Positions 1 to 64,000 of a DNA stretch of 64,000 nucleotides are shown here, in pieces. The notes beneath the pieces were generated by a model. It had not been told where the DNA came from. It made no database searches and saw nothing but the letters and a program-made list of their open reading frames with translations. This DNA is from a virus (taxonomy: Duplodnaviria > Caudoviricetes), in IMG/VR virus record IMGVR_UViG_3300031994_000046, positions 34,658 to 98,657 of that record, one strand, 5' to 3'. How positions within the stretch are numbered: the first letter of the stretch is position 1; each line of letters opens with the position of its first letter. The translations under genes were made by a program, and so were the position numbers.

Positions 1-2330
1 TCTTCATGATATTCAAACATCAAACTATTCATCAATTTCTTTAAAAGAGTTCTACATAGTTTTGGTGTTGTTGATTTAATAATTTCAATACCTGTACCAG
101 AAACCTTTGGTTCATCGTAATACTTTCCTTTTACATATGCATATCCCTTAAGATATTTCTTTTTCTTAATACAAATCTGTGCATAAGAGATTGTTTCCAA
201 TTCAAATTCATGTACATTTTTACCATGACGTGGATTGTACATTTCTTCACACCACTTATTATTAAGTTTGTCTTGGAACTTCTTACAATAATTCAAAATC
301 CAATCAACTTTCTTTCTATCTGTATCATATTTCTTTTGATATTCAGGTGTCATACACTTAAAGAAATTACCAAATGTAACATAAACTGAATCAGTGTCCG
401 AGTAGCAAGATATGGTCTGTTTTCTAAACCAATCATGTTTACTTTCATCAAGTTCAAATTCAAACTGTTGCCAAATATCTTTTCTATTCCAAATACCTTC
501 ATGGAACCATTCTTCAAGATTATGCCACATTGTCTTTGTAAGATGACGACATTCTCCAGTGATATCTGCTGCAAGTGATGCATTAAAGAAATAGAAGAAC
601 TGATTAGCACATGCTCCATACAACCCATTCATCAAAACTTTATGTGCAAGCTCAAGTAAAGAATATTCATGTCGCAAATCTTCAACTTCAACTCTGAACT
701 TCTTAAGTTCATCTTCAGACATACCAAATAGATCTTCATGAGTCTTATTGAACTTTTCTTTAAGCAAATCTACAATATCTTGATGAAATTCAATATGATT
801 ATTTGAATGATTCAGTATATTATCAATTTCAACAAGAGCTTCAGATTCGATTCTCTGACCTGTGTATTTATATTTGTCACGTAATACTTTAAGGTTAGCT
901 TGTATACGACGGAATGCATAATCTTTATCATTCTTATATACATTACCCATTACGGTAACAAAATAATTTGGATCTTTCCTGAATCTTTCAAGATCTGCTT
1001 CAGTCCATTTAAGAATTGTATATCTTCCGAAACTATCAGGACCAACTCTATTTTCATAGAAATTCTCAAATGATAGATTACAACTTCTTACCTGTGATGG
1101 ATAAAGCGATGCAAAATCAAAACATACTGTAAACTCATATCGACCTGGTACACAACCACAGAATGCTCCTTCATACGGTATCTTTACTCTTTCAATAGAA
1201 TCATAATCCCAAACAATCTTTTGACCTTGATTATAGAATTCTTCAAATACATTTGCTGTACCTAAGGCTACCTGTCCAAATGCAGCCTGTAACGGAACTA
1301 ATGTCACTGATGATACTGCACAAGGTGATTCTAAAGATTTTAGTTTATAGTGAATCAACATTGTGATAAGACTATCGACAGCATTATAGAAATAATACCA
1401 TTCTGGGTCCTTTTCATAAAGATCCTGCAATGATCCTTCATATTTAATCTTATGAGCTTTAACTGCAGCATTACCTACCCAATCCAAAGAATATGATTCA
1501 TAAGGTCTTAATATATAATCATAATCTTTAACAATCTGCATATAATCTAATATGATTGAATGACATGGTCCTGGACATCTTTTCTTTTGTCCACCAACTT
1601 CTTCCCATCCATATTGTTTGATTTCTCCAGTTGGTGAAGATTTACGAATCATATTAAATGCTATATTCTTTCCAAACAAACGAGTTATACGATTAACCAA
1701 ATACAACCAGTCAAACCCATAACTATTCCATCCAGCTAAACACGCAATCTTTGGAATAATAACTGTAAAGAAATGAGTAAGCATATCTTCCTCAGCAGAA
1801 AAATACTGATATAATACTTTTGGTTGTTTTCCAGTTGAATTTATAAAATCTTTTGCAAATTCATTTTCATTAACCCAATCCAAATAACGTTTTCTAAATA
1901 ATGCTATTTGATCTTCATTGAGTTTATGTAGTCCATATACAATACAGCTAAGATCTGGACCTACTAAAGATATAGCTGTAACTTTATGTTCCGCTTTATC
2001 AGGATCAGGGAACTCTCCTTTAACGAATTCAGTTTCAATATCGAATGTATATAATTTTGGAAAGTATTGAGCATGCATTTCAGTATTCAAATCTTTTGGA
2101 AGCTCATACATAAATTCCAAAATATCAAATTCATTTGGTGTATAATTTAAAGTATCTTTAAACACCTTATTACATCTACGGCCATTCCAAGTTTCAAATT
2201 CTCCTTGTGCATCATATTCATATGACTTAATGTGATGTAAATGCTTTGTGAAAAATTTTCTATTTCCTAATTTATCAATATATGAAATATTTATGTAAAT
2301 CTCTTAATGAGATATGGGATCAACTCCCAT
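1..2330 (-). CDS. Family B DNA polymerase (T4 gp43-like), 3' end outside window; start ambiguous
   Basis: Manual translation: ExoI FDIET, ExoII GWNSYGFDWLYL, ExoIII YNAVD, motif A FDFASLYPS, motif B KVLMNGLYG, motif C YSDTDS. Frame open from 2303 to the edge. In-frame ATG at 2330 is followed by TAA at 2304-2306; next canonical starts are GTG 2165 and ATG 2111. Confidence 0.95.
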
Positions 2331-2633
2331 TTTCTGTATTGTGTTTTTCTACAAATAATTAATTCAAATTCTTATATATAAATATAGAATATCTTTAAAA
2401 AATATTTACATTTTATATAAAAACAAAATAGATAGGTCAAATAAATAATTTAACCTATCAAAAATAAAAGTATTAGATTTTATTATCTTTTATTTGTTCT
2501 CTTATGTGAATTCTTTGAATTAAATATTGGAGAACATTTATTCATAAATTGGTTAACTTTAATCGTAGGAAGTGATTCATTCATTCCTAGCTCATACATA
2601 ATAACTTCATTTCCCGTTTCTGGATCTATTGTA

Positions 2634-2897
2634 CTATACATATTTATATTTTTGTTTATCTTTTTCAATTAAATATCTCATTACTGCTTCACTATCATAC
2701 TGCTTGATATCTCTATCAACAAGTTTATTGATGAATTCATAACATCCTTCAATATAATTTGATGTAGTACTATAAATTCCAATTGAAGCATCTACAAGAA
2801 ATAATCCATTATCATCCCTGATTTCATATCCTCTATATATTTCTACTATAGGATGATTTTCAAAATATTTCTTAGCTCTATCTGAAGTTAAATTCAT
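2634..2897 (-). CDS. hypothetical protein
   Basis: 87 aa ORF in tightly packed operon; ends in TAG overlapping next start. Confidence 0.7.
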   Translation of the reverse strand: MNLTSDRAKKYFENHPIVEIYRGYEIRDDNGLFLVDASIGIYSTTSNYIEGCYEFINKLVDRDIKQYDSEAVMRYLIEKDKQKYKYV

Positions 2898-2898
2898 A

Positions 2899-3642
2899 TC
2901 ACTTAAGTTTTATTTTATAATCATTACAAGTAGTTGCCTTATATTTCTTAAGTGTATTATTAAATTCAATATAAGAAACTTTATAACCAATCAGTGACTT
3001 ACCAGAACTTCTACGATTTGCTAAAGCGTCATTATCAAAAGTAAAGAACTTAACAGATTTAGGAGTGCCAATTACTTGATTCCAATTTACTCTATTAATT
3101 GCTTTCTGAAGAACATTTATTTTATAAATATCTGTCTTAAACCACCAAATATTTTCAGCACCATAGATTGCACAGATAAGAGCAGTGTTCTTCTTTAATG
3201 CAATTGACCTACGAGCCTTTTCTGAAAGTGTAGAAACATTCTCCTCTTCCTTAGTGACATGATTATCTACCTTATGAATTCCGTATGCATTAATTCTACG
3301 ACATTCCTTCATAAACCAAAATCCATGAGCATTATATTTATGACCTGAAACTGGTCTGTGATTCTGTACAAAATGCTCAGGATTAAATGTATAATCAGCA
3401 ATATGAATCATCTCATGAAGAAGAGTTGAAATCTTAACCTCTTCTGGAGAATCAAAATAGTTAGAAATAGTAATGGACTTAGGATTAACCTTGTTGTTTG
3501 GATAGTCATATATGAAAGATGCATATCCCCATATTCTCTTATTATGATTAACTTTGAAACCAATCATTGGAAGTTCACCATTCCAATATTTGTTATTGAA
3601 CTCAATGTAATGTTCCTTAATCCAATTAACTGTAACTATCAT
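2899..3642 (-). CDS. SprT-like zinc metalloprotease
   Basis: LLHEMIH HExxH motif with downstream HG..F motif; N-terminal FN..YW.GELP typical of SprT. Confidence 0.85.
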   Translation of the reverse strand: MIVTVNWIKEHYIEFNNKYWNGELPMIGFKVNHNKRIWGYASFIYDYPNNKVNPKSITISNYFDSPEEVKISTLLHEMIHIADYTFNPEHFVQNHRPVSGHKYNAHGFWFMKECRRINAYGIHKVDNHVTKEEENVSTLSEKARRSIALKKNTALICAIYGAENIWWFKTDIYKINVLQKAINRVNWNQVIGTPKSVKFFTFDNDALANRRSSGKSLIGYKVSYIEFNNTLKKYKATTCNDYKIKLK

Positions 3643-3664
3643 ATATATTTTATTTTATATATAC

Positions 3665-3692
3665 AATATAGTTAAAAACTAAAAAAATTCAA
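3665..3692 (-). promoter_or_regulatory. TTGAAT-N16-TATATT promoter (recurring motif)
   Basis: Same motif upstream of many minus-strand genes (35822-35850, 41768-41796, 54620-54647, 55393-55421, 63734-63761). Confidence 0.65.
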
Positions 3693-3737
3693 ATATTATT
3701 TATTTTTTATGAAATATATTAGAAGCTTCATGTTTAT

Positions 3738-4211
3738 TTAAGATTTTACTAACCAGTCCGCTGCAGATGTAACAAGTGGTCCAAGACTTTTGAATCTTAC
3801 ATCATATCCACATGATTCTACCCACCCTTTAGCTGATTGAAATACTTCATTTGACTGAAATTTTGGATTAGGATTCAAATCAAGATCAATATATTTTGGT
3901 TTTGGACAACCATGTTCAACCAATTCATTGGCCGTATTGATAGATTCTTCTACTTCCTTAAGAAGTCTAACTTGACGTACTGTTTCTTTAGGAGTATTCC
4001 AACGCTTAAATACACAATGTCCACCATGACCTGGTGTGTACAATACTACAACAGTTGAATATGTAGTAACAGATCTTTTATTTTGAGAATCTGTACCTAC
4101 AATAATTTCGATAGGAATATCCTTATGTTCAGCACAGTAAGTCTTAACGTATTCAGAAATACTTGGCAATTTTTCTCCAGTAAATTTTTTAAAACTTATT
4201 GTTCCTATCAT
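3738..4211 (-). CDS. RNase H-like YkuK (DUF458) family protein
   Basis: VGTDSQ, RLLKEVEES, DLDLN and AAD motifs characteristic of the family. Confidence 0.85.
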   Translation of the reverse strand: MIGTISFKKFTGEKLPSISEYVKTYCAEHKDIPIEIIVGTDSQNKRSVTTYSTVVVLYTPGHGGHCVFKRWNTPKETVRQVRLLKEVEESINTANELVEHGCPKPKYIDLDLNPNPKFQSNEVFQSAKGWVESCGYDVRFKSLGPLVTSAADWLVKS

Positions 4212-4252
4212 ATTTGTTATGTTATATATTTGTTATGTTATATTTAAATATA

Positions 4253-4288
4253 AAAAAGAGACACTTTATTTAATTAAGGTGCCTCTTT
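4253..4288 (-). terminator. intrinsic terminator
   Basis: AAAGAGACACTTTA/TAAGGTGCCTCTTT hairpin with T-run on minus strand after the S1-like gene. Confidence 0.6.
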
Positions 4289-4312
4289 AAATAATATTGA
4301 TATATATATTGA

Positions 4313-5398
4313 TTAAGATAATTCAAACACTGGTCTAACGAAACATTTAAGAAGTTGTCCTTTCTTATTATATGCGAAAGGTTCTTTACCTTCCTGAATT
4401 TCAAATTCTGAAATCTTAACCTTAACATGATCACCAGGTTTGAAATCTAACAAATCAGAAGCATCAATAGGCATAAGACCAGTTATATACTTATCATCCA
4501 ATTCAATGAATATACCTGTCTTATTATTAGAATTGATAATACCTGTTACAGTTCCATCATAAGTTTCAGATTCATATGTAACATTATCATTAGATTTAGC
4601 AAGAAGCCAACGATTATAGATGTCATGAATATTATTCATACCGAGAATCTGGAGTACTTTCTTTCGAGATCCAACTAATGAATTCTCAATCAAACCTGTC
4701 TTAAAATCACGACGGAATTCTACAAACTTCTGCGGAATAATTACAACATCCTTGCCAATCCATTTATCGAAATCACGTTCAATATTCAATACAATATGTG
4801 AACCGGGAATAAATACGGAATGAGTGTAATTCTTACCAGTCAACTGACAGATTGGAGTAATATCAGTATGGCACAAATATCCACCCTTAACAAGAGAATC
4901 AATATGAACATTAATTCCTTGTTCATGTTGAATAGCTTTGTTAATTGTATTAGTCCAATACTTATAATATGCAGTGATTACTGACACAATATATTTATTG
5001 TCCTTATGTTCACGAACCTCAAACAATAGTTTATTTCCGTGAGAAAGCAAGAATGAATTGATTTCTGCTGCACAATCATTAAAATTCTCTTTTGATATAA
5101 TTTCATCCTTGACACCAGGAAGTTCAAATGTCATTCCGTTCTTATCAAAAGACTTAACATAACCTGAATAAATCTGTCCAAGTTCAATTGTTACAACAGT
5201 GTTAATGTTTTTGTTTTGCTTAGTTTCTTGTGAAACCTCTTCTCCGTAGAATATTGCAAATGACTTAGCTAATGGCATATTACCATAAGCTTTCTTCATA
5301 TACTTAATTCGCTCTTTATCATTTTTAAAACCAGCGAATACGTCACCATCAATGTCCTTTGCAGTAATTAAACGTTCTTTATTTTTATTATTTGCCAT
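4313..5398 (-). CDS. ribosomal protein S1-like (multi S1/OB domain) protein
   Basis: S1 motifs: GQIYSGYVKS, VKGGY...FIPGSHI, VGSRKKVL, GTVTGI..GIFIEL..GL..DFKPGDHVKVKI; probable start MANNK. Confidence 0.8.
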   Translation of the reverse strand: MANNKNKERLITAKDIDGDVFAGFKNDKERIKYMKKAYGNMPLAKSFAIFYGEEVSQETKQNKNINTVVTIELGQIYSGYVKSFDKNGMTFELPGVKDEIISKENFNDCAAEINSFLLSHGNKLLFEVREHKDNKYIVSVITAYYKYWTNTINKAIQHEQGINVHIDSLVKGGYLCHTDITPICQLTGKNYTHSVFIPGSHIVLNIERDFDKWIGKDVVIIPQKFVEFRRDFKTGLIENSLVGSRKKVLQILGMNNIHDIYNRWLLAKSNDNVTYESETYDGTVTGIINSNNKTGIFIELDDKYITGLMPIDASDLLDFKPGDHVKVKISEFEIQEGKEPFAYNKKGQLLKCFVRPVFELS

Positions 5399-5554
5399 TA
5401 TATTTATGTTTTTTATGAATCCGTGGCTAGAATTCAATTGTTAATACTATGATATCTTATGATATCGTTAATTATCTCTATAAATTTGTAAAAAATTATA
5501 TTAATAAAATAGTTTACAAATATCAAGTAATTCAAATATTTATAAACTATTTTT

Positions 5555-5896
5555 TTAAATTGCTTTTACTAATGAATCTGCATCTTCAGGTTTCTTAGGA
5601 TTTCCTAATTGATCTAATGCTTTCTTACAAGTACCATCATCTAACCATTCATAATCAAAAAGCTTATTCTTAATTTTAACTTGTCCTTTGATTATGTTTG
5701 GTACTTCTTTCATATCAATATCAACAACAATAACCTGACGACCATCTTTAGTCATAACAGGTTTTTCATCATTAAGCCATTGATCATCAATAGGATCACC
5801 CTTTGTTTCTAATATTGTTTGTTTAACATAAAGTTCTTCTTTAATAGCTTCTTCTCTTAAAATAAAATCAACTATTGATTGCATATCAGTATTCAT
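5555..5896 (-). CDS. hypothetical protein
   Basis: 113 aa ORF. Confidence 0.7.
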   Translation of the reverse strand: MNTDMQSIVDFILREEAIKEELYVKQTILETKGDPIDDQWLNDEKPVMTKDGRQVIVVDIDMKEVPNIIKGQVKIKNKLFDYEWLDDGTCKKALDQLGNPKKPEDADSLVKAI

Positions 5897-5918
5897 GTTT
5901 ATTTATTAAAAATAAATA

Positions 5919-6779
5919 CTATTCTTCATCTTCATCATATTCTTCTACTTCTTCTTCCTTAGGATCATAAATTCTACAAGAAAAATACTGTTCTACAAGA
6001 TTCATTATCATTGACTTTAAATCTGTGTATATGTCTTCTATTGTCTTTTCTTCTGCGTTATTTAATGATTCATATACATCTTCATCAGTTTCCCATTCAC
6101 AATAACAATAAGGAATTTCACTAAACTTTAAATTTTCTACTTCAGTCATTATAAATCCGTCACCGTCACAATTTCCATTAACAGTTTCATAAGTAATCAA
6201 TACACCATCAAAAGTAAATTCTCCTTTTTTGTTTTTATTGATTTTATCAATTTTTATTGCAGCAGAACCTGATTCATAATTTTCCCAATAAAGAATCTTC
6301 CCAACAAATTTTTCAAAATTTTTTGTTTCTTTTTCAGAATTCAACACTTCTTTTAATTCTTCACAATCATCAATAATCTGTTGGCATCTTCCCATTGGAT
6401 CATCTTCAAAATCAAGATATCCAGTTTTATTAACGTGATGGTCAAATTCTCTTGTATAAGGAGCTTTATCTTTTTCTAATGGATCAAAACGATTTCCACC
6501 AACATTAGTATATTTTACTTTATGCCATAAATCACGTCCATCTGAAACTAATGAAATAATTTTTGAAATTGCTTCTTGCACATCTTTAGGATGCTCATCA
6601 TATTTCTTACCAAGTTTCTTTTGTTTAGCTTTAATGATATTACAATAAGCAATAATCAAATCACATGTTTCATATGTGTTTTTAACAAATTCACTTTCAG
6701 TTACTGGGTCTTCCCAATAGTTATTAAAATTGAATACCCAACATTGTATATTATCAATAAGTTCTTCCTTTGTTGTCAT
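5919..6779 (-). CDS. hypothetical acidic protein
   Basis: 286 aa ORF ending in TAG. Confidence 0.75.
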   Translation of the reverse strand: MTTKEELIDNIQCWVFNFNNYWEDPVTESEFVKNTYETCDLIIAYCNIIKAKQKKLGKKYDEHPKDVQEAISKIISLVSDGRDLWHKVKYTNVGGNRFDPLEKDKAPYTREFDHHVNKTGYLDFEDDPMGRCQQIIDDCEELKEVLNSEKETKNFEKFVGKILYWENYESGSAAIKIDKINKNKKGEFTFDGVLITYETVNGNCDGDGFIMTEVENLKFSEIPYCYCEWETDEDVYESLNNAEEKTIEDIYTDLKSMIMNLVEQYFSCRIYDPKEEEVEEYDEDEE

Positions 6780-6784
6780 AACCT

Positions 6785-6892
6785 TTAATTCTTTTTAATA
6801 TTTCTAAAATGTACATCATGATATTCACACCCAGTACAGTTAATATCCATACAAAGTGAACAATATTTATCTATTTCTTTAATTGTTGCCAT
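6785..6892 (-). CDS. 35 aa Cys-rich mini-protein
   Basis: MATIKEIDKYCSLCMDINCTGCEYHDVHFRNIKKN fills the gap between neighbours. Confidence 0.5.
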   Translation of the reverse strand: MATIKEIDKYCSLCMDINCTGCEYHDVHFRNIKKN

Positions 6893-6894
6893 AG

Positions 6895-7287
6895 TTATTT
6901 AATTAAATTTTTCAAACAATATAAAATAGCTGCTTCACAAGCTTCCTCATAATTATTGTATGATGTGTCTTTGCTTGTTGATAGATACTTTTTTGTATCT
7001 AAGTTTTCTATTGTATATGCAAAATAATTAGTATCTTCAATAAAGAGAATAGTAATAAATATTTTATACACTTCTCTCAACCACTTCATTGCCATTTGAA
7101 GAGTTGGCATAGAGTAATAGGTTGGGTGTTCGTCATCATTGTATGCACTACCTCCATTTGAACAGATAACGTATTCATCCTCATCCTCGTATTCGTCATA
7201 GAAATATTCACATTCCTCGTTAAACCCTTTCTTTTTTAAGAGTTTTGCCGTTTTAAAACTTACGTAGTCTTCTGTAATCGTTGCCAT
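6895..7287 (-). CDS. hypothetical protein (EDYVSF.TAKLLK.KGF family seen in Bacteroidales phages)
   Basis: 130 aa; PTLQMAMKWLRE and YEEACEAAI motifs. Confidence 0.75.
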   Translation of the reverse strand: MATITEDYVSFKTAKLLKKKGFNEECEYFYDEYEDEDEYVICSNGGSAYNDDEHPTYYSMPTLQMAMKWLREVYKIFITILFIEDTNYFAYTIENLDTKKYLSTSKDTSYNNYEEACEAAILYCLKNLIK

Positions 7288-7305
7288 AGTTATTTCTTTT
7301 ATTAG

Positions 7306-7395
7306 TTAATACTTTGGTGGGTGGTTCCCATCAGGGTCAAAATCCTCCTCATACACTTTTCTAATAATTCTTTCAGTTTCTTTAATTGTTGTCAT
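7306..7395 (-). CDS. 29 aa mini-ORF
   Basis: MTTIKETERIIRKVYEEDFDPDGNHPPKY. Confidence 0.35.
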   Translation of the reverse strand: MTTIKETERIIRKVYEEDFDPDGNHPPKY

Positions 7396-7397
7396 AA

Positions 7398-7892
7398 TTA
7401 TTTTACTTTATTTTTTATATCTTCATACATAACATAATTTACTTGAGCACAACTTATTGGCATAGAAACATACCACCCATCTCCATAAAAGTATTTATGT
7501 ATTTTATCTAATAAATTATTTTCATCTTCAGTATAATCTTTAATCCAAGGACCACACATATCATTTCCTTTTGTCGCATCCCACCATTCATTATATCCGA
7601 CTTGTGCCTTTTGAATTATATTATTCCATAGTATTCTTTCATCATTAGTTAACTTATATTTTAACTTTGTCTTAAACCAAAATTTAATTCTATTCCAACT
7701 AAAGAAGAGATAAAACATTGCAATAACTTCTATAGTAATTAATACTACATTTCCTATTATGAATATATTTTCATTTTTAGTTATTCCTGTAGCTATCAAT
7801 ATTCCAATGAATCCAAAGAATGATATTGGAAACATTAGATCATAAATTATATTATATATTTTAGCTCCACATGCATTCATAATCACTAACAA
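7398..7892 (-). CDS. membrane protein, hypothetical
   Basis: two N-terminal hydrophobic segments. Confidence 0.7.
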   Translation of the reverse strand: MLVIMNACGAKIYNIIYDLMFPISFFGFIGILIATGITKNENIFIIGNVVLITIEVIAMFYLFFSWNRIKFWFKTKLKYKLTNDERILWNNIIQKAQVGYNEWWDATKGNDMCGPWIKDYTEDENNLLDKIHKYFYGDGWYVSMPISCAQVNYVMYEDIKNKVK

Positions 7893-7896
7893 ATTT

Positions 7897-8118
7897 TTAT
7901 TTTAATTTTTTCCACAATTTATAATATTTTTGATTTTCTTGGAATTCTTTCATTGATTTCATTTTAATTTCTTCCCAAATCTCATCATATTTTTGACGTT
8001 CTTTAATTTTCTTTAAAGCTTCTGTGAAATCAACTTCCCATCCATTTCCACCACCTCGTAAAAACTCAATTCTTTTTATTTTATTCCAAGTTTCAATATC
8101 AAATCCATAATTTGGCAT
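7897..8118 (-). CDS. hypothetical protein
   Basis: 73 aa ORF, operon-packed. Confidence 0.65.
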   Translation of the reverse strand: MPNYGFDIETWNKIKRIEFLRGGGNGWEVDFTEALKKIKERQKYDEIWEEIKMKSMKEFQENQKYYKLWKKLK

Positions 8119-8120
8119 AA

Positions 8121-8630
8121 TTATTGCATATTTATTACTAAATCATCAAACCCAAATAATTCTAATATATATTTTTTCATAAAATACATATTTTGTTGAA
8201 CACAACCAGTACTATCAATAGTTAGATAATCTTTATTATATCCTTCTTTTATATGAATCTTTTCTTCTATTGATTCATTTCCAAAAATAATTTCATATAT
8301 AATTAATGGACGTATATATTTATCAAAATCATTAACAAATCGTTGTAACGCCTGTTGAGTTTCAATTTTAATATATTCTAAGTTTGTATAAGAAGCTAAT
8401 TCAAATACATGAGAATTATAAATATTATTAATAATTTCATAACAATCTTTTATAAATAATTGATGAACATATTCTATATGATCTCTAATCTTATCATATT
8501 CTTCATCAATATCTATACGTCTTAATTCATGATTTACACGTTTCTGAATTAATTCATTTGTCATACAATGTAAATCATCAATCATTGATTGTAGTTCATT
8601 ATGCATTATTAAATAATCTCTACTTTCCAT
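8121..8630 (-). CDS. hypothetical protein
   Basis: 169 aa ORF. Confidence 0.7.
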   Translation of the reverse strand: MESRDYLIMHNELQSMIDDLHCMTNELIQKRVNHELRRIDIDEEYDKIRDHIEYVHQLFIKDCYEIINNIYNSHVFELASYTNLEYIKIETQQALQRFVNDFDKYIRPLIIYEIIFGNESIEEKIHIKEGYNKDYLTIDSTGCVQQNMYFMKKYILELFGFDDLVINMQ

Positions 8631-8745
8631 ATAATTCTTCTCTTATTATTTTTCTCCAATTACAATATGCAGGACATGATAGACAACATGGAATTAACCT
8701 ACATGCTTTAGGAAGACGTGGATCATATATATGATTATCTTTCAA
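8620..8745 (-). CDS. 41 aa Cys-rich mini-protein (TTG start)
   Basis: MKDNHIYDPRLPKACRLIPCCLSCPAYCNWRKIIREELYGK overlaps both neighbours' stop/start. Confidence 0.45.
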   Translation of the reverse strand: MKDNHIYDPRLPKACRLIPCCLSCPAYCNWRKIIREELYGK

Positions 8746-9550
8746 CCACTTCTTTATTTTCTGTATCATATTCTTCCATCAATTTTTTCATTCTTGCTTC
8801 ACATTCAGCTTTCTTAGCAGCTACTTGATCTTTCCATTTTTTGTCCCATTTCTCTTTCCAATCAGGACCGTCTTCCTCTTCCATTACTTCTTCAAAATCA
8901 TCCCCATAGTAATCTTGCTCCCAGAAAAGCAATGGATTCCTTTCTTCTATTTCAATGTCTACATCATAATGATCTTTCCACCATTTCTTAACAGTTTCTA
9001 TGCTTCCTGATGGTGAACATCTCATACATACTGTATTTCTGAACTTCTGTTCATCTGAATTAAAGCAATAGAAATTCTTACATGTTGATACAAGTTCCAT
9101 AACTTTATCTGTTACTTTTTGTGCAACAGCTTCAGCAATTTCTCCATTGCCATCATATTCATCCTCAATTATATTTAAAATATGTTCTTTCAATGGTGGA
9201 ACCTTTTCATAACTCCTATATCCTGAATGATGTCCATGTTCATCATCATATGCTTTAATATATTTATCTTTAGAACCACCATTATTAAAATAATCTTCAA
9301 GAACTTCAATATTATCTTTCCATTCAGATTCTATTCTATAAGCTTTCATATATTTATCCATGATATATAAAAACTCTTCGTATGACAAATAATGACGATC
9401 ATATATAGGACCATCTTTTTTCTCATCAATTTTACCTGCTTTGACTTCGGCAATTATATTATCCCAATCTGCAGCAGGTTGAGCTTTTGCAAACATTTCA
9501 CGAATGCAGTCCTCATATGCTTTACATAATACTTGTTCTCTATCTAACAT
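8735..9550 (-). CDS. hypothetical protein
   Basis: 271 aa ORF. Confidence 0.8.
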   Translation of the reverse strand: MLDREQVLCKAYEDCIREMFAKAQPAADWDNIIAEVKAGKIDEKKDGPIYDRHYLSYEEFLYIMDKYMKAYRIESEWKDNIEVLEDYFNNGGSKDKYIKAYDDEHGHHSGYRSYEKVPPLKEHILNIIEDEYDGNGEIAEAVAQKVTDKVMELVSTCKNFYCFNSDEQKFRNTVCMRCSPSGSIETVKKWWKDHYDVDIEIEERNPLLFWEQDYYGDDFEEVMEEEDGPDWKEKWDKKWKDQVAAKKAECEARMKKLMEEYDTENKEVVER

Positions 9551-9842
9551 AATGTATATTTAATGTATTATCTTTAAAGAATTTAATCTTACAATATTTT
9601 GTGGCATAATTATAATCAATATAAGTATATTTAACACCATTAACCATTAAATATTCTGGAGTACCTTTAGGATTTGCATATTCATAATTTCCATTAAAGA
9701 TATCTTTCCATGATGTATTCTTTGTTACATTTGTAGTAACCATAACAGGATACCCATTAGAATAATCAATTACAAACGTATTCTTTGGATTAAGACATGT
9801 AAATAATTTTTCTTCGTGATTAAATAAATAATCTGTTTTCAT
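9540..9842 (-). CDS. hypothetical protein
   Basis: 100 aa ORF ending in TAG. Confidence 0.65.
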   Translation of the reverse strand: MKTDYLFNHEEKLFTCLNPKNTFVIDYSNGYPVMVTTNVTKNTSWKDIFNGNYEYANPKGTPEYLMVNGVKYTYIDYNYATKYCKIKFFKDNTLNIHYVR

Positions 9843-9845
9843 AAT

Positions 9846-10436
9846 TTATACAAGTTTAGTCTTTACACAATTTGCAACCATACCACCATTAACTCTTTCA
9901 AATGCAGCTTTTACTTCGTTAATGACTTTACCCATAAATTTCTTTTCAATACCAGTTGGATAATATTCATTCAAATATTCCATAACATCTGCTTCAGTTG
10001 CTTCCTTAGGTAAGAACTCAGAAAGTACATCATATTCAAACTGTTCCTTTTCAACTAATTCAGGACGACCTGCATTTGCATATGCTTTAATATTCTTTTC
10101 ACGTACTCTTACCATTTCTGTAATGATAATCTTTTGGATATCATCAGGAAGCAATTCAATACGTTCATTCATATCCTGGTCAAAAACAGTCACTTCAACA
10201 TCATTACCATTCTTATCCTTTACTTTATCTATATGTGATGGGTATAAAGGATTATTGTCATCCTTTTTAAATTTTAAAATATTTTCAAAGTTTTCTGTAT
10301 CAGTTAAATACTCCATGAATGCAGTCTTAATGAACTTCATTACTGATAATCTCTTCTTAAGAATATTTTTTGTATTCTCATCACTAGCATCCTTGATAGA
10401 TACCATTACATTTTTAATTTCCTTGTTAATATTCAT
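9846..10436 (-). CDS. GatB/YqeY domain protein
   Basis: Y..AGR.EL..KE..E..VL..FLP and KFMGKVI..VK motifs. Confidence 0.85.
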   Translation of the reverse strand: MNINKEIKNVMVSIKDASDENTKNILKKRLSVMKFIKTAFMEYLTDTENFENILKFKKDDNNPLYPSHIDKVKDKNGNDVEVTVFDQDMNERIELLPDDIQKIIITEMVRVREKNIKAYANAGRPELVEKEQFEYDVLSEFLPKEATEADVMEYLNEYYPTGIEKKFMGKVINEVKAAFERVNGGMVANCVKTKLV

Positions 10437-10437
10437 A

Positions 10438-10638
10438 TTATTTTTCTAATAAAGATATATAATTTACAATAAATTGAATGCCGTTTAAAATAAGTAATGG
10501 CAACACTGGCACAATATACCATTTACTAATTGGTACATTTTCATTATCACAATTAATAAACATAATAAGTATTGTAAATAAGTATAATAAAGTCAATATA
10601 CTACCAAATGTTAACCAAAATTTACCGTGATTACTCAT
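10438..10638 (-). CDS. small membrane protein
   Basis: 66 aa, two hydrophobic helices. Confidence 0.6.
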   Translation of the reverse strand: MSNHGKFWLTFGSILTLLYLFTILIMFINCDNENVPISKWYIVPVLPLLILNGIQFIVNYISLLEK

Positions 10639-10650
10639 AAATATATAAAC

Positions 10651-11391
10651 TTAATTTATATACTGTTTAATAAATTCCTTTGTTGAATTAATAAAATTAC
10701 ATTTATCAGATACTGCCCAATTAAGATATCCTTGATCATATTTTGCAATATATTCAAGTGATACTCCACGATACTTTCCAATAGTCATACATGGTTTGAT
10801 ATCTCCGTTAAAATCCATTTCCTTGATTACTCCGTCTTCACCAAGCATTTTCTCTGGTCCATATTCTTGTTCAGATTGTTGAGCATAATATACTGCATAT
10901 GTAGCTTTAATATCGGAGAATGCATCATGAGCATTTAATCCAGCTTCCTCCATAGTCTTACCCTTATATTTCTTATATGTATTTTCAAGAGTAATTCCAT
11001 GACGACGTTTCTCTTCAAGGAATGCATCAAAACATTTACGATTCATAAAATCAATATCATACCCATATTTATTTAGTTCTGACTTTAAGAATGGAATATC
11101 AAAACCATTACCATTATAAGTAAGAATATCATTATCACCAATGAATTCAATAATCTTTGGTGCAACATCTGCGAGTGTTGGTTTATCTTTTAAGAATTCT
11201 GGAGTGATATGATGCTTAAAATAAGCAGCAATATCAATATGCCATGAATCTCCAGTTGGACAGATGTAAAGATTTAATTCGTCTTCAATTTTATTTGTTT
11301 CAGTATCAATCTTTAATCCTGCAAACTGAATAATCTGGTCTTTTGTTCTATCAAGACCAGTTGTCTCTAAATCAAATACTACTAACTTCAT
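10651..11391 (-). CDS. DEDDh 3'-5' exonuclease (DnaQ-like)
   Basis: FDLETTG, YNGNGFDIPFL, AHDAFSDI; C-terminal GKYRG...YLNW module. Confidence 0.92.
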   Translation of the reverse strand: MKLVVFDLETTGLDRTKDQIIQFAGLKIDTETNKIEDELNLYICPTGDSWHIDIAAYFKHHITPEFLKDKPTLADVAPKIIEFIGDNDILTYNGNGFDIPFLKSELNKYGYDIDFMNRKCFDAFLEEKRRHGITLENTYKKYKGKTMEEAGLNAHDAFSDIKATYAVYYAQQSEQEYGPEKMLGEDGVIKEMDFNGDIKPCMTIGKYRGVSLEYIAKYDQGYLNWAVSDKCNFINSTKEFIKQYIN

Positions 11392-11394
11392 AAC

Positions 11395-11847
11395 TTATTT
11401 ATTATCTGTATCTAAGCAATACCAATCAATGGCATCACAAATTTGTTTCTTTAATTCTTCTTTTGTATATGTTTTACCAAATCTTCTATTAAACACTTCC
11501 TTTAATGTTTCTACAACTTGATAATTATCCCATCCTTTTGGTTCTTTACCCCAACATGGTACATATTCAATTGATTCTTCTTGAGGAAAATCATATCCAC
11601 GATCTTCAAGATAATGATATAAATCATCTTCATAAAATTCATCTAATATATCATTATCCCAAATACGATGATCATCCAAATCAATCTCTACCTTTTGATC
11701 TAATTCTGTTTTATCATCTATTTCATACTTTGCACATATTCGTTTACTTTTTTCTTTATTGAATATGTAAGTATCAAAAAGATAACAGAATATATTTTTT
11801 GCACCTATAGCATCAAGAAGTTCTCTTGTATAAAGATTCAAATACAT
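11395..11847 (-). CDS. hypothetical protein
   Basis: 150 aa ORF. Confidence 0.7.
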   Translation of the reverse strand: MYLNLYTRELLDAIGAKNIFCYLFDTYIFNKEKSKRICAKYEIDDKTELDQKVEIDLDDHRIWDNDILDEFYEDDLYHYLEDRGYDFPQEESIEYVPCWGKEPKGWDNYQVVETLKEVFNRRFGKTYTKEELKKQICDAIDWYCLDTDNK

Positions 11848-11936
11848 ATAACTTATTAAAGATTAAAAGTATAATACTTATTAATATCTTTCAATACTAA
11901 TAAATACTATACTTTATGTTTTCTTAGTATTAATTA

Positions 11937-12416
11937 TTACTCATCAGTTTCATCAGGTGTATATCCTGTCAAAAAATCAACATGTTCATTACACTTTTGA
12001 ATTGCAGATACACAATTCTCTGCCTTAATATCAAAATCATTAGAAATCTTCAATAACTCACTTTGAATTACATCATAAATATATGCAGCTGTATCAAATG
12101 CTCCAGACTGAGCACGTGTCAAAGCAATCTTCTTACCAAGGTCAGCATCAAATGTATCCTCAGGAGCACAATCAGCAAAAGCTACAATTTGTGTTGTAAC
12201 ATAAGGATTAATTTCTCCAGATTCATCCTCAATCCATTCAACACTAAATTCCTTATTGAAAAGCTTATAAATACGTTCATTATGTACAAGCATTTCAGCA
12301 AATGGCATCTTAGTAAGATTCAAACCAAAAATCAAATGACAAGCAACTACATTCTTCTTAGGATTAACGTTATAATTTACTTTCAAATAACGTACACCAG
12401 TCTTTTTTCTATTCAT
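11937..12416 (-). CDS. hypothetical phage protein
   Basis: 159 aa; C.PEDTFD..LGKKIA..RA motif common in phage proteins. Confidence 0.75.
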   Translation of the reverse strand: MNRKKTGVRYLKVNYNVNPKKNVVACHLIFGLNLTKMPFAEMLVHNERIYKLFNKEFSVEWIEDESGEINPYVTTQIVAFADCAPEDTFDADLGKKIALTRAQSGAFDTAAYIYDVIQSELLKISNDFDIKAENCVSAIQKCNEHVDFLTGYTPDETDE

Positions 12417-12631
12417 ATAAATTTTATTTTTAATTGTTAATTAATATTTAAATTGTTATATTTATATATAGTTAAATGATTAATATTCATTCAATATTTT
12501 AACCATATTAACAATATTTAAAAAATTATAAATTAGATTAATAAAAATATAGAAACATATTGATATAATTCAATATATTTTAATATTATAATTTATTTTT
12601 AATAAAATAGTTAAATCATTTAAATTATATA

Positions 12632-13891
12632 ATGAAACGTAAGACAAATTTATTCTATACAGAAGGGCCTGATAGTAAGTTTTTGACATTTAGTAACTAT
12701 ACAGAATCTATGACAGGAAACTTCTTAAGTGTTGATACTAAGATATTTCCTTCAAGATTTTTATGTTTAGCTATTGATAATTTGACTAATAAGACTAAGC
12801 CAAAGTTAATACAATATTTAGCAGCATATTATGAAAATAAGATGGCATTCCTTCGTGATAATATTGAAAAACATGAAAAAGGATTATGTCCAATAGCTTA
12901 TCTTTTAGAAGCACTTAATAAAATATTATACTTTAATGAAGAAACAGGTCATAATGAATTACGCACATATGAAGAATCTGATGAATTGATGCCTAACACA
13001 GAAGGTGAATTCAATTTAAATATGTATTCTGCTGATATAACAGAACAAGACTATAATGGAATATATACAGATATTATATGTACAATTGATTTAAATGAAA
13101 TTAAGAAGGTTAAAGTAAATTTTGATGAAGACATAAGTATAACAACTATTGATTATGATTATGAAGGAATATATGGGTGGGATGACATATCTAATATTCC
13201 TGGTTATGAAAATGTGACTCCTATTTTTGATTTCAATGGTGGATATGAAATTAATACAAATATTAAATCATTAGAATTCTTAAAGAACAATGAACAGATT
13301 AACAAATTAGAATTCAATTGTATCATACCATTATATGAAGTTACAAATATAAACTATAAGACAAATTATACAATACTTGGTTATGATGATTATGATGAAG
13401 ATACTGGATCATATTTTGTTAATTTGAATAATATTAATAAATATCGTCATAATGTGCCATTAGGAATATGGTTTAATGGGGATGATGATACAGATTCATT
13501 CATTACAATCATAAGAGATTCATTAACTGGAATGTCTCCAGTCTGGTCATTATTGATTAGCACACAATTTAAACCATTCCCATATTCAACAAAATATGAG
13601 ATAGATGCAATCAATTCTGAAAAGGGAGCTTCATTTGGAACATTCTCTCAAGTTCTTATAAGACTTAATCAAGTAATGGATAAGTTTGAAAAGACAAATA
13701 ATAGGATATCTGGTTTAGAAGCTCGTATAAATGAAATAGAGACAACATTAAATAACATAAGTAGTGTTAAATCTTTAGATAGATTACAAGCGAAAATGAA
13801 TACTTTAGATAATGATTTACATAATGATATGAATACATTCAAGGAAGAAATTAAATCAATTATCGATAATATTAAATGGAAATATCAATAA
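12632..13891 (+). CDS. putative virion structural protein
   Basis: 419 aa, first gene of divergent structural block; C-terminal coiled coil. Confidence 0.6.
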   Translation: MKRKTNLFYTEGPDSKFLTFSNYTESMTGNFLSVDTKIFPSRFLCLAIDNLTNKTKPKLIQYLAAYYENKMAFLRDNIEKHEKGLCPIAYLLEALNKILYFNEETGHNELRTYEESDELMPNTEGEFNLNMYSADITEQDYNGIYTDIICTIDLNEIKKVKVNFDEDISITTIDYDYEGIYGWDDISNIPGYENVTPIFDFNGGYEINTNIKSLEFLKNNEQINKLEFNCIIPLYEVTNINYKTNYTILGYDDYDEDTGSYFVNLNNINKYRHNVPLGIWFNGDDDTDSFITIIRDSLTGMSPVWSLLISTQFKPFPYSTKYEIDAINSEKGASFGTFSQVLIRLNQVMDKFEKTNNRISGLEARINEIETTLNNISSVKSLDRLQAKMNTLDNDLHNDMNTFKEEIKSIIDNIKWKYQ

Positions 13892-13904
13892 ATAATTATT
13901 AAGT

Positions 13905-16900
13905 ATGAATAATCTTGAAAACTTAAATACATCTAGTTCACTTAAAGAATATTACATTAATTTAGAAAAGATGATGGATAATGCTGTTAGTATGCTTAAT
14001 GCTATCAATCAAGCATTGTCTACTTCATCATCTGAAATAAGTATCAATATTATAAATGGTGACAATACTACATCTACAATACGAATACCTTCATTTTTGT
14101 ATTTAGAGAATAAAATAGAACAATTAGGTAATATTATTGATAACTTATTTGACATCCCTAAATCAGGAGAAGCTTGGTTTAATAGAAGTTCCGATATGTT
14201 TAAATTGGAATTAGTAAAATCAAATAATGCTCCTATTATTCCTGTTGTGTCTAATAAAGATTCATTAGGATTTAATGTTAAAGACAATAATATATTCAAA
14301 GATTTAGTCAATCCTAAGACATACATAAGATTCAATTTAAAAAACATAACAGATAATATCAATGATATATTTGTTAAGAAGATTGTTTTATTTGATGAAA
14401 GTGATGCAGATTATTTATTGAACTATAAGACATATAATGATATTAAGAATGCATTATATAATAAGACATTGGGTGTTGATTATGAAGAATATGATTCTAC
14501 TATAAAGATGCCTATAAAGGAAGATAAGTATATTGGGGAATTTAAGATTAAAGAACTTCCTGATGATACCGAAAATCCTTATTATTCAAATGGTGACAGT
14601 GCAACAGGATCATTAAGATATATTGTTCGTGTTGATCATATACAGTATTTTGATAAAGAAGATTCATCAATATCTCATACGTTACAAAAAGGACAATATC
14701 TTTGTCTTCCAAATAGTTATGCAGTATATAAGATAATAGATGTACAGACAATAAACAATTCTTCAAATACAAATGATTTAAATGATCATATATTGATACT
14801 TGAAGAATCAATTGGACATATAGCATTACAGACATATGAAGAGAATTCTGAAATGATTTTAGAATTATATTCAACTTCATATGACCAATATCATTATATT
14901 GATATTCCTTTGGAAGAAAATCCTCGTATCATTCTTTTCATAGGATCAATGTATAATAATATAAAGAGTACATTATCTGAAGCCATTCATCTTAATTTGA
15001 ATGATATCTATATGAAAGATGATAATGGAAATCTTATGTTAGATAATACTGGTAATAAGATATCATATATTTCATACTATAAGAAGTATTGTAAGAACAT
15101 TGGTGATATGATGGTTGGATTTACTGAATTGTCATATCCTCAGACATCTAATTATACTAATGCTCAATTGAAACGTCTTACTGATTCTGAAGAAATGAAA
15201 AATATGGTTACTAAATCATTATATTTAGATGAAGAACCAATATATAAAGTAACACGTATCAATAAGCATCTAATTGATGATGATACTTCAGAAAATATCA
15301 TTAAGCTACATGAACAGAAGAATGAAATCAATTCACAGTTAAGATCTGTTCAGGACAATGTTGACCAAGTGTATTCTCAATTGACAACAACAGATTTTTC
15401 ACAAGAATCTACAGTTACTCAGTCATCATTAAAAGAAAAACTTAATGAATACTATAATGAACGTATAACATTAGAAAAACAATTACTTAGTGTAATTGAA
15501 AATATAAATCAAATTCAAAATGAAGTTCAAGGCATTAGTTCACCTAAATATAGAATAAGAGGTATTACTGATGCAAGTGATAAATATGATTCATCTATTG
15601 AATCTCCTATTGTAGCATATATACATGAAAACTTTGGTAAAGAATGTAATCTTATAGGATTAGATGTTGAATATAAATATAAGTCAATATCTAAAGATTC
15701 AACATCTGTTACAAATTTATCTGATGTCATATTTACAGATTGGAATAAATATTCTAATATTGAAAGAGAAAGATTCTTAAAATTCAATACTGATTCTAAT
15801 ACATATGAAATTGCTTTCTCTAACTATAATACAACAACCAATGTCATAAAATGGAACCAAATAGATATTCCAATCAATCAAGGAGAAGATGTAATTGTTC
15901 GTATAAGATATAAACTTAATGTAGGTCAGCCATTCATTAACTTATATACACCATGGTCGAATGAAATAACTGTAGAATTTCCAGTTGAATATACTGAGAC
16001 AAATGAAATAACTTCAATATTAGATACTAATGCTGAAGATAATCGTAATGCACAGTTTATGAAGACTTTGGTTAATGATGGATATGAAGAACATATAACA
16101 AATAAGATTGTTGATAATTCTCAAGTATTCTATCATATGCCAGAAAACATTTATTCAGGATTTAATACTCCTGAAAATAAAATGGTGTCATTAAAAGATA
16201 AACTTACAGAAATGAATAATGACATCACTGAATATAAAGCAACAGTAAATAATGAAATATTTAGTAAGTATGCTGTATACTTAGAATGGGATAACAGTAC
16301 ATTAGAATTATCAAATTCTACATCTAATAATATTGTTATTAATGAACTTATCAATGGTACTACAGATACATTCATTAAGAAAGAATTGAATATTGTAATT
16401 AAAAACACCGGAAGTACACCTATTAAGTTCTATAGTATATTCCCAGGAAACATTGATACACCATTGTTAATGTCAGATAATACTTATTATAACCAATATG
16501 TAAAGGACTATGAAAGAGTTCCAATGCTTAAACGTGGTTCATCAGTATTGTCAGAATGTGTGATGCCTCAATACTTAGGTCAATGGATTTATTTTAGACA
16601 GACAAATCCATATACACAAGAATCATTATATTTAGATGAGCTTACACAACGCCAAGAAGATATCAATTCAATAGATAATGGAATTAAATCAAACTTCATA
16701 GGTACATTATCTAGTTATATCAATTCAAACGATAAACAACCTTTATTATGTTATCGTAGACGTAGCGAGACAACAACATTATTATCAAATCCATTAGGAT
16801 TTTTAGATATATCAGAATCTGCAATTACATATAGTAAACCTAATAAGACAGATTTATCATTATCTGAGAAATACAATAAAATTAATGATTTCTTCATATA

Positions 16901-17372
16901 TGCTAATATTGATGATAGTGATAATGAATATATAATGAAGTTTGAAAATCTTTCATATACTCCACAAGGTGGTGTATTATCATATCTTAATGAAAGAACT
17001 TCATTGACTGAATTCTGTGATTCACAGACAAAGAATAAAAAGGAATTGAAATATTATAATGGTGCATTTTTTGTACCAGAATTAATTGATCGTACTCAAG
17101 TGTTATGTAACACTAAAGAACAGAATCAATATATAATGATTGATAGTGGAATGAGTCTTTCTGTTCCATTGATATTTGAATATTTCTTATCATCATCAGA
17201 AACAACTGTCAAATCTTCAATTAAGAAGACAATTGCATTTGATTTGAAATCTTCATTAATAAGAGACATTGATCATTATATGATAAGCATAACTGCAAAA
17301 TATGATTATACACAATCTAATGCATCTATGCAGAATTATTCATCATTAGTGGATAACTTATCAGAGACATAA
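13905..17372 (+). CDS. large putative virion structural protein
   Basis: 1155 aa uninterrupted ORF in structural block, central coiled coil. Confidence 0.6.
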   Translation: MNNLENLNTSSSLKEYYINLEKMMDNAVSMLNAINQALSTSSSEISINIINGDNTTSTIRIPSFLYLENKIEQLGNIIDNLFDIPKSGEAWFNRSSDMFKLELVKSNNAPIIPVVSNKDSLGFNVKDNNIFKDLVNPKTYIRFNLKNITDNINDIFVKKIVLFDESDADYLLNYKTYNDIKNALYNKTLGVDYEEYDSTIKMPIKEDKYIGEFKIKELPDDTENPYYSNGDSATGSLRYIVRVDHIQYFDKEDSSISHTLQKGQYLCLPNSYAVYKIIDVQTINNSSNTNDLNDHILILEESIGHIALQTYEENSEMILELYSTSYDQYHYIDIPLEENPRIILFIGSMYNNIKSTLSEAIHLNLNDIYMKDDNGNLMLDNTGNKISYISYYKKYCKNIGDMMVGFTELSYPQTSNYTNAQLKRLTDSEEMKNMVTKSLYLDEEPIYKVTRINKHLIDDDTSENIIKLHEQKNEINSQLRSVQDNVDQVYSQLTTTDFSQESTVTQSSLKEKLNEYYNERITLEKQLLSVIENINQIQNEVQGISSPKYRIRGITDASDKYDSSIESPIVAYIHENFGKECNLIGLDVEYKYKSISKDSTSVTNLSDVIFTDWNKYSNIERERFLKFNTDSNTYEIAFSNYNTTTNVIKWNQIDIPINQGEDVIVRIRYKLNVGQPFINLYTPWSNEITVEFPVEYTETNEITSILDTNAEDNRNAQFMKTLVNDGYEEHITNKIVDNSQVFYHMPENIYSGFNTPENKMVSLKDKLTEMNNDITEYKATVNNEIFSKYAVYLEWDNSTLELSNSTSNNIVINELINGTTDTFIKKELNIVIKNTGSTPIKFYSIFPGNIDTPLLMSDNTYYNQYVKDYERVPMLKRGSSVLSECVMPQYLGQWIYFRQTNPYTQESLYLDELTQRQEDINSIDNGIKSNFIGTLSSYINSNDKQPLLCYRRRSETTTLLSNPLGFLDISESAITYSKPNKTDLSLSEKYNKINDFFIYANIDDSDNEYIMKFENLSYTPQGGVLSYLNERTSLTEFCDSQTKNKKELKYYNGAFFVPELIDRTQVLCNTKEQNQYIMIDSGMSLSVPLIFEYFLSSSETTVKSSIKKTIAFDLKSSLIRDIDHYMISITAKYDYTQSNASMQNYSSLVDNLSET

Positions 17373-17391
17373 AATATAAAATTTAATTAAA

Positions 17392-18888
17392 ATGAGAGTT
17401 AATCAAAGTACAACAGATTTAAACAGATTTAATAATAAGTATCTAAAGTGTATTGTAACAAAAAGAAAAAGCACAATGGATATCTTAAAAGATCATGGTG
17501 CTGTCATTATATATAATCGTTCAGGATATAATTATTTATATCTTGGTAATGAATTTATTGCTGGTGGTTGGGGATATAAGACACAAGATGACTTAGAATC
17601 TGCTGTTAATATATTAAATAATTATGATACTGATATTACAACATTAACACAGAATATTGAAGATTTGAATAATGGTATGAATTCTATGAAGAAAAAATTA
17701 GGAGACATATCAGAAAAACTTAATCCAACTGTATATATTGTAGATGAAAATGGTGAAGTTATTCCACTTAATGAAATTATATTCAAAGGACGTCCTGCAG
17801 AATATAAGAATTTTGAAATAGTAGATATTGAAAAAGTAATCATATATAATCAGAATCAAAAATTAGAGTTGAAAAAAGATGAAAATCTTGTTGAATTTCC
17901 TATAGGAACAATTATCAATAAAATAACATATAACATAAATTGTAATATTAACGATTGTGGTGGTATCAGGGAAGTGAATATGTCTTATTATGCTAGTTCT
18001 GATGATGCTATTAATCAGATATCAACACCATTATCAATCAATAATTTACAATGGGCTAATTTGGATAATAAGAAAATCATATCTATTGTTCATGAATTCA
18101 TAGATCCTTTTAGAATTGATAAAGGAGAAGATTTAGCAGTTGTTAATAAGATAATGATATCTTTGAATGAAACTGCTAAAGAACAATATAAAGAATATCC
18201 AGATTTAGTATTATCTAATCCTAAATTTAAATTATATTCTTTAGAAAATATATTAAGATCACAAGATTTCTATATTGAACCTTTAGTAATACACCCTATT
18301 AATTCTTTAAAATATTATATCAATCGTGAGTTAGAACAAAACATGAATGATATAAAATATTCATTAGAAAATAGTACAGATAGATATGCATATAAAGGTG
18401 AAATACAAATTAGAGATATTGAACCAGGAGAATATAAAGATATATTTATTCCAGTACGAACACAATATGCAAAAGTCATAAATGTATTCTTACCGAAGTC
18501 TTTTGAAATACATGAAGTAAGGTTTGTTACAACAACAAGTGAATACAACTGGACAGGAGCAACTGGAATATGTAAAGAGAATACAAATGGTTCACCAATA
18601 TTGTTAAGATATAATCCAAGAATGTACTTAAGATATAATTTCTATCAAGTAAGAATTTCTGAAAGCCCATTAAGTGAAGTTGGTAAGCTAATGATTAGGA
18701 TATTTTCTAAGACTAATGATTATTCTGAAGATGTTTTTGCAGGAAATGGTGAAGGAATATACTTTTCAGAACCACAAACATGGACATTATTAAACAATGA
18801 AGAGTTTAATAGAATTTACTGGGTTACTTATAATTCTTCAATAGATACGTTAAAAGATAGATTAGATGTCGTGAGCAGTAAATTTTAA
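17392..18888 (+). CDS. putative structural/tail protein
   Basis: 498 aa ORF; context. Confidence 0.55.
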   Translation: MRVNQSTTDLNRFNNKYLKCIVTKRKSTMDILKDHGAVIIYNRSGYNYLYLGNEFIAGGWGYKTQDDLESAVNILNNYDTDITTLTQNIEDLNNGMNSMKKKLGDISEKLNPTVYIVDENGEVIPLNEIIFKGRPAEYKNFEIVDIEKVIIYNQNQKLELKKDENLVEFPIGTIINKITYNINCNINDCGGIREVNMSYYASSDDAINQISTPLSINNLQWANLDNKKIISIVHEFIDPFRIDKGEDLAVVNKIMISLNETAKEQYKEYPDLVLSNPKFKLYSLENILRSQDFYIEPLVIHPINSLKYYINRELEQNMNDIKYSLENSTDRYAYKGEIQIRDIEPGEYKDIFIPVRTQYAKVINVFLPKSFEIHEVRFVTTTSEYNWTGATGICKENTNGSPILLRYNPRMYLRYNFYQVRISESPLSEVGKLMIRIFSKTNDYSEDVFAGNGEGIYFSEPQTWTLLNNEEFNRIYWVTYNSSIDTLKDRLDVVSSKF

Positions 18889-18923
18889 ATTATTATTAAA
18901 TATAAATAAATGTAAGTTATATA

Positions 18924-21755
18924 ATGGATAATAACGATATATCATTATTTGAAAAAGTAGTATTTGTCAATAATATACCTTCTGAAATGGATGCTATGGA
19001 GTTATCACGTAGATATCCTTTTGCAATATTTGTTTCAGATTACGGAAATTTTGGTTCTATTGTTAATGGAGAACTTAATTCTGATGTTCCTGAAAATACT
19101 CGTGATTGGAATCAATATGCATTCAATAACCTTTGGAAGAATGGAAAACGATTAACAAAATTCAACAATGTTGACCCTAAAAATCATAGTGTCAACATGG
19201 ATACTTATACTATTAATCTTGATTTTGATTTAGCAAAAGGATTGCTTTCATTAAATGCTGTTGCTAAAGTTGATTCATATAATGTTGTTGGTTTCATATA
19301 TAAGACTGGTAATGAAACATATAATACATTTATTAACCAAACTGAAATGAGAGGAATGATTCCTTATTTGAATTCTGGTGCAATGTCAAAATCTATTACA
19401 AACATTAGTGGTGTTGAATGGGAAAATGAAATTGAAACAACAAATCAAGATGAAAACCTTAATTTTGGAACATTTGATAAATATGTTTTTGAAAGTACAT
19501 TATATAACATCAATAAAATTGATGCAGCAGACAATAAATTCTATATGATAGTTAGTTATGAAGCAGAAAAGGCAGATGCTTTATATTCAGTTCCTGCTAA
19601 TGCTTATTCTATATATTGTAATAATACAGAATTTTCAGTAACTGCATCACCAATGTTTGCTTCTGAAAAATTGAATCAAATTATAAACATTAATAACAAT
19701 ACAAAGAAGACTAATTTAATTAATAAGATATTAAAGTATACAGATAATATAGTATATGTTAAAGGAGAAGATCCAGTTAATCAAAGATGTGTAATATATG
19801 AAATAACAGTTAATGAAAACATTGAACCTGATGATCCACATGATAAGACAAAGGTATCGTTCAGTTTTGAATCATTAAAGAACTTACCACCTATTGATCT
19901 TCAAGTAACATATGCTTATATTAACCCAATAAGTTTCAATTTATCTGCTATGATAGATAATGAATGGGTTACTATTGATCCTGATAGTAATAAAGATATA
20001 TACTTTATGCCTGATGAAGCATCTCAATTCAATATGGAGATATTCCCATCTAATGTACGTAAACTTAAGTTAGATGTTACATTGACTGCAAGAGATGGTG
20101 CTGCAATGAAGTATTTAATAGGAGAAACAAACGGCGTTTCAGCTAGTAGATTTAATTTTGATACATCTGTAGCAAATGCTGAAACTACTAATATGATATC
20201 ATTTACATTGGATGTACCATCTGAGTTCTCTCTTAATAAATCAGAAAGAGCATATATGGGAATCAAGTTATCAAACTGGGATCCTATAAACGGAAATGGT
20301 GCAGTGAGATACCAAAAACAGTTGATGAAGTTAAGTCAGTATATATTTAGAAGATTAGATTTACCAGCTAATGTATGGAGTTATGCAGGTATATCAACAT
20401 CTGGTGCACATATTGACTATATGCTTCCTAATGTTGATGCATTATTCTTTGATGATAATAATTCAGTGATGAAAAGAAAAACTATACTTGAAGATGATGC
20501 AGAATTTAAGATTAACTTAGTTGTTAGACCACACAATAACACAATATTAGAAACATCAACAGTTAGTGGTAAACTTTTAATAGGTAATGTAAATAATAAT
20601 ATAGTTACTGTATCACAAGCAGATTTGAATAATTCTGCAAAAAGATTATCGATTAATCATCAAGAAACAATAACAATTCCTTGGATTAAAGACACTGCAA
20701 TAAACGGTAATCAGACTAACGACTGGATATTTGCTCGTTATGAATATAAAGGATATTTAGATTCAGATGAAAATGGTAATTCATCAGGTGGTTCTACACA
20801 TAAGAAATACTTTAAGAACGATATATTAACAAATATCATAATAAACTATACAAATGGAAATCAGTCTACACAAGGTATAAGATTCACAAAAGCTACTTAT
20901 GGTGGTAGTGAAGACTCATATATTGAAAAGATTTCTGGAGCACCAATTATATTCCAATATGCAAACGGACAAGAAATTGATGGATATTTTTGGTATTTCA
21001 ATTCAAGTATGACTACTTTAAAAGATTATCTTACAGTGTATAGCACAATTAAAGATTTACAGAATTCTCCAATAAAATACATAACTACTTCTATTGTTGG
21101 TGGACAGATTAAATGTGCTTCATTAAATGATACTGATAACTATAGAAGTGAATATGCATACATACAAGTCGGTTCTGTTAAATCTGATTTGATTGAATGT
21201 AATGTACAACGTCTTATGATTGACTGGTGGATATATGTTGGACAACTTATCAATAATGCTCCAGCTGTTGCATTTGATGGTGTAGGACATAACGCATTTA
21301 CACTTAATAATAGTGATGCTAGAACAAAAACATCTGGAGATATAACTTTACGTCACGCTTTACACTATGGAGGTTGGATACATTTAGGTACTAAAGATCT
21401 TTCACAACTATCAGCAGGAACATTTAAGAAATATAATCCTGTAACAAATGCATATGAAAATATGTCAAGAACGAATATTATATGGGATTCTATTTCTGGT
21501 ATAACTATTGATGCTGGTGCTAATGTTGATGTTGGTGACCAATATGTAGTCATCATTCCAAATGAATTAGAAATACAAGATGGTATTGGTGTTACTGGTG
21601 ATCCTGTAGGTGAAATGACTAATGTATCTTTAGGAGATATTAATCGTTGGGGTGATAATGATCCAAAAAGATCTCAATATAGAGGAACATATACAGCATA
21701 TCAATTTATGGCTGGTGATAATTTAGGATTTGGTTACGCAATCGTACATAAATAA
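18924..21755 (+). CDS. putative tail fibre/receptor-binding protein
   Basis: 943 aa, beta-rich G/N/T composition; context. Confidence 0.5.
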   Translation: MDNNDISLFEKVVFVNNIPSEMDAMELSRRYPFAIFVSDYGNFGSIVNGELNSDVPENTRDWNQYAFNNLWKNGKRLTKFNNVDPKNHSVNMDTYTINLDFDLAKGLLSLNAVAKVDSYNVVGFIYKTGNETYNTFINQTEMRGMIPYLNSGAMSKSITNISGVEWENEIETTNQDENLNFGTFDKYVFESTLYNINKIDAADNKFYMIVSYEAEKADALYSVPANAYSIYCNNTEFSVTASPMFASEKLNQIININNNTKKTNLINKILKYTDNIVYVKGEDPVNQRCVIYEITVNENIEPDDPHDKTKVSFSFESLKNLPPIDLQVTYAYINPISFNLSAMIDNEWVTIDPDSNKDIYFMPDEASQFNMEIFPSNVRKLKLDVTLTARDGAAMKYLIGETNGVSASRFNFDTSVANAETTNMISFTLDVPSEFSLNKSERAYMGIKLSNWDPINGNGAVRYQKQLMKLSQYIFRRLDLPANVWSYAGISTSGAHIDYMLPNVDALFFDDNNSVMKRKTILEDDAEFKINLVVRPHNNTILETSTVSGKLLIGNVNNNIVTVSQADLNNSAKRLSINHQETITIPWIKDTAINGNQTNDWIFARYEYKGYLDSDENGNSSGGSTHKKYFKNDILTNIIINYTNGNQSTQGIRFTKATYGGSEDSYIEKISGAPIIFQYANGQEIDGYFWYFNSSMTTLKDYLTVYSTIKDLQNSPIKYITTSIVGGQIKCASLNDTDNYRSEYAYIQVGSVKSDLIECNVQRLMIDWWIYVGQLINNAPAVAFDGVGHNAFTLNNSDARTKTSGDITLRHALHYGGWIHLGTKDLSQLSAGTFKKYNPVTNAYENMSRTNIIWDSISGITIDAGANVDVGDQYVVIIPNELEIQDGIGVTGDPVGEMTNVSLGDINRWGDNDPKRSQYRGTYTAYQFMAGDNLGFGYAIVHK

Positions 21756-21783
21756 ATTTAAATATATATTTCATAAATAATAT

Positions 21784-22455
21784 ATGAATACAATTACTTC
21801 TCACGTATTTAAACAAGGATGGAATAACAATAGTGGATATTTTGGTGGTAATGGTGTAACAATTAAAGGTGTTAAATTCACTGATTTCTCTTACACTAGC
21901 CAGAGAGCAAGATCTGTAAACTATTCTATTATGAATCTTGTTAATAACAACACATTAATTACAGCTTTATCTGGTGGACAGTTGGATGTCTGTAATAAAA
22001 TGCTTAGTATGATGTGGATTAACTGGAATGGTGCAATTATCAAAAAAGGTAATTTTGCAACAGGTGAAGATGTAGTTATTAGTGATACTCCAGAATTCTT
22101 AGCAATATTCAATAATATATCTGAAGCAGTATATGAAAACATTATAGTTGAACAAAATATCACTGATAAGATTGGGTTATTCTTATGTAAGAAAATTACA
22201 TCAGGAACTAGTTTGACAATTAATTCTACACCAGCTGTAATTAAAGATAATGAAAACTTAATGGAAATTATTGAAAATACAAGTAATGCTCCAATTACAG
22301 TGACAGTCAATAATAATGCAACAGTATCAAATATATCAGGATGCATATTTAAAGTTCCTAATCCTGCAGGATTATCTATAAGTATACCTGCAGGTGGTTA
22401 TGGAGAACTTAACTTCTTGAGAAAAGGAAGCTATGTATATACACGTGGAGCTTAA
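21784..22455 (+). CDS. putative tail-associated protein (paralog 1)
   Basis: Shares NNNSG.F..NGV.IKGV.F.DFSY, SMMW.NWNGA, ISDTPEFL, FKVPN and GE..Y.RG with next gene. Confidence 0.65.
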   Translation: MNTITSHVFKQGWNNNSGYFGGNGVTIKGVKFTDFSYTSQRARSVNYSIMNLVNNNTLITALSGGQLDVCNKMLSMMWINWNGAIIKKGNFATGEDVVISDTPEFLAIFNNISEAVYENIIVEQNITDKIGLFLCKKITSGTSLTINSTPAVIKDNENLMEIIENTSNAPITVTVNNNATVSNISGCIFKVPNPAGLSISIPAGGYGELNFLRKGSYVYTRGA

Positions 22456-22488
22456 ATCATAAACTTAAATTAATATTTAGAATTGTAT

Positions 22489-23190
22489 ATGAAATCACAC
22501 GTTTTCTATAATAATAATTATAATAATAATAGTGGGTTCTTTCCTGATAATGGTGTTGTAATAAAAGGAGTAAGATTCCATGATTTCTCTTATATGTATA
22601 AAGATGTCAAGGCTGTTAATGGGCCTATCATATCTACATTAAGTGAAGCTGCTGTTACTCCAACTAGTGCTCAGATACAACAAGCATTAAAAGACTATGA
22701 AAATGGTATATCAAATATAGATCATATGAATAAGATCTATAGTATGATGTGGACAAACTGGAATGGTGCAGAAATAACTAAAGGTGATTTTGCAACTGGT
22801 GAAAACTATTTAATAAGTGATACTCCAGAATTCTTATCAATATTCAATGCAATATCAACTGCTGTATATGATGAAATCATTTATAAGAATACATTTTTAG
22901 ATAGAATTAAACGTCAGAAAGCAATAACGCAAACAGTTACTTCTACACGTGCATTATCTAATGTTGGTAAGGTTATTGATAATAAAGAAATCATTAATGT
23001 TATATATGTCAATTCAACTGCTAATGAAGTATTCTTAACAATTGAAAACAATATTACAGTTACTGACAATAACACTTGTAAATTCAAAGTACCAAATGGA
23101 ACACAACTTGCAATAACAATACAACCGTATGGGTTTGGTGAGATAAGTTATCTAAGATATGATAATACAATATATGCAAGAGGAATATAA
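22489..23190 (+). CDS. putative tail-associated protein (paralog 2)
   Basis: Tandem paralog of 21784-22455; ATG at 22489. Confidence 0.65.
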   Translation: MKSHVFYNNNYNNNSGFFPDNGVVIKGVRFHDFSYMYKDVKAVNGPIISTLSEAAVTPTSAQIQQALKDYENGISNIDHMNKIYSMMWTNWNGAEITKGDFATGENYLISDTPEFLSIFNAISTAVYDEIIYKNTFLDRIKRQKAITQTVTSTRALSNVGKVIDNKEIINVIYVNSTANEVFLTIENNITVTDNNTCKFKVPNGTQLAITIQPYGFGEISYLRYDNTIYARGI

Positions 23191-23192
23191 AA

Positions 23193-23224
23193 TATAGGAG
23201 CAAATCAAATTGCTCCTATTTTTT
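23193..23224 (+). terminator. intrinsic terminator
   Basis: ATAGGAGCAA/TTGCTCCTAT hairpin followed by T-run. Confidence 0.75.
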
Positions 23225-23278
23225 GATAGATAGTTTTATACCTATTTTTATTTTTAATTAAATTAATGAATAAGTGAT

Positions 23279-23740
23279 ATGCTTGATTATAAAATACTTG
23301 ATAGTAAACAGATTGTTAAACGAAATGGTGAAGAATTTATAGACTTACTTGGTGAAGTCTTAGATAAGTCAGCAGCTGTTCAAGGATATCCTTTGATTAT
23401 TAATAAGTATTATGTTGGTAGACCGGATTTAGTTTCATTAGCTTTATATGGGGATGACAAATATGGAGACATAATATGTAAGTTGAATGGAATAAGCAAT
23501 CCATTTGAAATGAATGAAGATGATATTATATTCGTACCATCTATAAGTTATATAACTAATGCAGTACATAAAGCATCAAATGATAGTGATTTCATTGATG
23601 ATGATGCATCAACTTATTTAGAAATAACAAGTTCTAAAAACTATCAAAAACGTAAGAATGAACGTAGATCACCTAATCAACAGATTGTTGGTGAATCAAA
23701 TTATATTATAGACAAATCTAACGGTATTGTCTTCTATTAA
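23279..23740 (+). CDS. baseplate wedge protein (T4 gp53-like, LysM-like)
   Basis: RPDLVSLALYG...IICKLNGISNPF motif. Confidence 0.75.
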   Translation: MLDYKILDSKQIVKRNGEEFIDLLGEVLDKSAAVQGYPLIINKYYVGRPDLVSLALYGDDKYGDIICKLNGISNPFEMNEDDIIFVPSISYITNAVHKASNDSDFIDDDASTYLEITSSKNYQKRKNERRSPNQQIVGESNYIIDKSNGIVFY

Positions 23741-23758
23741 AATGTATTAATTATAATT

Positions 23759-25627
23759 ATGGCATATACAGCTAAAGCACGCGGATTTACTTGGGTAGTT
23801 ACTGATGAAAATGGTAATTATATAATTGAAATAGCAAGAAGTAAGGGATCTAAAGAAGAATTAAAAAAAAATCTAGGAGTTGAAATTAATTTTGAAGGTT
23901 ATGAATTTGGTGAAGAACCAACTGGTGAATCAGAACCAACAAGCGAAGTAGAACCAACAGGCGAAACAGAACCAACAAGTGAAGCAGAACCAAAACAAGA
24001 AGAACAAAAACAAGAAGAACAAAAACAAGAAGACAATACAAATAAAAAAGAACCTAAGAAGCCTTCAAATAATAAAGCATCTGGTGGTAAAGGTTCAAAT
24101 TATACAGATCCTCAAGTAATATTTGATCCAAATATTCCATCTAGTATTATAACTCGTAAATATTGGGGTGTAAGCTATAGATATGATAAGACTGAAGATG
24201 ATATGGAATCATCTCCAAATAATGAATATAATACATTAAAGATAGATGGTATAGAATATCCATTGGTTGTTATCAATACACATACTGTTGAACAACGTGA
24301 CATATTATATATGGCAGTAAAGTTTACTAATTTTTTACCAGAAATAGAAATAACAATAATGGATGCTTTACAGTCTGAACAGAAACTAGAAACAACACAG
24401 ATGAGTGGTAATATAGAGATTGCAATTGTTCCTCGTGCAAAAGATACATATAAATCAATTAAAATTCATTTTAGTATTGATTCTGTGACTGTAGATACTA
24501 TTGATCCTTGTAAAATCACATATTTTGGAACATATGATGCAGAACAGTTTAGACAAGTGAATACTGGATTCTTGAAGAAGGATAATACGAAAGCAAACTT
24601 ATATGAATTATTATATGTAATTGCTCAAAAGACAGGATTAGGATTTGCTGCAACAGAAGAAACTGAAAATATTGAAGATAGAGTATTACGAAATATATTT
24701 ACACAAAGATATCCAGATTATATAAAAAGCCAGTTGAAATTTGCTGGATGTGATGAAGATAGTATATTAGATGCATGGGTAGATCCTTATAGTTATATTG
24801 TATTAGTCAATATGTCTTGGGTATTAAGTCAAGAATTAAAACCAGAAGACTTAACAATAGTCGCTGTCAAAGGATTCCCAAGTACTGACCGTGATGTACC
24901 TGATCCTGAACCAGAAGAGACATCTAGAATATTGACTAATTTCAATAGGATGCCTACATGGTCAAATCTTCAAATTAAATCATATAGTATGATTGTTAAT
25001 AATGATGCAGTATATAATGGAACAACAGAACGAATATATACAGTCAACTGGGATAGTTCCAATGCTACATTATTGAATACATTAGATATTCAGACAAAAC
25101 AGAATTCTGTTGATGGTGAATATACAAAAGATTATGATACTGGATTCAATAGACCAATACCAGTATATAATTTCAATGATGATGACTATGATTTGAATAT
25201 TCAAAAGATAATAAGAAAACATTATTTTAACAAAAGAAGACAACAGATTTTGAAAGTAAAACTGGCTCAACCAAATTTAGGGTTACAACGTGGAACATTA
25301 GTAACAATATCAATATTTGAACAGAATTCTCAATTGAAAGAAATAATGATGTCAAATGAACCTAATGTTTTTGGTGATCAAGGAGATAAAAAACCACCAA
25401 TGACAACAGAAGATGATCATGATTTAACAGATATTGATATATTAACATCAGAAGGAATAATGTTTCCTAATGTAAAACTTAGTGATATATATTATATAGA
25501 TGGAATTGTTTTTGAATATTCATTATCTGTTGGTGAAATAGAACAGACATTGTATTTAATCAAACAAGGTAAGACATCAGGATATCATAATGCCCATACA
25601 AAAGTAAGAATGGATGATCAAATATGA
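23759..25627 (+). CDS. putative baseplate hub/tail protein
   Basis: 622 aa next to gp53-like gene; N-terminal low-complexity linker. Confidence 0.5.
   Translation: MAYTAKARGFTWVVTDENGNYIIEIARSKGSKEELKKNLGVEINFEGYEFGEEPTGESEPTSEVEPTGETEPTSEAEPKQEEQKQEEQKQEDNTNKKEPKKPSNNKASGGKGSNYTDPQVIFDPNIPSSIITRKYWGVSYRYDKTEDDMESSPNNEYNTLKIDGIEYPLVVINTHTVEQRDILYMAVKFTNFLPEIEITIMDALQSEQKLETTQMSGNIEIAIVPRAKDTYKSIKIHFSIDSVTVDTIDPCKITYFGTYDAEQFRQVNTGFLKKDNTKANLYELLYVIAQKTGLGFAATEETENIEDRVLRNIFTQRYPDYIKSQLKFAGCDEDSILDAWVDPYSYIVLVNMSWVLSQELKPEDLTIVAVKGFPSTDRDVPDPEPEETSRILTNFNRMPTWSNLQIKSYSMIVNNDAVYNGTTERIYTVNWDSSNATLLNTLDIQTKQNSVDGEYTKDYDTGFNRPIPVYNFNDDDYDLNIQKIIRKHYFNKRRQQILKVKLAQPNLGLQRGTLVTISIFEQNSQLKEIMMSNEPNVFGDQGDKKPPMTTEDDHDLTDIDILTSEGIMFPNVKLSDIYYIDGIVFEYSLSVGEIEQTLYLIKQGKTSGYHNAHTKVRMDDQI
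23912..24033 (+). repeat. coding tandem repeats (18 bp EPT(G/S)Ex; 15 bp KQEEQ)
   Basis: gaaccaac... units x4-5 and aaacaagaagaacaa units x2-3. Confidence 0.85.
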
Positions 25628-26697
25628 AACACTACGAATCAATATCAGAATATAATGACGTATTATATGAATCTAAACCTGTCGCTTTAAATGATTATTT
25701 GAGCGATAAATATAATATTGTGCATAATGAATTGTATAATGATGCTTTAGATAAATATCTTAAAGAATTATTGTCATCTTATGTAAATGGAAAACTATTA
25801 TATAATTTATTCAAATATTTAAGTGGGTATACATCTGAAAAACAAATGCTTAATGATATAATTAATCTTAATGATGGAAACTACATAATGAATATGATAT
25901 CTAATTATGAATTATCAACAGATGTGTTATCACCAATATTTAATCTTATAACAAAATATCTTAATAATATTAAGAATCTAATTATTAATAATGTTAAGTT
26001 TGAACATATAGATTTAATAAACAATATATCTGAAATCATTAAGCTTACATTAGGAGACATATCTGATTTTAGAATCTCTATTGAAGATTCTGTATTGTTA
26101 ATATCTGAAGATGGTGAAGACTATATAGAATCAGAAATTAATGGTGATGATAGTTTCTTCATATTATTAGAAAATGAATATGGAATACTTAATATTGGTT
26201 TTAATAGTAATGGGGAAATGAAAATTGAAATCAAAGCAGAAGAATATTTTTATAAGAATTTAGATGCCGCAGAGATATCAAATACAATAATGAAAACAAA
26301 TAATGAATCTTTATTAGATGAAATTATGAATATCATTATAAAGTATTATAAGAAATCACATCGTATAATTGAAATAAAGAATACTGAATATTGGATGGCA
26401 TCTGATATAATTATATTCAATAACAAACTACCATATCATAAGACAAGAGTAAGTCTTGAAAATTATTGGAATTATTATCAGAAACATGATGAATATGACA
26501 TATCTTACATAAAGATGTCAAAAGAGAACAATATTAGTGATTCAGAAGTTTCCGAAATTGATTATGTAAAAGGTAAAGCCGGAATGCATGCAAAAATTGC
26601 AAATATGGATTACAATGTTCCTTTTAAATATTTAAATGAACGTTCTAAATTAAGTGACGAAATATCACTTCAAAATACATTCACTATAAATTTATAA
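25624..26697 (+). CDS. hypothetical protein
   Basis: 357 aa ORF, ATGA overlap. Confidence 0.7.
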   Translation: MKHYESISEYNDVLYESKPVALNDYLSDKYNIVHNELYNDALDKYLKELLSSYVNGKLLYNLFKYLSGYTSEKQMLNDIINLNDGNYIMNMISNYELSTDVLSPIFNLITKYLNNIKNLIINNVKFEHIDLINNISEIIKLTLGDISDFRISIEDSVLLISEDGEDYIESEINGDDSFFILLENEYGILNIGFNSNGEMKIEIKAEEYFYKNLDAAEISNTIMKTNNESLLDEIMNIIIKYYKKSHRIIEIKNTEYWMASDIIIFNNKLPYHKTRVSLENYWNYYQKHDEYDISYIKMSKENNISDSEVSEIDYVKGKAGMHAKIANMDYNVPFKYLNERSKLSDEISLQNTFTINL

Positions 26698-26706
26698 ATT
26701 TGATTT

Positions 26707-28863
26707 ATGGGATTTTTAACTCAACTTGGAAAAACAGTAGCTAACGCAGCTAAAGAAGAAATAAGAGGTGGTATTGTGTCAGGATTTCTAAAAGGTACTG
26801 GTAGAAATTCTGCAAATGGTATGGTTAACTATAATGATTATGAGTATGATGCCAATGGTAGAATAAAAGGAATCAATAAAAGTGCAGTTCAAGAAATAAG
26901 TGCAAAATATGGAGGGGATGATGGAAATGGTTATTATTCATCAGGTTCCGGTTTAGTAAATGTAGAATCTAGAAAAAACTTATCTCCAAATACAGTTAAT
27001 ACATTTGGTACTACATTAATTCCTAATGAAAAAAGTTCAAAAAATAAATATTCACAATTAACTGGTGATAATACTTTTGGTAAAAGCACGGAAAAAAAAT
27101 TCGTACCTCCAGAATGGGATAAACCAATAACTCAAGGTGGTAAGTTGAAAGAAGGTACAGGAAAAGATGTAGAATTAGGTTCAAAATTACAAAAAATAAA
27201 TTTGAATGAAAATTTACCTGCATTAGAAGATAACTTTGGTAATGATACATATAAATTAAAGTTACCTTCATGGGGTTATGAAGACTTCATTAATGAACGT
27301 GCTATTTGGCAGAAACAGATAGGTAGTGCATTCAATGATCCTGCTTGGTTTTATTTTAAATTATTCTTTGATTTTGATACTGGACATGGTCTTTTAGGTG
27401 GACTACTTAATAGAGATAATTTTAAAAACAGTACAAACACTGCAGCAAAATATCTTTATTATTGTAAAGATATGTATAGAGATGAAAACACAGAAAAAAG
27501 AATTACTGCATTATATAAATTCGCTTCTATATTAAGTTATATATGTTCTAATGCTCCATGGTTCTTCAAAGGTGTAAAAGGAATGGATAAACTATCAATT
27601 CCTTCAATTAAAGAATATTCTCAAGAACGTTCAATAGAGATTGAATTAGCACCTGATGCTATAGATATGCGTCTTACAACATTGATGTCTTTATATAAAT
27701 ATGCATGTTACGATGACTATAATCATAAAGAAGTGATTCCTGAAAACTTGCGTAAGTTCAATATGTCTATAGTTGTCTTTCAAGCACCATTAAGATACTT
27801 ACATACATCATTTACAACTAATAAGAAAGTGAATGCATTTGGTATAGATGTAAATGGATTAGCTGGTGGATTAGGTGGTAAATTACTTAATAATGTTGAT
27901 AAAGGTAAAATGAATTATAAGTCTATCAATAGTCAGAATTATGGAGATAGAATGTCATTTAAGATTTATACATTATATGGGTGTGAATTCGATATGGAGT
28001 CTTTTGCACAGATAATTCCAGGTGAAATGACAAATGAACAGCCATTCCAGATGGGAAATACATCTATAAAGATCACATATACACATTGTGTTGAACATTC
28101 AATGAACGAATTCTATCAGATTATGTATGGATCTAACGGATTCTTCTTCAATAATTATTCAAACTACCAGAATAGTAATGATAATAAGATTCCTGAAGCA
28201 ATACAAAAACAACAAGAAAGATACCAGACATTAAGAGATGTATTAGAGAATGCGCATAGTGGTGGTACAGTACTTGGTATGTTCAATAAACCAACTTCTT
28301 ACAAACAAGCTGTTGATGCTACTGAAGCTGTTATGAATGGTATGTTTGAAAGTAATGATTTATTAGGAGACTTAGGAACAAACTATATATTAGGTCTTTT
28401 AGGATCTTCACAGAATACAGATGCTCCACAAGGAAATATATATGGAGATGTTGGTATAGGATCTGCTTATTTCAAAGATAAGTTAGAAATGCTAAAGAAT
28501 GGTGTTCATGAAAATACAATGCCACCTTATAAGTATGATCCTGAAAACAATCCTATATATGAAAGAGGTAGACCAGCAAATGAATATTCTGCATACGATT
28601 GGTATAATAAGAAAAACCAATTAAATAACTTCACATATGATATTGGTTCTTATCTTAAACGTGGGGCTTCTAAAGCAGGTAGTGATACTAATGACAATAT
28701 AAGAAAACTTGTACAATCTGGTTATAGTTCTTTATTTACTGATAATGTAAAATCTGGAAATACTCGTGAACCATATAATTATCAGATTGAAAATTCAAAA
28801 GCTGACGAAAGCTGGCGACAACCAAATCCATGGTCAAATGAAAAAAAATACAACGACAAATAA
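26707..28863 (+). CDS. putative tail/baseplate structural protein
   Basis: 718 aa, Gly-rich segments, context. Confidence 0.5.
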   Translation: MGFLTQLGKTVANAAKEEIRGGIVSGFLKGTGRNSANGMVNYNDYEYDANGRIKGINKSAVQEISAKYGGDDGNGYYSSGSGLVNVESRKNLSPNTVNTFGTTLIPNEKSSKNKYSQLTGDNTFGKSTEKKFVPPEWDKPITQGGKLKEGTGKDVELGSKLQKINLNENLPALEDNFGNDTYKLKLPSWGYEDFINERAIWQKQIGSAFNDPAWFYFKLFFDFDTGHGLLGGLLNRDNFKNSTNTAAKYLYYCKDMYRDENTEKRITALYKFASILSYICSNAPWFFKGVKGMDKLSIPSIKEYSQERSIEIELAPDAIDMRLTTLMSLYKYACYDDYNHKEVIPENLRKFNMSIVVFQAPLRYLHTSFTTNKKVNAFGIDVNGLAGGLGGKLLNNVDKGKMNYKSINSQNYGDRMSFKIYTLYGCEFDMESFAQIIPGEMTNEQPFQMGNTSIKITYTHCVEHSMNEFYQIMYGSNGFFFNNYSNYQNSNDNKIPEAIQKQQERYQTLRDVLENAHSGGTVLGMFNKPTSYKQAVDATEAVMNGMFESNDLLGDLGTNYILGLLGSSQNTDAPQGNIYGDVGIGSAYFKDKLEMLKNGVHENTMPPYKYDPENNPIYERGRPANEYSAYDWYNKKNQLNNFTYDIGSYLKRGASKAGSDTNDNIRKLVQSGYSSLFTDNVKSGNTREPYNYQIENSKADESWRQPNPWSNEKKYNDK

Positions 28864-28898
28864 AAAAAGGAATTCTTAATGAATTCCTTTTATTTTTT
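28862..28898. terminator. bidirectional terminator
   Basis: AAAAGGAATTC/GAATTCCTTTT between convergent genes. Confidence 0.75.
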
Positions 28899-29187
28899 AA
28901 TGATTTTCTAATGCAGTAATTCGTTGTTCCAATTCTTTAATTCTAGACATTGGACATGCAATTTCCATTATGTTTCCATTACTATCTGAAAGCCATAATG
29001 ATGCAGAATCTGGTATATCAATACCTTCATTTGTCTGAGGCACAGATATTATTAATGAATTTGTAATAGTCAATGATTTGTTCTTATTCACTATAAAATT
29101 CATTATATCTGTTTCTGATGCATTAGCTATGACTACATTTAATTGTTTTCCAAATGAATCTAATTTGTTTCCTATAGTAGTTTCCAT
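28897..29187 (-). CDS. hypothetical protein
   Basis: 96 aa ORF. Confidence 0.65.
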   Translation of the reverse strand: METTIGNKLDSFGKQLNVVIANASETDIMNFIVNKNKSLTITNSLIISVPQTNEGIDIPDSASLWLSDSNGNIMEIACPMSRIKELEQRITALENH

Positions 29188-29190
29188 ATA

Positions 29191-30393
29191 TTATTCTATT
29201 TTATATTTTGATAAATCAACTTCTTCTACAGTACCATCATCTCTATGATCTATGAATATCTTATTTACATATTTATCATATTCAATATGAACATCTTTAC
29301 GAGCATTGACTAATGTTATCACTTTAATTAAATCATAATAATCTATTTCTAAATCATTATTCATATCCATGTCTTCATTATAATGTTCATACTTAATATT
29401 TTCTAACATCTTAATGATATCTTCTTTATCGAAATGACCATCTTTATTAATATCTAATTTCTTAAGTATGTTCTCTTCATCATGATCTATCACTTCTTGA
29501 GACTGGTCTTTATATGTATTAAGTTCTAATCCCATATCTTCATAACCATCTGTCTGGTCACCAAGAATATTTCCTCTTCTGTCAACATCAGTAACAGTTG
29601 GATCTGATGCTCTATTCCTTTCAGATGCCTGATAATCTATATTATTGTTATTATCATCTATATCATCATGAATGACTACATTAGAACCAAATATTGCAAT
29701 AACCTTATCTGTAGGTATTTCTGCACGTTCATTAATAATAGGATAATTTGTGCATATCTTAAAATCTAATGTTATGTTTCTTTGTGTTGGTTCTGGAGAT
29801 GTCATATCAATCTTATTCAATTCTGGATTTGCATTACCAGGGAATTCTATAGAACATTGAATCTCTTGTCCAAGATATGCAATCTTGTAATATTTCTGGA
29901 ATATTATCTTATCAATCAACTCTTGTAACAATATGATTGTTTCATTGAAATTTGAAAGATAATATTTTGCATTGATAGTTATCTCTATTGGTAATCTACG
30001 TATTTCTGAATTATATCCACATATAAGATTACCTGTCTTTCTTTCATAGTATCCTCTTGAATATGGAGAAGACAACTCTTCAGTTGGAATATTGATATCT
30101 GTCATCTCTATTATACATCTTGGTAATGTCATATACATAGTATCTTCTCCAGTTGTTTCCGCTACATTATATTCATAACCATTAGATTCCATATATAGAT
30201 ATGATGAACCAGTATTGAATATGAAATGATTTATTGACTCATTATAAAGAACGATATTTCTATTAAGCCAAGACAATAGACCTTTGATGACTAAGGCAAA
30301 GAATCTTTCATCTCTATTATATAAATCATTAAATTTCTCTTCATTCCAAGGTCTTACCCAAGGTTCAACTTCTCTATTAAAAACATTATCCAT
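29191..30393 (-). CDS. tail terminator/sheath stabiliser (T4 gp15-like) with C-terminal EF-hand/dockerin-like repeats
   Basis: LPR and PI.I.I.....Q..D pattern of gp15 family; DINKDGHFDKED and DMNNDLEIDYYD loops. Confidence 0.6.
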   Translation of the reverse strand: MDNVFNREVEPWVRPWNEEKFNDLYNRDERFFALVIKGLLSWLNRNIVLYNESINHFIFNTGSSYLYMESNGYEYNVAETTGEDTMYMTLPRCIIEMTDINIPTEELSSPYSRGYYERKTGNLICGYNSEIRRLPIEITINAKYYLSNFNETIILLQELIDKIIFQKYYKIAYLGQEIQCSIEFPGNANPELNKIDMTSPEPTQRNITLDFKICTNYPIINERAEIPTDKVIAIFGSNVVIHDDIDDNNNNIDYQASERNRASDPTVTDVDRRGNILGDQTDGYEDMGLELNTYKDQSQEVIDHDEENILKKLDINKDGHFDKEDIIKMLENIKYEHYNEDMDMNNDLEIDYYDLIKVITLVNARKDVHIEYDKYVNKIFIDHRDDGTVEEVDLSKYKIE

Positions 30394-30482
30394 TCTATAG
30401 TTATATAAATTATATTTAAAAATAATTAGATTTTTTAAATTTTCTTTACTATTTTAATTTAATAAATATATTAGTTGAATAA

Positions 30483-30857
30483 ATGGAAATCATAAACATT
30501 AATGATATTGAAGATCTTATAATAACAAAATATAAGATCGAAACAAAACTTATTGAAGATAATGTGATAGAATCTAAAATGTCAATTCCTGACTTTATAT
30601 CAAAATATACTAATATGAATTATATATATAAAGTAAAGAATTTAATGATTCCTTTTGGATTTAATAGAATATATGATGTTGATTATCTGTTCGTTGTATC
30701 TAATGATGAAAATGAATTAGATCTATTAACAAATAAACTTAAGCTTCTTAGATATAATTTAAATAATATGTCTAAAGTTGATTATTTGTCTTTAATGAAA
30801 AATGAACATTTAGATGAAGAAGATTTTATAATATATAACAACAATTACTATAAATAA
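30483..30857 (+). CDS. hypothetical protein
   Basis: 124 aa ORF. Confidence 0.65.
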   Translation: MEIININDIEDLIITKYKIETKLIEDNVIESKMSIPDFISKYTNMNYIYKVKNLMIPFGFNRIYDVDYLFVVSNDENELDLLTNKLKLLRYNLNNMSKVDYLSLMKNEHLDEEDFIIYNNNYYK

Positions 30858-30878
30858 TGTAAACTTATAAAACATCAT

Positions 30879-30958
30879 GATTCATCCTCTAGAACGGTCA
30901 ATCTAAATTTATTATAAATTATAATACTTTTAGTTTTGAACATTCTAGAGGATGAATC
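30879..30958. repeat. 16 bp perfect inverted repeat
   Basis: GATTCATCCTCTAGAA ... TTCTAGAGGATGAATC between convergent genes. Confidence 0.85.
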
Positions 30959-31031
30959 TAAGCTATCTAGAAGGATTTTAACTACTAAAATCAAATAAAT
31001 ATTTTTTTACAATTATTTTTTACAGTATTGT

Positions 31032-31394
31032 TTATTCTTCTTCAGGATTTTTAATCTTATCTATTGCATCATTAAGTTCACCAACTTTCTTTTCAAAGCT
31101 AGCTGTCTTTTGAGCATAAGATTCATCATTAGTTGATTTTGTAGATTTTCTAATAGTATCAGAGAATTGCTGTAAGATGTCTTGTACAGTATCAAGCTTA
31201 TCTACATTATTTGCATCTACAGTCAATGTAAGTTTGTTATCTTCTATTGTACAACCTTCTTTACCTTCTAATGATTTCAATGTTTCTTCACCATTTTCTA
31301 AATCTTTGAAATCAAAAGAAATAGTTACAGATTCAGCTTCATTAATCTTTTGTTCAACTGCTGCTTCTGAAATGTAATCTGTTAAATGTTTCAT
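31032..31394 (-). CDS. hypothetical protein, putative internal head protein
   Basis: starts MKHLTDYISE. Confidence 0.7.
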   Translation of the reverse strand: MKHLTDYISEAAVEQKINEAESVTISFDFKDLENGEETLKSLEGKEGCTIEDNKLTLTVDANNVDKLDTVQDILQQFSDTIRKSTKSTNDESYAQKTASFEKKVGELNDAIDKIKNPEEE

Positions 31395-31430
31395 GATTAT
31401 AAATTATACGTATATTTATATTTTTATTCT

Positions 31431-31652
31431 TTAAAAATCAGAATTCTTATGTTTATTTTTTCTTGTATATTTACTTCTATCTCTAAAAGTCTTATTATAT
31501 GATATTGGACGTCCGTGTGCTTCTATTTCTTCTTCACGAGAACCACGTTTAAATGCCTTCATACGGTCTTTCATATCTTTAATGTTTCTTGAAGTACATT
31601 CATAAAGATCATCTTCAAGGTAATCATCGATATAATTAGCAATATTCTTCAT
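31431..31652 (-). CDS. hypothetical basic protein
   Basis: 73 aa; basic C-terminus SKYTRKNKHK. Confidence 0.7.
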   Translation of the reverse strand: MKNIANYIDDYLEDDLYECTSRNIKDMKDRMKAFKRGSREEEIEAHGRPISYNKTFRDRSKYTRKNKHKNSDF

Positions 31653-31687
31653 ATTATATAATAATTTATTTGTTTAGATATTTTAAA

Positions 31688-33130
31688 TTAAAAGTTTAAT
31701 AAAGGAAATATTTCTGCAAACTTTTTTCCATAAACATATATCTTATTCTTATTTTCTTCAATTTCATTATTACACACCCATTTAAGTACTTTAATATAAT
31801 TAAGAATAATTCCATAGTTTGAACAATTATTAAGATTTCCAGTATTATTCAATAAATCTCCACAATCATTTGAATTATTCTTATATCCATTATACTTATT
31901 TGTATGTCCACAATTACAAGTTGATGTAGATGTATTACCTAAATTTGATAAATCTATTCCTAATTCTAAGAATTCTTCTAATAATTCTATAAGCATATCT
32001 AATAGCAATGTATTAGGATTTGATTCATCTAATTCTTCATTTTCATTAAACATCCAGCAACAATAGAAATTTGTATCACTGAGCATCTGTATAAGCCATT
32101 GATACATTGCAGCTTTATATTTGTCAATACAAGATGCTGTATCAACAGGAATCACTTCAGTACCTGTATTTATACCAGTTGAACTTGATGATAATGTCGT
32201 TGCACATGTTGACTGTGTTCCACATCCACAAGTAGAATTAACAGATGTTGTATTTATTTCTCCATTAAATATTGTGTTCATCAACACTGTAGCAGCATCA
32301 TACTGTCCATTAGCATAAAAATCAATTACTGCTTTATATATTGCATTGGTACCTAAATTGTAATCATTAAATGTAGTATATCTTTGAATTGTTTGCATAA
32401 ATGTAGAATTCAATGATAACAACTCTTCTTCAGTAAATACATTATCCTTAAGTTTATTCTTAAATATAAGATAATCTATGTTATTGATGTTTTCATTATT
32501 CAATATAGGTTGCCAATAATCATTAATACTAATTCCGTTTTCGTTAATTATTAGATAATCTGGATAAGTTATATCATCTAATGTGATTTCTTCTTCTAAT
32601 GGTTCTTCATCTTCAGGAAGTTCCTCACCTTCTTCAGGTTCTTCAATTTCTTCTTCCTCTTCTTCTAAAGAATCATCATCTGTTTCTAAATTTGAAATTC
32701 TTTCATTTAATTGATTCAATGTTTCAGCAACAACTTCATTACTTTCATTGATATCATTAACTAAAGAATCAATCTTATTATTGATATCTTCAATTTCGTC
32801 ATTATTAACAGTTTCTTCAGAATTATCAAATGGATCTTCTTCAATTGATTCAGTTAACTGGTTAGCTAAAGACTCTGATATATAATATGAATCTATTGGT
32901 GCAAAATTTTCAACACCATTTAATAGAAGATCAATTTTTCCTGCATTATCGTATTCATTAAACTTTGTAATGAATTCATTAATTGCATCTTTATCAATTT
33001 TATCTAAATGAACATATATACAATTATTTATTGAACCATTATATAAAGGAATCAAAAGAAAATATGTGTCTTCATAATCCTTTACAATTATTGATCCATA
33101 AACTTGTAATATAATATCTATATAATTCAT
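31688..33130 (-). CDS. hypothetical acidic, Cys-motif protein
   Basis: 480 aa; poly-E tract, CGCG/CNCG motifs. Confidence 0.75.
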   Translation of the reverse strand: MNYIDIILQVYGSIIVKDYEDTYFLLIPLYNGSINNCIYVHLDKIDKDAINEFITKFNEYDNAGKIDLLLNGVENFAPIDSYYISESLANQLTESIEEDPFDNSEETVNNDEIEDINNKIDSLVNDINESNEVVAETLNQLNERISNLETDDDSLEEEEEEIEEPEEGEELPEDEEPLEEEITLDDITYPDYLIINENGISINDYWQPILNNENINNIDYLIFKNKLKDNVFTEEELLSLNSTFMQTIQRYTTFNDYNLGTNAIYKAVIDFYANGQYDAATVLMNTIFNGEINTTSVNSTCGCGTQSTCATTLSSSSTGINTGTEVIPVDTASCIDKYKAAMYQWLIQMLSDTNFYCCWMFNENEELDESNPNTLLLDMLIELLEEFLELGIDLSNLGNTSTSTCNCGHTNKYNGYKNNSNDCGDLLNNTGNLNNCSNYGIILNYIKVLKWVCNNEIEENKNKIYVYGKKFAEIFPLLNF

Positions 33131-33149
33131 TTTATTTATTTATATAATT

Positions 33150-33815
33150 TTATTCGTTTTCTAAGTATCTTTTACGTAACTTTTTAATATTGTTTTCTAT
33201 CAATTGTTGTATGAAATCAACATCAGTTGCACTATATATAAGATTACTATTTGGTACAATAATTCTACCATCTGATGTATATTTAGTATTATCATCAGGT
33301 CTGTCATTCATTATAATATAGAACTCTTTATCTGAACCATTGAAAAAATCATTAATAAGATTTTCTATTTTTGTCCTATCTTCTATCAATATGTTTTTAG
33401 ATATCATAAAATCAGTAAGCATCTTACCAATATTATTCATATCAAACATTAATTCTGTTGTTGTATGAAATATTTTTTCTGCATCTATTTTCAATACATA
33501 ATGATTTGCTTGATCTATCAATTTATTAAGATTACGACCTTCTATCCAAATTATGTTTGATTCATCATATGAATCAAATTCATCTGTCAAAAAACCAATA
33601 TATGCATTAGATAAATTTATATTTGCAGTATTATTAAAGAATTTTTGAACATTAATTGTCTTATTATATAATTTAATATTTGTTCCATGTTTTCCAAATA
33701 TTCTATAATGACTTATAAATTCTTCTGGTCTTTTTGGATATTCATTTGGATGTTCTTCATTATATTTTCTATTATTTAAGATTATATCTAAAAGATTCAT
33801 ATTAAAATCATACAT
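33150..33815 (-). CDS. hypothetical protein
   Basis: 221 aa ORF. Confidence 0.7.
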   Translation of the reverse strand: MYDFNMNLLDIILNNRKYNEEHPNEYPKRPEEFISHYRIFGKHGTNIKLYNKTINVQKFFNNTANINLSNAYIGFLTDEFDSYDESNIIWIEGRNLNKLIDQANHYVLKIDAEKIFHTTTELMFDMNNIGKMLTDFMISKNILIEDRTKIENLINDFFNGSDKEFYIIMNDRPDDNTKYTSDGRIIVPNSNLIYSATDVDFIQQLIENNIKKLRKRYLENE

Positions 33816-33866
33816 TATTTATTATATAAAAATAAACAATTTGATTTTAATATGAATCTTTTAAGA

Positions 33867-35792
33867 TTATTTAAAGTTCTTTCTGATGATTTTTGTAAAC
33901 TCATCAATTAAAGTCTTAATCTCAAATGTAACTCTTGAACGATTATAAATAACCCAGTTTCCTTCTCCATATAATGAATCGTTCCAACCTGTAAGTTTTG
34001 CTCCAATTCCTGCATTATGTCCTAATACAATCAGATTGAAATATGTAGGCTGCTTAACATCATTACGAAGACTATCAAGAATTTCTTTAATTCTATTAGT
34101 ATCAGCAATATAACAAGAATCAGTAATATTGAATACAACGATTGGAAGCGATGTATATCTTTTTACATCCTCAGCAATAATTCTGTAGCTTTCTACTTCA
34201 TTCTGTCCACCCTGACTATTTCTATTTCCTAATGTATATTTTGATTTAAGTGTAAATGGATCCAAATATCTGTATACACGATCTCCATGACCATATACGA
34301 AGAACTTAATCTTTGGATAATCCTTAAGAGCTTCATAAATCATAATTGAGAATGCAGAAGCCAATTCATTAAGCTTATCACAGGTCATTGAACCTGATTC
34401 ATCAATTGCAAGAACCAATGCATATTCAGGATCATTTGATTTAATTACAGTTCTTTTCTGAGTATAGACTGTCTGTTCATTACACATTGCATTCACAAGA
34501 CGGTTTGGATCCAAAGAACCATTTCTTCTGAACCTATCAGTTTTGATTTCGTAGCTATAACTATTTGGAATAATCAGTTTCTTTGCATAATTAATATAAT
34601 TCTTTACAGTATTCAAATACTGATTATAATGAATAGGATAATTAGTATTGACCATGTGAACATCCTTAGAAATTTTCAGGTGTATTCCAGGAATATCATG
34701 ATCTTCCAAAATATTATCATTATTATTTTCAGATATTTTTGTATGATAAACAATCATTTTCTTAATATCTGTACATTCTGATTCTGATGAAATATCTTCA
34801 TAAATATTTGATAAAACACCAACAATTCCATGTCCTCCAATTTCAGAAGCTTCCTGATTCTTAAAGATATCATCATCTTTATCACGAACTTCAACTTCAG
34901 TATCATCAGAATTATCTGGATCATCAGACTTTTCAGAATCTTTAGAATCTCCAGATGATGAATTCTTTGATTTTCCTTTAGATTCTTCCTTCTCAGAATT
35001 ATTGATGTATTCTTTAAGTAATTCATAAATCTGGATTGCAGCAGCAGTTGTTGATCTTGTCACTGATTCATTTTTAATATCAAAGCAATCATTATTACTT
35101 ACGATATACTTAATCTTCTTAAAAAGATCTTCATACTTAATTAATGAATCCTTCTTAATAGATGAAAGGTACTTTGGATATCTAATGATATAGAAGAATA
35201 TTGCCAAAATTTCAGATAATGTATTGTTGGGATTTGAAACATCCTCTTCATATTTTTCAAAAATCTGGTACTTCAGCTTACTTAAGAAATTACTATATCC
35301 AGGGAATTTATTACATATTTTTTCCTCAATTAGTTCATCTTCCAAAACATTGTGAATATGATGAACCAATTCAGGATACTTTGAAATGACTGAACTTAAA
35401 TAAGTAAAGTCAGTATAAAGGCAATGACAACTTTCATGGATTGTCATACCAATCAACCTATCCATTTTATCATAGGCATCATCTACAGTTTCAATAGTCT
35501 TACCCAGACCTACCTCAATTATAGAACCATTTGTTGATGCAGTTTCATTATCCTTTGACAATTTGAATGAAACATTATAAAGACCCATTGAACGTAACAG
35601 ATCTTTCATTTCAGAAATGATCATTGAATGATCATTACAAATACGTTCAACACGGTCTTCATTATATAGGAATCTTGAATACTGCTTTGATGGAATCTTT
35701 ACAAAACCGATCTCAAGGTCTTCGTTAGTGAGAATATAATCCTCATTATCGCGATTATACCAATCAGTTGTATATATTGAAGGAACTTTCAT
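33867..35792 (-). CDS. VWA-domain protein with N-terminal HExxH metallopeptidase-like domain (CobT-like partner of MoxR ATPase)
   Basis: HESCH...NVLED; GSLDPNRL; MIDAS IDESGSM; ITD. Confidence 0.85.
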   Translation of the reverse strand: MKVPSIYTTDWYNRDNEDYILTNEDLEIGFVKIPSKQYSRFLYNEDRVERICNDHSMIISEMKDLLRSMGLYNVSFKLSKDNETASTNGSIIEVGLGKTIETVDDAYDKMDRLIGMTIHESCHCLYTDFTYLSSVISKYPELVHHIHNVLEDELIEEKICNKFPGYSNFLSKLKYQIFEKYEEDVSNPNNTLSEILAIFFYIIRYPKYLSSIKKDSLIKYEDLFKKIKYIVSNNDCFDIKNESVTRSTTAAAIQIYELLKEYINNSEKEESKGKSKNSSSGDSKDSEKSDDPDNSDDTEVEVRDKDDDIFKNQEASEIGGHGIVGVLSNIYEDISSESECTDIKKMIVYHTKISENNNDNILEDHDIPGIHLKISKDVHMVNTNYPIHYNQYLNTVKNYINYAKKLIIPNSYSYEIKTDRFRRNGSLDPNRLVNAMCNEQTVYTQKRTVIKSNDPEYALVLAIDESGSMTCDKLNELASAFSIMIYEALKDYPKIKFFVYGHGDRVYRYLDPFTLKSKYTLGNRNSQGGQNEVESYRIIAEDVKRYTSLPIVVFNITDSCYIADTNRIKEILDSLRNDVKQPTYFNLIVLGHNAGIGAKLTGWNDSLYGEGNWVIYNRSRVTFEIKTLIDEFTKIIRKNFK

Positions 35793-35874
35793 TTGTTTGA
35801 TATTTTTTATATTATATTTAAAATATAGATAATATATGAAAAAAATTCAATTACAAATAATCGTTCATATTCAT

Positions 35875-36282
35875 TTATTCTTTTAATAATTCATGTGTAT
35901 TTTCAATTATTTCACTATTATCTTCTATATAATGCATAATTGCATCATATACTTCATGTGTAAGATACACCTTATTTCCTGTTGATAATATTACAAAATA
36001 ATTAATTCTAAATTCTGGTTTTTCTCCAATATTATTTATAATATATTCTTTTAATGTTTCCATGTATTTGTTTAAAATACTTGGATCAATATTTTTATTA
36101 AAATCAGGTTTAAATGGCTGACCATCAATAACTAATTCAATGGGATACTCATATATTCCATTGACATATTCTGAATATTGATTATCCCATTCTTCTAATT
36201 GTGATTTATTACTTTCTGTTCCTATAGCAAACATTAACTCAGGATTAATCGTTAATCCTTCAGCTATTCTAAAATATTTCAT
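35875..36282 (-). CDS. hypothetical protein
   Basis: 135 aa ORF. Confidence 0.7.
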   Translation of the reverse strand: MKYFRIAEGLTINPELMFAIGTESNKSQLEEWDNQYSEYVNGIYEYPIELVIDGQPFKPDFNKNIDPSILNKYMETLKEYIINNIGEKPEFRINYFVILSTGNKVYLTHEVYDAIMHYIEDNSEIIENTHELLKE

Positions 36283-37355
36283 ACACCTACATTTTGACCA
36301 AATTCTTTATCTGAACCAATTCTAGTCTTCATTACATTTTCCTTAACTGGTGTAATTTCTTTACTAGCTTCATATCCATATTTATTGATGACATCTATAA
36401 TTTCTTTTAATGCATCATCTGAATTTGAATATGCGTCCTTTTCGTTCTCAAGAATTAAATATTTATCTTTTAATTGATTATGTTCATTTTCTAATTTTGA
36501 TAAATCATTTTCTAATGCTAATTTCTGATTTTCTAAATTATTGTAAATCTCTTTTGATTTATCTATATCTTCTTTAAGCTTCTTAATTTCATCATTGCAT
36601 CTAGAAATCTCTTCATCACATTCATCTATTGTAGATTTCTTATCTTTGAGGTCTTCAAGATAAGCATCTCTCATCTTATTACTTTCTAATAAATCATTTT
36701 CTAATGCTAATTTCTGGTTTTCATAATTATCACAGATCTTACATAAATTATCATACTTATCAGTAAGCTCTTTATTTTCTTCTTTCATTTGAATACACAA
36801 CTTATTCAATGCATTAAGTTGTTCTTCAGATTTAATTCGTTCTTGCTCTAAATCATTATACTTTGTATATATATCTGAGTACTCATTATTTAATTTATTA
36901 TAAGTTTTATTAAGTGCATCATGTTCCTTTTGAAGTTTATCATAATCTATTTTATTATCTTCAATTATCTTTTTAGCATTATCTAATTTTTCTTGTAACT
37001 CAGGAACCTTTATATTGATTGTTTCTGCTTCAAACTTTTCAAACTCTTTAATTTGTTTTAATAATTTTTCTCTATCAGCATATACTTCATTATAAGTGTC
37101 TTGAAGTACTTTATGAGCAGCATCTTTAGATTCAATAGTCTTTTCTAAGTTTTCCTTTTCAGCAACTAATGTATTCCATTTTTCTGTAGAAATAACTTCG
37201 TCTTGTGGTGTTCTATTGATTTGATCTTTTAACTCTTCATTTTCTTTAGTTAGATTTTCAATATTTGTTTTCTGTTCCTTAAATACTTCAATTGCTTTTT
37301 CTAATCTAGCTTTAAGTTTTTCATTTTCCTGTTTTAACAAATTAATATCTTCCAT
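36279..37355 (-). CDS. long coiled-coil protein
   Basis: heptad-rich; ENQKLALENDL duplicated internally. Confidence 0.75.
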   Translation of the reverse strand: MEDINLLKQENEKLKARLEKAIEVFKEQKTNIENLTKENEELKDQINRTPQDEVISTEKWNTLVAEKENLEKTIESKDAAHKVLQDTYNEVYADREKLLKQIKEFEKFEAETINIKVPELQEKLDNAKKIIEDNKIDYDKLQKEHDALNKTYNKLNNEYSDIYTKYNDLEQERIKSEEQLNALNKLCIQMKEENKELTDKYDNLCKICDNYENQKLALENDLLESNKMRDAYLEDLKDKKSTIDECDEEISRCNDEIKKLKEDIDKSKEIYNNLENQKLALENDLSKLENEHNQLKDKYLILENEKDAYSNSDDALKEIIDVINKYGYEASKEITPVKENVMKTRIGSDKEFGQNVGV

Positions 37356-37440
37356 AATTATGTAATTTAATGTATATATAAAAAATATAGAAAAAAATAA
37401 ATAATAATTCTAGTTCAAATGTAAATATTTTTTAAATATC

Positions 37441-38547
37441 TTATTTCTTTTTTGAATTGATATCTTCTAATTTCTTTTCTAACAATTTAATATTATCTAA
37501 TGCTGATTTATTATTTGCATCAATGTCTAATATTTGTTTATTGTAATCTAATGATAGTTGAACATCTCCTTTTGAATATGCGATGACACCAAGTTGTAAT
37601 AAAGAATTAATATGACATATAGGATCATATCCAAAAGTCAACTGATTAATTGGTTTATCAGTGTTTATACACATCTTATAATATATTTCAGCAACATCTT
37701 TTTTCTTTTGATTCCAATAATATGATGCTACTTTATAGAACAAATCTTTTCTATATACTCCAATCTTAAAAATTTTAAAGAAATAATCTATGAATTCTGG
37801 ATCATTCATTTCATAAAGCCTAAGAATAGCATTAATCTTATCTAATCTATTATTTTCTTCAGATTCTACACAAAGATGTAATTGTTGCTTGGCAAATTCG
37901 TTAAGTTTGTTATGCATTAATTCACGACCGAAATAATACCTGTTTCTTGCAGTAAACTTTCTACCTTCTTTCTGCATATTCATAAAGATTTCTAAGTTTC
38001 GTGTTGTATGAACAACATTTGCGGGACGTTTATGAATAATCAAAGAACCATTGTTAAACAAATCATAATCAACTTTATGTGCAGTTGTATATTGAATATA
38101 TTCGTGAATTGCATCATGCCATTCTAATCCTTTTCCAACTCTTAATAATGATGTTCTGTTATGTGGATTCCTATCACCATTAAAATATTGATACTTCATA
38201 AAATAAATGTCAGCATCTTTATCAGTTGAATTTTTAAACTCTTTTAAAGATTCTATTAACTTATCATTAAGTTCATCATCCCCATCACACCAAAATTGAT
38301 AATCTGCATTACATTCATAACAAGTTAATGAATAATTACGAGCTTTAGAAAAATCATAACACCATTCAAAATTATGTAAGAATACATTATGATGAACCTT
38401 TATGATATCATTAATTATATTAATAGTATTATCTGTTGAACCAGTATCAGTTATATGTACTTCATTTGAGAATTCTAAAAACTGATAAACAAGTTTCATT
38501 ATAGTATTCTGCTCATTCTTAACAATTATACAGCTGTCTATTTTCAT
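37441..38547 (-). CDS. GT2 family glycosyltransferase with C-terminal TPRs
   Basis: CIIVKNE, DTGSTDNT, DFSKARN, DGDD, IHE motifs; TPR-like tail. Confidence 0.9.
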   Translation of the reverse strand: MKIDSCIIVKNEQNTIMKLVYQFLEFSNEVHITDTGSTDNTINIINDIIKVHHNVFLHNFEWCYDFSKARNYSLTCYECNADYQFWCDGDDELNDKLIESLKEFKNSTDKDADIYFMKYQYFNGDRNPHNRTSLLRVGKGLEWHDAIHEYIQYTTAHKVDYDLFNNGSLIIHKRPANVVHTTRNLEIFMNMQKEGRKFTARNRYYFGRELMHNKLNEFAKQQLHLCVESEENNRLDKINAILRLYEMNDPEFIDYFFKIFKIGVYRKDLFYKVASYYWNQKKKDVAEIYYKMCINTDKPINQLTFGYDPICHINSLLQLGVIAYSKGDVQLSLDYNKQILDIDANNKSALDNIKLLEKKLEDINSKKK

Positions 38548-38620
38548 ATATTACATTTAAGTCTATCTTTTATATAAAATAGAATTTGTAATTAATTATT
38601 TTTAATATATATGAATTAAT

Positions 38621-38648
38621 AAAAGAGGGAGTAATTAATTACTCCCTC
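38621..38648 (-). terminator. intrinsic terminator
   Basis: GAGGGAGTAAT/ATTACTCCCTC hairpin. Confidence 0.7.
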
Positions 38649-39000
38649 ACTTTAAATATACATATTTATTTTTTTCTAACATTCGTTTTCTATTTTCTTC
38701 ATAGATTCTATTATATTCTGCATGATCTACAATTTTCCAGTTATCATCTCCATCATGACTATTAATCCATTCATAACATCGCATTAAAAAACGTTCTAAT
38801 TCAACTTCATCCCAAGGAGATATTGAATGTAATCTATATTCTGTTTCAAGTGTTTCATAATTTACAAAATATGGTTCAATCCATTTTTCTTTTGTTTTGA
38901 ACAATCCTTTTTCTTCAACTAATATTTCTGGACAATACCAGAATTTAGCACCTTCATTATGATCACATTTCTTTAATCGTATATCTTCTTTTTCTATCAT
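38647..39000 (-). CDS. hypothetical protein
   Basis: 117 aa ORF. Confidence 0.7.
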   Translation of the reverse strand: MIEKEDIRLKKCDHNEGAKFWYCPEILVEEKGLFKTKEKWIEPYFVNYETLETEYRLHSISPWDEVELERFLMRCYEWINSHDGDDNWKIVDHAEYNRIYEENRKRMLEKNKYVYLK

Positions 39001-39473
39001 ACCTTTATAATATTTACTTTATTGTTATTAATTAGTTTGTTCATATCAACTATATACATAGGTTTCCAATCTTTATTTATAAATATTCTTAATTTACTAT
39101 AAATGTTTCCAACATGTATTTCTTTTATATCATATCCTTTGTCTATAAAATATTTATAAGAATTCAATACAGATTTTCTAATGTCTTTTATAAAACTACA
39201 TCCATGATCTGTACCTGAATATATATTAATCTTATTGTCTCTATAATATCCGCGCGTAAATCCTTCCCAATCTTTTATTTCTTTATATCCAAGATTATCA
39301 AACCATTCTCTATGAGTCATATTTTTATATTTATCATCAGGTTCAATAATCAAAAATGTACTTGGATTAATATAGAACATTTCACGCTCTTTAATCCAAG
39401 GTAATGTTCTTAATATTCTATCTTTAATTTTTGTAAAGATATATTTTGTTTTCATATTTTTATTTAGTTTCAT
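38997..39473 (-). CDS. hypothetical protein
   Basis: 158 aa ORF. Confidence 0.7.
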   Translation of the reverse strand: MKLNKNMKTKYIFTKIKDRILRTLPWIKEREMFYINPSTFLIIEPDDKYKNMTHREWFDNLGYKEIKDWEGFTRGYYRDNKINIYSGTDHGCSFIKDIRKSVLNSYKYFIDKGYDIKEIHVGNIYSKLRIFINKDWKPMYIVDMNKLINNNKVNIIKV

Positions 39474-39726
39474 AATTCTTATTCTTTAAAATATATTCAC
39501 AGAATATCATAGCTGCATAACATCCTATGAAATTTGTAGATGCTTGTACTGCTATAGCAATCCACAAATCAACTTCAGATATGAACTTAATGACTACTGC
39601 AGAAAATGTATAGCATATACAGTTTGCAAATGATGCTAATAGTTTTCCTGACTTAATTACTAATATGCTTCTAACAATGTGAAGAAACACATTAGTTAAC
39701 GATATGATAATATAAAGTAACAACAT
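39460..39726 (-). CDS. small integral membrane protein
   Basis: 88 aa, three hydrophobic helices. Confidence 0.7.
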   Translation of the reverse strand: MLLLYIIISLTNVFLHIVRSILVIKSGKLLASFANCICYTFSAVVIKFISEVDLWIAIAVQASTNFIGCYAAMIFCEYILKNKNYETK

Positions 39727-40163
39727 TAGAAGTTCTTTTTGATTCTATCCAATTCTCGTTTGCTATCTCTATCTTTAATAGATTCACGTTTATCGTAATC
39801 CTTCTTACCTTTACACAATCCAATTTCTACTTTAATCTTACCTTTCATAATAAACATTTTCAAAGGTATGATTGTATATCCTGGATTCTGTACATCAGAA
39901 GCTAACCTACGAATTTCTTTCTTATTTAATAAAAGTTTACGGTCTCGTTTCTCTTCATGATTTGTAAACTTATCAGAATCATATTTAGAGACATGAGAAT
40001 TCTTTAACCAAATCTCTCCATTAGTTATGACACAATATGCATCTCCAATGTTTGCTTTTCCTGCTTTGATAGATTTTACTTCAGAACCTTGGAGAACTAT
40101 ACCTGCTGTGTAATTCTCCAAGATATTGTATTCATGTCTTGCCTTTCTATTGACTATTTCCAT
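39726..40163 (-). CDS. smpB: SsrA-binding protein SmpB
   Basis: NRKARHEY, AGIVLQGSEVKSI, RKLLLNKKEI, GKKDYDKRESIK. Confidence 0.97.
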   Translation of the reverse strand: MEIVNRKARHEYNILENYTAGIVLQGSEVKSIKAGKANIGDAYCVITNGEIWLKNSHVSKYDSDKFTNHEEKRDRKLLLNKKEIRRLASDVQNPGYTIIPLKMFIMKGKIKVEIGLCKGKKDYDKRESIKDRDSKRELDRIKKNF

Positions 40164-40164
40164 T

Positions 40165-40554
40165 TTAGTTCTTTATTGATTTAAGTATTCCGTTTTCAAA
40201 ATGTAATATAAGATGTTCCCCAGATATACTTGATGAAGATGATCCATAATAAATATATGCAGAATCATATTTACTATTTGAAGTACGATCATAATATACT
40301 TCTACTGGCTCAGCATTAATCATATTAATAGCTTCTATCATTGTAGAATCTTTATATATGAAATATGTCTTATGATTAAATATTACTGGTAGTAATTCAC
40401 GCCCAGAATTTTTTAGTTCTTCAACTTTCTGTATGTCATCTTTATATTTATCAAAACTTTCTTTAATATATTTCATATTCCAATAAGCAATAATGTACAT
40501 AGTAGTTGCAATCACTGCCCATATTCCTAATATTATAATCATCTTTTCTTCCAT
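40165..40554 (-). CDS. membrane-anchored hypothetical protein
   Basis: N-terminal TM helix. Confidence 0.7.
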   Translation of the reverse strand: MEEKMIIILGIWAVIATTMYIIAYWNMKYIKESFDKYKDDIQKVEELKNSGRELLPVIFNHKTYFIYKDSTMIEAINMINAEPVEVYYDRTSNSKYDSAYIYYGSSSSSISGEHLILHFENGILKSIKN

Positions 40555-41739
40555 TTAAAATCCCATGATTAGTTTCTTAATAGTATCATATTCAGAATTA
40601 TCGCCATACTTCGGGAACTTCTCACAGAATGAATAATTGATTGCTTCAATCAATGAGAATCCATCAATAACAAGTTCAGCACAGTTAAGTGTTTCACGAG
40701 TTGAGATTGTCTTTGAAATACTATTGTCAAGATATCTCGCACGGATTGCATTTGCAACATTAACGATCTTCTCAGCGACATTTTCTGCAATACCTGTACG
40801 GATATTAAGTACCTTTGTCTCAAATGATTTTGGGAGATAATCAACTTGGATAATCATAAAACGATTCTCCAATGCAATATCCAGAGAATTTGTACCTGAA
40901 TATTCAGAACCAATATTTGCAGTTGCAATGAATGTACACTCAGGATGAACAGGAATCTCACGAGGACCGTTTGAATCTGCGATCTCCACAGGAAGCATTC
41001 GGCGATCATCCAAACATGGGAACAGAATATTATTTGTCATTACTGGAGCTCGGCTTAACTCATCCAAAAGAATTACTCCAGGTTCCTGAATATCCTTAAC
41101 GAACTTTGCATAATCAAACTTGGAAGATCCATTTTCCAGACGATGTGAACCAAGAAGATCTGTCAAAGGATCCATCATTGCACCCATATCATAAATCCTA
41201 CATGGAATATTAAGTGCTTTACAGATTCGAATGATTACATCAGTCTTACCTGTACCAGTAGGACCTGTAAGCATCGTATTCTTATGTCTCTTGATATTGC
41301 GAACCAAGATATTCCATTTTGAATCCTCAATATAGAATCCTGACTCAATACCTGGATTAGCATAATTCTTCTTAATCTCAGACAGGAAATTCTTTGTCAC
41401 TTCCTTCTTTTTCTTTGTAGATACATCATACTTCTTCTTATAATCAAAGTCAGAAGGATCTATTGCCATTGAAGTGTAATCATCATCATTACATACACAA
41501 ATCTTTTCGAAGTTGAAAATATGCGTATCTGGATCATACGAATAGTCCTCTGAATAGAACATATTAGTGTCATCACAGTTCTTAATGTAATTATTTGTGT
41601 ACTCGTTATACCCGAGCTTGGAAGACTCCATAATGTCATCTGACTTATAGATTTTGTCAAGTTCCTTAATAAGACCTGATACTGGAGATATGAAGTTCTG
41701 TGATTTGTTGATTTTAAGATAAATTCTAGGATTTCCCAT
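40555..41739 (-). CDS. MoxR/CobS-like AAA+ ATPase
   Basis: Walker A GPTGTGKT, Walker B ILLDE, IATANIG, ALENRF, STRE. Confidence 0.9.
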   Translation of the reverse strand: MGNPRIYLKINKSQNFISPVSGLIKELDKIYKSDDIMESSKLGYNEYTNNYIKNCDDTNMFYSEDYSYDPDTHIFNFEKICVCNDDDYTSMAIDPSDFDYKKKYDVSTKKKKEVTKNFLSEIKKNYANPGIESGFYIEDSKWNILVRNIKRHKNTMLTGPTGTGKTDVIIRICKALNIPCRIYDMGAMMDPLTDLLGSHRLENGSSKFDYAKFVKDIQEPGVILLDELSRAPVMTNNILFPCLDDRRMLPVEIADSNGPREIPVHPECTFIATANIGSEYSGTNSLDIALENRFMIIQVDYLPKSFETKVLNIRTGIAENVAEKIVNVANAIRARYLDNSISKTISTRETLNCAELVIDGFSLIEAINYSFCEKFPKYGDNSEYDTIKKLIMGF

Positions 41740-41911
41740 ATTGCATATATTTGTTTGATTATATTAATATATAGTCAATATATGTAAAATATTCAAATTT
41801 TTGATATATTATTTATTTTTTAATAAATAAAACAATTATTAAAAACATAAAAACACGATTATTTAAATCTTTTTTTTATTTTTATTTATATAAATATTAT
41901 CAATCTTAAAT

Positions 41912-43678
41912 ATGATATTTGGTAACTTAGAAGATGTATTGGAAAATGAACAGACTATAAATGAGGCTATTCAACAGAATTTCCAACAATCATACGGCAA
42001 TATGCAAAAGCCAACGAAATGGTCAAAGATACTTGTAAAGCTTTCACATTACGGAATGAATTATTCTGATGATGTGTATAAGAACATGGTTGCATATCCT
42101 GCAGATAAAGCATTACAGCCTAAAGATGATGTAGCTTTACAACAGGTATTAATGGGATCATCAGTAAATAACTGGAAGGTAAAACCTGAAGAAGACAAAT
42201 CATTCTCAGAAAAGACATTAGAGCAGAAACGTGATGTACTTCGTAAGATGGCTATGCAGCCTGAACTTGAAGACATTTTAGATATCATGGCTAATGAATC
42301 TATTGTTTATGATGATGATGAATCTTATATTTGTACACCATTCTTAGACACCGGTTTGATTCAAGACTTAAATGAAAAGTCTGCTGAAGAAATTCGTAAT
42401 GCAATGGATATAGCATTCTATAAAATATATCTTTTATTGGAATGGAAAAAATTTGCATGGGATGAATATAAACGTTATCTTATAGATGGTGTATTAGCAT
42501 ATGAAATAGTATATGATAATCTTGAGAATCCTAAAGCTATAACGGGTATTGTAGATATTGATCCTAATACATTAACAAAGAAGATTAAAGATGGTACTAC
42601 ATATTGGGTTCAGTTTGAAGGCAAGATTGGATTTGAACGTATATTACTAGATTCTCAAGTCATATATATCAAATATGAAGATTCTGGTGTATCAACACGT
42701 CAATCATATCTTGAACGTCTGATTCGTCCATTTAATATTTATCGTATTGTTGAACAGGCACAAGTTATTTGGACAGTTACTCAATCATCATTTAAGACAT
42801 TATTTACTATTCCAGTAGGATCACAAAATAGAACAAAAGGTGCTCAAACATTAGCATCTTCAATGAATAGATATAAAGAAGACATATCATTCAATACAGA
42901 AACTGGTGAACTTAAAGTAAATGGTAAAATGAATATGCCATTTAATAAAGAATATTGGTTCCCAGAAAATGAAAATGGTAGACCACAGCTTGAAACACTT
43001 GTTGATAATGGACCAATGCTTAATGATTCAGACCAGATAAGATATTTTGAATCTAAACTTTGGAAGATGTCAAAGATTCCTGCAAACCGTTTTGATAAGG
43101 AAGCTCAATCAACATGGTTTGGTAATGATCCTACTCAAGCATTACGTGATGAAATTGATTTTTCAAGATTCGTAACACGTTTAAGAAATACATTTGCTGA
43201 AATATTACTTAAGCCACTTCGTATTCAATTATCATTATCAGTTCCAGACATTAAGAACGATAAACGTATATTAGATTCAGTTACTCTTCGTTGGAATTCA
43301 TATAACTTATTCGAAGAAATGATGAATATTGAAATCATGACTAAAAGAGTAGAATTTATTGGAACTATGAAAGACAGCTTAGCAACAACTGATGCTGAAG
43401 GTAATGAAGAATCATTCTTCTCACTTAAGTTCTTAATTATGAAATATCTTAAGATGTCTGACGCTGACCTTGAATTGAATGAAAAGTATAAGATGGAAGA
43501 AAAACTTGCTAAAGGTAATGGTAATACCGAAGAGGAAGAAGAAACTGGAGAAACAGAAGAAACAGGAACAGAACCTGAAGGAGGAGAAGGTGGTGGAGCT
43601 GAAGAAGAAGGTTCAGACATAGATTCTGAAATGCTCGGTGACGTACAACCAGAATCTCCAGAAACAACACAAGCATAA
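41912..43678 (+). CDS. portal protein (T4 gp20-like)
   Basis: YLIDG, SYLERL, YWFP, D.IRYF..KL..SKIP, RDEIDFSRFV.RLR motifs. Confidence 0.93.
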   Translation: MIFGNLEDVLENEQTINEAIQQNFQQSYGNMQKPTKWSKILVKLSHYGMNYSDDVYKNMVAYPADKALQPKDDVALQQVLMGSSVNNWKVKPEEDKSFSEKTLEQKRDVLRKMAMQPELEDILDIMANESIVYDDDESYICTPFLDTGLIQDLNEKSAEEIRNAMDIAFYKIYLLLEWKKFAWDEYKRYLIDGVLAYEIVYDNLENPKAITGIVDIDPNTLTKKIKDGTTYWVQFEGKIGFERILLDSQVIYIKYEDSGVSTRQSYLERLIRPFNIYRIVEQAQVIWTVTQSSFKTLFTIPVGSQNRTKGAQTLASSMNRYKEDISFNTETGELKVNGKMNMPFNKEYWFPENENGRPQLETLVDNGPMLNDSDQIRYFESKLWKMSKIPANRFDKEAQSTWFGNDPTQALRDEIDFSRFVTRLRNTFAEILLKPLRIQLSLSVPDIKNDKRILDSVTLRWNSYNLFEEMMNIEIMTKRVEFIGTMKDSLATTDAEGNEESFFSLKFLIMKYLKMSDADLELNEKYKMEEKLAKGNGNTEEEEETGETEETGTEPEGGEGGGAEEEGSDIDSEMLGDVQPESPETTQA

Positions 43679-43685
43679 TATAACT

Positions 43686-44300
43686 ATGAAACGATTAACA
43701 AATTCTTTAAAACAAAATAATATCAATGAAGCTGCCATTAAAGTTGGTGGTGCAAAGATAACAAATCAAGTTGATGATTATAGTAAGTATAATACTATAA
43801 ATGAATTGTGTGATTCTGTTGATACACATTATATAAGTAATTATAAAGATTCTAATAAAATACGAAAGATTTTAGCAGAAAAGAATCTAATAGAACCTTT
43901 GGATTCAAAACAAAATGATAATTATACAGGAGCAGTATTATATAAAGGTGGTCATTTAGTTTATTTCTTTTGGTTTCATAAAATGGAATATCTTTGTGCA
44001 TTCTTAGTTTATATGCATAAGTATTTAGAAATATTTGATTATCATTCAAAATTAGATAATAAATGGCATTTATATTTTGATATTCATGGAGATCCATTAA
44101 CTGGTGTTGAAAATAAAAGTACTTGTTGGCATCTTGAATATCGTTGTAAAGATCGTAAATTAGAAAATCTCGATAAAGCAATTGATGATTTTTATAATGA
44201 ATTAGATAAGATAGAAACTTATTCAGGTTTAAATGAAAATATTAATGAAACAAATTATTTAGAAATATTCAATAAGTTATACGAAAATGAAGAATCTTAA
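43686..44300 (+). CDS. hypothetical protein
   Basis: probable ATG at 43686 (MKRLTNSLKQNNINEA). Confidence 0.7.
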   Translation: MKRLTNSLKQNNINEAAIKVGGAKITNQVDDYSKYNTINELCDSVDTHYISNYKDSNKIRKILAEKNLIEPLDSKQNDNYTGAVLYKGGHLVYFFWFHKMEYLCAFLVYMHKYLEIFDYHSKLDNKWHLYFDIHGDPLTGVENKSTCWHLEYRCKDRKLENLDKAIDDFYNELDKIETYSGLNENINETNYLEIFNKLYENEES

Positions 44301-44550
44301 TGAATTTATAAATGAATCAAGAAAAAATCATGTAGAAGATTATCCTAAAGTAGAAACATTAGGAATAGGAGAATTCGAAGGTGTATTATGGGGACATTGT
44401 TTTCTTTATGAAAATAAAAAATATTATTCTGAAATAGGTTGGAAAAATATGTTTCCAAGTTATTGTAATATGGTAATTAATGAAAATGAAGCTTGGCCTC
44501 ATCAAGTAGATAAATATCAAAGAGAAGATTTAAAGAAATTATTTGATTAA
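44287..44550 (+). CDS. hypothetical protein, putative internal head protein
   Basis: starts MKNLNEFINE. Confidence 0.7.
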   Translation: MKNLNEFINESRKNHVEDYPKVETLGIGEFEGVLWGHCFLYENKKYYSEIGWKNMFPSYCNMVINENEAWPHQVDKYQREDLKKLFD

Positions 44551-44551
44551 T

Positions 44552-45064
44552 ATGAAGAAACTTAAAGATTTCATAACAGAAGGATCATGGGGTTATGAAC
44601 CATTACAAGGTGATGGTCCACTTGATTTAAGAGGTGATCTTTATAAAGATATATGTGAACTTATATATGATAAGTGTGATGAATATAGTAAAGACACTGG
44701 ATGTGCATGGTGTGCAATAGGTAATATTGAACATTTTATTGAAGAAGTTACAAATATGGAAGGTTTCAAAATGGATAGTAAGCATCCTTCTGATAAATAT
44801 TATTATTGGTTCCGTCTTATAGATAAAAAACATAAGAATATATTTGAACTTTATGATAAGTTATTAAATCAGTGTGCTAATGATGATAAATGGATTGAAG
44901 AATGGGAAGAACCTGATAAGATGAAAAAATCATTAGAGAAAAGAAAGAAGATATCTGAAAAGTATGCTAAACTAATGGAAGACTATATCAAAAAGGAAGA
45001 AGAATATAAATTACAACAAAGCACTGCTACAAAACAACCACAAGCAGTAATATTTGAAAAATAA
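44552..45064 (+). CDS. hypothetical protein, putative internal head protein
   Basis: starts MKKLKDFITE then GSWGY. Confidence 0.7.
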   Translation: MKKLKDFITEGSWGYEPLQGDGPLDLRGDLYKDICELIYDKCDEYSKDTGCAWCAIGNIEHFIEEVTNMEGFKMDSKHPSDKYYYWFRLIDKKHKNIFELYDKLLNQCANDDKWIEEWEEPDKMKKSLEKRKKISEKYAKLMEDYIKKEEEYKLQQSTATKQPQAVIFEK

Positions 45065-45070
45065 TTAATT

Positions 45071-45772
45071 ATGGGAAATCTTTTAGACTATTATATTATA
45101 GAATCTGTTGTTGATTATGATAATGATCCTTTGAAAATTGGAAGAATCAAATGTACGATTCCTGGTGTAGTTCATTCAGATTCAACACCTGAAGAAGGTA
45201 TGCCATGGGTAAGATGTTTTAAGATGGGTGCATATCAGACATTTAGCAGACCAATCAAAGGACAGAAAGTATGGGTAATGATATCAAAACAAAACCAGAA
45301 TGAGTTTTGGTATTTTCCATTTCATGAAGCAATTGATATAACAAAAGACTATATAGAAGAATATTATAATGAAAATTGTGATGTTCTTCATGCACGTCAT
45401 TCAGGAAATGGAGACTGTATGATGACATATGATGATGAACAAGGTTATTTGACAAAAATTGGAGATGATCATATTAATCTGACTCCTAAAAGACAGTTTG
45501 AATTAGATTGTGATAATAAACGAATAAGTATAGAAGATGATATAGTTTATATTGGAGATAAAGATAAAGGAGCAAAACAAGTTACAATTAAAGGAGAAAA
45601 TCATCAAAAATGGATAAGCACATTATCTGGTCAGTTTGCATCTTTAGCAGAAGCTGCTGGAGATATTCCATATACTATTCATTTAAGTGCATTATTACAA
45701 GCTATATCTAGTACATTGGCACAAAATTCTTCTCCATTTGATATATATACAAAACATACAAAAGTTAATTAA
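45071..45772 (+). CDS. baseplate hub/spike protein (gp5 N-terminal OB-fold-like)
   Basis: VVD..DPLKIGRIKC..PG...PW, P.KGQKVWV motifs. Confidence 0.8.
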   Translation: MGNLLDYYIIESVVDYDNDPLKIGRIKCTIPGVVHSDSTPEEGMPWVRCFKMGAYQTFSRPIKGQKVWVMISKQNQNEFWYFPFHEAIDITKDYIEEYYNENCDVLHARHSGNGDCMMTYDDEQGYLTKIGDDHINLTPKRQFELDCDNKRISIEDDIVYIGDKDKGAKQVTIKGENHQKWISTLSGQFASLAEAAGDIPYTIHLSALLQAISSTLAQNSSPFDIYTKHTKVN

Positions 45773-45773
45773 A

Positions 45774-46685
45774 ATGGCAATTGATAAAGTTAATACAAAA
45801 AGATATGCCGAAGAAGGTTTAAAGACTTTACATAGTAAAGGAGAATCTTATCTGAATGGTGGTGATACAACAGCATTTTCAACGTTAGGAACAAATGCAG
45901 TTAATATTGGTACTAATGTTGTTGGGGCTGGTGTATTGACTTATGATGTTGTTAAAGATTTTAAAAACGGAGATGCATTAGCATTTGCAGAAAGTTTAGC
46001 TGGACAAGCTATTGGTGACATATCTGGTGAATGTGGTGCATTAATTGGAGAATATACAGGTAAAGCTGCATCATTAGTTGCATCAATACCTGGAAAAATT
46101 GCAGAAGAAACCGCAAGAAGAGTTGGTGATCCACGTGTTGAACTTGGTGAAGAACCAATATATCCTATGAGTCATTGGATGGATGAAGTTTTTAATGGAG
46201 AAGAAAATAACCGTAAGATACAACACGAAGAAAATAACGATAAACGTAAAGAAGAAAAAATAAAGAAAGCAAAAGAAATTATATCTGATGCAGTTAAACG
46301 TGCAAATAAATTCATGGATATTGCTAATGAAAAAATTGATTATGTAAAAAAATATGCATTAGAAGGTCCTGAATGGGTTGCTGACCAGATGTCAAATACT
46401 GTTGATGCAGTTGTTTATGAAGTTCGTAAAGAATTAGATGGAGATTATAAATATTTAGAAGACCAAATTAATAAATGGTGTGAAAATGAAGGTATAGCTA
46501 TTGGTGATAAAATCGTTAAAAAGGCAAATAACGAACTTCATAAACTTGCAGAAGAAACAAAAAATAATTCTGAAGAAACTGTAACTAAAGGAAAGATAAA
46601 AGCAAAATCAGTTTTACAGAAAGCAAAATTAACAATTATGGGTAGACTTGGAATTAACATTCATATACCTATAAGTACAGATTAA
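45774..46685 (+). CDS. hypothetical protein
   Basis: probable ATG at 45774 (MAIDKV). Confidence 0.7.
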   Translation: MAIDKVNTKRYAEEGLKTLHSKGESYLNGGDTTAFSTLGTNAVNIGTNVVGAGVLTYDVVKDFKNGDALAFAESLAGQAIGDISGECGALIGEYTGKAASLVASIPGKIAEETARRVGDPRVELGEEPIYPMSHWMDEVFNGEENNRKIQHEENNDKRKEEKIKKAKEIISDAVKRANKFMDIANEKIDYVKKYALEGPEWVADQMSNTVDAVVYEVRKELDGDYKYLEDQINKWCENEGIAIGDKIVKKANNELHKLAEETKNNSEETVTKGKIKAKSVLQKAKLTIMGRLGINIHIPISTD

Positions 46686-46688
46686 AAT

Positions 46689-48602
46689 ATGGCAAACAAA
46701 GAATTTGAATACGAATATAATCCTATAAAGGAACAAATAAATGGAAAAGAGGCTGAAAAAGTAATATGGTCTACTGCAGTTATAAATAAAGCATTAGAAG
46801 GTATACAATCTGGTCAGCCATTAAAAGCTAGTCCATTCTTAAATAAAAATACTAAACTATTAAAACCTGAATTAGTTCGTAAATATACTCAAGAAGAAAT
46901 TGAAGATTATAAACGTTGTGCATTGGATCCTTTATATTTCGCAGAGAAATGTTTCTTGATGACACCAACAGGTTTACAAGCTTGTAAACTTCGTGATTAT
47001 CAAAAAGCATATATAAGACATTTACAGAATAATAGATTTAGTATCTTCCTTTCGTGTCGTCAGTCAGGTAAGTCAACAACAACTGCTATTTATTGTCTTT
47101 GGGTTATATTATTCAATTCAGATAAATCAGGTCTTATATTATCAAAATCTGGTCCTGCAGGATTAGACCTTATTAAAAAGATTAAGGATATGTATCTTTA
47201 TCTTCCTTATCACTTAAAGATAGGTACAATGAAATGGAATCAATCTGAAATTTCATTTGATAATAACTCTTCAATATCAACTGAATCATTCTCACCAACA
47301 GCAGGTCTTGGTAAAACAATTAACTTCCTTATTCTTGATGAGTTTGCTTGGTGTCCACCTAATGATGTTGAATTATTCTATAATAACATCATACCTACTG
47401 TTACTACAATTACAGATTCAAACGTATGTATAATGTCTACACAAAATGGATTTAACTTATTCTATAAACTTTGGAAAGGTGCTATTGAAAAGACTAATAT
47501 ATATGCACCATTTAAAGTAGACTGGTATCAGGTTCCTCAATATAACCCAGAAACAGGTCAATGGGAAAAACGTACTGATAAATGGAAAGAAGATATGATA
47601 GGTGTATTAGGATCTGTTGAAGCTTTCTATTATCAATATGGTACACAATTCTCAGCATCAGATAAATGTTTGGTTTCTCGTGAACGTATTGCTACATTAA
47701 GAGATGACGCAATATTGTATGAAGAACGTGATTTGGAATTAACTGAACTTTTTGGATTAGCATTGCAATATCCAAGATATTTAGTATGGGACCCAAATTT
47801 CAATTTAGAAGATATTAAGACATGTTTCTTCTTAATATTGATAGATCTTGCTGAAGGATTTGGTGGAGACTATACAGTATTCAATATATTCAAGATAATT
47901 GGTAAAGATCAATTTCAACATGTAGGATTATGGAGATCCAATGAAGTTGATCTTGAACATGCGGCATTAGAATTTTGGCTATTAGCAGGTCAATTATTCA
48001 ATGGAGAAAACTGTATGTGGTCATTAGAATGGAATACTTATGGAGCTTTATTCTATCGTCTATTGATGGATTATAATGAAGATGATTATGAAATTTCTAC
48101 AAAATGGAGATTCAATATTGTTACAGACGGTATTGAGTTAAGTAATTTTGTCCAATATAAGAAATCTGCAATGGATGAACAGATTATAGGACGTACAGGT
48201 TCAACATCAAGATTCATACCAGGAATAAAGTTTACCTCAGGAAATAAAGGTACAGCATGCTCATTACTAAAGACATTATTTGAAAAAGGCCAAGTTGTAA
48301 CAAGAGATATAGTTACATTAGGAGAATTAGAAAACTTCGAAGATAAGAATGGTAATGGTACATATAAAGCTTCTTATGGACATGATGATATTATTATGAC
48401 ATTTGTTCAGATTCCTATGGTGATGCAGACTGGAAAATATTCATCATTCTTGGAAGATATTGAAGAAGCTCGTATATCTGGAATTATAAACAATAAATGG
48501 AATACCAATCAACAGCAAAGCATTGAAGATACTCCATTTGGTATGTTTACACAATTAGGCGAAGGTTTCAATCAATTTGGTATTGAAATGCCTATGTCTT
48601 AA
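46689..48602 (+). CDS. terL: terminase large subunit (T4 gp17-like)
   Basis: LRDYQ, CRQSGKS Walker A, LILDEFA Walker B, DLAEG.GGDY, HDD nuclease motif. Confidence 0.95.
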   Translation: MANKEFEYEYNPIKEQINGKEAEKVIWSTAVINKALEGIQSGQPLKASPFLNKNTKLLKPELVRKYTQEEIEDYKRCALDPLYFAEKCFLMTPTGLQACKLRDYQKAYIRHLQNNRFSIFLSCRQSGKSTTTAIYCLWVILFNSDKSGLILSKSGPAGLDLIKKIKDMYLYLPYHLKIGTMKWNQSEISFDNNSSISTESFSPTAGLGKTINFLILDEFAWCPPNDVELFYNNIIPTVTTITDSNVCIMSTQNGFNLFYKLWKGAIEKTNIYAPFKVDWYQVPQYNPETGQWEKRTDKWKEDMIGVLGSVEAFYYQYGTQFSASDKCLVSRERIATLRDDAILYEERDLELTELFGLALQYPRYLVWDPNFNLEDIKTCFFLILIDLAEGFGGDYTVFNIFKIIGKDQFQHVGLWRSNEVDLEHAALEFWLLAGQLFNGENCMWSLEWNTYGALFYRLLMDYNEDDYEISTKWRFNIVTDGIELSNFVQYKKSAMDEQIIGRTGSTSRFIPGIKFTSGNKGTACSLLKTLFEKGQVVTRDIVTLGELENFEDKNGNGTYKASYGHDDIIMTFVQIPMVMQTGKYSSFLEDIEEARISGIINNKWNTNQQQSIEDTPFGMFTQLGEGFNQFGIEMPMS

Positions 48603-48764
48603 TGTTTTTTATAAATATTAATATTTTCTAAAATTTTTAATATATAAATAATTAATAGTAATCCACAAAATACTATAAATACTTTCATTTGATTAATATA
48701 TTTATTTATTTAATAGATGTAGTAAAAATGAAAGTATTTGGATTTATATATATTGTACATGTTA

Positions 48765-49121
48765 TTAACGTAATCCTCTATTTGTAAGAGTAGTATTAAG
48801 AAGCATTAAATACTTTTTATATTGATCCTTGTTAAGAATCTGCTTCATATACTTTATATTCATTTCTAAAGTATTATTCAACATTTTTTCTCTTGTAACT
48901 TCAGTATTCTCATATTTGATGGTTTCCATCTGTACACAGAATATATTCATTATATCATTTATACATTCTGCTTGATCTTTACTAGCATTAAGAGATTTTG
49001 ATAACATTTCTGTGTTTACATTCATATTATATGCTTCAACATTCATTGTGTTGTTTTCATTTGCATTAACGCCTAAGCAAAGCATTAAACTAAAAATTAT
49101 TGTAAAAATTATTTTCTTCAT
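48765..49121 (-). CDS. secreted Bacteroidales-like protein
   Basis: signal peptide; C-terminal IL.KDQYKKY..LLN.TL.NRG. Confidence 0.7.
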   Translation of the reverse strand: MKKIIFTIIFSLMLCLGVNANENNTMNVEAYNMNVNTEMLSKSLNASKDQAECINDIMNIFCVQMETIKYENTEVTREKMLNNTLEMNIKYMKQILNKDQYKKYLMLLNTTLTNRGLR

Positions 49122-49186
49122 AATATTGTTTCTATAAATATATTTGTTTGTTAATTTTTTTTATTCTTTAATATTTTTTATTTATC

Positions 49187-49279
49187 TCAATAACGTACAT
49201 AAGGATTTACATAAATATTATTAACACCATTCATATATGCACGACCAATTTTTTTAAATAAACTTTTGACTAGTTTCAT
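49187..49279 (-). CDS. 30 aa mini-protein
   Basis: MKLVKSLFKKIGRAYMNGVNNIYVNPYVRY with A-rich initiation region. Confidence 0.5.
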   Translation of the reverse strand: MKLVKSLFKKIGRAYMNGVNNIYVNPYVRY

Positions 49280-49306
49280 AACTTTTTATTTGATTAAACA
49301 TCTAAT

Positions 49307-49387
49307 TTACTTTTTATAATAAGGGTAGTATGCTAAATATATAGCTTCACAATAACTATCCCACATTTTCTTAATAATTTTTTTCAT
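49307..49387 (-). CDS. 26 aa mini-protein
   Basis: MKKIIKKMWDSYCEAIYLAYYPYYKK. Confidence 0.5.
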   Translation of the reverse strand: MKKIIKKMWDSYCEAIYLAYYPYYKK

Positions 49388-49694
49388 AACGTGTCTATTT
49401 AATTTTTTTATAAGTTATCTTTAATATAAATTAAAAATACACATACAATAAATAAACATCCAATAATCAATAAACCTTCCATCTTTACTACAATTTTTTA
49501 TATTCTTTTGTTTTATTATTTAATTTAATTAAAAATAGTCTTAAAATAATGATAAAACAATAAATTCAAAGATTACATTAAAAAAATAGCTAATTAATTA
49601 ATCTAAATTAATTGATTTAATTTATGATAATATCTTACATATAAAAATCATAAATGTTATTATTAAATATAAATAATTAGATGTGTGGATATAA

Positions 49695-50318
49695 ATGAGA
49701 CATATATATAACTTCATAGTAGAGAAGCTTCGTATCAATAAAGATATAAAAGTTCAACATTATAATTATCAACCTAAAAATAAATCTGAATTAATGGATC
49801 TAATTAAGCAACTAACGGATGAACGTGGAGATGAAGCTAATTTGAACGATATAGATACATCTGAAATTACTGATATGAAATATTTATTTAAATTGACTCC
49901 TAATTTTAATGGAGACATATCTAAATGGGATGTAAGTAATGTTAAAGATATGTCATATATGTTTGAACATTCTAAATTTACGGGAGAAAATGGTGATATA
50001 TCAAACTGGAATGTTAGTAATGTAAAAAATATGGTTGAAATGTTCTGGGATTCATTATATGATGGTGATTTATCGAAATGGGATGTAAGTAATGTAGAAA
50101 ATATGGATGCTATGTTTATACATTCCATATATTCTGGAAAAAATGGAGATATATCAAACTGGGACGTTAGTAAAGTTAAAAATATGGGAAATATGTTTAC
50201 TTATTCTAAGTTTAATGTAGACATATCAAACTGGGATGTAAGTAGTGTTGAAAACACAGAAGATATGTTTTTAGATACACCATTACAAAAAAATCCACCT
50301 AAATGGTATAAAAAATAA
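49695..50318 (+). CDS. BspA/DUF285-type repeat protein
   Basis: repeated FNGDISKWDVSNVKDMSYMF units. Confidence 0.9.
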   Translation: MRHIYNFIVEKLRINKDIKVQHYNYQPKNKSELMDLIKQLTDERGDEANLNDIDTSEITDMKYLFKLTPNFNGDISKWDVSNVKDMSYMFEHSKFTGENGDISNWNVSNVKNMVEMFWDSLYDGDLSKWDVSNVENMDAMFIHSIYSGKNGDISNWDVSKVKNMGNMFTYSKFNVDISNWDVSSVENTEDMFLDTPLQKNPPKWYKK

Positions 50319-50382
50319 ACTAATAAAAATAAACATAATATATAGTTTTATATATAGAGGCAAAATATATAAAGCTAATTAA

Positions 50383-50790
50383 ATGAATAGATTATTACAA
50401 ATATTAACATTTGGTTTATACAGTAAAATGAAAAATAAAGATACAGATAATTTCTTTGTTAAAGCAACAAAAGAAAACAATAACATAAATCCTGTATATG
50501 TATTTATGTTAGGTGTGTTGGCTGTTGGTGTTTTATTGTTGTTTATTCCTGTAATTGGTATGTTAGTTGATATTTGGTATAATCATACTATTACAATTAA
50601 CTTATCTGACATGGCTGTATATGTTGGTGCTGTTGCTGCTATATTTACATCAGGTGGAGTAACTGCAGCTATAACAGAATATTCATATTCAAAATTTGAT
50701 ATTCCACCAATTGATGATGATGGTAATGATATGATATATAATGAAGAAAAACCAACAAGAGGATCAAGAAGATATCGTAGTGCAAAATAA
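50383..50790 (+). CDS. membrane protein (holin-like)
   Basis: two TM helices, charged C-terminus. Confidence 0.5.
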   Translation: MNRLLQILTFGLYSKMKNKDTDNFFVKATKENNNINPVYVFMLGVLAVGVLLLFIPVIGMLVDIWYNHTITINLSDMAVYVGAVAAIFTSGGVTAAITEYSYSKFDIPPIDDDGNDMIYNEEKPTRGSRRYRSAK

Positions 50791-50816
50791 AAGAGGGAAT
50801 TTAAATTCCCTCTTTA
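50788..50816. terminator. bidirectional terminator
   Basis: AAAGAGGGAATTT/AAATTCCCTCTTT palindrome between convergent genes. Confidence 0.75.
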
Positions 50817-50817
50817 A

Positions 50818-51840
50818 CTATCTTAATATTTCTCCACAATGTGGACATTCCATCATTGTGCTTCTAACATTTCTTCCACAGTTTGGACATTTATCAATTG
50901 TGTAATTTCCATTAGAAACATTTCCTTCTAACTTAAATCCACAATTAGGACAGAACTTAAATCTATCTTTAATTTTTATTCCACAATTTGGACAATACTT
51001 TTTTATTAAATCATTCTTAAATATAGGCTTCTGTGATTCAGGTAATATCTTAATGATCTCTGTTTTAAATGCCCAATATTCAAAATCAATGTTTACTGTT
51101 TGGAATTTCTGATTTGAATAACTTCCTTTTTCAACTCTTCCTGTTTCAATAGATTTAGATCTTTTAGCACTTGTATTAATTGATGTAGTGTTTTTCTTTA
51201 ATCCATCTAATGAAGCAGTCGCTGCTGAATATGTTGCAGAAGTAGCAGCAGAAGCTTCAATTGAGAATGTTGCATTATTTGCATCACATAATCCTAAACT
51301 CCTATCTCCGATAGTTGTATTACAATAAGATGTTGGCTCAATTGATTTACTATATAAAATTTGATTAGGATTCCAAACATCTCCATAACAAGTAATAGGT
51401 GTTTTGATATATACTTGTTGTTCTCTCTCCTTAAAGAATTCTAATTTGATTTCACCATTCTTTGCAATTGCTTGCTGAACTTGTTTACTATCACCATTTA
51501 CTTCATAAGTAGAGAATAAGAATTTATTAGCTTCATTAAGATAACGTTCTAACCATATTCTTTCACCTGGTTTCAATACTAAAGTTTGACCCAATGACTT
51601 ATTATCTATTGTTATATTAATACCAATAGTATATGTATAAGGATTAAAAATTTGAATTTGAAATTCTGAATTGTTCTTCATATAAACAATTCTTGAATAT
51701 TCTGAATTTGAATATTCTTTAAGCAAAGACTTGTTGATGGCTATTTTAGCCAAATTTTGATTTGTACTCATAGTTTTAAATTTAAATATATTTATATTCA
51801 AATCCTTTAAATATTTTTGAGTCTTTAATTCAACTCTCAA
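50818..51840 (-). CDS. zinc-ribbon domain protein
   Basis: four C-terminal CPxCG knuckles; true start may be MSTNQ. Confidence 0.8.
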   Translation of the reverse strand: MRVELKTQKYLKDLNINIFKFKTMSTNQNLAKIAINKSLLKEYSNSEYSRIVYMKNNSEFQIQIFNPYTYTIGINITIDNKSLGQTLVLKPGERIWLERYLNEANKFLFSTYEVNGDSKQVQQAIAKNGEIKLEFFKEREQQVYIKTPITCYGDVWNPNQILYSKSIEPTSYCNTTIGDRSLGLCDANNATFSIEASAATSATYSAATASLDGLKKNTTSINTSAKRSKSIETGRVEKGSYSNQKFQTVNIDFEYWAFKTEIIKILPESQKPIFKNDLIKKYCPNCGIKIKDRFKFCPNCGFKLEGNVSNGNYTIDKCPNCGRNVRSTMMECPHCGEILR

Positions 51841-52025
51841 AAGGTCTTAATCAACCTCAATATTAAAAGATATCTATTTTCTTTAATATAGTTAAAAATA
51901 AATTTATTTTTTATAATTATCAATAAATTTAAGAAAAAATAACTGGATAGTTGTTCTTATGGTTAACTACCCAGTTTTATATATAGTTATTTGCCTGACA
52001 AATAAATATAGATTATTGTAAAATA

Positions 52026-53858
52026 TTATTCAATAAACATTGTCTTATCAACAATTGGATTCTTATACCAATAATTACTTATTACCTTACCTTCACCCCA
52101 AGAATTAAATTCTGAATATGCATCTTTAATACATATCTTTTCTTTTGGATATCTAAAATCATAAGGTATCATAATACCATGTGGATCTTCACCTTTTTTT
52201 GCAAGTTTAATAGTAAGACCTGATGTTGCATCATAAATAAATGGTTGAGTGCTTTCATTTAAGAAACTAAATTTCTTATCAACAGTAATTTCATCAATTA
52301 CTGGAGAAGCATTTTGTGATTGTGTATTAATGAATGTACCTGTAGGAACTCCAAACATATTATGAACTTCAATATTATCATTAATGACATTACCATTGAT
52401 ATTCTTAATTAAAATATCGTCTTTAGCACCACATGCTACAACTTTATATTGTACAGTTGTTTCATTTAATCTCTTAGCTTTGATTACAACATCATTCATA
52501 TCATAGTCACCAAGTTCAGTATCTTCAAAGCAGAATGTATAACTATTAACCTCAAACTCTGGAATATTGATAATTGGCTTCACACCTCCCTCGACCTCGA
52601 TGATGATGTCGTTGAAGTCGTTATCAGTACCAGACTCGCAGCAAAGTAACATACGTTCATTAACTGTTATCCAACCCATTCTAGGACCATCTGTACCAAG
52701 TTTAGAGCTTTTGAAATTACATTCGCTATAACTATTAATATCATTATTTAAACGACCATCTCCATAAAGTTCACCTTGTTTTCTGGATTTACCATTTTCT
52801 TTAAATTCTGTTTTAGCACGAACCATAAATCCAATCTTATAACCTTCTGGGAATATATAAGAACCTGTTGTACCTATTTCTGGAGTACCATCACCCCAAT
52901 ATACAAGAGCCCATGCATTTCTCTTACTAATAACATCATCTTCAGTTTCACCAAAATGTTGATTAAATTGAATTGCCTTATACATAGGTAGATTTGTTAA
53001 AAATTGACGAATTGCATAATCACTCTTACCTTCGAGGTCTGATTCCTTGTAATAGTAGTAGTACAAATCTGAGTTCCATATCTCATTACCATACTGTTTA
53101 GCCTTATCACTCTTATATACTGGAGATACTACGATAGGCTCTTTACCAGTTGTGATAGGATACACAGCAGCATTGAAATATCCACTCTCCTTAATCAATG
53201 GAAGGTTGTTATATTGTCTACCATTCTTGAAATATGAGAAGATAATTGCTCTAAATATAGTCTTGTATTCATCTGAGTAATCTTGTGCTACCATCTTCTG
53301 AGATTCATAATCTGACATCTCATAAAGAAGTTGCCCAGGAAGCCATCCTCTCTGACTTGCATAAGATTCTACTGCAAGACCAATTGCAGGAGTCACAGAA
53401 GGCAATGTGTAATCAGTAAGCGTATTTCTTGTCTTAGCCTTTTCACTTAGGTCAACAACGTCACCTTTAACAGACTTAACACTGTAAGACCCATTTGATA
53501 ACATGAAAAGGTACATACCAATACTCTTTTCTGGTATATCATATGCAAGAGAAATTGATGTCTGTCCATTTACGTTAGCTTCATTAAGCATAAATAATGA
53601 AGTTGTAGAATCAGTTTCTGCCACATATGTCATAAGCTGAATTTTATCAACATTTGATGGAATACTGTTGATGGTTAGAACACCAGAAGAAGTTGTTGAC
53701 CAATCTTGGTTTTCATCAAATGTTGTTCCAAAAATCTTCTCAACATTTTCTTTAATTTGTTGTTTAGTATATTCTTCATATTGTTTATCTAAATCATGCC
53801 CCATGCAACCACATAAGACAAATACTAAACACATAATAAATAATTTTAAGTGTTTCAT
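52026..53858 (-). CDS. LruC/DUF4842-like Bacteroidales lipoprotein
   Basis: lipobox LCGC; FCFED...DYDMNDVV; RYPKE..I..AY..F..W. Confidence 0.8.
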   Translation of the reverse strand: MKHLKLFIMCLVFVLCGCMGHDLDKQYEEYTKQQIKENVEKIFGTTFDENQDWSTTSSGVLTINSIPSNVDKIQLMTYVAETDSTTSLFMLNEANVNGQTSISLAYDIPEKSIGMYLFMLSNGSYSVKSVKGDVVDLSEKAKTRNTLTDYTLPSVTPAIGLAVESYASQRGWLPGQLLYEMSDYESQKMVAQDYSDEYKTIFRAIIFSYFKNGRQYNNLPLIKESGYFNAAVYPITTGKEPIVVSPVYKSDKAKQYGNEIWNSDLYYYYYKESDLEGKSDYAIRQFLTNLPMYKAIQFNQHFGETEDDVISKRNAWALVYWGDGTPEIGTTGSYIFPEGYKIGFMVRAKTEFKENGKSRKQGELYGDGRLNNDINSYSECNFKSSKLGTDGPRMGWITVNERMLLCCESGTDNDFNDIIIEVEGGVKPIINIPEFEVNSYTFCFEDTELGDYDMNDVVIKAKRLNETTVQYKVVACGAKDDILIKNINGNVINDNIEVHNMFGVPTGTFINTQSQNASPVIDEITVDKKFSFLNESTQPFIYDATSGLTIKLAKKGEDPHGIMIPYDFRYPKEKICIKDAYSEFNSWGEGKVISNYWYKNPIVDKTMFIE

Positions 53859-53948
53859 AATACTAGTTAAATTTATTTATAAATTTGTTTAAGGTATATA
53901 TTAAAAATAAATATAGTAATTTAAAAGTTTATTTATAATATTTTAATA

Positions 53949-54182
53949 TCAATTATAAAAAGCCATAAGTTCTTTAATCATATTTACAGTATCATAAGGA
54001 TAAAGATCATTATATGTTTTAATAATGTGATTCTTATTATTATCTAAAACTTTAATGTCAAATACTTTAAGATGTGAATATTTAATAACTAGTAAAGAAT
54101 AACGATTATTACATTTGAATGTATTGCAATATGAATCGTTATTCTTTACATAATTTCTAAATCGTTCGTATAATGTTTTCAT
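53949..54182 (-). CDS. hypothetical protein
   Basis: 77 aa ORF. Confidence 0.6.
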   Translation of the reverse strand: MKTLYERFRNYVKNNDSYCNTFKCNNRYSLLVIKYSHLKVFDIKVLDNNKNHIIKTYNDLYPYDTVNMIKELMAFYN

Positions 54183-54185
54183 ATA

Positions 54186-54590
54186 TTAGAAAATCTTATT
54201 CTTACGTGTCTCAATCTTCTTTAGAACTTTATTCTGTTCTTTCTCAGTCATACCTGATTCTGGGAGCCACATCAGAATTGCCTTCTCCATTGCAGTAAAC
54301 TGATTCTGTTGAGTTTTCATTCCCTTGGCATACATAGAATTTTCTGAATGCTCCGCTTTCCAAAATACATTATACCAAGCTTCTTTATTGTTTTTGGGAT
54401 TCTCAATCATTGGGCGAGACATCCACCAATCATATCGCTTCTTCTCACTAAGAAAACCTCTAACAAAAACATCGAGCTCCTTAATGGCTGCATTCATACA
54501 CCAGTCTTTGTATTTGTTTTCACCAGTAAATCTCTTGTAGAAACTTAATGCGAGTTGCTCATAATCATTTGTACAATAAGTAGATGTCAT
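54186..54590 (-). CDS. hypothetical protein
   Basis: 134 aa ORF downstream of promoter motif 54620-54647. Confidence 0.7.
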   Translation of the reverse strand: MTSTYCTNDYEQLALSFYKRFTGENKYKDWCMNAAIKELDVFVRGFLSEKKRYDWWMSRPMIENPKNNKEAWYNVFWKAEHSENSMYAKGMKTQQNQFTAMEKAILMWLPESGMTEKEQNKVLKKIETRKNKIF

Positions 54591-54647
54591 ATAAATTAAA
54601 TTTTAAATATTATATAAATAATATAGTAACTTTTAAATATAATTCAA

Positions 54648-54675
54648 AAAAATGGAGGGTTTATTTACCCTCCAT
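54648..54675 (-). terminator. intrinsic terminator
   Basis: ATGGAGGGT/ACCCTCCAT hairpin + T-run at end of Pth2-like gene. Confidence 0.75.
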
Positions 54676-55011
54676 ATTTAATAGTTTTTCCCTTTTAAGT
54701 TTTTGTTTTATACTACATGGAAAATCGTTTTCATATATTGCAATTGCTGTCATTTTATTGTTTAAATCTGGTTCTATGAAATATGTCCATTTGTAATGAT
54801 TAGGATCAAATCTAGCAAGTCTTTCATACCATTCGTTTATGTCAACTGATAAATAAATAAGGTAATCATTTTTCCAATCCCAGTCAGGATCACCATTTTT
54901 CAGTATCTACCAATTTTCAAGTAACCACTCAGCAACAGCATGACCACCTTGAACTGCAGCATATATAGGATCTAATGTCTTATCTGTTAAAATATATAAT
55001 TTATTTTTCAT
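54661..55011 (-). CDS. Pth2-like peptidyl-tRNA hydrolase with in-frame TAG at codon 35
   Basis: MKNKLYILTDKTLDPIYAAVQGGHAVAEWLLENW*ILKNG...FIEPDLNNKMTAIAI...LLNMEGK (116 codons); TAG at 54907-54909; absent from ORF track. Confidence 0.85.
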
Positions 55012-55369
55012 TTTCTAATAATTTGTTTTCTTTAATAAATTTCAATACATTTTCATATCCTTTTATTCTTTCAAGATATGCATTATCATCATAATAAGGA
55101 TTTTCCCTTTCCTTCTTAATGAAATTATAAATTTTTGCTACATCCAAATTCATTCCTGCATATTCTTCAAAATCATCCAAATATACAAAATCACCATCTA
55201 AATCATCAGGACCATTTCCATTATATCTTATATCATAAATACATATACAAGGATATCTTTCTGGTTCTGATAACCAATTAGATACGTTTTTATATCCTTT
55301 TTGATCACATGTATTTAATTTAATAAATGTTTCAAACGCTTCTTTTGACTTTAATAATATCTTTTCCAT
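55001..55369 (-). CDS. hypothetical protein
   Basis: 122 aa, overlaps Pth2 start. Confidence 0.7.
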   Translation of the reverse strand: MEKILLKSKEAFETFIKLNTCDQKGYKNVSNWLSEPERYPCICIYDIRYNGNGPDDLDGDFVYLDDFEEYAGMNLDVAKIYNFIKKERENPYYDDNAYLERIKGYENVLKFIKENKLLENEK

Positions 55370-55424
55370 ATTTACTTATATATTTATAATTATAAATAGC
55401 AATGTATATGTTAAAATTCAAATA

Positions 55425-55877
55425 TTATTTATTTTTTAATTTAACTTTATTATCAATAATCTCATATTTTCCTTCAGCAAAAGTATTATATACTTCAATG
55501 ACTTTTCTTTTAAAATTTGGAATAGCTTCATATTTCATACATCCTTCACCACCACCATAAGAATACGCATCTTTTCCATACCAAAGCATTTTCCAGCATT
55601 TATATATAATTTCATTATCTAACCAAGTATGTAAAGATAAATTATCAACTAATTCATCATTTTCAAAATCACACCCAATACGATGTTTGAACATATAGTA
55701 AGCTACATATACGTGGTGATGATGTCCATATTCAGCTTGTTTAATATATTGTTTGAATGCTAAATATTGTTCTTTAGTTGTAGCATTTATTGAAAAATCT
55801 TCTTTACTGTAAGTCTGGCAAAAATCATCACTTGAATTAACTAAATCTATTCTAAAATTATTATCTTCTGTATTCAT
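55425..55877 (-). CDS. hypothetical protein
   Basis: 150 aa; HHHHVYVAYY motif. Confidence 0.75.
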   Translation of the reverse strand: MNTEDNNFRIDLVNSSDDFCQTYSKEDFSINATTKEQYLAFKQYIKQAEYGHHHHVYVAYYMFKHRIGCDFENDELVDNLSLHTWLDNEIIYKCWKMLWYGKDAYSYGGGEGCMKYEAIPNFKRKVIEVYNTFAEGKYEIIDNKVKLKNK

Positions 55878-55888
55878 ATTATTATCAT

Positions 55889-56335
55889 TTATATATTTGT
55901 CATTATATAATCTAAATTTTGTTCAGAATATTCAATATTATATTCTTGACATTTTTTCTTGTAGAAATTTTTGGTACTTTCAATTATTACTTCACCATGA
56001 GTTTTACCTTTATTATCTCCATATTCTATTAGTTTATCCCAGTTTTTGATAAACCAATCTTCTGAATCATTATCTTTGTAATAATCTTTGAAAGACTGCA
56101 CATCTCTATTAGCCCAGTATTTTAAACCATGTCTAATCCAACGATAATAATATAAAATATTTGTGATTTTATACGCCCTAATTTTAATTTCATCTACTAT
56201 ATCTTGTAAACTCTTTTCTTTAGGACGATTTGTAAGTTTACGAGTTTTCTTTTGCTCTATTTGTTCATTTGCGAGTTGAGCTATCTCAGATTTCATAGCA
56301 TTAACTAATGCATTTCTAAATTCTTTGTTTTCCAT
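55889..56335 (-). CDS. hypothetical protein
   Basis: 148 aa, first gene after leader/attenuator. Confidence 0.75.
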   Translation of the reverse strand: MENKEFRNALVNAMKSEIAQLANEQIEQKKTRKLTNRPKEKSLQDIVDEIKIRAYKITNILYYYRWIRHGLKYWANRDVQSFKDYYKDNDSEDWFIKNWDKLIEYGDNKGKTHGEVIIESTKNFYKKKCQEYNIEYSEQNLDYIMTNI

Positions 56336-56349
56336 AATACTAAAACATA

Positions 56350-56488
56350 TTTATTTATAAAAATTTCTGTGTTCAAGAAAAACGTTCTGTTCAAATATTG
56401 TTGAACACATAAAAAATATTGAACAGATTTTTATAAACAAATCTATTTACGGAAAACCTAAATCAAAAATCTACCAAAACTGTTTCAT
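56350..56488 (-). promoter_or_regulatory. amber-containing leader peptide (56447-56488, MKQFW*IFDLGFP) plus alternative hairpins
   Basis: ATG AAA CAG TTT TGG TAG ATT TTT GAT TTA GGT TTT CCG TAA after A-rich initiation region; mutually exclusive stems downstream. Confidence 0.65.
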
Positions 56489-56602
56489 AATTTTAATTTA
56501 ATTTAATTTGTTAGTTATATAAAATGGTTTATCCTCTAACCAAAAAGGAGTTGTATTGTGGAACAACTTTAAAACATCCATGTTCTTTTTACAGAAACAT
56601 CG

Positions 56603-56673
56603 TGCCCCATGTAGGACTCAAACCCACCTCAGCTGGTTTAGAAGCAGCGGCACAATCTCTATACCAATGGGAC
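56603..56673 (-). tRNA. amber suppressor tRNA (anticodon CUA)
   Basis: 7-bp acceptor, D and T arms fold; anticodon arm GCTGC-TTCTAAA-CCAGC; the Arg-TCT register cannot pair. Confidence 0.8.
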
Positions 56674-56698
56674 AAATATATGTTGGTACAATTATATG

Positions 56699-56770
56699 CA
56701 GGCGGTGAAGGATTCGAACCCTCATGAACGGTTTTGGAGACCGCAATACTAACCATTGTATGAACCACCT
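56699..56770 (-). tRNA. tRNA-Trp(CCA)
   Basis: GCGGT-CTCCAAA-ACCGT. Confidence 0.9.
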
Positions 56771-56774
56771 AAAT

Positions 56775-57007
56775 TAGATGAGTAAATTTGCGAGCTACGG
56801 ACTGAAGAAACCACGGCTAGAAAACGCGGATTGCATTATCTCTTTGAGATTTTACTCTTCTGTTGCGTTGCGCCTTATGAGCTCTCACGATACTCAACTC
56901 CTTTCACTGGGCGAGGACTATTTCTTAGATCCAACCAACATAATAAGAAGAAGTCGACATTTGCTTATTACTTACCCCAGTTCTACTCAGAGGCCTGTAC
57001 TCATCTA
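56775..57007 (-). ncRNA. uncharacterised structured RNA
   Basis: GC-elevated spacer closed by 10 bp terminal inverted repeat TAGATGAGTA/TACTCATCTA. Confidence 0.5.
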
Positions 57008-57101
57008 TTAAAATATTATATTCTTCAAGAACCTCTTTCAGTCTGCTTGGTTGACTTTCACAACTCGTGTTAGATAGTGACTTAAATATTTTATATTTGT
57101 A

Positions 57102-57262
57102 AAAACTTCTTCTGGTCTAGACCATTGGATTACTATTCCAAATCGGTTCCTTGATTCTTCTCCGATAACCAAATATTCGTGCGCCTTCGAATATCTCTAA
57201 AACGGTAACCAGTCCATTTAGAATACATGCGCATATTCAACTAAATGAAACTCAGAAGTTTT
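57102..57262 (-). ncRNA. uncharacterised structured RNA
   Basis: 9 bp terminal stem, internal hairpins with complementary loops. Confidence 0.5.
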
Positions 57263-57265
57263 ATG

Positions 57266-57337
57266 TTGGGATGGGCAGAGTCGGACTGCCATTACCAGGA
57301 CCAAAATCTGGTGTGATAACCGTTATACTACATCCCA
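57266..57337 (-). tRNA. tRNA-Gln(UUG)
   Basis: CCAGA-TTTTGGT-CCTGG, T1-A72. Confidence 0.9.
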
Positions 57338-57372
57338 ATTTAAATGTTTCAATAGTTCAAAGTTTAATTTAA

Positions 57373-57477
57373 AAACCAATCTGTAACAATCTCATAAAGA
57401 TTAACCAAAACAAAAAATCAAACAAACAATGAGAAATAAAAATATGAAGTATCTCTACGATACAACAAGATTGGTTT
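57373..57477 (-). ncRNA. free-standing Y-RNA-like stem module
   Basis: AAACCAATCT-TGTTGTA-TCGTAGAGAT-ACTTC...U-rich...ATCTTTATGA-GATTGTTAC-AGATTGGTTT. Confidence 0.65.
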
Positions 57478-57480
57478 ATG

Positions 57481-57552
57481 TGGAGCCACAGGTAATCGAA
57501 ACCTGATCCCAAGCGTGCAAAGCTTGTATAATAGCCGTTATACGATGACCCC
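57481..57552 (-). tRNA. tRNA-Ala(UGC)
   Basis: G3-U70; CAAGC-TTTGCAC-GCTTG. Confidence 0.9.
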
Positions 57553-57680
57553 AAAACTCACCATTTTTAAGTTGTCACCGAAAATGATGGAAAAACTTCC
57601 TCACTTACGATAGGAAACTAGTTTGAATATATCAATTCAGGGACTAATTACGTTACGTTGAGGCGCGACCTCTTTTGATG

Positions 57681-57752
57681 AGGCGGTACTGAGAATCGAA
57701 CTCAGATCGTCGGGTTACAAAGCCGAAATAATAACCATTATACTAAACCGCC
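57681..57752 (-). tRNA. tRNA-Thr(UGU)
   Basis: TCGGC-TTTGTAA-CCCGA (C31:C39 mismatch), U73. Confidence 0.8.
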
Positions 57753-57762
57753 ATTTCTTTAA

Positions 57763-57860
57763 AATTTCATTGTAACAAATGAAGAAAGTATTTAGTCTTA
57801 AATCTTATTAATCTTATCATTATAATATTGAAGTAACTCTCCTCTTCAACAAATGAAATT
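57763..57860 (-). ncRNA. free-standing Y-RNA-like stem module
   Basis: ATTTCATT-TGTTGAA-GAGGAGAGT-TACTTC...ACTTTCTTC-ATTTGTTAC-AATGAAAT. Confidence 0.65.
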
Positions 57861-57862
57861 AG

Positions 57863-57946
57863 TTGCGGGGGTTGGAATCGAACCAACACAAGCATTTTCT
57901 GTCTCAAGGTTATGAGCCTTGCATCTTACCATTAGACTACCCCACG
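57863..57946 (-). tRNA. initiator-like tRNA-Met(CAU) with long variable region
   Basis: C1:A72 mismatch; CAAGG-CTCATAA-CCTTG; about 17 nt variable region. Confidence 0.8.
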
Positions 57947-57954
57947 ATATTAAT

Positions 57955-58031
57955 TGGTGGGCCCACCAGGGCTTGAACCTGGGACCTACTGATTATGAGT
58001 CAGGTGCTCTGACCAACTGAGCTATAGGCCC
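57955..58031 (-). tRNA. tRNA-Ile2/Met(CAU)
   Basis: GGGCC acceptor, CTCATAA loop, encoded CCA. Confidence 0.9.
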
Positions 58032-58035
58032 AAAA

Positions 58036-58222
58036 ATAATATTGTGCAATAACAACTATGCCTCGCCCTAATTGTGGTTGTACTTCCCACGATAGCTCGC
58101 ATGCGCTGAATAACTAATTTCCAAGAATTTAATTTTTATTCTATCAGAATCATCATTATTGACTCTTGCATAAAAAGATTTATTCCTACCTTAGGAGCAT
58201 CTCCTCTTTTTAACAATATTAT
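58036..58222 (-). ncRNA. uncharacterised structured RNA
   Basis: 10 bp terminal inverted repeat ATAATATTGT/ACAATATTAT. Confidence 0.45.
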
Positions 58223-58223
58223 G

Positions 58224-58297
58224 CGGTGCGTACGGGACTCGGACCCGTGACCCCATGCGTGACAGGCATGTATTCTAACCAACTGAACTAACGCACC
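58224..58297 (-). tRNA. tRNA-Asp(GUC)
   Basis: CATGC-CTGTCAC-GCATG, G73. Confidence 0.92.
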
Positions 58298-58354
58298 AAT
58301 TATATATAATTATAATCAAATATAGTTAATTATAATTAAATATTTCAAAAAAAG

Positions 58355-58485
58355 TTGCCACTGTGGGACTCGAACCCACGACCACGAGCTTAAAAGGCTG
58401 AAGTAACTCTCATCTTCAACAATATTTCTATGTAACTCTCGACAAAAATATAATTACGTGCTCTGTCCAACTGAGCTAAATGGCA
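58355..58485 (-). tRNA. tRNA-Lys(UUU) with 57 nt insert in anticodon stem
   Basis: Removing 58400-58456 restores CGAGC-CTTTTAA-GCTCG. Confidence 0.8.
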
Positions 58486-58488
58486 AAG

Positions 58489-58737
58489 TAGCGGCCATGG
58501 GAGTCGAACCCATTATTTGCAGGTGCTTAACCCCTGCCGTGATCATTTCCTAAACAAGTAACTTAGTTCCTCACTTTATCCCGGGCTTGCTTGACTTTTA
58601 ACCTTGTTTATTTTTTGATGCTGTTAAGTACCCCTTTCAAGATTGCTTATCCGTCGATAAGTAGCGCCCTGATTCTAAGTCTTAACACAGTCCGCCGACA
58701 CATCAAATTGGAAATATATCCGTTTCACTCGAACACT
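58489..58737 (-). ncRNA. tRNA-like RNA with about 180 nt structured D-loop expansion
   Basis: T arm ATGGG-TTCGACT-CCCAT; acceptor AGTGTTC/GGCCGCT; D stem GTGA/TCAC; GCAGG-GGTTAAGCA-CCTGC arm. Confidence 0.55.
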
Positions 58738-58753
58738 GAAGTTTGTTATATTG

Positions 58754-58839
58754 CGTGCCCTGTAGGATTCGAACCTACGATTGGGATTTCTCCACGGCAG
58801 ATTAACAGTCTGCTGCCTTAACCACTCGGCCAAAGACAC
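58754..58839 (-). tRNA. tRNA with GUU (Asn) anticodon on class II, Tyr-like body
   Basis: GCAGA-CTGTTAA-TCTGC, long variable arm, G73. Confidence 0.85.
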
Positions 58840-58844
58840 ATTTG

Positions 58845-58974
58845 CGGCGACGGTTGGAGTCGAACCAACTTTCCTTAATTTGACTGATTAATGCTTTGAA
58901 GTAACTCTAATCTACAACATCATTTCTGAGTAACAGCGAATAAAGTTGTTTATCTACCGTTTAGCTACGTCGCC
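58845..58974 (-). tRNA. tRNA-Asp(GUC)-like with about 56 nt insert in D-loop
   Basis: TTAAT-CAGTCAA-ATTAA (A33), G73; insert about 58898-58953. Confidence 0.7.
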
Positions 58975-58983
58975 ATTAAATTG

Positions 58984-59054
58984 CGGAACACCAAGGAATT
59001 GAACCTCGAACACTCCCAGAACATGGGAGCAGTTTACCGTTAGCCTAATGCTCC
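58984..59054 (-). tRNA. atypical tRNA, GUU (Asn)-like loop
   Basis: CTCCC-ATGTTCT-GGGAG; non-canonical A32/C37/U38; G73. Confidence 0.6.
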
Positions 59055-59148
59055 ATAGAGGTTGTTAATTGAAAGACTGATTTACAGGACAAATACGTTT
59101 CCAAACTTTCCTATCCCCTAGTACCCCATAACTCGGTTCCCTTATAAG

Positions 59149-59289
59149 TGGCGGGCAGGGTTGGATTCGAACCAACGATACATTGTTTAACAGACAATTA
59201 CATTAACCTTTTGAAGTAACTCACGATTCTACACTACCTTACGGAGAACAACGAACGAAGTTTTAAATCTTTTTCTATGTTACCTACCC
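59149..59289 (-). tRNA. tRNA-Asn(GUU) with about 56 nt insert in D-loop
   Basis: ATTGT-CTGTTAA-ACAAT, G73, CCA; insert about 59213-59268. Confidence 0.8.
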
Positions 59290-59296
59290 AAATTTG

Positions 59297-59369
59297 CGCG
59301 CCCTGAAGGAGTCGAACCCTCATCTACTGGGTTTGGAGTCCAGTGCCTTAACCATTAGACCAAAGACGC
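59297..59369 (-). tRNA. tRNA-Trp(CCA)
   Basis: CTCCAAA loop, G73. Confidence 0.9.
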
Positions 59370-59576
59370 ATTAACCGGTATTTTGAGACCGGTAACTCAC
59401 AGATCCTTGCTTTTTCTGGGGATCTGCTCGCGTATACCAGACTGCAACTTTTAATCAACTGACATCTGCTCCTCCGCGATACAAGACCTACTCATCAGTT
59501 TTGACACATATAGGATGCCATCCTATTTCTCGTCATATTGTGCCCGATACTAGTCGGTGTGTTACTCCAACTGGGG

Positions 59577-59649
59577 TAGGGAGACCGGGATTTGAACCCA
59601 GACTATCGAGTGTATAAGACTCCCGTGCTGACCGTTACACTATCTCCCC
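59577..59649 (-). tRNA. tRNA-Ile(UAU)
   Basis: GAGT-CTTATAC-ACTC. Confidence 0.85.
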
Positions 59650-59650
59650 A

Positions 59651-59836
59651 TATATTCTACCCATCTGCGCCTTCCAACGTATGACTGCCTAAACGCATCC
59701 TACGGCCTCGGAAATTATAGCGAATTTGCAACTTCCCATAACTCTGTACCACCATCGTGCCGGATTTTCCTAATGTTCGTCATACCTACTAATTTACTAA
59801 TTAGTACTTCTCTGCACTCCGACCTGATAGAATATA
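59651..59836 (-). ncRNA. uncharacterised structured RNA
   Basis: GC-elevated, 9 bp terminal inverted repeat TATATTCTA/TAGAATATA. Confidence 0.45.
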
Positions 59837-59838
59837 AT

Positions 59839-59913
59839 TGGTTGCGGAAGTGAGATTTGAACTCCACCACTAAGGTTATGAGCCTTGTATGCGACCTACA
59901 CACTGCTTCCGCG
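59839..59913 (-). tRNA. initiator-like tRNA-Met(CAU)
   Basis: C1:A72, CTCATAA loop, CCA. Confidence 0.8.
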
Positions 59914-60040
59914 ATATTTAAATTTAATTTAATAAGAACCTTCCGTTGTCAACCAAGGCTTACCTAAAACTATTCTTCTAAGCTATTTCTCTACCACCTC
60001 GTCTTGGATTCGAACCAAGATTATCGACTTAAATTAAATG

Positions 60041-60116
60041 TGCTCTCACAGGGATTCGAACCCTGACCTCACAGATTAAGAGTCTGGTACGCTGAACCGT
60101 TAAACGCCATGAGAGC
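60041..60116 (-). tRNA. tRNA-Lys(CUU)
   Basis: CAGA-CTCTTAA-TCTG. Confidence 0.9.
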
Positions 60117-60738
60117 AATTAATAAATTCTTTTATATTATTAATTACTTTATATTTATCATCATTATTCATTTTTTTATATTCAGACCAACGTATTCTAA
60201 TTCCTTCCCAACCTTTTTGCTTTAAATATTCATTACGTTCTTTATCATGTTGAATCATATAATCTGAATAATGTTGTTCACCATCAATTTCTACATATTT
60301 CATTAAATCTTCATTATAAAAATCTAATTCATATCTATCAATCTGTTTATGATATTTTAATGGAACATTTTCTTTAATGAATAATTCTTCAAAATATTTT
60401 TCTGGATAACTTTGTTTTGATGAATGATTTAATTTAAAAGGAATTTTATCTGGATTATTATCTAAATATTTTTTTCTTGATTTAGAAATTTTTTGTTTTG
60501 ATTCTTCTGAATGATGTTTACCAATCCAAGATATTTTTTTCTTAGTTTCATCAGACATAATTATTTCTTTTCCTTCCTCTTTTGCTTTTATATATTGATT
60601 TGTTGGTTTTCTAGTTTTATTATAATCTCCCATAAATATTGATGTAATACGATTTTTATTATATTTACATCTTATTTCATGTTGAACCAAAGAATTCTTA
60701 TTTTTACATTCTTTATTACAATATTTACAATTAAACAT
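60100..60738 (-). CDS. free-standing homing-type endonuclease (Zn finger + NUMOD3 + DUF559/Vsr-like)
   Basis: CKYC..H..C; GKHHSEESKQKIS; LDF..VEIDGEQH..D..R..L...GW; true start ATG 60738. Confidence 0.85.
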   Translation of the reverse strand: MFNCKYCNKECKNKNSLVQHEIRCKYNKNRITSIFMGDYNKTRKPTNQYIKAKEEGKEIIMSDETKKKISWIGKHHSEESKQKISKSRKKYLDNNPDKIPFKLNHSSKQSYPEKYFEELFIKENVPLKYHKQIDRYELDFYNEDLMKYVEIDGEQHYSDYMIQHDKERNEYLKQKGWEGIRIRWSEYKKMNNDDKYKVINNIKEFINCSHGV

Positions 60739-60756
60739 ATATTTAAAATATTTTTG

Positions 60757-60827
60757 TGACCTCACTGGGAATCGGACCCAGGTCACATGATTAAAAGTCA
60801 TGGGCTTTACCACTAAGCTATGGGGTC
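60757..60827 (-). tRNA. tRNA-Lys(UUU)
   Basis: CATGA-CTTTTAA-TCATG. Confidence 0.92.
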
Positions 60828-60833
60828 ATTATT

Positions 60834-60968
60834 GTGCCTTCGAAGGAATCGAACCTCCATACTTACTCCTATTAATTATTACTTATCCGCGGTTGTAATA
60901 ATCTTCGGTTAGTAAGACCGCCTTCACAGGGCGGTACGGTTACCAATATACCGTAATAAACCAGCATT
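60834..60968 (-). ncRNA. His(GUG)-anticodon tRNA-like RNA with about 55 nt variable arm
   Basis: CCGCC-CTGTGAA-GGCGG; 6 bp D stem; canonical T arm; C73; weak acceptor. Confidence 0.6.
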
Positions 60969-60983
60969 GTTAAGAATTGTTTG

Positions 60984-61079
60984 TGCCGCCGGTAGGATTC
61001 GAACCTACTTACTGCTAGAGGCCAATACCGAAATTTGATAGAGCAGAATGGTTTTACGGACCATCTCGGTTACGTCGGC
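60984..61079 (-). ncRNA. D-armless Tyr(GUA)-anticodon tRNA-like RNA
   Basis: GCCGACG/CGGCGGC acceptor; ATGGT-CCGTAAA-ACCAT; large variable arm; canonical T arm. Confidence 0.65.
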
Positions 61080-61129
61080 TTGCTATAATTACTATCATCT
61101 TCGTTATAGCAATAATAATAATCCTTCAT
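61070..61129 (-). CDS. Tyr-rich leader mini-ORF
   Basis: MKDYYYCYNEDDSNYSKPT*; stop lies within the Tyr-like RNA. Confidence 0.55.
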   Translation of the reverse strand: MKDYYYCYNEDDSNYSKPT

Positions 61130-61159
61130 AACTCTTAACTTTAAATTTATTAATAATTG

Positions 61160-61229
61160 CGTGATAAACCGGAATTGAACCCTGTTTCTGCCCCACTACA
61201 GAGCTGTCCTAACCTATAGACGATTATCC
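61160..61229 (-). pseudogene. degenerate tRNA-like sequence
   Basis: D and T arm motifs present; anticodon arm and acceptor imperfect. Confidence 0.45.
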
Positions 61230-61323
61230 TTATCGCTATATCTGCCAATATAACGTTTATATTATTTATTGAATTTTCTTACAACTGGCAGGAAATAAGA
61301 TTTTTACAACAAATAACATAAAG

Positions 61324-61413
61324 TGGGTCGGGAGGGACTCGAACCCCCAATGTTTACCCGGAGGGACTAGATTTACAGTCTAGCACAACACCACCAATCG
61401 TTGCTGCCGGCCC
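61324..61413 (-). tRNA. tRNA-Tyr(GUA)
   Basis: CTAGA-CTGTAAA-TCTAG, long variable arm, extended D stem. Confidence 0.88.
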
Positions 61414-61566
61414 AAAAGGTAGAAACTCCCAGTGTTTCTACTAACTGCTAAACGTATTTATACTTAGGATTAGTTTAGATTCAACCAAATCTTTACCATG
61501 ATGGTAAAAATCCCATCTATAAAGGGGATGGTTATATTCCCAATCGCTTTTGAGTTTTACCCTTTT
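61414..61566 (-). ncRNA. uncharacterised structured RNA
   Basis: long imperfect terminal stem AAAAGGTAGAAACTC/GAGTTTTACCCTTTT. Confidence 0.45.
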
Positions 61567-61653
61567 CTATTAAATCTATTTTCACAAACAAATTTAATAA
61601 TCTCTATCTTCCATTTCTTCCCTTAATTCATTACAAAATGTTATAATGAATCG

Positions 61654-61726
61654 CGGTCCCTACGGGATTCGAACCCGTACCGTACGGATCGACAATCCGA
61701 CATTGTTACCGTTCAACCAAGAGACC
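61654..61726 (-). tRNA. tRNA-Asp(GUC)
   Basis: CGGA-TTGTCGA-TCCG, G73. Confidence 0.88.
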
Positions 61727-61863
61727 AAATATGGTTATTATCCAGATACCAAAAAACTGGGAACAAATTTCTCGATTATCCATTCCAACGTCATTGTCTT
61801 TACACTTGATACACTTGGACCAAGAGGAAAAATGATAACCCTTATAAGCATGGCATGCAAGAG

Positions 61864-61936
61864 TGGGGCGGCAGAGAATCGAACTCTGGTTGGTAGGATG
61901 TAAGCCTACTGTCCTGGACCACTAAACGACCTCCCC
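61864..61936 (-). tRNA. tRNA-Val(UAC)
   Basis: GTAGG-CTTACAT-CCTAC. Confidence 0.88.
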
Positions 61937-61944
61937 AATATATG

Positions 61945-62018
61945 TACTCCGGCAGGGATTCGAACCCTGGACCCGATGCTTAAGAGGCAACTACTCTAAC
62001 CAACTGAGCTAACGGAGC
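61945..62018 (-). tRNA. tRNA-Lys(CUU)
   Basis: CTCTTAA loop. Confidence 0.88.
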
Positions 62019-62031
62019 ATTATATTATTTG

Positions 62032-62107
62032 TGCTCCCACAGGGACTCGAACCCTGACCTCACAGATTAAAAGTCTGGAACGCTATACCAATTAACGCCA
62101 TGAGAGC
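62032..62107 (-). tRNA. tRNA-Lys(UUU)
   Basis: near-identical body to 60041-60116 but CTTTTAA loop. Confidence 0.9.
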
Positions 62108-62114
62108 AAATTAG

Positions 62115-62188
62115 TACCCCCTCAGGGATTCGAACCCTGGATCCTCGGCTTAAAAGGCCGCAGCTTTAACCAACTCAGCTAAGAGGGC
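62115..62188 (-). tRNA. tRNA-Lys(UUU)
   Basis: CGGC-CTTTTAA-GCCG. Confidence 0.9.
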
Positions 62189-62271
62189 ATACACAATAAA
62201 TTGTATTAAACTTAATAATAATTTGCGTTTAATTTTGATTTAACGTGCATGCTTCTAATTGGTTAAACTGC

Positions 62272-62331
62272 TTAATACCAACTTCTCTCAGGAAACATAC
62301 ACAACTAACGTTTTCGTTTAAACTGTTTCAT
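62272..62331 (-). promoter_or_regulatory. second amber-containing leader mini-ORF (MKQFKRKR*LCMFPERSWY)
   Basis: Same ATGAAACAGTTT start as the 56488 leader; TAG at 62305-62307; A-rich initiation region. Confidence 0.55.
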
Positions 62332-62373
62332 ATGTTTTAAATTTTATATTTATAGATTATTAATTTCTATTTG

Positions 62374-62445
62374 CGGTCCATGAGGGAGTCGAACCCTCAT
62401 CTTGTGATCGACAGTCACACATTCTAACCGTTATACTAATGGACC
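62374..62445 (-). tRNA. tRNA-Asp(GUC)
   Basis: TGTGA-CTGTCGA-TCACA. Confidence 0.92.
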
Positions 62446-62480
62446 AAATATCTGTCACCTAAGTGATCCAAATTTATATG

Positions 62481-62566
62481 TACCGGGAATGGGGGTCGAA
62501 CCCACACGCCCCTTACGGGGCAACAGATTTTAAGTCTGTCTTGTCTACCGATTCCAACATCCCGGC
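62481..62566 (-). tRNA. tRNA-Leu(UAA)
   Basis: ACAGA-CTTAAAA-TCTGT, long variable arm. Confidence 0.92.
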
Positions 62567-62619
62567 ATCCTTATATTATATATTATAATATAGTAACTTA
62601 ATAAATAAATTACAATATG

Positions 62620-62693
62620 CGGGGACAGAGGGATTCGAACCCACAACCATCGGCTTAACAGGCCGCCGCTCTAACCATTATAGCTATATCCCC
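62620..62693 (-). tRNA. tRNA-Asn(GUU)
   Basis: CGGC-CTGTTAA-GCCG. Confidence 0.9.
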
Positions 62694-62700
62694 ATAATTG

Positions 62701-62772
62701 CGCTCCCGGTAGGGGTCGAACCTACGACCAATAGATTAACAGTCTACTGCTCTACCACTGAGCTACAGGAGC
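62701..62772 (-). tRNA. tRNA-Asn(GUU)
   Basis: GTAGA-CTGTTAA-TCTAT. Confidence 0.92.
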
Positions 62773-62985
62773 AAAATTAAATTTGGAGGACCGTTCTGTG
62801 CTGACCAGAATATTCAGTATTCGTAAATGGATTTACATTTCAACGACATACGAAGCATGGAGTCTTTCACCATTTGCCGAGCCGACCTCTTAACGACACC
62901 TATGGGAAATAGGAAACGAATCGTAAATATAACAGTTTTATTTCAACATCCCAAGTTTTTTATTTTCCATTATATTAACCATTTG

Positions 62986-63058
62986 TGGAGCTGAAGAGAA
63001 TCGAACTCTCCCACAAACCTTGCAAAGGTCCATCGCCTGCCTTGGAACATGCAACCCC
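62986..63058 (-). tRNA. tRNA-Ala(UGC), atypical D arm
   Basis: G3-U70; GGACC-TTTGCAA-GGTTT. Confidence 0.8.
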
Positions 63059-63200
63059 AAATAGCTTCAACGAAAATAGTATTCCACATCGGCTAATACT
63101 TATTTCAATCTGCTCCTGTGGTATTCTCTCAGCCGAAATTATGAATGTTATTCCAACTTATCAAGTAGTTTTTCAACTTGCCTCACCGGCATCCATATTG

Positions 63201-63274
63201 AGCTCCGTACCGGACTCGAACCGATAACATCCGCATTACAAGTGCGGCGCTCTACCAATTAAAGCTAACAGAGC
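63201..63274 (-). tRNA. tRNA-Thr(UGU)
   Basis: CCGCA-CTTGTAA-TGCGG. Confidence 0.92.
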
Positions 63275-63657
63275 AAATAAAAATGGTAGTGCTTTGGACA
63301 AGCAGTCTAATCTCTCGAACTTAATCTACAAAAGATAGAGCCTGATATATTTCAATCATATTTTTCTTTGGCAACTACCACATATTTCTTAATGATATGG
63401 AAATTCTGTTATAAAGGCAATTTTTAATCTCCCACTATCAGAGAACCTTTATATATATTTACTGAACTATTTCGCTGAGGTGCTTGGCATCTCATTGAAA
63501 GGGGTTTTCCACCACTCCTCTTCCAAATCAGTTTTGTTTAATTGTAGGCGGGCTTCTCACCACTTAATTGCGTCTCAACCATTACTGGAGTGTCCTTCTT
63601 GTTCTCTTAATGAGTGTGCTAGACGACTACAATTATTTTTATATTTATTGTACCAAC

Positions 63658-63669
63658 ATGTCAAAGAAC
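63658..63669 (-). promoter_or_regulatory. boxA-like antitermination site
   Basis: GTTCTTTGACAT about 65 nt downstream of promoter 63734-63761 at the head of the tRNA transcript. Confidence 0.5.
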
Positions 63670-63733
63670 TCAGATTCAAAAACTCTAAATAATATCTTTT
63701 CAAATATAATTAGAATTTGAATATTATATTAAT

Positions 63734-63761
63734 AATATAGTTCTTTAAAAAATAATTTCAA
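63734..63761 (-). promoter_or_regulatory. TTGAAA-N16-TATATT promoter driving tRNA cluster
   Basis: matches recurring motif. Confidence 0.6.
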
Positions 63762-63815
63762 ATTTCTAAGAAAAAATTTATAAAGAATTTCAACTATATA
63801 AATTAACATAATTTG

Positions 63816-63895
63816 TACCTCTACTGGGATTCGAACCCAGACCCAATTAAGGAGGGATTTTAAGTCCCCTGCGTAGACCGTTCCGCCATAGAGGC
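63816..63895 (-). tRNA. tRNA-Leu(UAA)
   Basis: GGGGA-CTTAAAA-TCCCT. Confidence 0.9.
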
Positions 63896-64000
63896 ATATA
63901 GTAAAAATCCGGTACTATTCTCCTATAATGTTCATTTAAGTGTGAATCCTTGCTCTACATGTGGTGGGTCACTTTACCCTGATTTTCAAATTCCCATGGA

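What the first reader, a model, noticed from the sequence alone, without database searches (positions are those of the whole stretch)
54661..56770. Amber-gated circuit: suppressor tRNA, TAG leader peptide and TAG-interrupted peptidyl-tRNA hydrolase in a standard-code region
Seen, in minus-strand order: tRNA-Trp; tRNA with CUA anticodon (56603-56673); leader MKQFW*IFDLGFP (56447-56488); hairpins; three ORFs; a Pth2-like gene with one in-frame TAG at codon 35. Pth2-like motifs lie on both sides of that TAG (AVQGGHA before, EPDL..TAIA after). Both ambers share the context TGG-TAG-AT(A/T) (W*I). No long gene in the window, including portal and terminase, has an internal TAG, and TAG is an ordinary stop at 2634, 5919, 9540 and 50818. 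Known: Lak and some crAss-like phages recode TAG across many genes; Pth2 recycles peptidyl-tRNA. Inference: here amber readthrough works as a targeted switch that makes Pth only when suppression beats RF1. This could be a sensor of termination status, or an intermediate on the way into or out of code 15. Caveat: a separate promoter motif at 55393-55421 also precedes Pth2.
Basis: partly seen in the sequence, partly recalled or inferred. Interest (0 to 1): 0.92.

Follow-up and report, generated by a model that had tools for sequence, protein, structure and literature searches.

The report
Stop-codon-gated tRNA-hydrolase operon in megaphage
A giant gut phage that otherwise uses the normal genetic code carries its own UAG-reading tRNA, followed by a tiny leader gene and a tRNA-hydrolase-like gene that each keep one conserved UAG; the operon therefore looks switched on only while that tRNA overrides the stop, and relatives build the same device with UAA or UGA and matching tRNAs.

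Summary
The window comes from a Lak-related megaphage (sheep-gut metagenome) that uses the standard code. Portal, terminase and all long genes lack internal TAG, while the Lak-B1 portal has 10.

At the end of a 26-tRNA array sits a tRNA(CUA) supported by covariation. It is followed by:
- a 14-codon leader with UAG after Trp;
- a structured RNA whose outer helix covers the start region of the next gene;
- three unknown ORFs;
- a PTH2-fold gene with UAG at codon 35;
- a terminator.

All 14 contigs of this clade (13 IMG/VR contigs plus the window) keep the leader. The 13 whose DNA I examined also keep the tRNA, and ten lineages keep the Pth2 UAG. That gene is the only real gene with a conserved in-frame TAG in a 98%-complete relative.

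The strongest evidence is that true Lak phages have the same layout built on tRNA(UUA) and a Trp-UAA leader. A more distant locus pairs tRNA(UCA) with a UGA leader. Of 60 Pth2-like loci, 56 carry a suppressor tRNA on the same strand.

I infer a translational switch that senses suppression. Nothing is experimental. I found no paper describing it. This scan has noted the same kind of module before on other DNA.

The parts
56698..56770 (-). tRNA-Trp(CCA), the next-to-last gene of the tRNA array. Trp is the codon before both ambers.
   Evidence: ARAGORN. Rfam tRNA model, 53.1 bits. The order Gln-Trp-Sup is kept in relatives.
56603..56673 (-). Suppressor tRNA with anticodon CUA, the last gene of the array. 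Pair 31-39 is never formed, so the anticodon loop is effectively 9 nt.
   Evidence: Rfam, 33.7 bits against a gathering score of 29. Alignment of 11 orthologues has an invariant CUA. Eight compensatory pairs, 94% of cells paired, 0 of 500 shuffles as good.
56447..56488 (-). Leader mini-ORF of 14 codons plus a stop: Met-Lys-Gln-Phe-Trp-UAG-Ile-Phe-Asp-Leu-Gly-Phe-Pro-UAA. The UAG is at 56471-56473.
   Evidence: Sequence. Same length and frame in all 14 contigs of the clade (13 IMG/VR contigs plus the window), with invariant Trp-UAG-Ile and Gly-Phe-Pro-UAA. The Lak version carries UAA next to tRNA(UUA).
56349..56442 (-). Structured RNA between the leader and the first ORF. Outer helix H0: 56442-56427 pairs with 56364-56349. 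Inside it are two crossing helices: H13 (56428-56414 with 56400-56385) and H24 (56409-56401 with 56376-56368).
   Evidence: H24 is the RNAalifold consensus, with 3 covarying pairs. H13 has p<=0.02 in 11 of 13 sequences, with several unrelated arm sequences. H0 has p<0.05 in 8 of 13. H0 is also present in Lak phages.
55889..56335 (-). ORF148, the first gene after the leader. Helical, function unknown.
   Evidence: Conserved in relatives. AF2 pLDDT 90, no PDB fold match. No Pfam, PHROG or Atlas lead.
55425..55877 (-). ORF150, function unknown.
   Evidence: ORF list. No family match.
55001..55369 (-). ORF122, function unknown. Overlaps the start of the Pth2-like gene by 11 nt.
   Evidence: ORF list. 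No family match.
54661..55011 (-). PTH2-fold gene of 116 codons with an in-frame UAG at codon 35 (54907-54909). The UAG lies at the start of a variable, low-confidence loop.
   Evidence: PHROG 3668 match spans residues 1-106. AF2 pLDDT 84.7. PTH2 structures at Z 8.4-9.5, next unrelated hit 2.9. TAG kept in ten lineages. dN/dS is about 0.1 for the N-terminal part and 0.15-0.5 for the C-terminal part.
54652..54675 (-). Intrinsic-terminator-like hairpin plus a T-run at the end of the Pth2-like gene. It marks the end of the unit.
   Evidence: The only terminator-like site in 54400-56900. Also present in L001.

Best explanation
This is the regulated tail of the tRNA operon of a standard-code, Lak-related megaphage. 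I read it as a translational switch that senses the phage's own amber-suppressor tRNA.

Proposed order of events:
1. The tRNA(CUA) is made as the last gene of the tRNA array.
2. Ribosomes start on the 14-codon leader just downstream. After Trp they meet UAG.
3. If release factor 1 wins, translation ends there. The outer helix H0 stays closed and hides the A/U-rich start region of ORF148.
4. If the suppressor tRNA wins, the ribosome runs eight codons further, to the UAA that follows Gly-Phe-Pro. That UAA lies 4-5 nt before the 5' arm of H0, so the ribosome's footprint, probably prolonged by slow termination after Pro, opens H0 and the downstream genes can be translated.
5. The last gene, a PTH2-fold protein, needs a second readthrough at codon 35. 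Its output should therefore rise steeply with suppression efficiency.

Shown here: the parts, their order, their conservation, the matching of stop codon to anticodon, selection on both halves of the gene, and the predicted helices.

Inferred: expression and charging of the tRNA, competition with RF1, stalling, opening of H0, and the enzyme's activity.

Suppressor tRNAs and this protein family travel together in almost every locus found. The protein's most likely job is therefore to handle a by-product of suppression, such as peptidyl-tRNA dropped at slowly decoded stops. That last step is the weakest.
For: Standard code:
- No internal TAG in long genes of the window or of the 376-kb, 98%-complete relative G001.
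- Portal without stops in the window, G001 and G002, against 10 TAG in Lak-B1.
- TAG ends 4-6% of predicted genes, and one such TAG aligns with TAA in a relative.
- No release factor or GlnRS gene in G001 or G002, whereas Lak-B1 has a release factor.

Targeted ambers:
- The Pth2-like gene is the only real gene with a conserved in-frame TAG.
- The TAG is invariant in ten lineages down to 56% protein identity, although the flanking residues vary.
- Synonymous divergence is 0.57, and 24 of 33 amino-acid-invariant columns vary synonymously.
- pN is 0.10 upstream of the TAG and 0.27 downstream.

Leader:
- Present once in each of 13 IMG/VR contigs. The 12 whose flanks I examined have tRNA(CUA) 130-190 nt upstream. 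No indels and no extra in-frame stops.
- Lak-A1, Lak-A2, Lak-B1 and Lak-C1, whose loci I read, and 6 IMG/VR Lak contigs have tRNA(UUA), then a Trp-UAA leader, one ORF, then the Pth2-like gene. A blastn search finds the same stretch in all 15 GenBank Lak records.
- L022 pairs tRNA(UCA) with a UGA leader, and no mismatched stop type was found.

Structure:
- H24 covaries.
- H13 and H0 are better than shuffles, with different arm sequences in different lineages.
- In Lak the 5' arm of H0 starts at or inside the end of the readthrough part of the leader, and its 3' arm ends 2-9 nt before the next ATG.

Other:
- tRNA cloverleaf supported by covariation.
- Linkage: 52 of 60 Pth2-like loci have an ARAGORN suppressor tRNA on the same strand within 2.2 kb, and 4 more have one by Rfam or inspection.
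- PTH2 fold.
- Terminator after the gene.
- Contigs from RNA libraries span the TAG site and the tRNA-leader junction. This is a weak hint only.
Against: - Nothing is experimental. tRNA expression, charging and the inserted amino acid are unknown, and the tRNA resembles no other tRNA of the window (70% identity at most).
- The closest relative, L001 (93% identity), has TAA instead of TAG in the Pth2-like gene, and no UUA tRNA was found in the part of its array that is held. The full-length protein is therefore dispensable there, at least for a time.
- L012 and L014 keep the tRNA and leader but have TAT in the gene, so the second gate is optional.
- Invariance of the TAG alone is not decisive, because 9 of 33 conserved columns also show no synonymous change.
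- The helices are A/U-rich. Per-sequence significance is modest, and H0 is not significant in 5 of 13 sequences.
- The invariant nucleotides of the leader, including the rare CCG codon, could reflect an RNA or DNA signal rather than a peptide.
- No Pfam PTH2 match, so enzymatic activity is assumed from fold.
- A working suppressor would also extend the 4-6% of phage genes that end in TAG.
Confidence: 0.6

Rival explanations
1. Evolutionary residue or first step of code 15. The clade has a suppressor tRNA because it is related to TAG-recoded Lak phages. The TAG in the Pth2-like gene is simply a tolerated Gln-like codon with no regulatory meaning, and the leader resemblance is incidental.
For: The clade is related to Lak phages. 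TAG is about 3 times rarer than TGA as a stop, as reported for standard-code relatives of recoded phages (bioRxiv 10.1101/2021.08.26.457843). The deepest Lak branch is unrecoded (PMC8346664). The TAG lies in a variable loop where any residue may do. L012 and L014 replaced it with TAT.
Against: A neutral codon would not be the only in-frame TAG of a 376-kb genome. It would not stay TAG in ten lineages at synonymous divergence 0.57 while its neighbours change. This reading does not explain the leader, whose stop matches the adjacent anticodon in three codon/anticodon combinations. It also does not explain why heavily recoded Lak phages keep the same module on UAA/UUA.
Confidence: 0.15
2. The conserved 'leader' is not translated. 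It is an RNA or DNA signal, such as a tRNA-trailer processing site, a promoter or a protein-binding site, that happens to contain TAG. Only the Pth2-like gene depends on the suppressor.
For: Several leader codons are invariant at the nucleotide level, including the rare CCG. Variable positions show no clear third-base periodicity. The element lies in the trailer of a tRNA operon. Bacteroidetes-type promoter elements cannot be scored with the tools available.
Against: An ATG, constant length, no frameshifting indels and no extra in-frame stops in 14 contigs, while the flanks are full of indels. Synonymous changes occur at codons 2, 3, 8 and 10. The internal stop switches to TAA or TGA exactly where the neighbouring tRNA reads that codon. 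The end of the readthrough frame always abuts or enters the 5' arm of H0.
Confidence: 0.12
3. The main job of the suppressor tRNA lies elsewhere, for example disturbing host termination, helping or exploiting co-infecting TAG-recoded phages, or evading a tRNA-targeting defence. The two ambers only report on it, or are side effects.
For: Only two TAG 'clients' were found in a near-complete genome, which is few for maintaining a tRNA. The same rumen and gut habitats hold TAG-recoded Lak phages (PMC8346664). The earlier literature proposes host disruption.
Against: This is compatible with, rather than opposed to, a sensing module. No direct evidence for any external target was found here.
Confidence: 0.1
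4. Broken gene or artefact: a private nonsense mutation or an assembly error in the Pth2-like gene.
For: The closest relative L001 has TAA at the same codon. ARAGORN does not call the window's CUA tRNA.
Against: The same TAG occurs in ten independent assemblies. A zero-difference contig in a public run spans it. Both halves are under purifying selection. A single PTH2 fold spans the stop.
Confidence: 0.02

Closest known systems
prfB (release factor 2) autoregulation through an in-frame UGA at codon 26 (established knowledge, from memory)
   Same: An early in-frame stop codon in a gene of the translation-termination sphere makes output depend on how efficiently that stop is read.
   Different: prfB escapes by +1 frameshifting and senses its own product. 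Here escape would be by a dedicated suppressor tRNA, the sensed factor is that tRNA against RF1, and a separate leader carries a second copy of the gate.
Leader-peptide translational attenuation (ermC, cat, cmlA; the trp and his attenuators sense charged tRNA through codons in a leader) (established knowledge, from memory)
   Same: A short upstream ORF, a helix that hides the start region of the next gene, and a ribosome position on the leader that decides whether the helix opens.
   Different: The signal would be decoding of a stop codon by a phage suppressor tRNA, not an antibiotic or scarcity of a sense-codon tRNA. No stalling has been shown.
RAPP/RGPP-type arrest peptides (ApdA, ApdP, SecM RAGP; PMC10951233, PMC12992588)
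   Same: Relatives' leaders end in Arg-Gly-Phe-Pro, Arg-Gly-Pro or Arg-Gly-Pro-Pro shortly after the gated stop, close to the arrest motif.
   Different: The window's own leader ends Leu-Gly-Phe-Pro followed by a stop. It has no Arg and no Pro-Pro, and a release factor rather than Pro-tRNA would be in the A site.
Stop-codon recoding in Lak, crAss-like and other gut phages (code 15; bioRxiv 10.1101/2021.08.26.457843; PMC6784885; PMC8346664)
   Same: A phage-encoded tRNA(CUA) in a phage of a standard-code Bacteroidota host, with TAG depleted as a stop. The idea that suppression times gene expression is shared.
   Different: There, tens of TAG codons per structural gene. Here, none in portal, terminase or any long gene, and one gene plus one leader carry the only conserved ambers. 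The Lak papers report an unexplained universal TAA-suppressor tRNA, and the module described here gives it a target.
Phage lambda bar minigenes and host Pth (established knowledge, from memory)
   Same: A phage mini-ORF and peptidyl-tRNA hydrolase are functionally tied through drop-off of short peptidyl-tRNAs.
   Different: bar minigenes are toxic in Pth-deficient hosts and are not known to gate an operon. No suppressor tRNA is involved.

Membership tests
PTH2 peptidyl-tRNA hydrolase (Pfam PF01981) | Sequence match to the family model | tested here: not met
   No Pfam hit for the protein at E<=0.1 or for any of 33 alignment members at E<=1. A profile search against PDB sequences found nothing. 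The only match is PHROG 3668 'hydrolase', E 1.3e-11.
PTH2 peptidyl-tRNA hydrolase (Pfam PF01981) | PTH2 alpha/beta fold over the whole protein | tested here: met
   AF2 model with pLDDT 84.7. Foldseek top hits are all PTH2. VIA-align gives Z 8.4-9.5 to 1q7s, 1xty, 1rlk, 2zv3, 1wn2 and 3erj over residues 2-112, with the next unrelated hit at Z 2.9.
PTH2 peptidyl-tRNA hydrolase (Pfam PF01981) | Catalytic residues and hydrolysis of peptidyl-tRNA | not testable with these tools
   The family keeps Gln-Gly-Gly-His-Ala and Glu-Pro-Asp...Thr motifs. From memory these resemble PTH2 motifs. No residue-level superposition or assay was done.
Code-15 (TAG-recoded) phage | Many in-frame TAG codons in structural and late genes | tested here: not met
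   None in portal, terminase or any ORF of 100 aa or more. Lak-B1 shows 5-39 per gene.
Code-15 (TAG-recoded) phage | Phage tRNA with CUA anticodon | tested here: met
Code-15 (TAG-recoded) phage | TAG not used as a terminator; phage RF2 often present | tested here: not met
   TAG ends 4 of 65, 24 of 510 and 12 of 270 predicted genes, and one aligns with TAA in a relative. No PCRF match above the cut-off in G001 or G002.
Leader-peptide translational attenuator | Short conserved ORF directly upstream of the regulated gene | tested here: met
   A 14-codon ORF with constant length and frame in 14 contigs.
Leader-peptide translational attenuator | RNA helix that occludes the downstream start region and can be opened by a ribosome on the leader | tested here: inconclusive
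   H0 is predicted in every sequence, with differing arm sequences. It is significant against shuffles in 8 of 13 and is present in Lak. It is A/U-rich and there is no probing data.
Leader-peptide translational attenuator | Ribosome pausing or stalling on the leader | not testable with these tools
   Only the Pro-stop ending and the RGP-like motifs in relatives suggest it.
RAPP/RGPP arrest peptide | C-terminal Arg-Ala/Gly-Pro-Pro core | tested here: not met
   The window leader ends Leu-Gly-Phe-Pro-stop. Relatives have Arg-Gly-Phe-Pro, Arg-Gly-Pro and, in one case, Arg-Gly-Pro-Pro.
Functional suppressor tRNA | Cloverleaf kept by compensatory change, invariant anticodon | tested here: met
   Eight compensatory pairs, 94% of cells paired, 0 of 500 shuffles as good, CUA invariant.
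Functional suppressor tRNA | Transcribed, processed and aminoacylated | not testable with these tools
   The only hint is a contig from an RNA library that spans the tRNA 3' half and the leader. DNA carry-over is not excluded.

The most novel reading that the evidence does not exclude
Phage suppressor tRNAs come with a dedicated, self-contained sensor. A mini-ORF carrying the cognate stop codon unlocks, by readthrough, a small operon that always includes a PTH2-fold protein. On this reading the module is the natural client of the 'orphan' suppressor tRNAs of standard-code phages and of the unexplained universal UAA suppressor of Lak phages. It may also be the seed from which genome-wide stop-codon recoding evolved, because the tRNA, a check on its activity and a clean-up enzyme would already be in place before any structural gene acquires the codon.
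Probability: 0.4. Interest if true: 0.9.

Novelty: new variant of a known kind. Interest (0 to 1): 0.8.

Why it matters
It gives a concrete, testable target for suppressor tRNAs in phages that do not recode their genomes. It also gives one for the TAA-reading tRNA found in all Lak megaphages, which the Lak papers left unexplained.

It points to a natural gene switch whose input is the decoding of a stop codon. That kind of part is of interest for synthetic genetic-code work.

It ties a widespread but uncharacterised PTH2-fold phage protein to suppression.

It offers a plausible stepping stone for how phages of standard-code hosts begin to reassign stop codons.

Tried and rejected
At least one such protein (P0029) is identical to the L006 translation with TAG read as Q, so those Q residues are not independent evidence for Gln.
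- No whole genome is held for the window. I used the relatives G001 and G002 instead.

Searches that gave nothing:
- Pfam for all six local proteins.
- PDB sequence searches.
- The ESM Atlas, and Foldseek on a confident ORF148 model.
- No detectable similarity between ORF148 and the Lak ORF128.

Other checks:
- Sigma-70 promoter scanning was no better than shuffles.
- Neither the H13 nor the H24 hairpin is consistently followed by a U-run across relatives. I therefore dropped a transcription-terminator reading in favour of start-site occlusion.
- In loci where the tRNA follows the Pth2-like gene, no conserved mini-ORF lies after the tRNA. Where one is present, it lies upstream.
- The amino acid inserted could not be inferred. 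Sense-codon relatives have Tyr (TAT), Asn or His at the site, and the tRNA resembles no other tRNA of the window.
- The Pth2 tree is too poorly resolved to order gains and losses of the TAG.
- Public runs are held only as contigs, so neither depth nor transcript ends could be read. 282 difference rows were not shown, so minor variants at 54907-54909 cannot be excluded.
- A second mini-ORF starting with the same 12 nt (62320-62331) has TAG in the window and G001 but TAA in G002. I do not count it as part of the module.
Full report
**What is there**

All features lie on the minus strand. ARAGORN finds 26 tRNA genes between 56698 and 63895, ending with tRNA-Trp(CCA) at 56698-56770. It does not call the CUA tRNA. 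Rfam's tRNA model does call it, at 56603-56673, with 33.7 bits against a gathering score of 29 and an anticodon loop reading CUA.

The features downstream are, in order:
- the mini-ORF at 56488-56447, with TAG at 56473-56471;
- ORFs of 148, 150 and 122 codons;
- a 116-codon frame at 55011-54661, interrupted only by TAG at 54907-54909;
- the single terminator-like hairpin of the region, at 54675-54652.

**What kind of genome**

- The window has 29% G+C.
- It encodes a portal (PHROG 213, E 2.5e-75) and a large terminase.
- Its only nucleotide matches among deposited phages are Prevotella Lak megaphages.
- A sheep-gut metagenome run holds 84% of the sampled words of the region.

No ORF of 100 codons or more has a genuine internal TAG apart from the gene in question. 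The portal has no stops in the window or in two relatives (85-90% identical), whereas the Lak-B1 portal has 10 TAG. In a Lak-B1 stretch, genes carry 5-39 in-frame TAGs.

I fetched the whole 376-kb relative G001 (98% complete by CheckV) and the 236-kb relative G002.
- Neither has long genes with internal TAG.
- TAG ends 4-6% of predicted genes, and one TAG stop of the window aligns with TAA in G002.
- G001 and G002 lack a release-factor or GlnRS gene, while Lak-B1 has a release factor.

This is therefore a standard-code relative of Lak. That fits the report that the deepest branch of the Lak tree is not recoded (PMC8346664).

**The interrupted gene**

- Read with TAG as a residue, the protein matches PHROG 3668 'hydrolase' across residues 1-106.
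- It folds with confidence (pLDDT 84.7).
- Six different PTH2 structures match at Z 8.4-9.5 over residues 2-112, and the next unrelated hit has Z 2.9.
- There is no Pfam PTH2 match for it or for any relative. I therefore call it PTH2-fold, not a proven peptidyl-tRNA hydrolase.

At the DNA level the TAG sits at the homologous codon in ten lineages: the window, L002, L004, L005, L006, L008, L009, L011, L013 and L097. Protein identity among these goes down to 56%, and the flanking residues vary (W/G before; I/T/L/V after). L001 has TAA, L012 and L014 have TAT, and L010 has AAT.

Among the ten TAG-bearing lineages:
- synonymous divergence averages 0.57 in both halves;
- non-synonymous divergence is 0.10 upstream of the TAG and 0.27 downstream;
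- 24 of 33 amino-acid-invariant columns vary synonymously.

Both halves are therefore translated and constrained, and the stop must be read through. The codon lies at the start of a clade-specific loop of low model confidence, where the identity of the residue should matter little.

I compared all stop-to-stop frames of the window, G001 and G002 and removed shadows of real genes. After that, this is the only real gene with a conserved in-frame TAG.

**The tRNA**

Orthologues are present in all 13 contigs examined. The CUA anticodon is invariant, 8 of 21 stem pairs show compensatory change, 94% of cells are paired and 0 of 500 shuffles do as well. Pair 31-39 is never formed.

**The leader**

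The mini-ORF is present, in one copy, in all 14 contigs of this clade (13 IMG/VR contigs plus the window). In the 13 contigs examined it lies 130-190 nt after the tRNA. This includes L012 and L014, which have lost the TAG in the hydrolase gene.
- Length and frame are constant, and Trp-UAG-Ile and Gly-Phe-Pro-UAA are invariant.
- Three codons in the middle vary freely without creating stops.
- The surrounding spacer is full of indels.

**The decisive comparison**

- In Lak-B1 a tRNA with a UUA anticodon sits directly upstream of one ORF plus the Pth2-like gene. It is followed 29 nt later by a homologous mini-ORF in which Trp is followed by UAA.
- Lak-A1, A2 and C1 and six further IMG/VR Lak contigs show the same arrangement, and a blastn search finds the same stretch in all 15 GenBank Lak records.
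- In more distant loci, mini-ORFs upstream of the operon carry TAG where the tRNA is CUA. In L022 the mini-ORF carries TGA and the tRNA is UCA. No mismatched combination was found.

The internal stop of the leader thus follows the anticodon of the neighbouring suppressor. I cannot explain this unless the leader is translated and read by that tRNA.

**RNA structure**

- RNAalifold recovers one helix (H24) with three covarying pairs.
- Duplex energies against shuffles support a second helix (H13) that crosses H24. It has p<=0.02 in 11 of 13 sequences, with at least four unrelated arm sequences.
- An outer helix (H0) has p<0.05 in 8 of 13 sequences, again with different arm sequences.
- In the window, the 5' arm of H0 starts 4-5 nt after the leader's UAA, and its 3' arm ends 13 nt before the ORF148 start.
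- In Lak-B1 the 5' arm begins right after the leader stop. In Lak-A and Lak-C the longer readthrough frame runs into it. In all of them the 3' arm ends 2-9 nt before the next ATG.

This is the geometry of erm- or cat-type translational attenuation. The helices are A/U-rich, so the evidence is suggestive rather than firm.

**A wider linkage**

- Of the 60 loci found through the Pth2-like protein, 52 have an ARAGORN-called suppressor tRNA on the same strand within 2.2 kb (49 CUA, 3 UCA, 1 UUA).
- Four more have one by Rfam or by inspection.
- Two are cut by contig ends.
- Only two (L056, L059) show none, and L059's downstream flank is short because the contig ends there.

**Reading**

I take the region to be a switch that senses suppression. 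Readthrough of the leader UAG opens the start region of the operon, and the last gene needs a second readthrough. The role of the PTH2-fold protein as a clean-up partner of suppression is inferred from linkage and fold only.

Points against are these:
- TAA in L001, with no ochre tRNA in the part of its array that is held;
- TAT in L012 and L014;
- the modest statistics for H0;
- the total lack of expression data beyond contigs in RNA libraries.

**Novelty**

Papers on recoded phages describe suppressor tRNAs, including in standard-code relatives, and a universal unexplained TAA suppressor in Lak. None of those read mentions the hydrolase or a leader. A full-text search for Pth2, suppressor tRNA and bacteriophage together returned nothing.

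Earlier notes of this scan describe the same kind of module on other DNA. They also gave me the lead to RAPP/RGPP arrest peptides (PMC10951233, PMC12992588). The window's own leader does not meet that motif.

Noticed in passing
window 62190-62331 (-): A second mini-ORF starts with the same 12 nt as the leader and has TAG at codon 9, just upstream of three tRNA-Lys genes. The stretch is conserved in G001 and G002, but the codon is TAA in G002 and G001 has a further TAG. It is not a consistent amber leader.
   Followed up: partly
L001 3100-3102 (IMG/VR contig of 39 kb, 93% identical Pth2-like gene): The closest relative has TAA instead of TAG at codon 35, with an otherwise intact frame. No UUA tRNA was found among the 27 tRNAs of the held part of its array. 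It is either a recent knockout or evidence that the full-length protein is dispensable.
   Followed up: partly
window 56603-56673 and orthologues (alignment A2): Pair 31-39 of the suppressor tRNA is a mismatch in all 8 distinct sequences (C-C, C-A or A-C). This gives a conserved 4-bp anticodon stem and a 9-nt loop.
   Followed up: partly
L010 24-2348 and 3360-3433: A contig with a 774-codon ORF holding 24 in-frame TAGs, so clearly TAG-recoded, carries a tRNA with a UCA (UGA-reading) anticodon directly after its Pth2-like gene.
   Followed up: no
L018 about 2538 and L033 about 2542: Mini-ORFs upstream of the Pth2-like gene contain two Trp-TAG pairs, followed by Ile-Arg-Gly-Pro-Asp. This would be a double-gated version of the leader.
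   Followed up: no
window 1-2633: No ORF of 100 codons or more, yet the stretch is conserved with G002 (about 142.3-143.7 kb) in several frames. It may be non-coding RNA or a set of very small genes.
   Followed up: no
G001 308606-308776 (L110): A weak, sub-threshold match to the release-factor PCRF domain (19.4 bits against a cut-off of 24) inside a 209-codon frame of the standard-code relative.
   Followed up: no
L061 18593-29398 (Lak-B1): In the TAG-recoded Lak-B1, the block holding tRNA(UUA), the leader and the Pth2-like gene is almost free of in-frame TAG, while neighbouring genes have up to 39.
   Followed up: partly

Follow-up and report, generated by a model that had tools for sequence, protein, structure and literature searches.

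A conserved amber-containing leader beside a phage amber-suppressor tRNA and a predicted RNA lock at the start of the following operon

The locus and its phage setting

The locus was analysed within a stretch of viral DNA of 64,000 nucleotides (the window). On the minus strand, an array of tRNA genes (56603-63895) was followed by a leader mini-ORF (56447-56488), by four short pairing arms and by an operon whose first gene (gene 1) occupied 55889-56335. The DNA was AT-rich (~27% GC) and belonged to a phage; the genes for the portal protein and the large terminase (TerL) lay at 41912-43678 and 46689-48602, respectively. TerL was a distant member of the T4 superfamily, which matched 2582 T4-superfamily records; the best match was 31% to Tenacibaculum phage PTm1, and uncultured phages of 460-640 kb were also matched. 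By this comparison, the phage was T4-like. The standard genetic code otherwise applied, as reading TAG as sense lifted the ORF coverage of the window merely from 87.5% to 88.6%. Beyond the leader, the window held only one other well-supported in-frame TAG, which lay in the same operon. The relatives were IMG/VR viral contigs of 100-435 kb, and the sequencing runs holding the stretch came from sheep and bovine gut samples. No match was returned when the region was searched by blastn in 50,697 phage records.

The last member of the tRNA array (56603-56673) carried the anticodon CUA and was identified as an amber-suppressor tRNA with an Rfam tRNA score of 33.7 bits (gathering score 29). ARAGORN missed it in the window and called its homologues in the relatives as tRNAs with a cta anticodon. 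It had no close paralogue among the 26 tRNAs of the window. A tRNA-Trp (CCA; 56698-56770; ARAGORN, Rfam tRNA 53.1 bits) was its conserved neighbour just upstream, and the same order was found in relatives, where the CUA tRNA usually followed tRNA-Trp. The leader started ~115 nt past the suppressor tRNA. A CUA-anticodon tRNA was present upstream of the leader in 57 of the 59 sequences with enough upstream DNA, and its T arm ended 49-211 nt ahead of the leader ATG in the 52 cases that a simple pattern detected. The spacing between tRNA and leader varied among relatives; some had tRNA-like fragments there, and one (L011) had an extra ORF of ~45 codons between the two on the oriented strand. Directly after the suppressor tRNA in the window, ATGTTTCT..AGAACAT formed a hairpin followed by GGATGTTTT (56572-56600, minus strand). 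This hairpin was not conserved in relatives; RNA processing or weak termination may occur at it.

Several other observations were made within the arrays. Candidate tmRNA-like genes were called by ARAGORN inside the tRNA arrays of two relatives (L023:1020-1400; L024:3467-3794). A second mini-ORF of the window (62331-62275, minus strand) had ATGAAACAGTTT in common with the leader and an in-frame TAG (MKQFKRKR, then stop); it was absent from every related locus retrieved and is hence unlikely to be a conserved element. Four rumen RNA libraries had contigs that accumulated at 56862-56932, within the spacer 56775-57007, with a summed depth of 900-4900 that far exceeded that of the adjoining tRNAs and genes, contig depth being a poor measure. 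A stable non-coding RNA may lie here, between tRNA-Trp and tRNA-Gln. Rumen metatranscriptome contigs also covered the leader and arms as well as the start of the gene. Ends, strand and level are not readable from contigs and DNA carry-over is possible, so this coverage was used as a weak hint only.

Gene 1 encoded a helical protein of 148 aa. Its predicted model was of high quality (pLDDT 90.9) and had no fold match in the PDB, and a protein-atlas search gave no usable match. The PHROG and Pfam scans returned nothing for genes 1-3 and 5 of the operon. The fourth gene (54661-55011, minus strand, 116 codons) carried the second in-frame TAG of the operon at codon 35 (54909-54907), after TGG. This TAG was retained by 10 of the 11 relatives, at identities as low as 50%; one relative (L033) had lost it and still had the leader and tRNA. 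The family of this gene (~100-aa proteins) comprised 320 representatives. The PTH2 domain PF01981 was matched by 8 of 40 family members (best E 2e-6); the window protein itself had no Pfam match, and the family profile gave weak hits to peptidyl-tRNA hydrolase in the PDB (E 0.036 and 0.45). The family is described as distantly Pth2-like. The TAG of the operon gene lay in a variable loop, which is as expected for a gate and not for a specific residue.

The leader mini-ORF and its invariant amber codon

The leader (56488-56447) reads ATG AAA CAG TTT TGG TAG ATT TTT GAT TTA GGT TTT CCG TAA, with the TAG at 56473-56471, variable codons 8-10 at 56467-56459 and the TAA at 56449-56447. It thus has 13 sense positions and a stop, in the conserved form M K Q F W (UAG) I x x x G F P stop. 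The original prediction had proposed such a leader from the window, and its conservation was borne out by the relatives. The mini-ORF ATG..TGG-TAG-ATT-N9-GGN-TTT-CCN-TAA was found in ~60 distinct rumen-phage sequences, once per contig, and the pattern searches yielded 45 distinct leader sequences with the consensus ATG A(A/G/C)(A/G) CA(A/G) (TTT/TTC/CAT/AAG/AAA) TGG TAG ATT N9 GG(T/A/G) TTT CC(G/A/T) TAA. A leader upstream of homologues of the downstream gene, as the prediction implied, was carried by all nine loci that were reached via the downstream protein, independently of the leader. In one relative, the leader was identical over 42/42 nt, while the downstream protein was 49% identical and the flanks were different. 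A conserved A/U-rich stretch (TAACAAATTAA..AAAATT; 56489-56516 in alignments A1 and A2) preceded the leader ATG and is probably its translation initiation region, without a Shine-Dalgarno sequence. The real genes of the window likewise had A/U-rich upstream regions without Shine-Dalgarno sequences. A Bacteroidetes-type -33/-7 promoter was sought by eye in the leader and dropped, as the spacing does not fit.

The TAG was invariant, and every true match kept it even with the TAG position unconstrained in the search. Codons 1-4 were free in the largest search. The searches behind most of the sequences fixed positions 1 and 2 of codons 5-7 and 11-14; hence, the invariance at codons 5-7 and 11-14 arises partly by construction, and only ~14 contigs were found independently of the fixed bases. 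Among the free codons, Gln-3 varied synonymously only (CAG/CAA), and Lys-2 changed to AAG, AGA and ACA. Codons 8-10 took 22 forms that were always 9 nt long. These variants contained no in-frame stop in 66 codons, whereas stops occurred in 38 of 176 codons in the other frames (7/88 and 31/88). The open frame past the TAG is the strongest sign that ribosomes read beyond it. Moreover, the leader ended in G-F-P-stop in 45 of 45 variants. The conserved ATG, the stop-free frame and the synonymous-only Gln-3 are those of a short upstream ORF, and on this comparison the leader looks translated. The prediction that the TAG at codon 6 matters gained support from its invariance, from the frame kept open beyond it and from the position of the leader after an amber-suppressor tRNA.

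Predicted structures joining the leader to the start of gene 1

The end of the leader was complementary to the start of the following gene over 11 bp. Leader nt 32-42 (GUUUUCCGUAA, strand L, 56447-56457), which span the end of Gly-11, Phe-12, Pro-13 and the stop, paired with UUAUGGAAAAC (strand T, 56327-56337), the start codon region of gene 1. This helix (L:T) was present in the minimum free energy fold of the window and in the RNAalifold consensus of 53 sequences. The 181-nt stretch folded at -40.6 kcal/mol, whereas 200 shuffles gave -25.5 +/- 3.1 (z -4.9), and no shuffle among the 200 folded as well. In the covariance-model alignment A5 (62 rows), 94.8% of the L:T cells were paired. Both strands were nearly invariant, so that L:T had no compensatory changes of its own. 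One pair was GU in 46 rows and AU in 13, and G-U pairs fit an RNA of the minus strand only. Taken alone, the L:T complementarity ranked 3rd of 88 start regions of the window. In the predicted structure, L is covered by a ribosome on the leader and T lies at the initiation region; hence, the helix is placed to bury the start of gene 1 and is called the lock below.

Further support came from the adjoining stem P0, in which the nucleotides from the leader stop to arm 1 (56428-56446; the spacer) paired with 56367-56347. P0 covaried across 61 sequences; matched spacer and post-arm pairs averaged -9.4 kcal/mol, whereas mismatched ones averaged -5.1, and the matched partner had a median rank of 2 of 61. 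Given this covariation, L:T forms the foot of a longer closed stem. The genes that followed the leader in different phages belonged to at least five protein families, and nearly all of them started with ATGGAAA(A/C). The homologue of gene 2 of the window started with ATGAATACA in the window and with ATGGAAA.. where it was the first gene after the leader. Only 2 of 88 window ORFs started with ATGGAAAA. The codon choice of the leader also fits pairing. All 45 leaders had TTT as the Phe codon, which has 64.5% usage in window genes, and GGT was used in 39 of 45, against 51%. The Pro codon was CCG or CCA in 43 of 45, whereas CCT accounts for 45% of the Pro codons in window genes. Pairing gives no explanation for the strong preference of CCG over CCA; CCG was used in 32 of 45 leaders and makes up 0.7% of the Pro codons in window genes.

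Four arms lay between the two strands of P0, on the minus strand where the original prediction had placed them. Arm 1 (TCTGTTCAATATT, 56415-56427, core TCTGTTCAA at 56427-56419) paired with arm 3 (AATATTTGAACAGA, 56386-56399, core TTGAACAGA at 56394-56386), which was followed by ACGTTTTTCTT. Arm 2 (TGTGTTCAA, 56401-56409) paired with arm 4 (TTGAACACA, 56368-56376), and TTTATAAAAAT and ATTTTTATAAA flanked the arms in the window. The MAFFT alignments mis-registered arm 3 in some families, and the covariance-model alignment was therefore used instead. Compensatory changes were found at 8 of 9 pairs of helix 1:3 (94.3% of cells paired) and at 5 of 9 pairs of helix 2:4 (93.4%), the latter being outside the model used for aligning, so that its support is independent of the fitting. 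The two helices together had a covariation score of 0.225, whereas shuffles gave 0.106 +/- 0.005 (none of 500 as high) and slid partners gave 0.01-0.04. G-U pairs occurred in the helices, and arm sequences could differ wholly between families.

Helices 1:3 and 2:4 were interleaved, each with covariation, as in an H-type pseudoknot. The loop lengths (L1 5-10, L2 2-7, L3 6-11 nt) allow a pseudoknot, and the two helices may equally be alternatives, the folding having excluded pseudoknots. RNAfold preferred the nested alternative 1:4 + 2:3 in the window. As a general fold it was rejected, since it needs all arms to share one core, which is impossible in the L007, L024 and L078 types. Arm 1 began 18-25 nt past the leader stop and thus outside the footprint of a terminating ribosome. 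In an Rfam scan of 55800-57400 (E up to 10), the significant matches were all tRNAs, and none was a cis-regulatory RNA (T-box, riboswitch or leader). Small AT-rich palindromic inserts, e.g. ..TTTGAAAATT..ATTTTCAAT and ACAATTATAACAATTATAATTGT, resembled miniature mobile hairpins. They were found in one relative at L105:10892-11059, after arm 4 in L096/L060, upstream of the leader in L001, and before the ATG in L003, L081 and L110. The insert points differed, and the leader, arms and start pairing were intact in these relatives.

Proposed control by stop-codon readthrough and its alternatives

The effect of a ribosome on the lock was explored in ensemble folds of 60 relatives in which ribosome footprints were masked. 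The median probability of L:T was 0.88 both for free RNA and for RNA with a ribosome holding UAG in the A site. It was 0 when UAA occupied the A site, and with the ribosome there, the unpaired share of the start region increased from 0.25 to 0.60. That the lock disappears at UAA is built into the mask. What is telling is that, in this model, the UAG-bound footprint ends before the lock, and the fixed 13-nt length between the TAG and strand L fits such a footprint. The proposal that the outcome is selected by whether the ribosome stands at codon 6 or 14 was upheld insofar as a structure that persists in these folds with the ribosome at codon 6 is absent with the ribosome at codon 14. The accompanying idea of folds exchanged by the ribosome was not supported, as none of the four arms and nothing in the interleaved apex re-paired as the ribosome moved in these constrained folds.

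Pairing of the last four codons of the leader with the next AUG region points to translational and not transcriptional control. A translational lock opened by stop-codon readthrough is the most likely mechanism, and we rate it at slightly better than even. The UAG-reading tRNA ends the array, and the same RNA carries the leader with UAG at codon 6 and the Pro-UAA end, while P0 and the interleaved apex would hold strands L and T together. In the off state, release factor RF1 would free the ribosome at UAG. Such a ribosome would reach only to about leader nt 27-31, the lock would stay closed and the AUG would remain buried. In the on state, the suppressor tRNA would read UAG, and the ribosome would run to Pro-UAA and sit on the 5' strand of the lock. 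It would perhaps linger there, as a Pro-stop context terminates slowly. The ribosome on L would thereby free the AUG of gene 1 for another ribosome. The operon also holds the Pth2-like gene, which needs UAG readthrough; hence, its product would be made from long transcripts only when suppression works. On such transcripts, gene 1 is probably translated only when UAG is read through.

The main rival is a purely temporal control of the T4 type, in which the structure silences gene 1 on transcripts reading through from the tRNA array and the mini-ORF has no part in the opening. Late transcripts would begin at TATAAATA, lack the 5' strand and hence be translated. This corresponds to the T4 genes e, soc, 49 and I-TevI, where the start region is buried on the long transcripts made early, and transcription late in infection starts within the structure (PMC3014915). 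The documented T4 paradigm, the T4-like TerL and the burial of the AUG in a conserved helix all speak for this possibility. Furthermore, TATAAATA, which resembles the T4-type late promoter, lay at 56359-56352 (minus strand) within the 3' strand of P0 (56347-56367), inside the structure and 24 nt before the gene 1 ATG. Of the 40 copies of TATAAATA in the window, 9 preceded a gene start on the same strand by up to 60 nt, where ~1 is expected by position. Eight of the nine were 14-27 nt before starts (18901, 41889 and 49668 on the plus strand; 56359, 55388, 53881, 33144 and 31420 on the minus strand), including those of the portal gene and gene 1. This spacing points to late promoters of the T4 type and, by extension, to a gp55-like sigma factor in the phage. 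With TATAAATA only 24 nt before its ATG, gene 1 may be expressed without the leader at all.

Several results are left unexplained by temporal control without a role for the leader, namely the invariant ATG and TAG, the stop-free frame past the TAG, the synonymous-only changes at Gln-3 and the strict linkage to a CUA tRNA. Moreover, of 61 relatives, only 21 had exact TATAAATA at the element, 8 had NATAAATA and 32 had neither, whereas the leader and lock were kept in nearly all relatives, including those without the late-promoter motif. The locus shares with the T4 cases a T4-like phage, an AUG predicted to be sequestered on long transcripts and, in this window, TATAAATA between the 5' strand and the start (PMC3014915). 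It differs from them in that the 5' strand is the end of a conserved amber-containing ORF beside a suppressor tRNA, and in that half of the relatives are without the exact late-promoter motif. Temporal control alone is accordingly considered unlikely. In this window the lock may act on read-through transcripts only, and the late promoter inside the structure would probably bypass it late in infection.

The ORF before UAG has five codons, which puts it in the size class of toxic minigenes, and the leader could be a minigene device in which MKQFW-UAG sheds peptidyl-tRNA(Trp) at a slow UAG, like lambda bar, and which is tied to the phage tRNA-Trp and the Pth2-like hydrolase and not to the start of gene 1. 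The adjacency of tRNA-Trp to the suppressor tRNA, the Pth2-like gene in the operon and the invariant TGG-TAG agree with this reading, whereas it explains neither the open frame past the TAG and the conserved G-F-P-stop nor why the end of the ORF, and not the UAG, forms the lock. As the explanation of the element it is very unlikely; it is compatible with the main explanation and not exclusive of it.

Transcription attenuation, the output favoured by the original prediction, is more doubtful still. Helix 1:3 and the U-run would terminate transcription, and the amber region, or TAGATTT after the stop, would pair with arm 1 as an antiterminator chosen by the ribosome. In the window, helix 1:3 was followed by ACGUUUUUCUU, and in the main family UUUU came 3-4 nt past arm 3. 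TAGATTTTT (56473-56465) was also complementary to AAAAATCTG in the window. However, a sigma-70 promoter and terminator scan, otherwise uninformative, found 0 terminators; the stems were AU-rich, the 1:3 loop was 20-25 nt long, and the U-run was not conserved, being absent in the L007, L024 and L004 types. These features leave the terminator-like hairpin, and with it transcription attenuation, without support. Pairing of the amber codon with the terminator arm did not hold up either. The UAGAUU/AAUCUG pairing was confined to the main family, where arm 1 reads AATCTG; it was lost with other arm 1 sequences, and codons 8-10 did not covary with arm 1. The invariant UGGUAGAUU pairing with arm 1 was rejected as a coupling on the same grounds. 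The conserved P0 and L:T need transcripts that reach the gene, and the RNA-library contigs, a weak hint, spanned the arms into the gene.

A DNA-level element, with the TGTTCAA/TTGAACA arms as operator half-sites or a cruciform before the gene 1 promoter, can practically be set aside: the main family does have four arms that share one core in two direct and two inverted copies just upstream of TATAAATA, but several families have two unrelated arm pairs, e.g. CTTACATAAA/TTTATGTAAG with TATGCUC/GAGCAUA, which fit base-pairing and not one protein, G-U pairs occur in the helices, and the structure reaches into two coding regions. The feature is real, strongly conserved and formed at the RNA level. 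The original prediction is thus partly supported. Its principle, the position of a ribosome that senses stop-codon readthrough, is retained in the readthrough-opened lock, and transcription termination as the output is not.

The proposed lock resembles ermC/ErmCL, secM-secA and mifM-yidC2, where a ribosome at the end of a short leader melts a helix that buries the next initiation region. The G-F-P-stop of the leader is reminiscent of ..G-P in SecM and of the Pro-stop in TnaC, and the Pro-stop ending and the conserved W..G-F-P are possible cues for nascent-peptide stalling. In contrast to these systems, which respond to a drug, secretion activity or an amino acid, the input here would be readthrough of an in-frame UAG. 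Unlike in the ermC/secM type, the AUG itself is buried and not the Shine-Dalgarno sequence, and the helix spans ~110 nt, within which lie a covarying stem and the interleaved helices. The autoregulation of prfB (RF2) employs an in-frame UGA and a +1 frameshift within the gene and senses the release factor. The leader shares with prfB an early in-frame stop as a sensor of termination efficiency, whereas readthrough would take place here in a separate leader and would sense a suppressor tRNA. RAPP/RGPP-type arrest peptides (ApdA, ApdP, ApcA, SecM) carry an R-A-P-P/G motif at the stall site (PMC7897499), which was absent from all 45 leader variants.

The closest engineered counterpart is an unnatural-amino-acid switch in which a TAG was put into the tna/trp leader peptide (PMC6412442). 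In both cases, downstream expression would need a CUA tRNA to carry leader translation past UAG. The engineered switch is synthetic and acts via Rho-dependent or intrinsic termination, whereas the element described here is natural, phage-encoded and apparently translational. A survey of recoding in gut phages proposed that suppressor tRNAs time late genes with in-frame stops (Borges et al., bioRxiv 10.1101/2021.08.26.457843). The 'code change modules' of that survey have in common with the present locus a phage suppressor tRNA that would time the expression of genes with in-frame stops. Their recoding is genome-wide in structural and lysis genes, whereas the phage studied here has the standard code, two targeted TAGs and a dedicated RNA switch, and the word 'leader' had 0 occurrences in that study. 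No published description of a natural amber-in-leader switch was found.

Many standard-code phages carry suppressor tRNAs without a known target, and the element would supply a concrete one. A tentative wider reading, which is possible though not the one we would bet on, is that such 'orphan' amber-suppressor tRNAs of standard-code T4-like phages are signals. The phage would gauge UAG readthrough via the leader, as a checkpoint that releases a translation-quality operon. If this reading is true, the input of a natural circuit is the state of the genetic code, and the invariant UGG-UAG-AUU and the rare CCG are tuned readthrough and pausing signals. The module is compact, comprising ~160 nt and one tRNA, and can be moved into reporters, and its W-UAG-AUU context, CCG-UAA ending and interleaved helices pose specific questions for work on ribosomes and RNA structure. 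The element would be a natural counterpart of the engineered amber-in-leader switch and would directly and mechanistically support a role of stop-codon readthrough in timing phage gene expression.

What the first reader, a model, noticed from the sequence alone, without database searches (positions are those of the whole stretch)
57373..59289. Conserved Y-RNA-like stem module, both free-standing and grafted (circularly permuted) into three tRNAs
Seen: five copies of one module. One strand reads TGT(T)G(A/T)A-[9-10 nt]-(T)ACTTC and the other [complement]-N-GTT(A/C)(C/T). Two copies are free-standing with a terminal stem (57373-57477 with a U-rich loop; 57763-57860). In three copies the strand order is swapped, the former ends are closed by a GNRA tetraloop (ATA-GAAA-TAT, TCA-GAAA-TGA, CC-GTAA-GG), and the 56-57 nt unit sits inside tRNA-Lys(UUU) (anticodon stem, 58400-58456), tRNA-Asp-like (D-loop, about 58898-58953) and tRNA-Asn (D-loop, about 59213-59268). 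The core helix covaries: GAGGAGAGT/ACTTTCTTC, TCGTAGAGAT/ATCTTTATGA, GATGAGAGT/ATTTTTGTC, GATTAGAGT/ACTTTATTC. From memory this resembles the Ro60(TROVE)-binding stem of bacterial YrlA Y RNAs, which are tRNA mimics; this is not verified. Inference: tRNAs carrying a protein-docking handle, such as Ro60-tethered decoys or repair substrates for anticodon nucleases, or a new class of small tRNA intron.
Basis: partly seen in the sequence, partly recalled or inferred. Interest (0 to 1): 0.92.

Follow-up and report, generated by a model that had tools for sequence, protein, structure and literature searches.

The report
Ro60-type Y-RNA stem grafted into tRNAs
A large gut phage carries five copies of one folded RNA handle in its tRNA gene row, three of them built into otherwise normal tRNAs; the same handle sits beside Ro60 protein genes in other phages and bacteria, so these are most likely tRNA-shaped partner RNAs of Ro60, not ordinary tRNAs.

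Summary
Five copies of one about 50-nt module lie on the minus strand, co-oriented with at least 26 tRNA genes. Two are free-standing hairpin RNAs. Three are circularly permuted, loop-capped and set inside tRNA-Lys(UUU), an Asp-like tRNA and tRNA-Asn.

More than 55 distinct copies from related IMG/VR phage contigs show strong covariation: 16 of 20 pairs change on both sides, with 0 of 500 shuffles as good.

Covariance models built only from tRNA-array copies find the same module immediately next to TROVE/Ro60 genes, always on the gene's strand. This holds in distant phages and in Acidobacteriota, Chloroflexota, Neisseriaceae and Bacteroidota. In three bacterial loci the module encloses a sub-threshold Rfam YrlA match. 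The contigs of the window's closest relatives encode TROVE and RtcB.

However, the window copies do not reach the Rfam YrlA threshold, and Ro60 binding is inferred, not shown.

Splicing is not excluded. Deleting the module in silico restores canonical tRNAs, and RtcB is present. But no fixed cut site and no splicing endonuclease were found.

Other agents of this scan reached the same reading on other genomes. I tested it independently here.

Verdict: a new variant of a known kind.

The parts
57374..57476 (-). Free-standing module RNA 1. It has a 9-bp terminal helix A, a bulged U, a 2-bp GU/AC step, an internal loop UGUA / GAUUGUU, a 10-bp helix B, then ACUUCA. A U-rich loop (UUGUUUGUUUGAUUUUUU) closes helix B.
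   Evidence: R2 67.0 bits, E 3e-12. Orthologues in L010, L148, L149, L123, L133, L141 and L142 show pair-preserving changes and a conserved U-rich loop.
57763..57860 (-). Free-standing module RNA 2. Helix A is AAUUUCAUU/AAUGAAAUU and helix B is GAGGAGAGU/ACUUUCUUC. A 40-nt AU-rich loop follows UACUUCA.
   Evidence: R2 70.3 bits, E 5e-13. The L010 orthologue shows a compensatory U-A to A-U change in helix B and a different, longer loop.
58354..58486 (-). tRNA-Lys(UUU) body carrying the module (58399-58449) plus a 7-nt 5' linker between nt 28 and 29, on the 5' strand of the anticodon stem. Helix A is capped by GAAA.
   Evidence: R1 65 bits. Deleting 57 nt gives one unique best tRNA-Lys at 126% of ARAGORN's default stringency.
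58845..58974 (-). Asp-like tRNA (anticodon GUC, but A33 instead of U33) carrying the module (58897-58946) in the D-loop after G18G19. Helix A is capped by GAAA.
   Evidence: The Rfam tRNA model scores 45.4 bits with a 59-nt insertion. R1 scores 75.8 bits. The loop CAGUCAA is conserved in L010, L140, L146 and L149.
59160..59293 (-). tRNA-Asn(GUU) body carrying a diverged module (59212-59261; the 2-bp step is AG/CU and helix B has two bulges) in the D-loop before G18G19. Helix A is capped by GUAA.
   Evidence: R1 31.7 bits, E 2e-5, although this copy was not used to build the model. The Rfam tRNA model makes a local match at 59160-59214. In silico deletion gives tRNA-Asn at 108% stringency.

Best explanation
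The module is the stem-bulge-stem docking part of Ro60 (TROVE)-associated Y RNAs. It is present five times in this phage's tRNA array.

Fold, shown by covariation: helix A, one bulged U, a 2-bp step, an asymmetric internal loop (5'-UGWA-3' opposite 5'-GNNKUU-3'), a 9-10 bp helix B with the invariant pairs A-U, G.U, A-U, G-C, and a single-stranded UACUUCA. Whatever the RNA carries is always attached at the helix B end.

The two free-standing copies are small Y RNAs. One has a conserved U-rich loop.

In the three grafted copies helix A is capped and helix B opens into a complete tRNA body. That body keeps its acceptor end and anticodon loop, which the known YrlA RNAs lack.

Inferred steps:
- The array is transcribed with the tRNAs.
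- The arm stays in the mature RNA.
- The phage's own Ro60, encoded elsewhere in the genome, binds the arm. The tRNA body then acts as the effector-binding half, tethering Ro60 to proteins that recognise specific tRNAs.
- Ro60 may work together with the phage RtcB ligase or host PNPase.
- A plausible purpose is tRNA surveillance or repair, or decoying of anticodon nucleases. That purpose is the least certain step.
For: Fold:
- Covariation counts support the fold in both forms.
- The 2-bp step changes among GU/AC, GC/GC, AG/CU and GG/CC.

Distribution:
- In five related phage records every true copy lies in the tRNA arrays on one strand. The reversed-pattern control found 0. The one hit outside an array (G008:159816) lies in a small ORF, has no partner strand, and is a chance match.

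Link to Ro60:
- R2 hits start 19-24 nt after the TROVE stop in L170, L172 and L173, each followed by a second copy, and about 1.8 kb upstream of TROVE in L171. L170 and L172 have no tRNA array nearby.
- In 80 TROVE loci from MAG and genome records (top hits look like binned phage contigs, the rest are Acidobacteriota and other bacterial chromosomes), 24 of 24 R2 hits are on the TROVE strand, most within 750 nt of the gene. The hits keep UGGUGAAGA...GUUACUUC...UUGUUCC.
- R2 hits enclose YrlA matches of 36-39 bits (E 4e-5 to 2e-4) in L204, L229 and L201.
- L171 has four tandem module-stem RNAs with cores ordered T arm, closed acceptor stem, D arm, directly upstream of TROVE. Two of them match YrlA below threshold.
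- The capped, grafted form also follows TROVE genes, 11 of 11 on the gene strand. L173 5501-5629 is a tRNA-like gene with a CCA end and the module in its anticodon loop.
- TROVE is encoded on the contigs that hold L140/L148 and L149/L151, and in G002 and G008.
- RtcB is encoded in G002, G003, G007 and G008.

Signs that the grafted tRNAs do not decode:
- A33 is conserved in the Asp-like chimera.
- The window has uninterrupted Lys(UUU), Asp and Asn genes as well.

Established knowledge:
- Y RNAs are a 5'-3' stem with a bulge carrying a CGAA-type motif plus an effector module, and they are encoded beside Ro60 (PMC4201824; doi 10.1101/312249; PMC12135203).
Against: - No binding data exist; the link to Ro60 is by gene neighbourhood and by nesting with weak YrlA matches.
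- The window copies fail the Rfam YrlA gathering score. No Rfam Y-RNA family reached E 5 in the tRNA-array part searched that permissively (56500-64000), and none reached gathering score anywhere in the window.
- The loop motif is UGAA/UGUA, not the published CGAA / GNCGAA.
- In the window's own clade the TROVE gene is far from the modules (G002: TROVE at 130 kb, modules at 329-346 kb), and no module lies within 4 kb of those TROVE genes.
- G003 (83% complete, 10 modules) shows no TROVE gene.
- Deleting the module restores canonical tRNAs with exactly 5-bp anticodon stems. That is also what an intron would show.
Confidence: 0.68

Rival explanations
1. The grafted copies are a new kind of protein-dependent tRNA intron, and the clamp-around-tRNA copies in relatives are permuted tRNA genes. 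The module marks the RNA for cutting at the tRNA junction, and the phage RtcB joins the ends. This would be a functional analogue of the archaeal bulge-helix-bulge system.
For: - In silico excision gives canonical tRNAs at 108-126% of ARAGORN's default stringency. For the Lys family there is one unique solution, with the 3' exon starting right after UACUUC.
- In relatives the module flanks circularly permuted tRNAs that encode N73-CCA, a linker and the 5' acceptor strand. Re-joining them gives valid tRNAs at 108-114%. CUUUC/GAAAG covaries to CUUCC/GGAAG in the acceptor stem.
- RtcB is encoded in four related records.
- In the unspliced Lys RNA the anticodon stem is split 2 bp + 3 bp, which looks unstable.
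Against: - There is no fixed cut site. The 3' exon starts 0 nt after UACUUC in some tRNAs and 4-13 nt after it in others. The 5' linker is 7-19 nt in the grafted tRNAs and 3-9 nt in the permuted genes.
- No tRNA-splicing endonuclease domain was found, and no known self-cleaving ribozyme matches.
- The same module forms the retained stem of YrlA-like RNAs whose acceptor stem is closed, so they cannot become tRNAs.
- Short-loop copies would yield only tiny circles.
- A33 in the Asp-like copy, and G33 or 9-nt anticodon loops in several permuted ones, argue against a decoding role.
Confidence: 0.17
2. The module is a selfish small mobile element that has inserted into tRNA genes and spacers. The interrupted tRNAs are pseudogenes with no function of their own.
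For: - There are many insertion sites: anticodon stem 28/29 and 29/30, both variable pockets of the D-loop, 65/66-67/68, and the anticodon loop. There are also copies in spacers.
- Both circular permutations exist, as expected if a circular intermediate re-inserted.
- Uninterrupted isoacceptors are present.
Against: - Each chimera is kept at the same place in syntenic relatives (window, L010, L140, L146, L149), with pair-preserving changes in both the module and the tRNA body.
- Flanking tRNA parts stay canonical.
- No terminal repeats or target duplications were seen.
- The module's constant position beside TROVE genes in bacterial chromosomes points to a cellular function.
Confidence: 0.08
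3. The module is a processing signal for a host double-strand-specific or structure-specific RNase, like the RNase III sites of T7. It separates tRNAs from the long array transcript.
For: Free-standing copies sit in tRNA spacers within a few nucleotides of tRNA ends. In L151 one copy clamps a whole tRNA-Gly that begins right after UACUUCA.
Against: It does not explain copies inside tRNAs, where a cut would destroy the tRNA. It does not explain the copies beside TROVE genes away from any tRNA array.
Confidence: 0.05

Closest known systems
YrlA-type bacterial and phage Y RNAs (Rfam RF02553; Chen et al. 2014, PMC4201824; Wang et al. 2018, doi 10.1101/312249)
   Same: - A modular RNA: a long stem with a bulge or internal loop (the Ro60/Rsr-binding half) joined to a tRNA-shaped half.
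- Encoded beside TROVE genes on the same strand.
- Often found in genomes that also carry RtcB.
- The module found here encloses weak YrlA matches in three bacterial loci.
   Different: - YrlA has a closed acceptor stem, no CCA end and no anticodon loop.
- The window's three chimeras are complete tRNAs with free acceptor ends and intact anticodon loops. The stem leaves sideways from the anticodon stem or the D-loop, in circularly permuted order.
- They lie in a tRNA array, not next to the TROVE gene.
- The loop motif is UGWA, not CGAA.
- The Rfam gathering score is not reached.
Short Y RNAs without a tRNA-like domain (Salmonella YrlB, D. radiodurans Yrn1, Thermus phage phiLo Yrl1/Yrl2; PMC4201824, PMC12135203)
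   Same: The two free-standing copies are 98-105 nt RNAs with a 5'-3' stem, a bulge and a large loop. One loop is pyrimidine-rich, like the single-stranded part that contacts PNPase in the Ro60-Y RNA-PNPase complex.
   Different: There is no sequence match to those RNAs. PNPase or Ro60 binding was not tested. They are encoded among tRNAs.
Archaeal and algal disrupted tRNA genes (bulge-helix-bulge introns at non-canonical positions; permuted tRNA genes of Cyanidioschyzon merolae; from established knowledge)
   Same: One conserved RNA structure occurs inside tRNAs at several positions and around circularly permuted tRNAs. An RtcB ligase is available.
   Different: The structure is not a bulge-helix-bulge, no EndA-type endonuclease was found, and the splice points would not sit at a fixed place in the structure.

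Membership tests
Rfam YrlA (RF02553) | Score at or above the curated gathering score (69 bits) | tested here: not met
   The only window match is 20.4 bits (58436-58540), on tRNA-like sequence rather than the module. TROVE-adjacent relatives that carry the module reach 36-39 bits; other YrlA matches in those loci, away from the module, reach 45-55 bits. All are below 69.
Y RNAs in the broad sense (Ro60-associated ncRNAs) | Stem formed by the two ends with a bulge or internal loop carrying a CGAA-type motif (stem-bulge-stem) | tested here: inconclusive
   The stem-bulge-stem fold is shown by covariation. The loop reads UGAA/UGUA (bacterial copies GGUGAAG), one base away from CGAA / GNCGAA (motif from PMC4201824 and PMC12135203).
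Y RNAs in the broad sense (Ro60-associated ncRNAs) | Encoded next to and co-oriented with a Ro60/TROVE gene | tested here: inconclusive
   Not met in the window, which has no TROVE gene in its 64 kb, nor in its clade, where the TROVE gene lies far from the modules. Met for homologous modules in other phages and bacteria: 7 of 7, 24 of 24 and 11 of 11 hits on the gene strand.
Y RNAs in the broad sense (Ro60-associated ncRNAs) | Physical binding by Ro60/Rsr | not testable with these tools
   Needs a pull-down or gel-shift assay with the phage TROVE protein (for example the ORF at L161:4001-5446).
YrlA-type tRNA mimic | tRNA-like core with T arm, closed acceptor-like stem and D arm; no free CCA end and no anticodon loop | tested here: not met
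   The window chimeras have open acceptor stems and 7-nt anticodon loops. The YrlA wiring does occur with the same module in relatives (L151:131-270, L143, L145, L171).
Protein-spliced tRNA introns (bulge-helix-bulge / EndA / RtcB) | Bulge-helix-bulge motif at the exon-intron borders and a splicing endonuclease | tested here: not met
   There are no 3-nt bulges separated by 4 bp. The borders lie 0-13 nt (3' side) and 7-19 nt (5' side) from helix B. PF01974 is absent from G001-G003 at E<=1. RtcB is present.
Known self-cleaving ribozymes (hammerhead, twister, pistol, hatchet, HDV-like) | Match to the Rfam model | tested here: not met
   No such family matches at E<=5 in 56500-64000 or at E<=10 in 58340-59300.

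The most novel reading that the evidence does not exclude
The grafted modules are true introns, and in relatives the joints of permuted tRNA genes. They would be removed by an unknown nuclease and sealed by the phage RtcB, perhaps with Ro60 holding the RNA. That would be the first protein-dependent tRNA splicing and tRNA circular-permutation system in bacterial viruses.
Probability: 0.15. Interest if true: 0.95.

Novelty: new variant of a known kind. Interest (0 to 1): 0.66.

Why it matters
Y RNAs are known as Ro60 partners whose second half binds an effector, and the bacterial YrlA class only imitates part of a tRNA. Here the Ro60-type stem is attached to complete tRNAs with real anticodons and free acceptor ends, at several different positions, and in many copies per phage genome.

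If the arm is retained, these RNAs could be charged, modified or attacked like tRNAs while carrying Ro60. That gives a concrete way to ask what the tRNA-like half of bacterial Y RNAs is for. It also lets one ask whether Ro60 and RtcB form a tRNA repair or decoy system in the conflict between phages and tRNA-cutting host defences.

The models built here also recognise a Ro60-adjacent RNA stem in several bacterial phyla that the current Rfam YrlA model does not call at its threshold.

Tried and rejected
- Whole-genome search: no genome is held for this window.
- GenBank phages: only tRNA-level similarity, no close relative.
- A first loose DNA pattern gave mostly chance hits. A tighter one gave 32 loci.
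- Known ribozymes, the vertebrate Y RNA model and YrlA: no usable match in the window or in nine related loci.
- Splicing endonuclease PF01974: absent.
- A fixed cut site after UACUUC fits the Lys family and several others. It fails for the Thr, Lys and Asn chimeras of L124/L135, the Gly(UCC) chimeras and the Phe chimera.
- An apparent module copy near RtcB in G008 lies in a small ORF without a partner strand: a chance match.
- Hand inspection for kink-turn, loop E/sarcin-ricin and hammerhead cores in the internal loop found no fit (reasoning only).
- The alternative hairpin UGAAG/CUUCA, seen in one minimum-energy fold, does not covary and clashes with helix B.
- Module copies within 4 kb of the TROVE genes of the window's own clade: none.
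- Literature searches for permuted tRNA genes or tRNA introns in large phages found nothing that describes this.
Full report
**What is in the window.**
The region 56.6-63.9 kb is a minus-strand array of at least 26 tRNA genes.

Its parts, in RNA sense, are:
- helix A;
- one bulged U;
- a 2-bp step (GU/AC, or AG/CU in the Asn copy);
- an internal loop, 5'-UGWA-3' opposite 5'-GNNKUU-3';
- helix B of 9-10 bp, ending in the invariant pairs A-U, G.U, A-U, G-C;
- a single-stranded UACUUCA.

In the two free-standing copies (57374-57476 and 57763-57860) helix A is a 9-bp terminal stem and helix B is closed by a 40-45 nt loop.

In the three grafted copies helix A is only 2-3 bp and is capped by GAAA, GAAA or GUAA. 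Helix B opens into a tRNA:
- Lys(UUU), between nt 28 and 29 of the anticodon stem;
- an Asp-like tRNA, in the D-loop after G18G19;
- Asn(GUU), in the D-loop before G18G19.

Models built later find exactly these five copies and no others in the 64 kb. They include the Asn copy, which was not used for training (E 2e-5).

**Is it more than chance?**
A pattern scan of IMG/VR gave 32 loci from large phage contigs of 38-435 kb, with several copies each. L010 is syntenic with the window and has all five copies, with pair-preserving and compensatory changes. A scripted scan gave 58 distinct copies.

On 18 capped copies, 96% of cells pair against 80% in shuffles, and 7 of 14 pairs change on both sides. 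On 22 free-standing copies, 94.8% pair against 68.7%, 16 of 20 pairs change on both sides, and 0 of 500 shuffles do as well; slid controls pair at 44-52%. The 2-bp step covaries among GU/AC, GC/GC, AG/CU and GG/CC.

In five related phage records every true copy lies in the tRNA arrays on the tRNA strand. The reversed-pattern control found none. The one hit outside an array proved to be a chance match inside a small ORF.

**Three wirings.**
In relatives the module appears in three arrangements:
- inside tRNAs, as in the window;
- as a short hairpin RNA between tRNAs;
- as a clamp whose 'loop' is a whole tRNA (L151:358-480), a circularly permuted tRNA with an encoded N73-CCA and a linker, or a core ordered T arm, closed acceptor stem, D arm.

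The cargo is always joined at the helix B / UACUUCA end.

**First idea: a splice signal.**
The mix of 'intron' and 'permuted gene' recalled the archaeal bulge-helix-bulge system.

Deleting the module in silico restores canonical tRNAs at 108-126% of ARAGORN's default stringency. The Lys family has a unique solution that starts the 3' exon right after UACUUC. Re-joining the permuted genes also gives valid tRNAs. RtcB is encoded in four related records.

Several things count against it:
- The would-be splice points are not fixed. They lie 0 nt or 4-13 nt after UACUUC, and the 5' linker is 7-19 nt in the grafted tRNAs and 3-9 nt in the permuted genes.
- No EndA domain was found.
- No known ribozyme matches.
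- Several cargos have non-decoding features: A33 conserved in the Asp-like chimera, and G33 or 9-nt anticodon loops in others.

**The Ro60 link.**
TROVE (Ro60) genes are present in G002 and G008 and on the contigs that hold L140/L148 and L149/L151, the window's closest relatives. The window itself has none. In this clade the TROVE gene is far from the modules.

Earlier notes of this scan on other genomes claimed that the arm travels with Ro60 genes. I tested that claim with my own models.

- **More distant phages (TROVE 58-61% identical).** The free-standing model R2 hits 19-24 nt after the TROVE stop, on the same strand, followed by a second copy (L170, L172, L173). In L171 it hits about 1.8 kb upstream. 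L170 and L172 have no tRNA array nearby.
- **L171.** Four tandem module-stem RNAs with T arm, closed acceptor and D arm cores lie directly before TROVE. Two of them match Rfam YrlA below threshold (36-38 bits, E about 1e-4).
- **80 TROVE loci from MAG and genome records** (top hits look like binned phage contigs; the rest include Acidobacteriota, Chloroflexota, Neisseriaceae and Bacteroidota). 24 of 24 R2 hits are on the TROVE strand and most lie within 750 nt of the gene. They keep UGGUGAAGA...GUUACUUC...UUGUUCC.
- **L204, L229 and L201.** The R2 hit encloses a YrlA match (E 4e-5 to 2e-4). None reaches the Rfam gathering score.
- **The capped, grafted form R1.** It also hits right after TROVE genes, 11 of 11 on the gene strand. 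L173 5501-5629 is a tRNA-like gene with a CCA end and the module in its anticodon loop, lying between two free-standing copies.

**Reading.**
Published work describes Y RNAs as a 5'-3' stem with a bulge carrying a CGAA-type motif that Ro60 binds, joined to an effector-binding half. In YrlA that half is a tRNA mimic without a CCA end or anticodon loop. Y RNAs are encoded beside Ro60 and often near RtcB (PMC4201824; doi 10.1101/312249; PMC12135203; PMC7824862).

The module fits that description in shape and in genomic company, with UGWA in place of CGAA. I therefore read the two free-standing copies as small Y RNAs and the three grafted copies as tRNA-bodied Y RNAs whose arm is retained.

Shown: the copies, the fold, the family, and the neighbourhood to TROVE in other genomes.

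Inferred: Ro60 binding, retention of the arm, and any role in tRNA repair or as a decoy. The window also holds uninterrupted Lys(UUU), Asp and Asn genes, so the chimeras are not needed for decoding.

**What is new.**
Known YrlA RNAs imitate part of a tRNA. Here the stem is attached, in circularly permuted order, to whole tRNAs at several positions. The copies are multiple and sit in the tRNA array rather than beside the Ro60 gene. I found no paper describing this. Other agents of this scan reported the same kind of chimera in other phage genomes.

**Verdict.**
Splicing remains a live minority alternative. This is a new variant of a known kind.

Noticed in passing
L173:6067-6127 (+): A Pistol self-cleaving ribozyme match (RF02679, 57.9 bits, gathering score 34.5) lies about 670 nt downstream of a phage TROVE gene and its cluster of module RNAs.
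   Followed up: no
L196:2296-2379 (+): An isolated match to bacterial 23S rRNA positions 1077-1160 (59.9 bits) lies just upstream of a module copy (2601-2682) and a TROVE gene. It may be a mimic of an rRNA fragment.
   Followed up: no
L170:2593-3117 and L188:1435-1959 (+): tmRNA-like genes (about 52 bits) sit about 900-1050 nt upstream of TROVE genes that are followed by module RNAs.
   Followed up: no
window 58845-58974 (-): The Asp-like chimera has A33 instead of the near-universal U33 (loop CAGUCAA). This is conserved in L010, L140, L146 and L149; the L150 homologue reads AUGUAAA (Tyr-type anticodon).
   Followed up: partly
window 57374-57476 (-) and orthologues in L010, L123, L133, L141, L142, L148, L149: The loop of free-standing copy 1 keeps the U-rich string UUGUUUGUUUGAUUUUU across relatives while its flanks vary. 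It may be a single-strand binding site.
   Followed up: no
L171:3190-3800 (+): Four tandem RNAs with the module as stem and cores ordered T arm, closed acceptor stem, D arm lie directly upstream of a TROVE gene in a 348 kb phage. One carries an Asn-type anticodon-like hairpin (CUGUUAA).
   Followed up: partly
L139:8564-8690, L141:7944-8068, L135:3600-3723, L143:208-337; L146:438-566, L137:1302-1431, L151:3406-3529: In these loci the module clamps circularly permuted tRNA-like genes (3' acceptor strand, N73-CCA, linker, 5' acceptor strand ... T arm). The Rfam tRNA model matches only its positions 6-65.
   Followed up: partly
window 58489-58737 (-): An RNA of about 250 nt ends in a canonical T arm and acceptor strand, between the Lys chimera and a class II Asn-anticodon tRNA. 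It is conserved in L010. It was already listed as a separate finding of this scan.
   Followed up: no

Follow-up and report, generated by a model that had tools for sequence, protein, structure and literature searches.

The 64,000-nucleotide stretch of phage DNA analysed here (the window) harbors, within its tRNA array, a 96-nt tRNA-Tyr-like RNA that is probably the product of a genuine RNA gene under selection, a second tRNA-Tyr(GUA) with a differently wired core, for which the part of a processed, chargeable second tRNA-Tyr is the most likely one. The shape of tRNA is among the most conserved features in biology, and a naturally selected rebuilding of the D arm from the variable arm would represent another route to the L shape. 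The element would also serve as a test of the core rewiring that is tolerated by RNase P, the CCA-adding enzyme, tyrosyl-tRNA synthetase (TyrRS), EF-Tu and the ribosome.

The tRNA array and detection of the element

The window phage DNA has a G+C content of 27% and carries a T4-type portal gene (41912-43678) and a large terminase gene (46689-48602); the public runs containing the stretch originate from sheep and cattle gut samples. Twenty-six tRNA genes called by ARAGORN, along with several tRNA-like oddities, are located between ~56.6 kb and the end of the window, all on the minus strand. A full CCA is encoded by none of the 26, and almost every one is followed by a C and then by A/T-rich DNA. 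Tyrosine accounts for 6% of the residues in the window phage, and 667 of its 740 Tyr codons (90%) are TAT. The same array contains a cloverleaf tRNA-Tyr(GUA), and such a gene was found close to the element in most related loci; the element is hence a second Tyr gene. The mini-ORF, the leader hairpin and the tRNA-like RNA were all found on the minus strand where the initial annotation had placed them. Position p of the element corresponds to window coordinate 61080 - p, and the features of the RNA and of its cloverleaf neighbor are as follows:

61323..61413, minus: cloverleaf tRNA-Tyr(GUA) of the same array, called by ARAGORN
60984..61079, minus: whole 96-nt tRNA-Tyr-like RNA, delimited by the Rfam tRNA model, model R1 and sharp conservation limits
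61073..61079, minus: acceptor stem 5′ strand, doubling as the final two sense codons of the mini-ORF; both-side changes at 6 of 7 pairs
61066..61070, minus: helix B 5′ strand, the 5-nt D-arm remnant; pairs with 61027-61031
61047..61065, minus: anticodon arm with a 6-bp stem and a 7-nt loop; GUA at 61057-61055, position 33 at 61058; 4 of 6 pairs co-vary
61042..61046, minus: helix D 5′ strand, base of the variable arm, directly after the anticodon stem; pairs with 61012-61016
61032..61041, minus: A-rich 10-nt linker from helix D to the relocated helix B strand; five-base core kept
61027..61031, minus: helix B 3′ strand, within the long variable-arm loop; pairs with 61066-61070
61017..61026, minus: D-loop-like segment directly after the helix B 3′ strand; an A, then GG at 61023-61022
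61012..61016, minus: helix D 3′ strand, three nt ahead of the T stem; pairs with 61042-61046
60992..61008, minus: standard T arm, 5-bp stem and 7-nt loop; loop invariant, one stem pair changes on both sides
60984..60991, minus: acceptor 3′ strand (60985-60991) and discriminator A73 (60984); C74 is next, at 60983

Searching a 501-nt stretch with the Rfam tRNA model (RF00005) gave the element 28.7 bits against a gathering score of 29, and the same model returned no match at the element when the whole window was searched. It was not called by ARAGORN in the standard, intron, pseudogene or mitochondrial mode, which shows that genes of this kind in phage arrays can escape standard tRNA finders. A weak 19-bit match to Rfam tRNA-Sec was observed over the element; neither ARAGORN nor Rfam called a tmRNA here, and the ORF lies upstream of, not inside, the tRNA-like part. 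The single-sequence fold of the element was not better than that of shuffled sequence (z = -0.6), so that one sequence alone cannot tell a gene from a relic. The silence of ARAGORN, an Rfam score just under the threshold and a fold no better than shuffles would all suit a decaying tRNA-Tyr pseudogene, i.e., a drifting duplicate that had lost part of its D arm, a reading that is taken up below with the evidence from the relatives.

In the Rfam alignment, 5 nt of the element stand in place of 15 D-arm model positions, and a 5-bp anticodon stem, a 7-nt loop with GUA and C33, a 36-nt variable region and a standard T arm were observed. The D hairpin normally present between position 9 and the anticodon stem is missing, and its partner strand and a GG sit after the anticodon arm. 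The absence of a D arm from its usual place, which had been claimed from the window alone, was borne out by both the Rfam alignment and the comparison within the family. The acceptor stem in the window consists of six Watson-Crick pairs and one A-G mismatch, with the discriminator unpaired.

Conservation and co-variation among related phages

Seventeen contigs of related gut phages carry the element, in 18 copies that represent 14 distinct sequences. To find the relatives, contigs from IMG/VR and JGI metagenomes were scanned with DNA patterns, and records encoding a related portal protein were then searched with covariance models. An exact 23-nt core pattern gave no match in viral contigs, and the first relatives came from a pattern for the T arm and acceptor. 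One candidate, L003, was rejected as it proved to be an unrelated tRNA-Phe having the same T arm and acceptor. Model R1 scored the window element at 123.7 bits and the 17 other copies at 63-125 bits. Ten copies were near-identical to that of the window, with differences almost all in the upper anticodon stem and at position 33; within this close group, the ~80 nt outside the anticodon loop and upper stem are almost frozen and only the anticodon region is fast-changing. Eight copies were more diverged (63-101 bits with model R1). A search of 15 related records with model R2 found exactly one copy per positive record, with a clear gap between family members (at least 85 bits) and ordinary tRNAs (at most 33 bits), and detected no RNA of the same architecture with another anticodon in these records. 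The element was missing from the related records G003 (70% complete), G004 (98%) and G005 (100%). Two diverged copies are present on one metagenome contig, L009 (2106-2201 and 3989-4085, minus strand), one without a leader and one with.

The limits of conservation coincide with position 1 and a point just after C74, and the flanks are unrelated sequence in several contigs. The L002 phage, whose portal protein is 73% identical to that of the window, has an element differing at 4 of 96 positions, yet the most diverged element belongs to the L032 phage, whose portal is 89% identical. The slow change of the element relative to the portal, together with the sharp limits, argues for strong constraint on the element. 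Judged from these sequence comparisons, the element seems to move between arrays. An origin from the neighboring cloverleaf tRNA-Tyr was considered and rejected, as alignment of the two gave no special similarity.

Features common to all copies are G1-C72, A73, C74, U8, GUA with three A's behind it, the T loop, and the A and GG that come next to the relocated strand on its 3′ side. The GUA anticodon, read as such in the initial annotation, is therefore invariant across the family. The non-canonical C33 reported along with it is present in the window and is not a trait of the family, position 33 being C in 7 and U in 7 of the 14 distinct sequences. C74 follows A73 in 18 of 18 copies, a convention shared by the other array tRNAs; a relative of the pseudoknotted tRNA in L011 encodes CCA.

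Pair counts were made on alignment A3 with the pseudoknot written in. Standard pairs occupied 94.4% of the cells over all 28 pairs, compared with 80.1% in shuffles and 22-55% with slid partners. Both-side changes were found at 16 of the 28 pairs, the 14 distinct sequences being related and a few lineages giving most of these changes, and none of 500 shuffles reached any of the measures. All five helices co-vary in the aligned sequences.

Helix B joins the D-arm remnant to the loop of the variable arm. Its cells were paired in 97.1% of cases (75.5% in shuffles; 0 of 500 shuffles as good), with 14 cells changed on both sides and both-side changes at three of the five pairs. The pair types observed were C-G and G-C at one pair, G-C, A-U, G-U and U-A at the next, and A-U, C-G and U-G at the third. 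As helix B is not part of model R1, which produced the alignment, the alignment was not fitted to it; RNAalifold also predicted helix B de novo on a separate MAFFT alignment. The pairing of ACCGA in the remnant with TCGGT in the variable loop had been put forward for the window, with co-variation in related phages as its check, and is upheld by these counts. Helix D, at the base of the variable arm, was paired in 95.7% of cells, with both-side changes at two pairs and 2 of 500 shuffles as good; the evidence for it is weaker than for helix B because the alignment was fitted to it. Helix D crosses helix B, which would constitute an H-type pseudoknot if both form together. Both stems co-vary, in agreement with the putative pseudoknotted core put forward in the initial annotation. 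The core of the linker (C, three A's and U) was kept in 14 of 14 distinct sequences, as were the A and GG of the D-loop-like segment, with the GG two or three bases after the A.

These observations bear directly on the possibility of a decaying pseudogene. Both-side changes in all five helices, invariant loops, sharp conservation limits and an identity far above that of the surrounding genome stand against drift, and the pseudogene reading is hardly credible.

In the architecture proposed for the selected RNA gene, the D loop and the 3′ strand of the D stem would be gone from their normal place, and the 5 nt after U8-A9 would pair with a 5-nt strand in the enlarged loop of a class II variable arm. 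The 5′ half of the D arm would have moved into this loop, with the remnant acting as the 3′ strand. Since the remnant runs straight into the anticodon stem, helix B would stack there to give a continuous arm of ~11 bp, and the stacked helices would imitate the D-stem/anticodon-stem arm of the L shape. In ordinary tRNAs, A14 and G18-G19 dock on the T loop. The A and GG that follow the relocated strand could be the counterparts of these residues and could dock on the unchanged T loop. In a putative tertiary role, the A-rich linker (61041-61032) may occupy a groove in the manner of loops in other pseudoknots.

The leader upstream of the element

The element of the window is preceded by a leader with a candidate mini-ORF, a hairpin and one half of a long-range stem, the other half of which lies in the trailer:

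61130..61139, minus: long-range stem, leader half, directly upstream of the ATG; 10 bp with 60969-60978
61070..61129, minus: candidate mini-ORF of 19 codons plus TAA, ending inside the tRNA-like RNA; ATG 61129-61127, TAA 61072-61070
61080..61112, minus: leader hairpin with 9-bp arms (61112-61104 and 61088-61080) and a 15-nt loop, its last base immediately 5′ of tRNA position 1
60969..60978, minus: long-range stem, trailer half, 6-15 nt after A73; 10 bp with 61130-61139

The leader occurs once per genome and only before the element, and was not found elsewhere in the genomes. The TAA of the mini-ORF provides U8, A9 and position 10 of the tRNA-like RNA. In the window version, 5 of the 19 codons specify Tyr, all of them TAT, against a background of 6% (P = 0.004). 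The ORF was in frame in 11 of 18 copies, in versions of 19, 20 and 21 codons, and missing in 7. The 19-codon version contains a run of three Tyr, the 20-codon version has Ala-Val/Leu-Phe-Tyr instead, and the 21-codon version has a different middle; Tyr was not enriched in the latter two (3 of 20 codons, P = 0.11, and 2 of 21 codons, P = 0.36). The enrichment in the window can thus be ascribed to a trinucleotide run missing from the other lineages, and of the Tyr-rich mini-ORF reported initially, the enrichment holds for the window and the three-Tyr run is confined to its lineage. Two Tyr codons are common to all versions. The frame of the ORF survives two 3-nt length changes and the full replacement of the hairpin arms, and of the 11-13 substitutions between versions, 0-1 fall at codon position 2 and 7 at position 3 (P about 0.01-0.04). 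The +1 frame is likewise open in two versions. This weak coding signature makes it possible that the ORF is translated.

The hairpin is kept in the 21-codon version with different arm sequences, the core motif being in the opposite arm. The hairpin reaches right up to the tRNA, and no U run lies between the two. The leader-trailer duplex was matched by 0-3% of shuffled trailers in the window, L001, L012 and L030, and by 8% in L004, which showed the one both-side change of the long-range stem, from G-C to A-U. L010, with a different trailer, has a different leader-trailer duplex that is also significant. The leader-trailer stem may be a processing stem for a double-strand-specific RNase. In L002, the leader is replaced by a 215-codon GIY-YIG-like endonuclease ORF, the stop codon of which is U8-A9-A10 of the tRNA.

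It had been proposed at the outset that translation of the Tyr codons controls the folding or processing of the RNA, with ribosomes stalling on the Tyr-rich leader ORF and releasing the RNA when Tyr-tRNA is short. The overlap of the ORF with the 5′ strand of the tRNA, the maintenance of its frame through length changes, the avoidance of codon position 2 by substitutions and the two Tyr codons kept in all versions are in line with this proposal. The phage genes also lack Shine-Dalgarno motifs, and their AT-rich start regions resemble the one before the ATG of the mini-ORF. However, the three-Tyr run belongs to one lineage, Tyr enrichment is lacking in the other versions, two of the versions also have an open +1 frame, and 7 of 18 copies have no leader but an intact RNA. 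A promoter and terminator scan of 60700-61500 gave no terminator-like site, nothing above the shuffled expectation and nothing in the leader, and no alternative attenuator fold was found at the locus. In addition, the 10-bp leader-trailer stem over the bases before the ATG would hinder initiation, and cleavage by RNase P would part the ORF from its stop codon. Neither the conserved cluster of regulatory codons nor the terminator/antiterminator of leader-peptide attenuators of the his, phe or trp type was seen. Control by Tyr codons is hence not supported: a Tyr-sensing attenuator is unlikely, and release of the RNA by stalled ribosomes is very improbable. The leader, comprising the ORF, the hairpin and the leader-trailer stem, is an optional, lineage-variable precursor module.

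Possible function and relation to known tRNAs

The element is similar to bacterial class II tRNA-Tyr in its 7-bp acceptor stem, G1-C72, A73 and GUA followed by three A's, in the variable-arm stem placed right after the anticodon stem and ending three nt before a standard T arm, and in sitting within a tRNA array whose members share its C74 convention. It deviates from class II tRNA-Tyr in lacking the D hairpin that normally separates position 9 from the anticodon stem, in a variable-arm loop of 25 nt that supplies the partner strand and the D-loop-like A and GG, in C33 in half of its sequences, and in falling below the ARAGORN and Rfam thresholds.

The identity set of bacterial tRNA-Tyr consists of G1-C72, A73, the anticodon and a long variable arm. 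This set (G1-C72, A73, G34-U35-A36 and the long variable arm) was invariant in 14 of 14 distinct sequences. No phage TyrRS (PF00579) was found in 10 related records, so that charging would fall to the host enzyme. The RNA would be cut from the array transcript like its neighbors and then given CCA, charged by the host TyrRS, and used to decode the very frequent TAT codons of the phage. An artificial tRNA without a D arm was accepted by E. coli HisRS, EF-Tu and the ribosome with no adaptation (PMC11551756). The RNA may double as a copy that is poorly recognised by host nucleases directed at tRNA-Tyr. More tentatively, and at somewhat less than even odds, the element could be the first natural non-organellar tRNA to work in translation without a cloverleaf, its D stem and loop being permuted by way of a pseudoknot. 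An unmodified bacterial TyrRS would charge it, EF-Tu and the ribosome would accept it, and its rewired core might have been selected for evading host nucleases that destroy tRNA-Tyr.

Some features speak against a working tRNA. The replacement of the near-universal U33 by C33 could impair decoding; the A-G mismatch at acceptor pair 5, present in 9 of 14 distinct sequences, and the absence of the element from G003, G004 and G005 also count against it. A cloverleaf tRNA-Tyr adjoins the element in most genomes, and hence the element is not needed as the sole Tyr tRNA. The main rival explanation is that the RNA is a tRNA-Tyr mimic acting outside translation, as a decoy or sponge for a host factor that recognises tRNA-Tyr, such as a defence nuclease, a modification enzyme or TyrRS. 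The presence of the cloverleaf gene would agree with such a role, and the fast change restricted to the anticodon loop and upper stem, with repeated substitution of U33 by C33, would be compatible with an arms race against a nuclease. tRNA-Tyr is a known target of defence systems: Retron-Eco7 PtuAB degrades tRNA-Tyr, and the tRNA-Tyr of phage T5 itself lets T5 escape (PMC11555353). Evasion of such nucleases has been proposed for phage tRNAs with altered anticodon loops (PMC10264068). A decoy, however, would have no need for a constant G1-C72, A73, C74 and T loop and three A's after the anticodon, nor for a 7-bp acceptor stem co-varying at six pairs, and no candidate partner protein was identified. 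A role solely as a decoy is considered unlikely, and the second tRNA-Tyr is the preferred reading. The backup or decoy tRNA-Tyr suggested in the initial annotation may still be a fair guess at function. The element may point to a structural escape route from tRNA-cutting defence systems and could become a scaffold for orthogonal tRNAs. The element is covered by Logan contigs from four metatranscriptome runs, which belong to three studies of sheep and cattle gut, and some of the contigs extend across its 5′ end into the leader; contigs of this kind cannot show transcription, ends or strand, DNA carry-over is possible, and they were not counted as evidence.

The 3′-end tRNA-like structures of plant RNA viruses such as brome mosaic virus are pseudoknotted and tyrosine-accepting; they form their acceptor arm, located at the 3′ end of the genomic RNA, through the pseudoknot and have no true anticodon arm. 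The element is similar in being a viral, pseudoknotted tRNA mimic with tyrosine identity, and differs in its plain acceptor helix, its pseudoknot in the core and its location in the tRNA array of a DNA phage.

With the D-armless mitochondrial tRNAs, such as mammalian mt-tRNA-Ser(AGY) and those of nematodes, the element shares a short connector between acceptor and anticodon (PMC7609411; PMC11551756). The mitochondrial tRNAs are shortened, have lost the contact between D loop and T loop, adopt a Y or boomerang shape and are encoded by an organelle. In contrast, the element belongs to a bacterial virus, exceeds the usual tRNA length at 96 nt, has a standard T loop and the conserved GG, and has its helix rebuilt from the variable arm. 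The artificial 'mini HisT' of E. coli is also D-armless and usable by a bacterial synthetase, EF-Tu and the ribosome; unlike the element, it is a product of engineering that contains no helix in place of the missing one, and degradation by PNPase limits it in vivo (PMC11551756). Allo-tRNAs and tRNA-Sec are likewise unusual tRNAs with long variable arms from metagenomes and phages (PMC5389517). These keep the D arm and have acceptor/T arms of 8/4 and 9/3, whereas the element has the standard 7/5 and no D hairpin.

A blastn search of an 801-nt region against GenBank phage records (50,697) returned only ordinary tRNA-Tyr or tRNA-Lys stretches. A search with the 157-nt element and leader gave no match in the 50,697 GenBank phage records, and tblastn with the neighboring 610-aa protein gave none in the GenBank phage records. 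No account of a tRNA of this shape in bacteria or their viruses turned up in the literature search. Phages and pseudoknots both go unmentioned in a review of non-canonical tRNAs (PMC7609411), and according to a 2024 paper, all known bacterial tRNAs are cloverleaves and arm length is the sole structural variation in cytosolic tRNAs (PMC11551756).

Several other features of the window and its relatives were observed. None of the 32 long ORFs of the window has a Shine-Dalgarno-like motif within 25 nt upstream of its start; their start regions are A/T-rich, many with a T4-late-promoter-like motif. The absence of these motifs is consistent with a host in which initiation does not depend on Shine-Dalgarno pairing. 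At 56602-56673 (minus strand), a tRNA whose anticodon is CUA (amber suppressor) was called in the pseudogene and mitochondrial modes of ARAGORN and scored 33.7 bits with the Rfam tRNA model. Among the relatives, a tRNA with a UUA anticodon is present in L060, and tRNAs with a four-base UUUG anticodon in L005, L009 and L064. The tRNAs with CUA, UUA and four-base anticodons hint at recoding of stop codons or frame in this phage group. An ORF within the array at 60100-60813 (minus strand), with DUF559 (Vsr-like endonuclease), NUMOD3 and zinc-finger matches, probably encodes a homing endonuclease.

The next element downstream (60836-60960, minus strand) is another non-standard tRNA-like RNA, for which Rfam and ARAGORN gave no standard tRNA call. 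Its D stem is 6 bp long and closes a GG loop, its G+C-rich anticodon arm reads GUG (His), ~55-60 nt are inserted ahead of the T arm, which is standard, and the acceptor is poorly paired; the start of this RNA is kept as the 'trailer' in those relatives that have the downstream flank of the window. Two over-long tRNA matches were found, both on the minus strand: a 130-nt Rfam tRNA match of 45.4 bits at 58845-58974 and an ARAGORN intron-mode tRNA-Leu with a 40-nt insert at 58354-58485. The array seems to be rich in insertion-bearing tRNAs.
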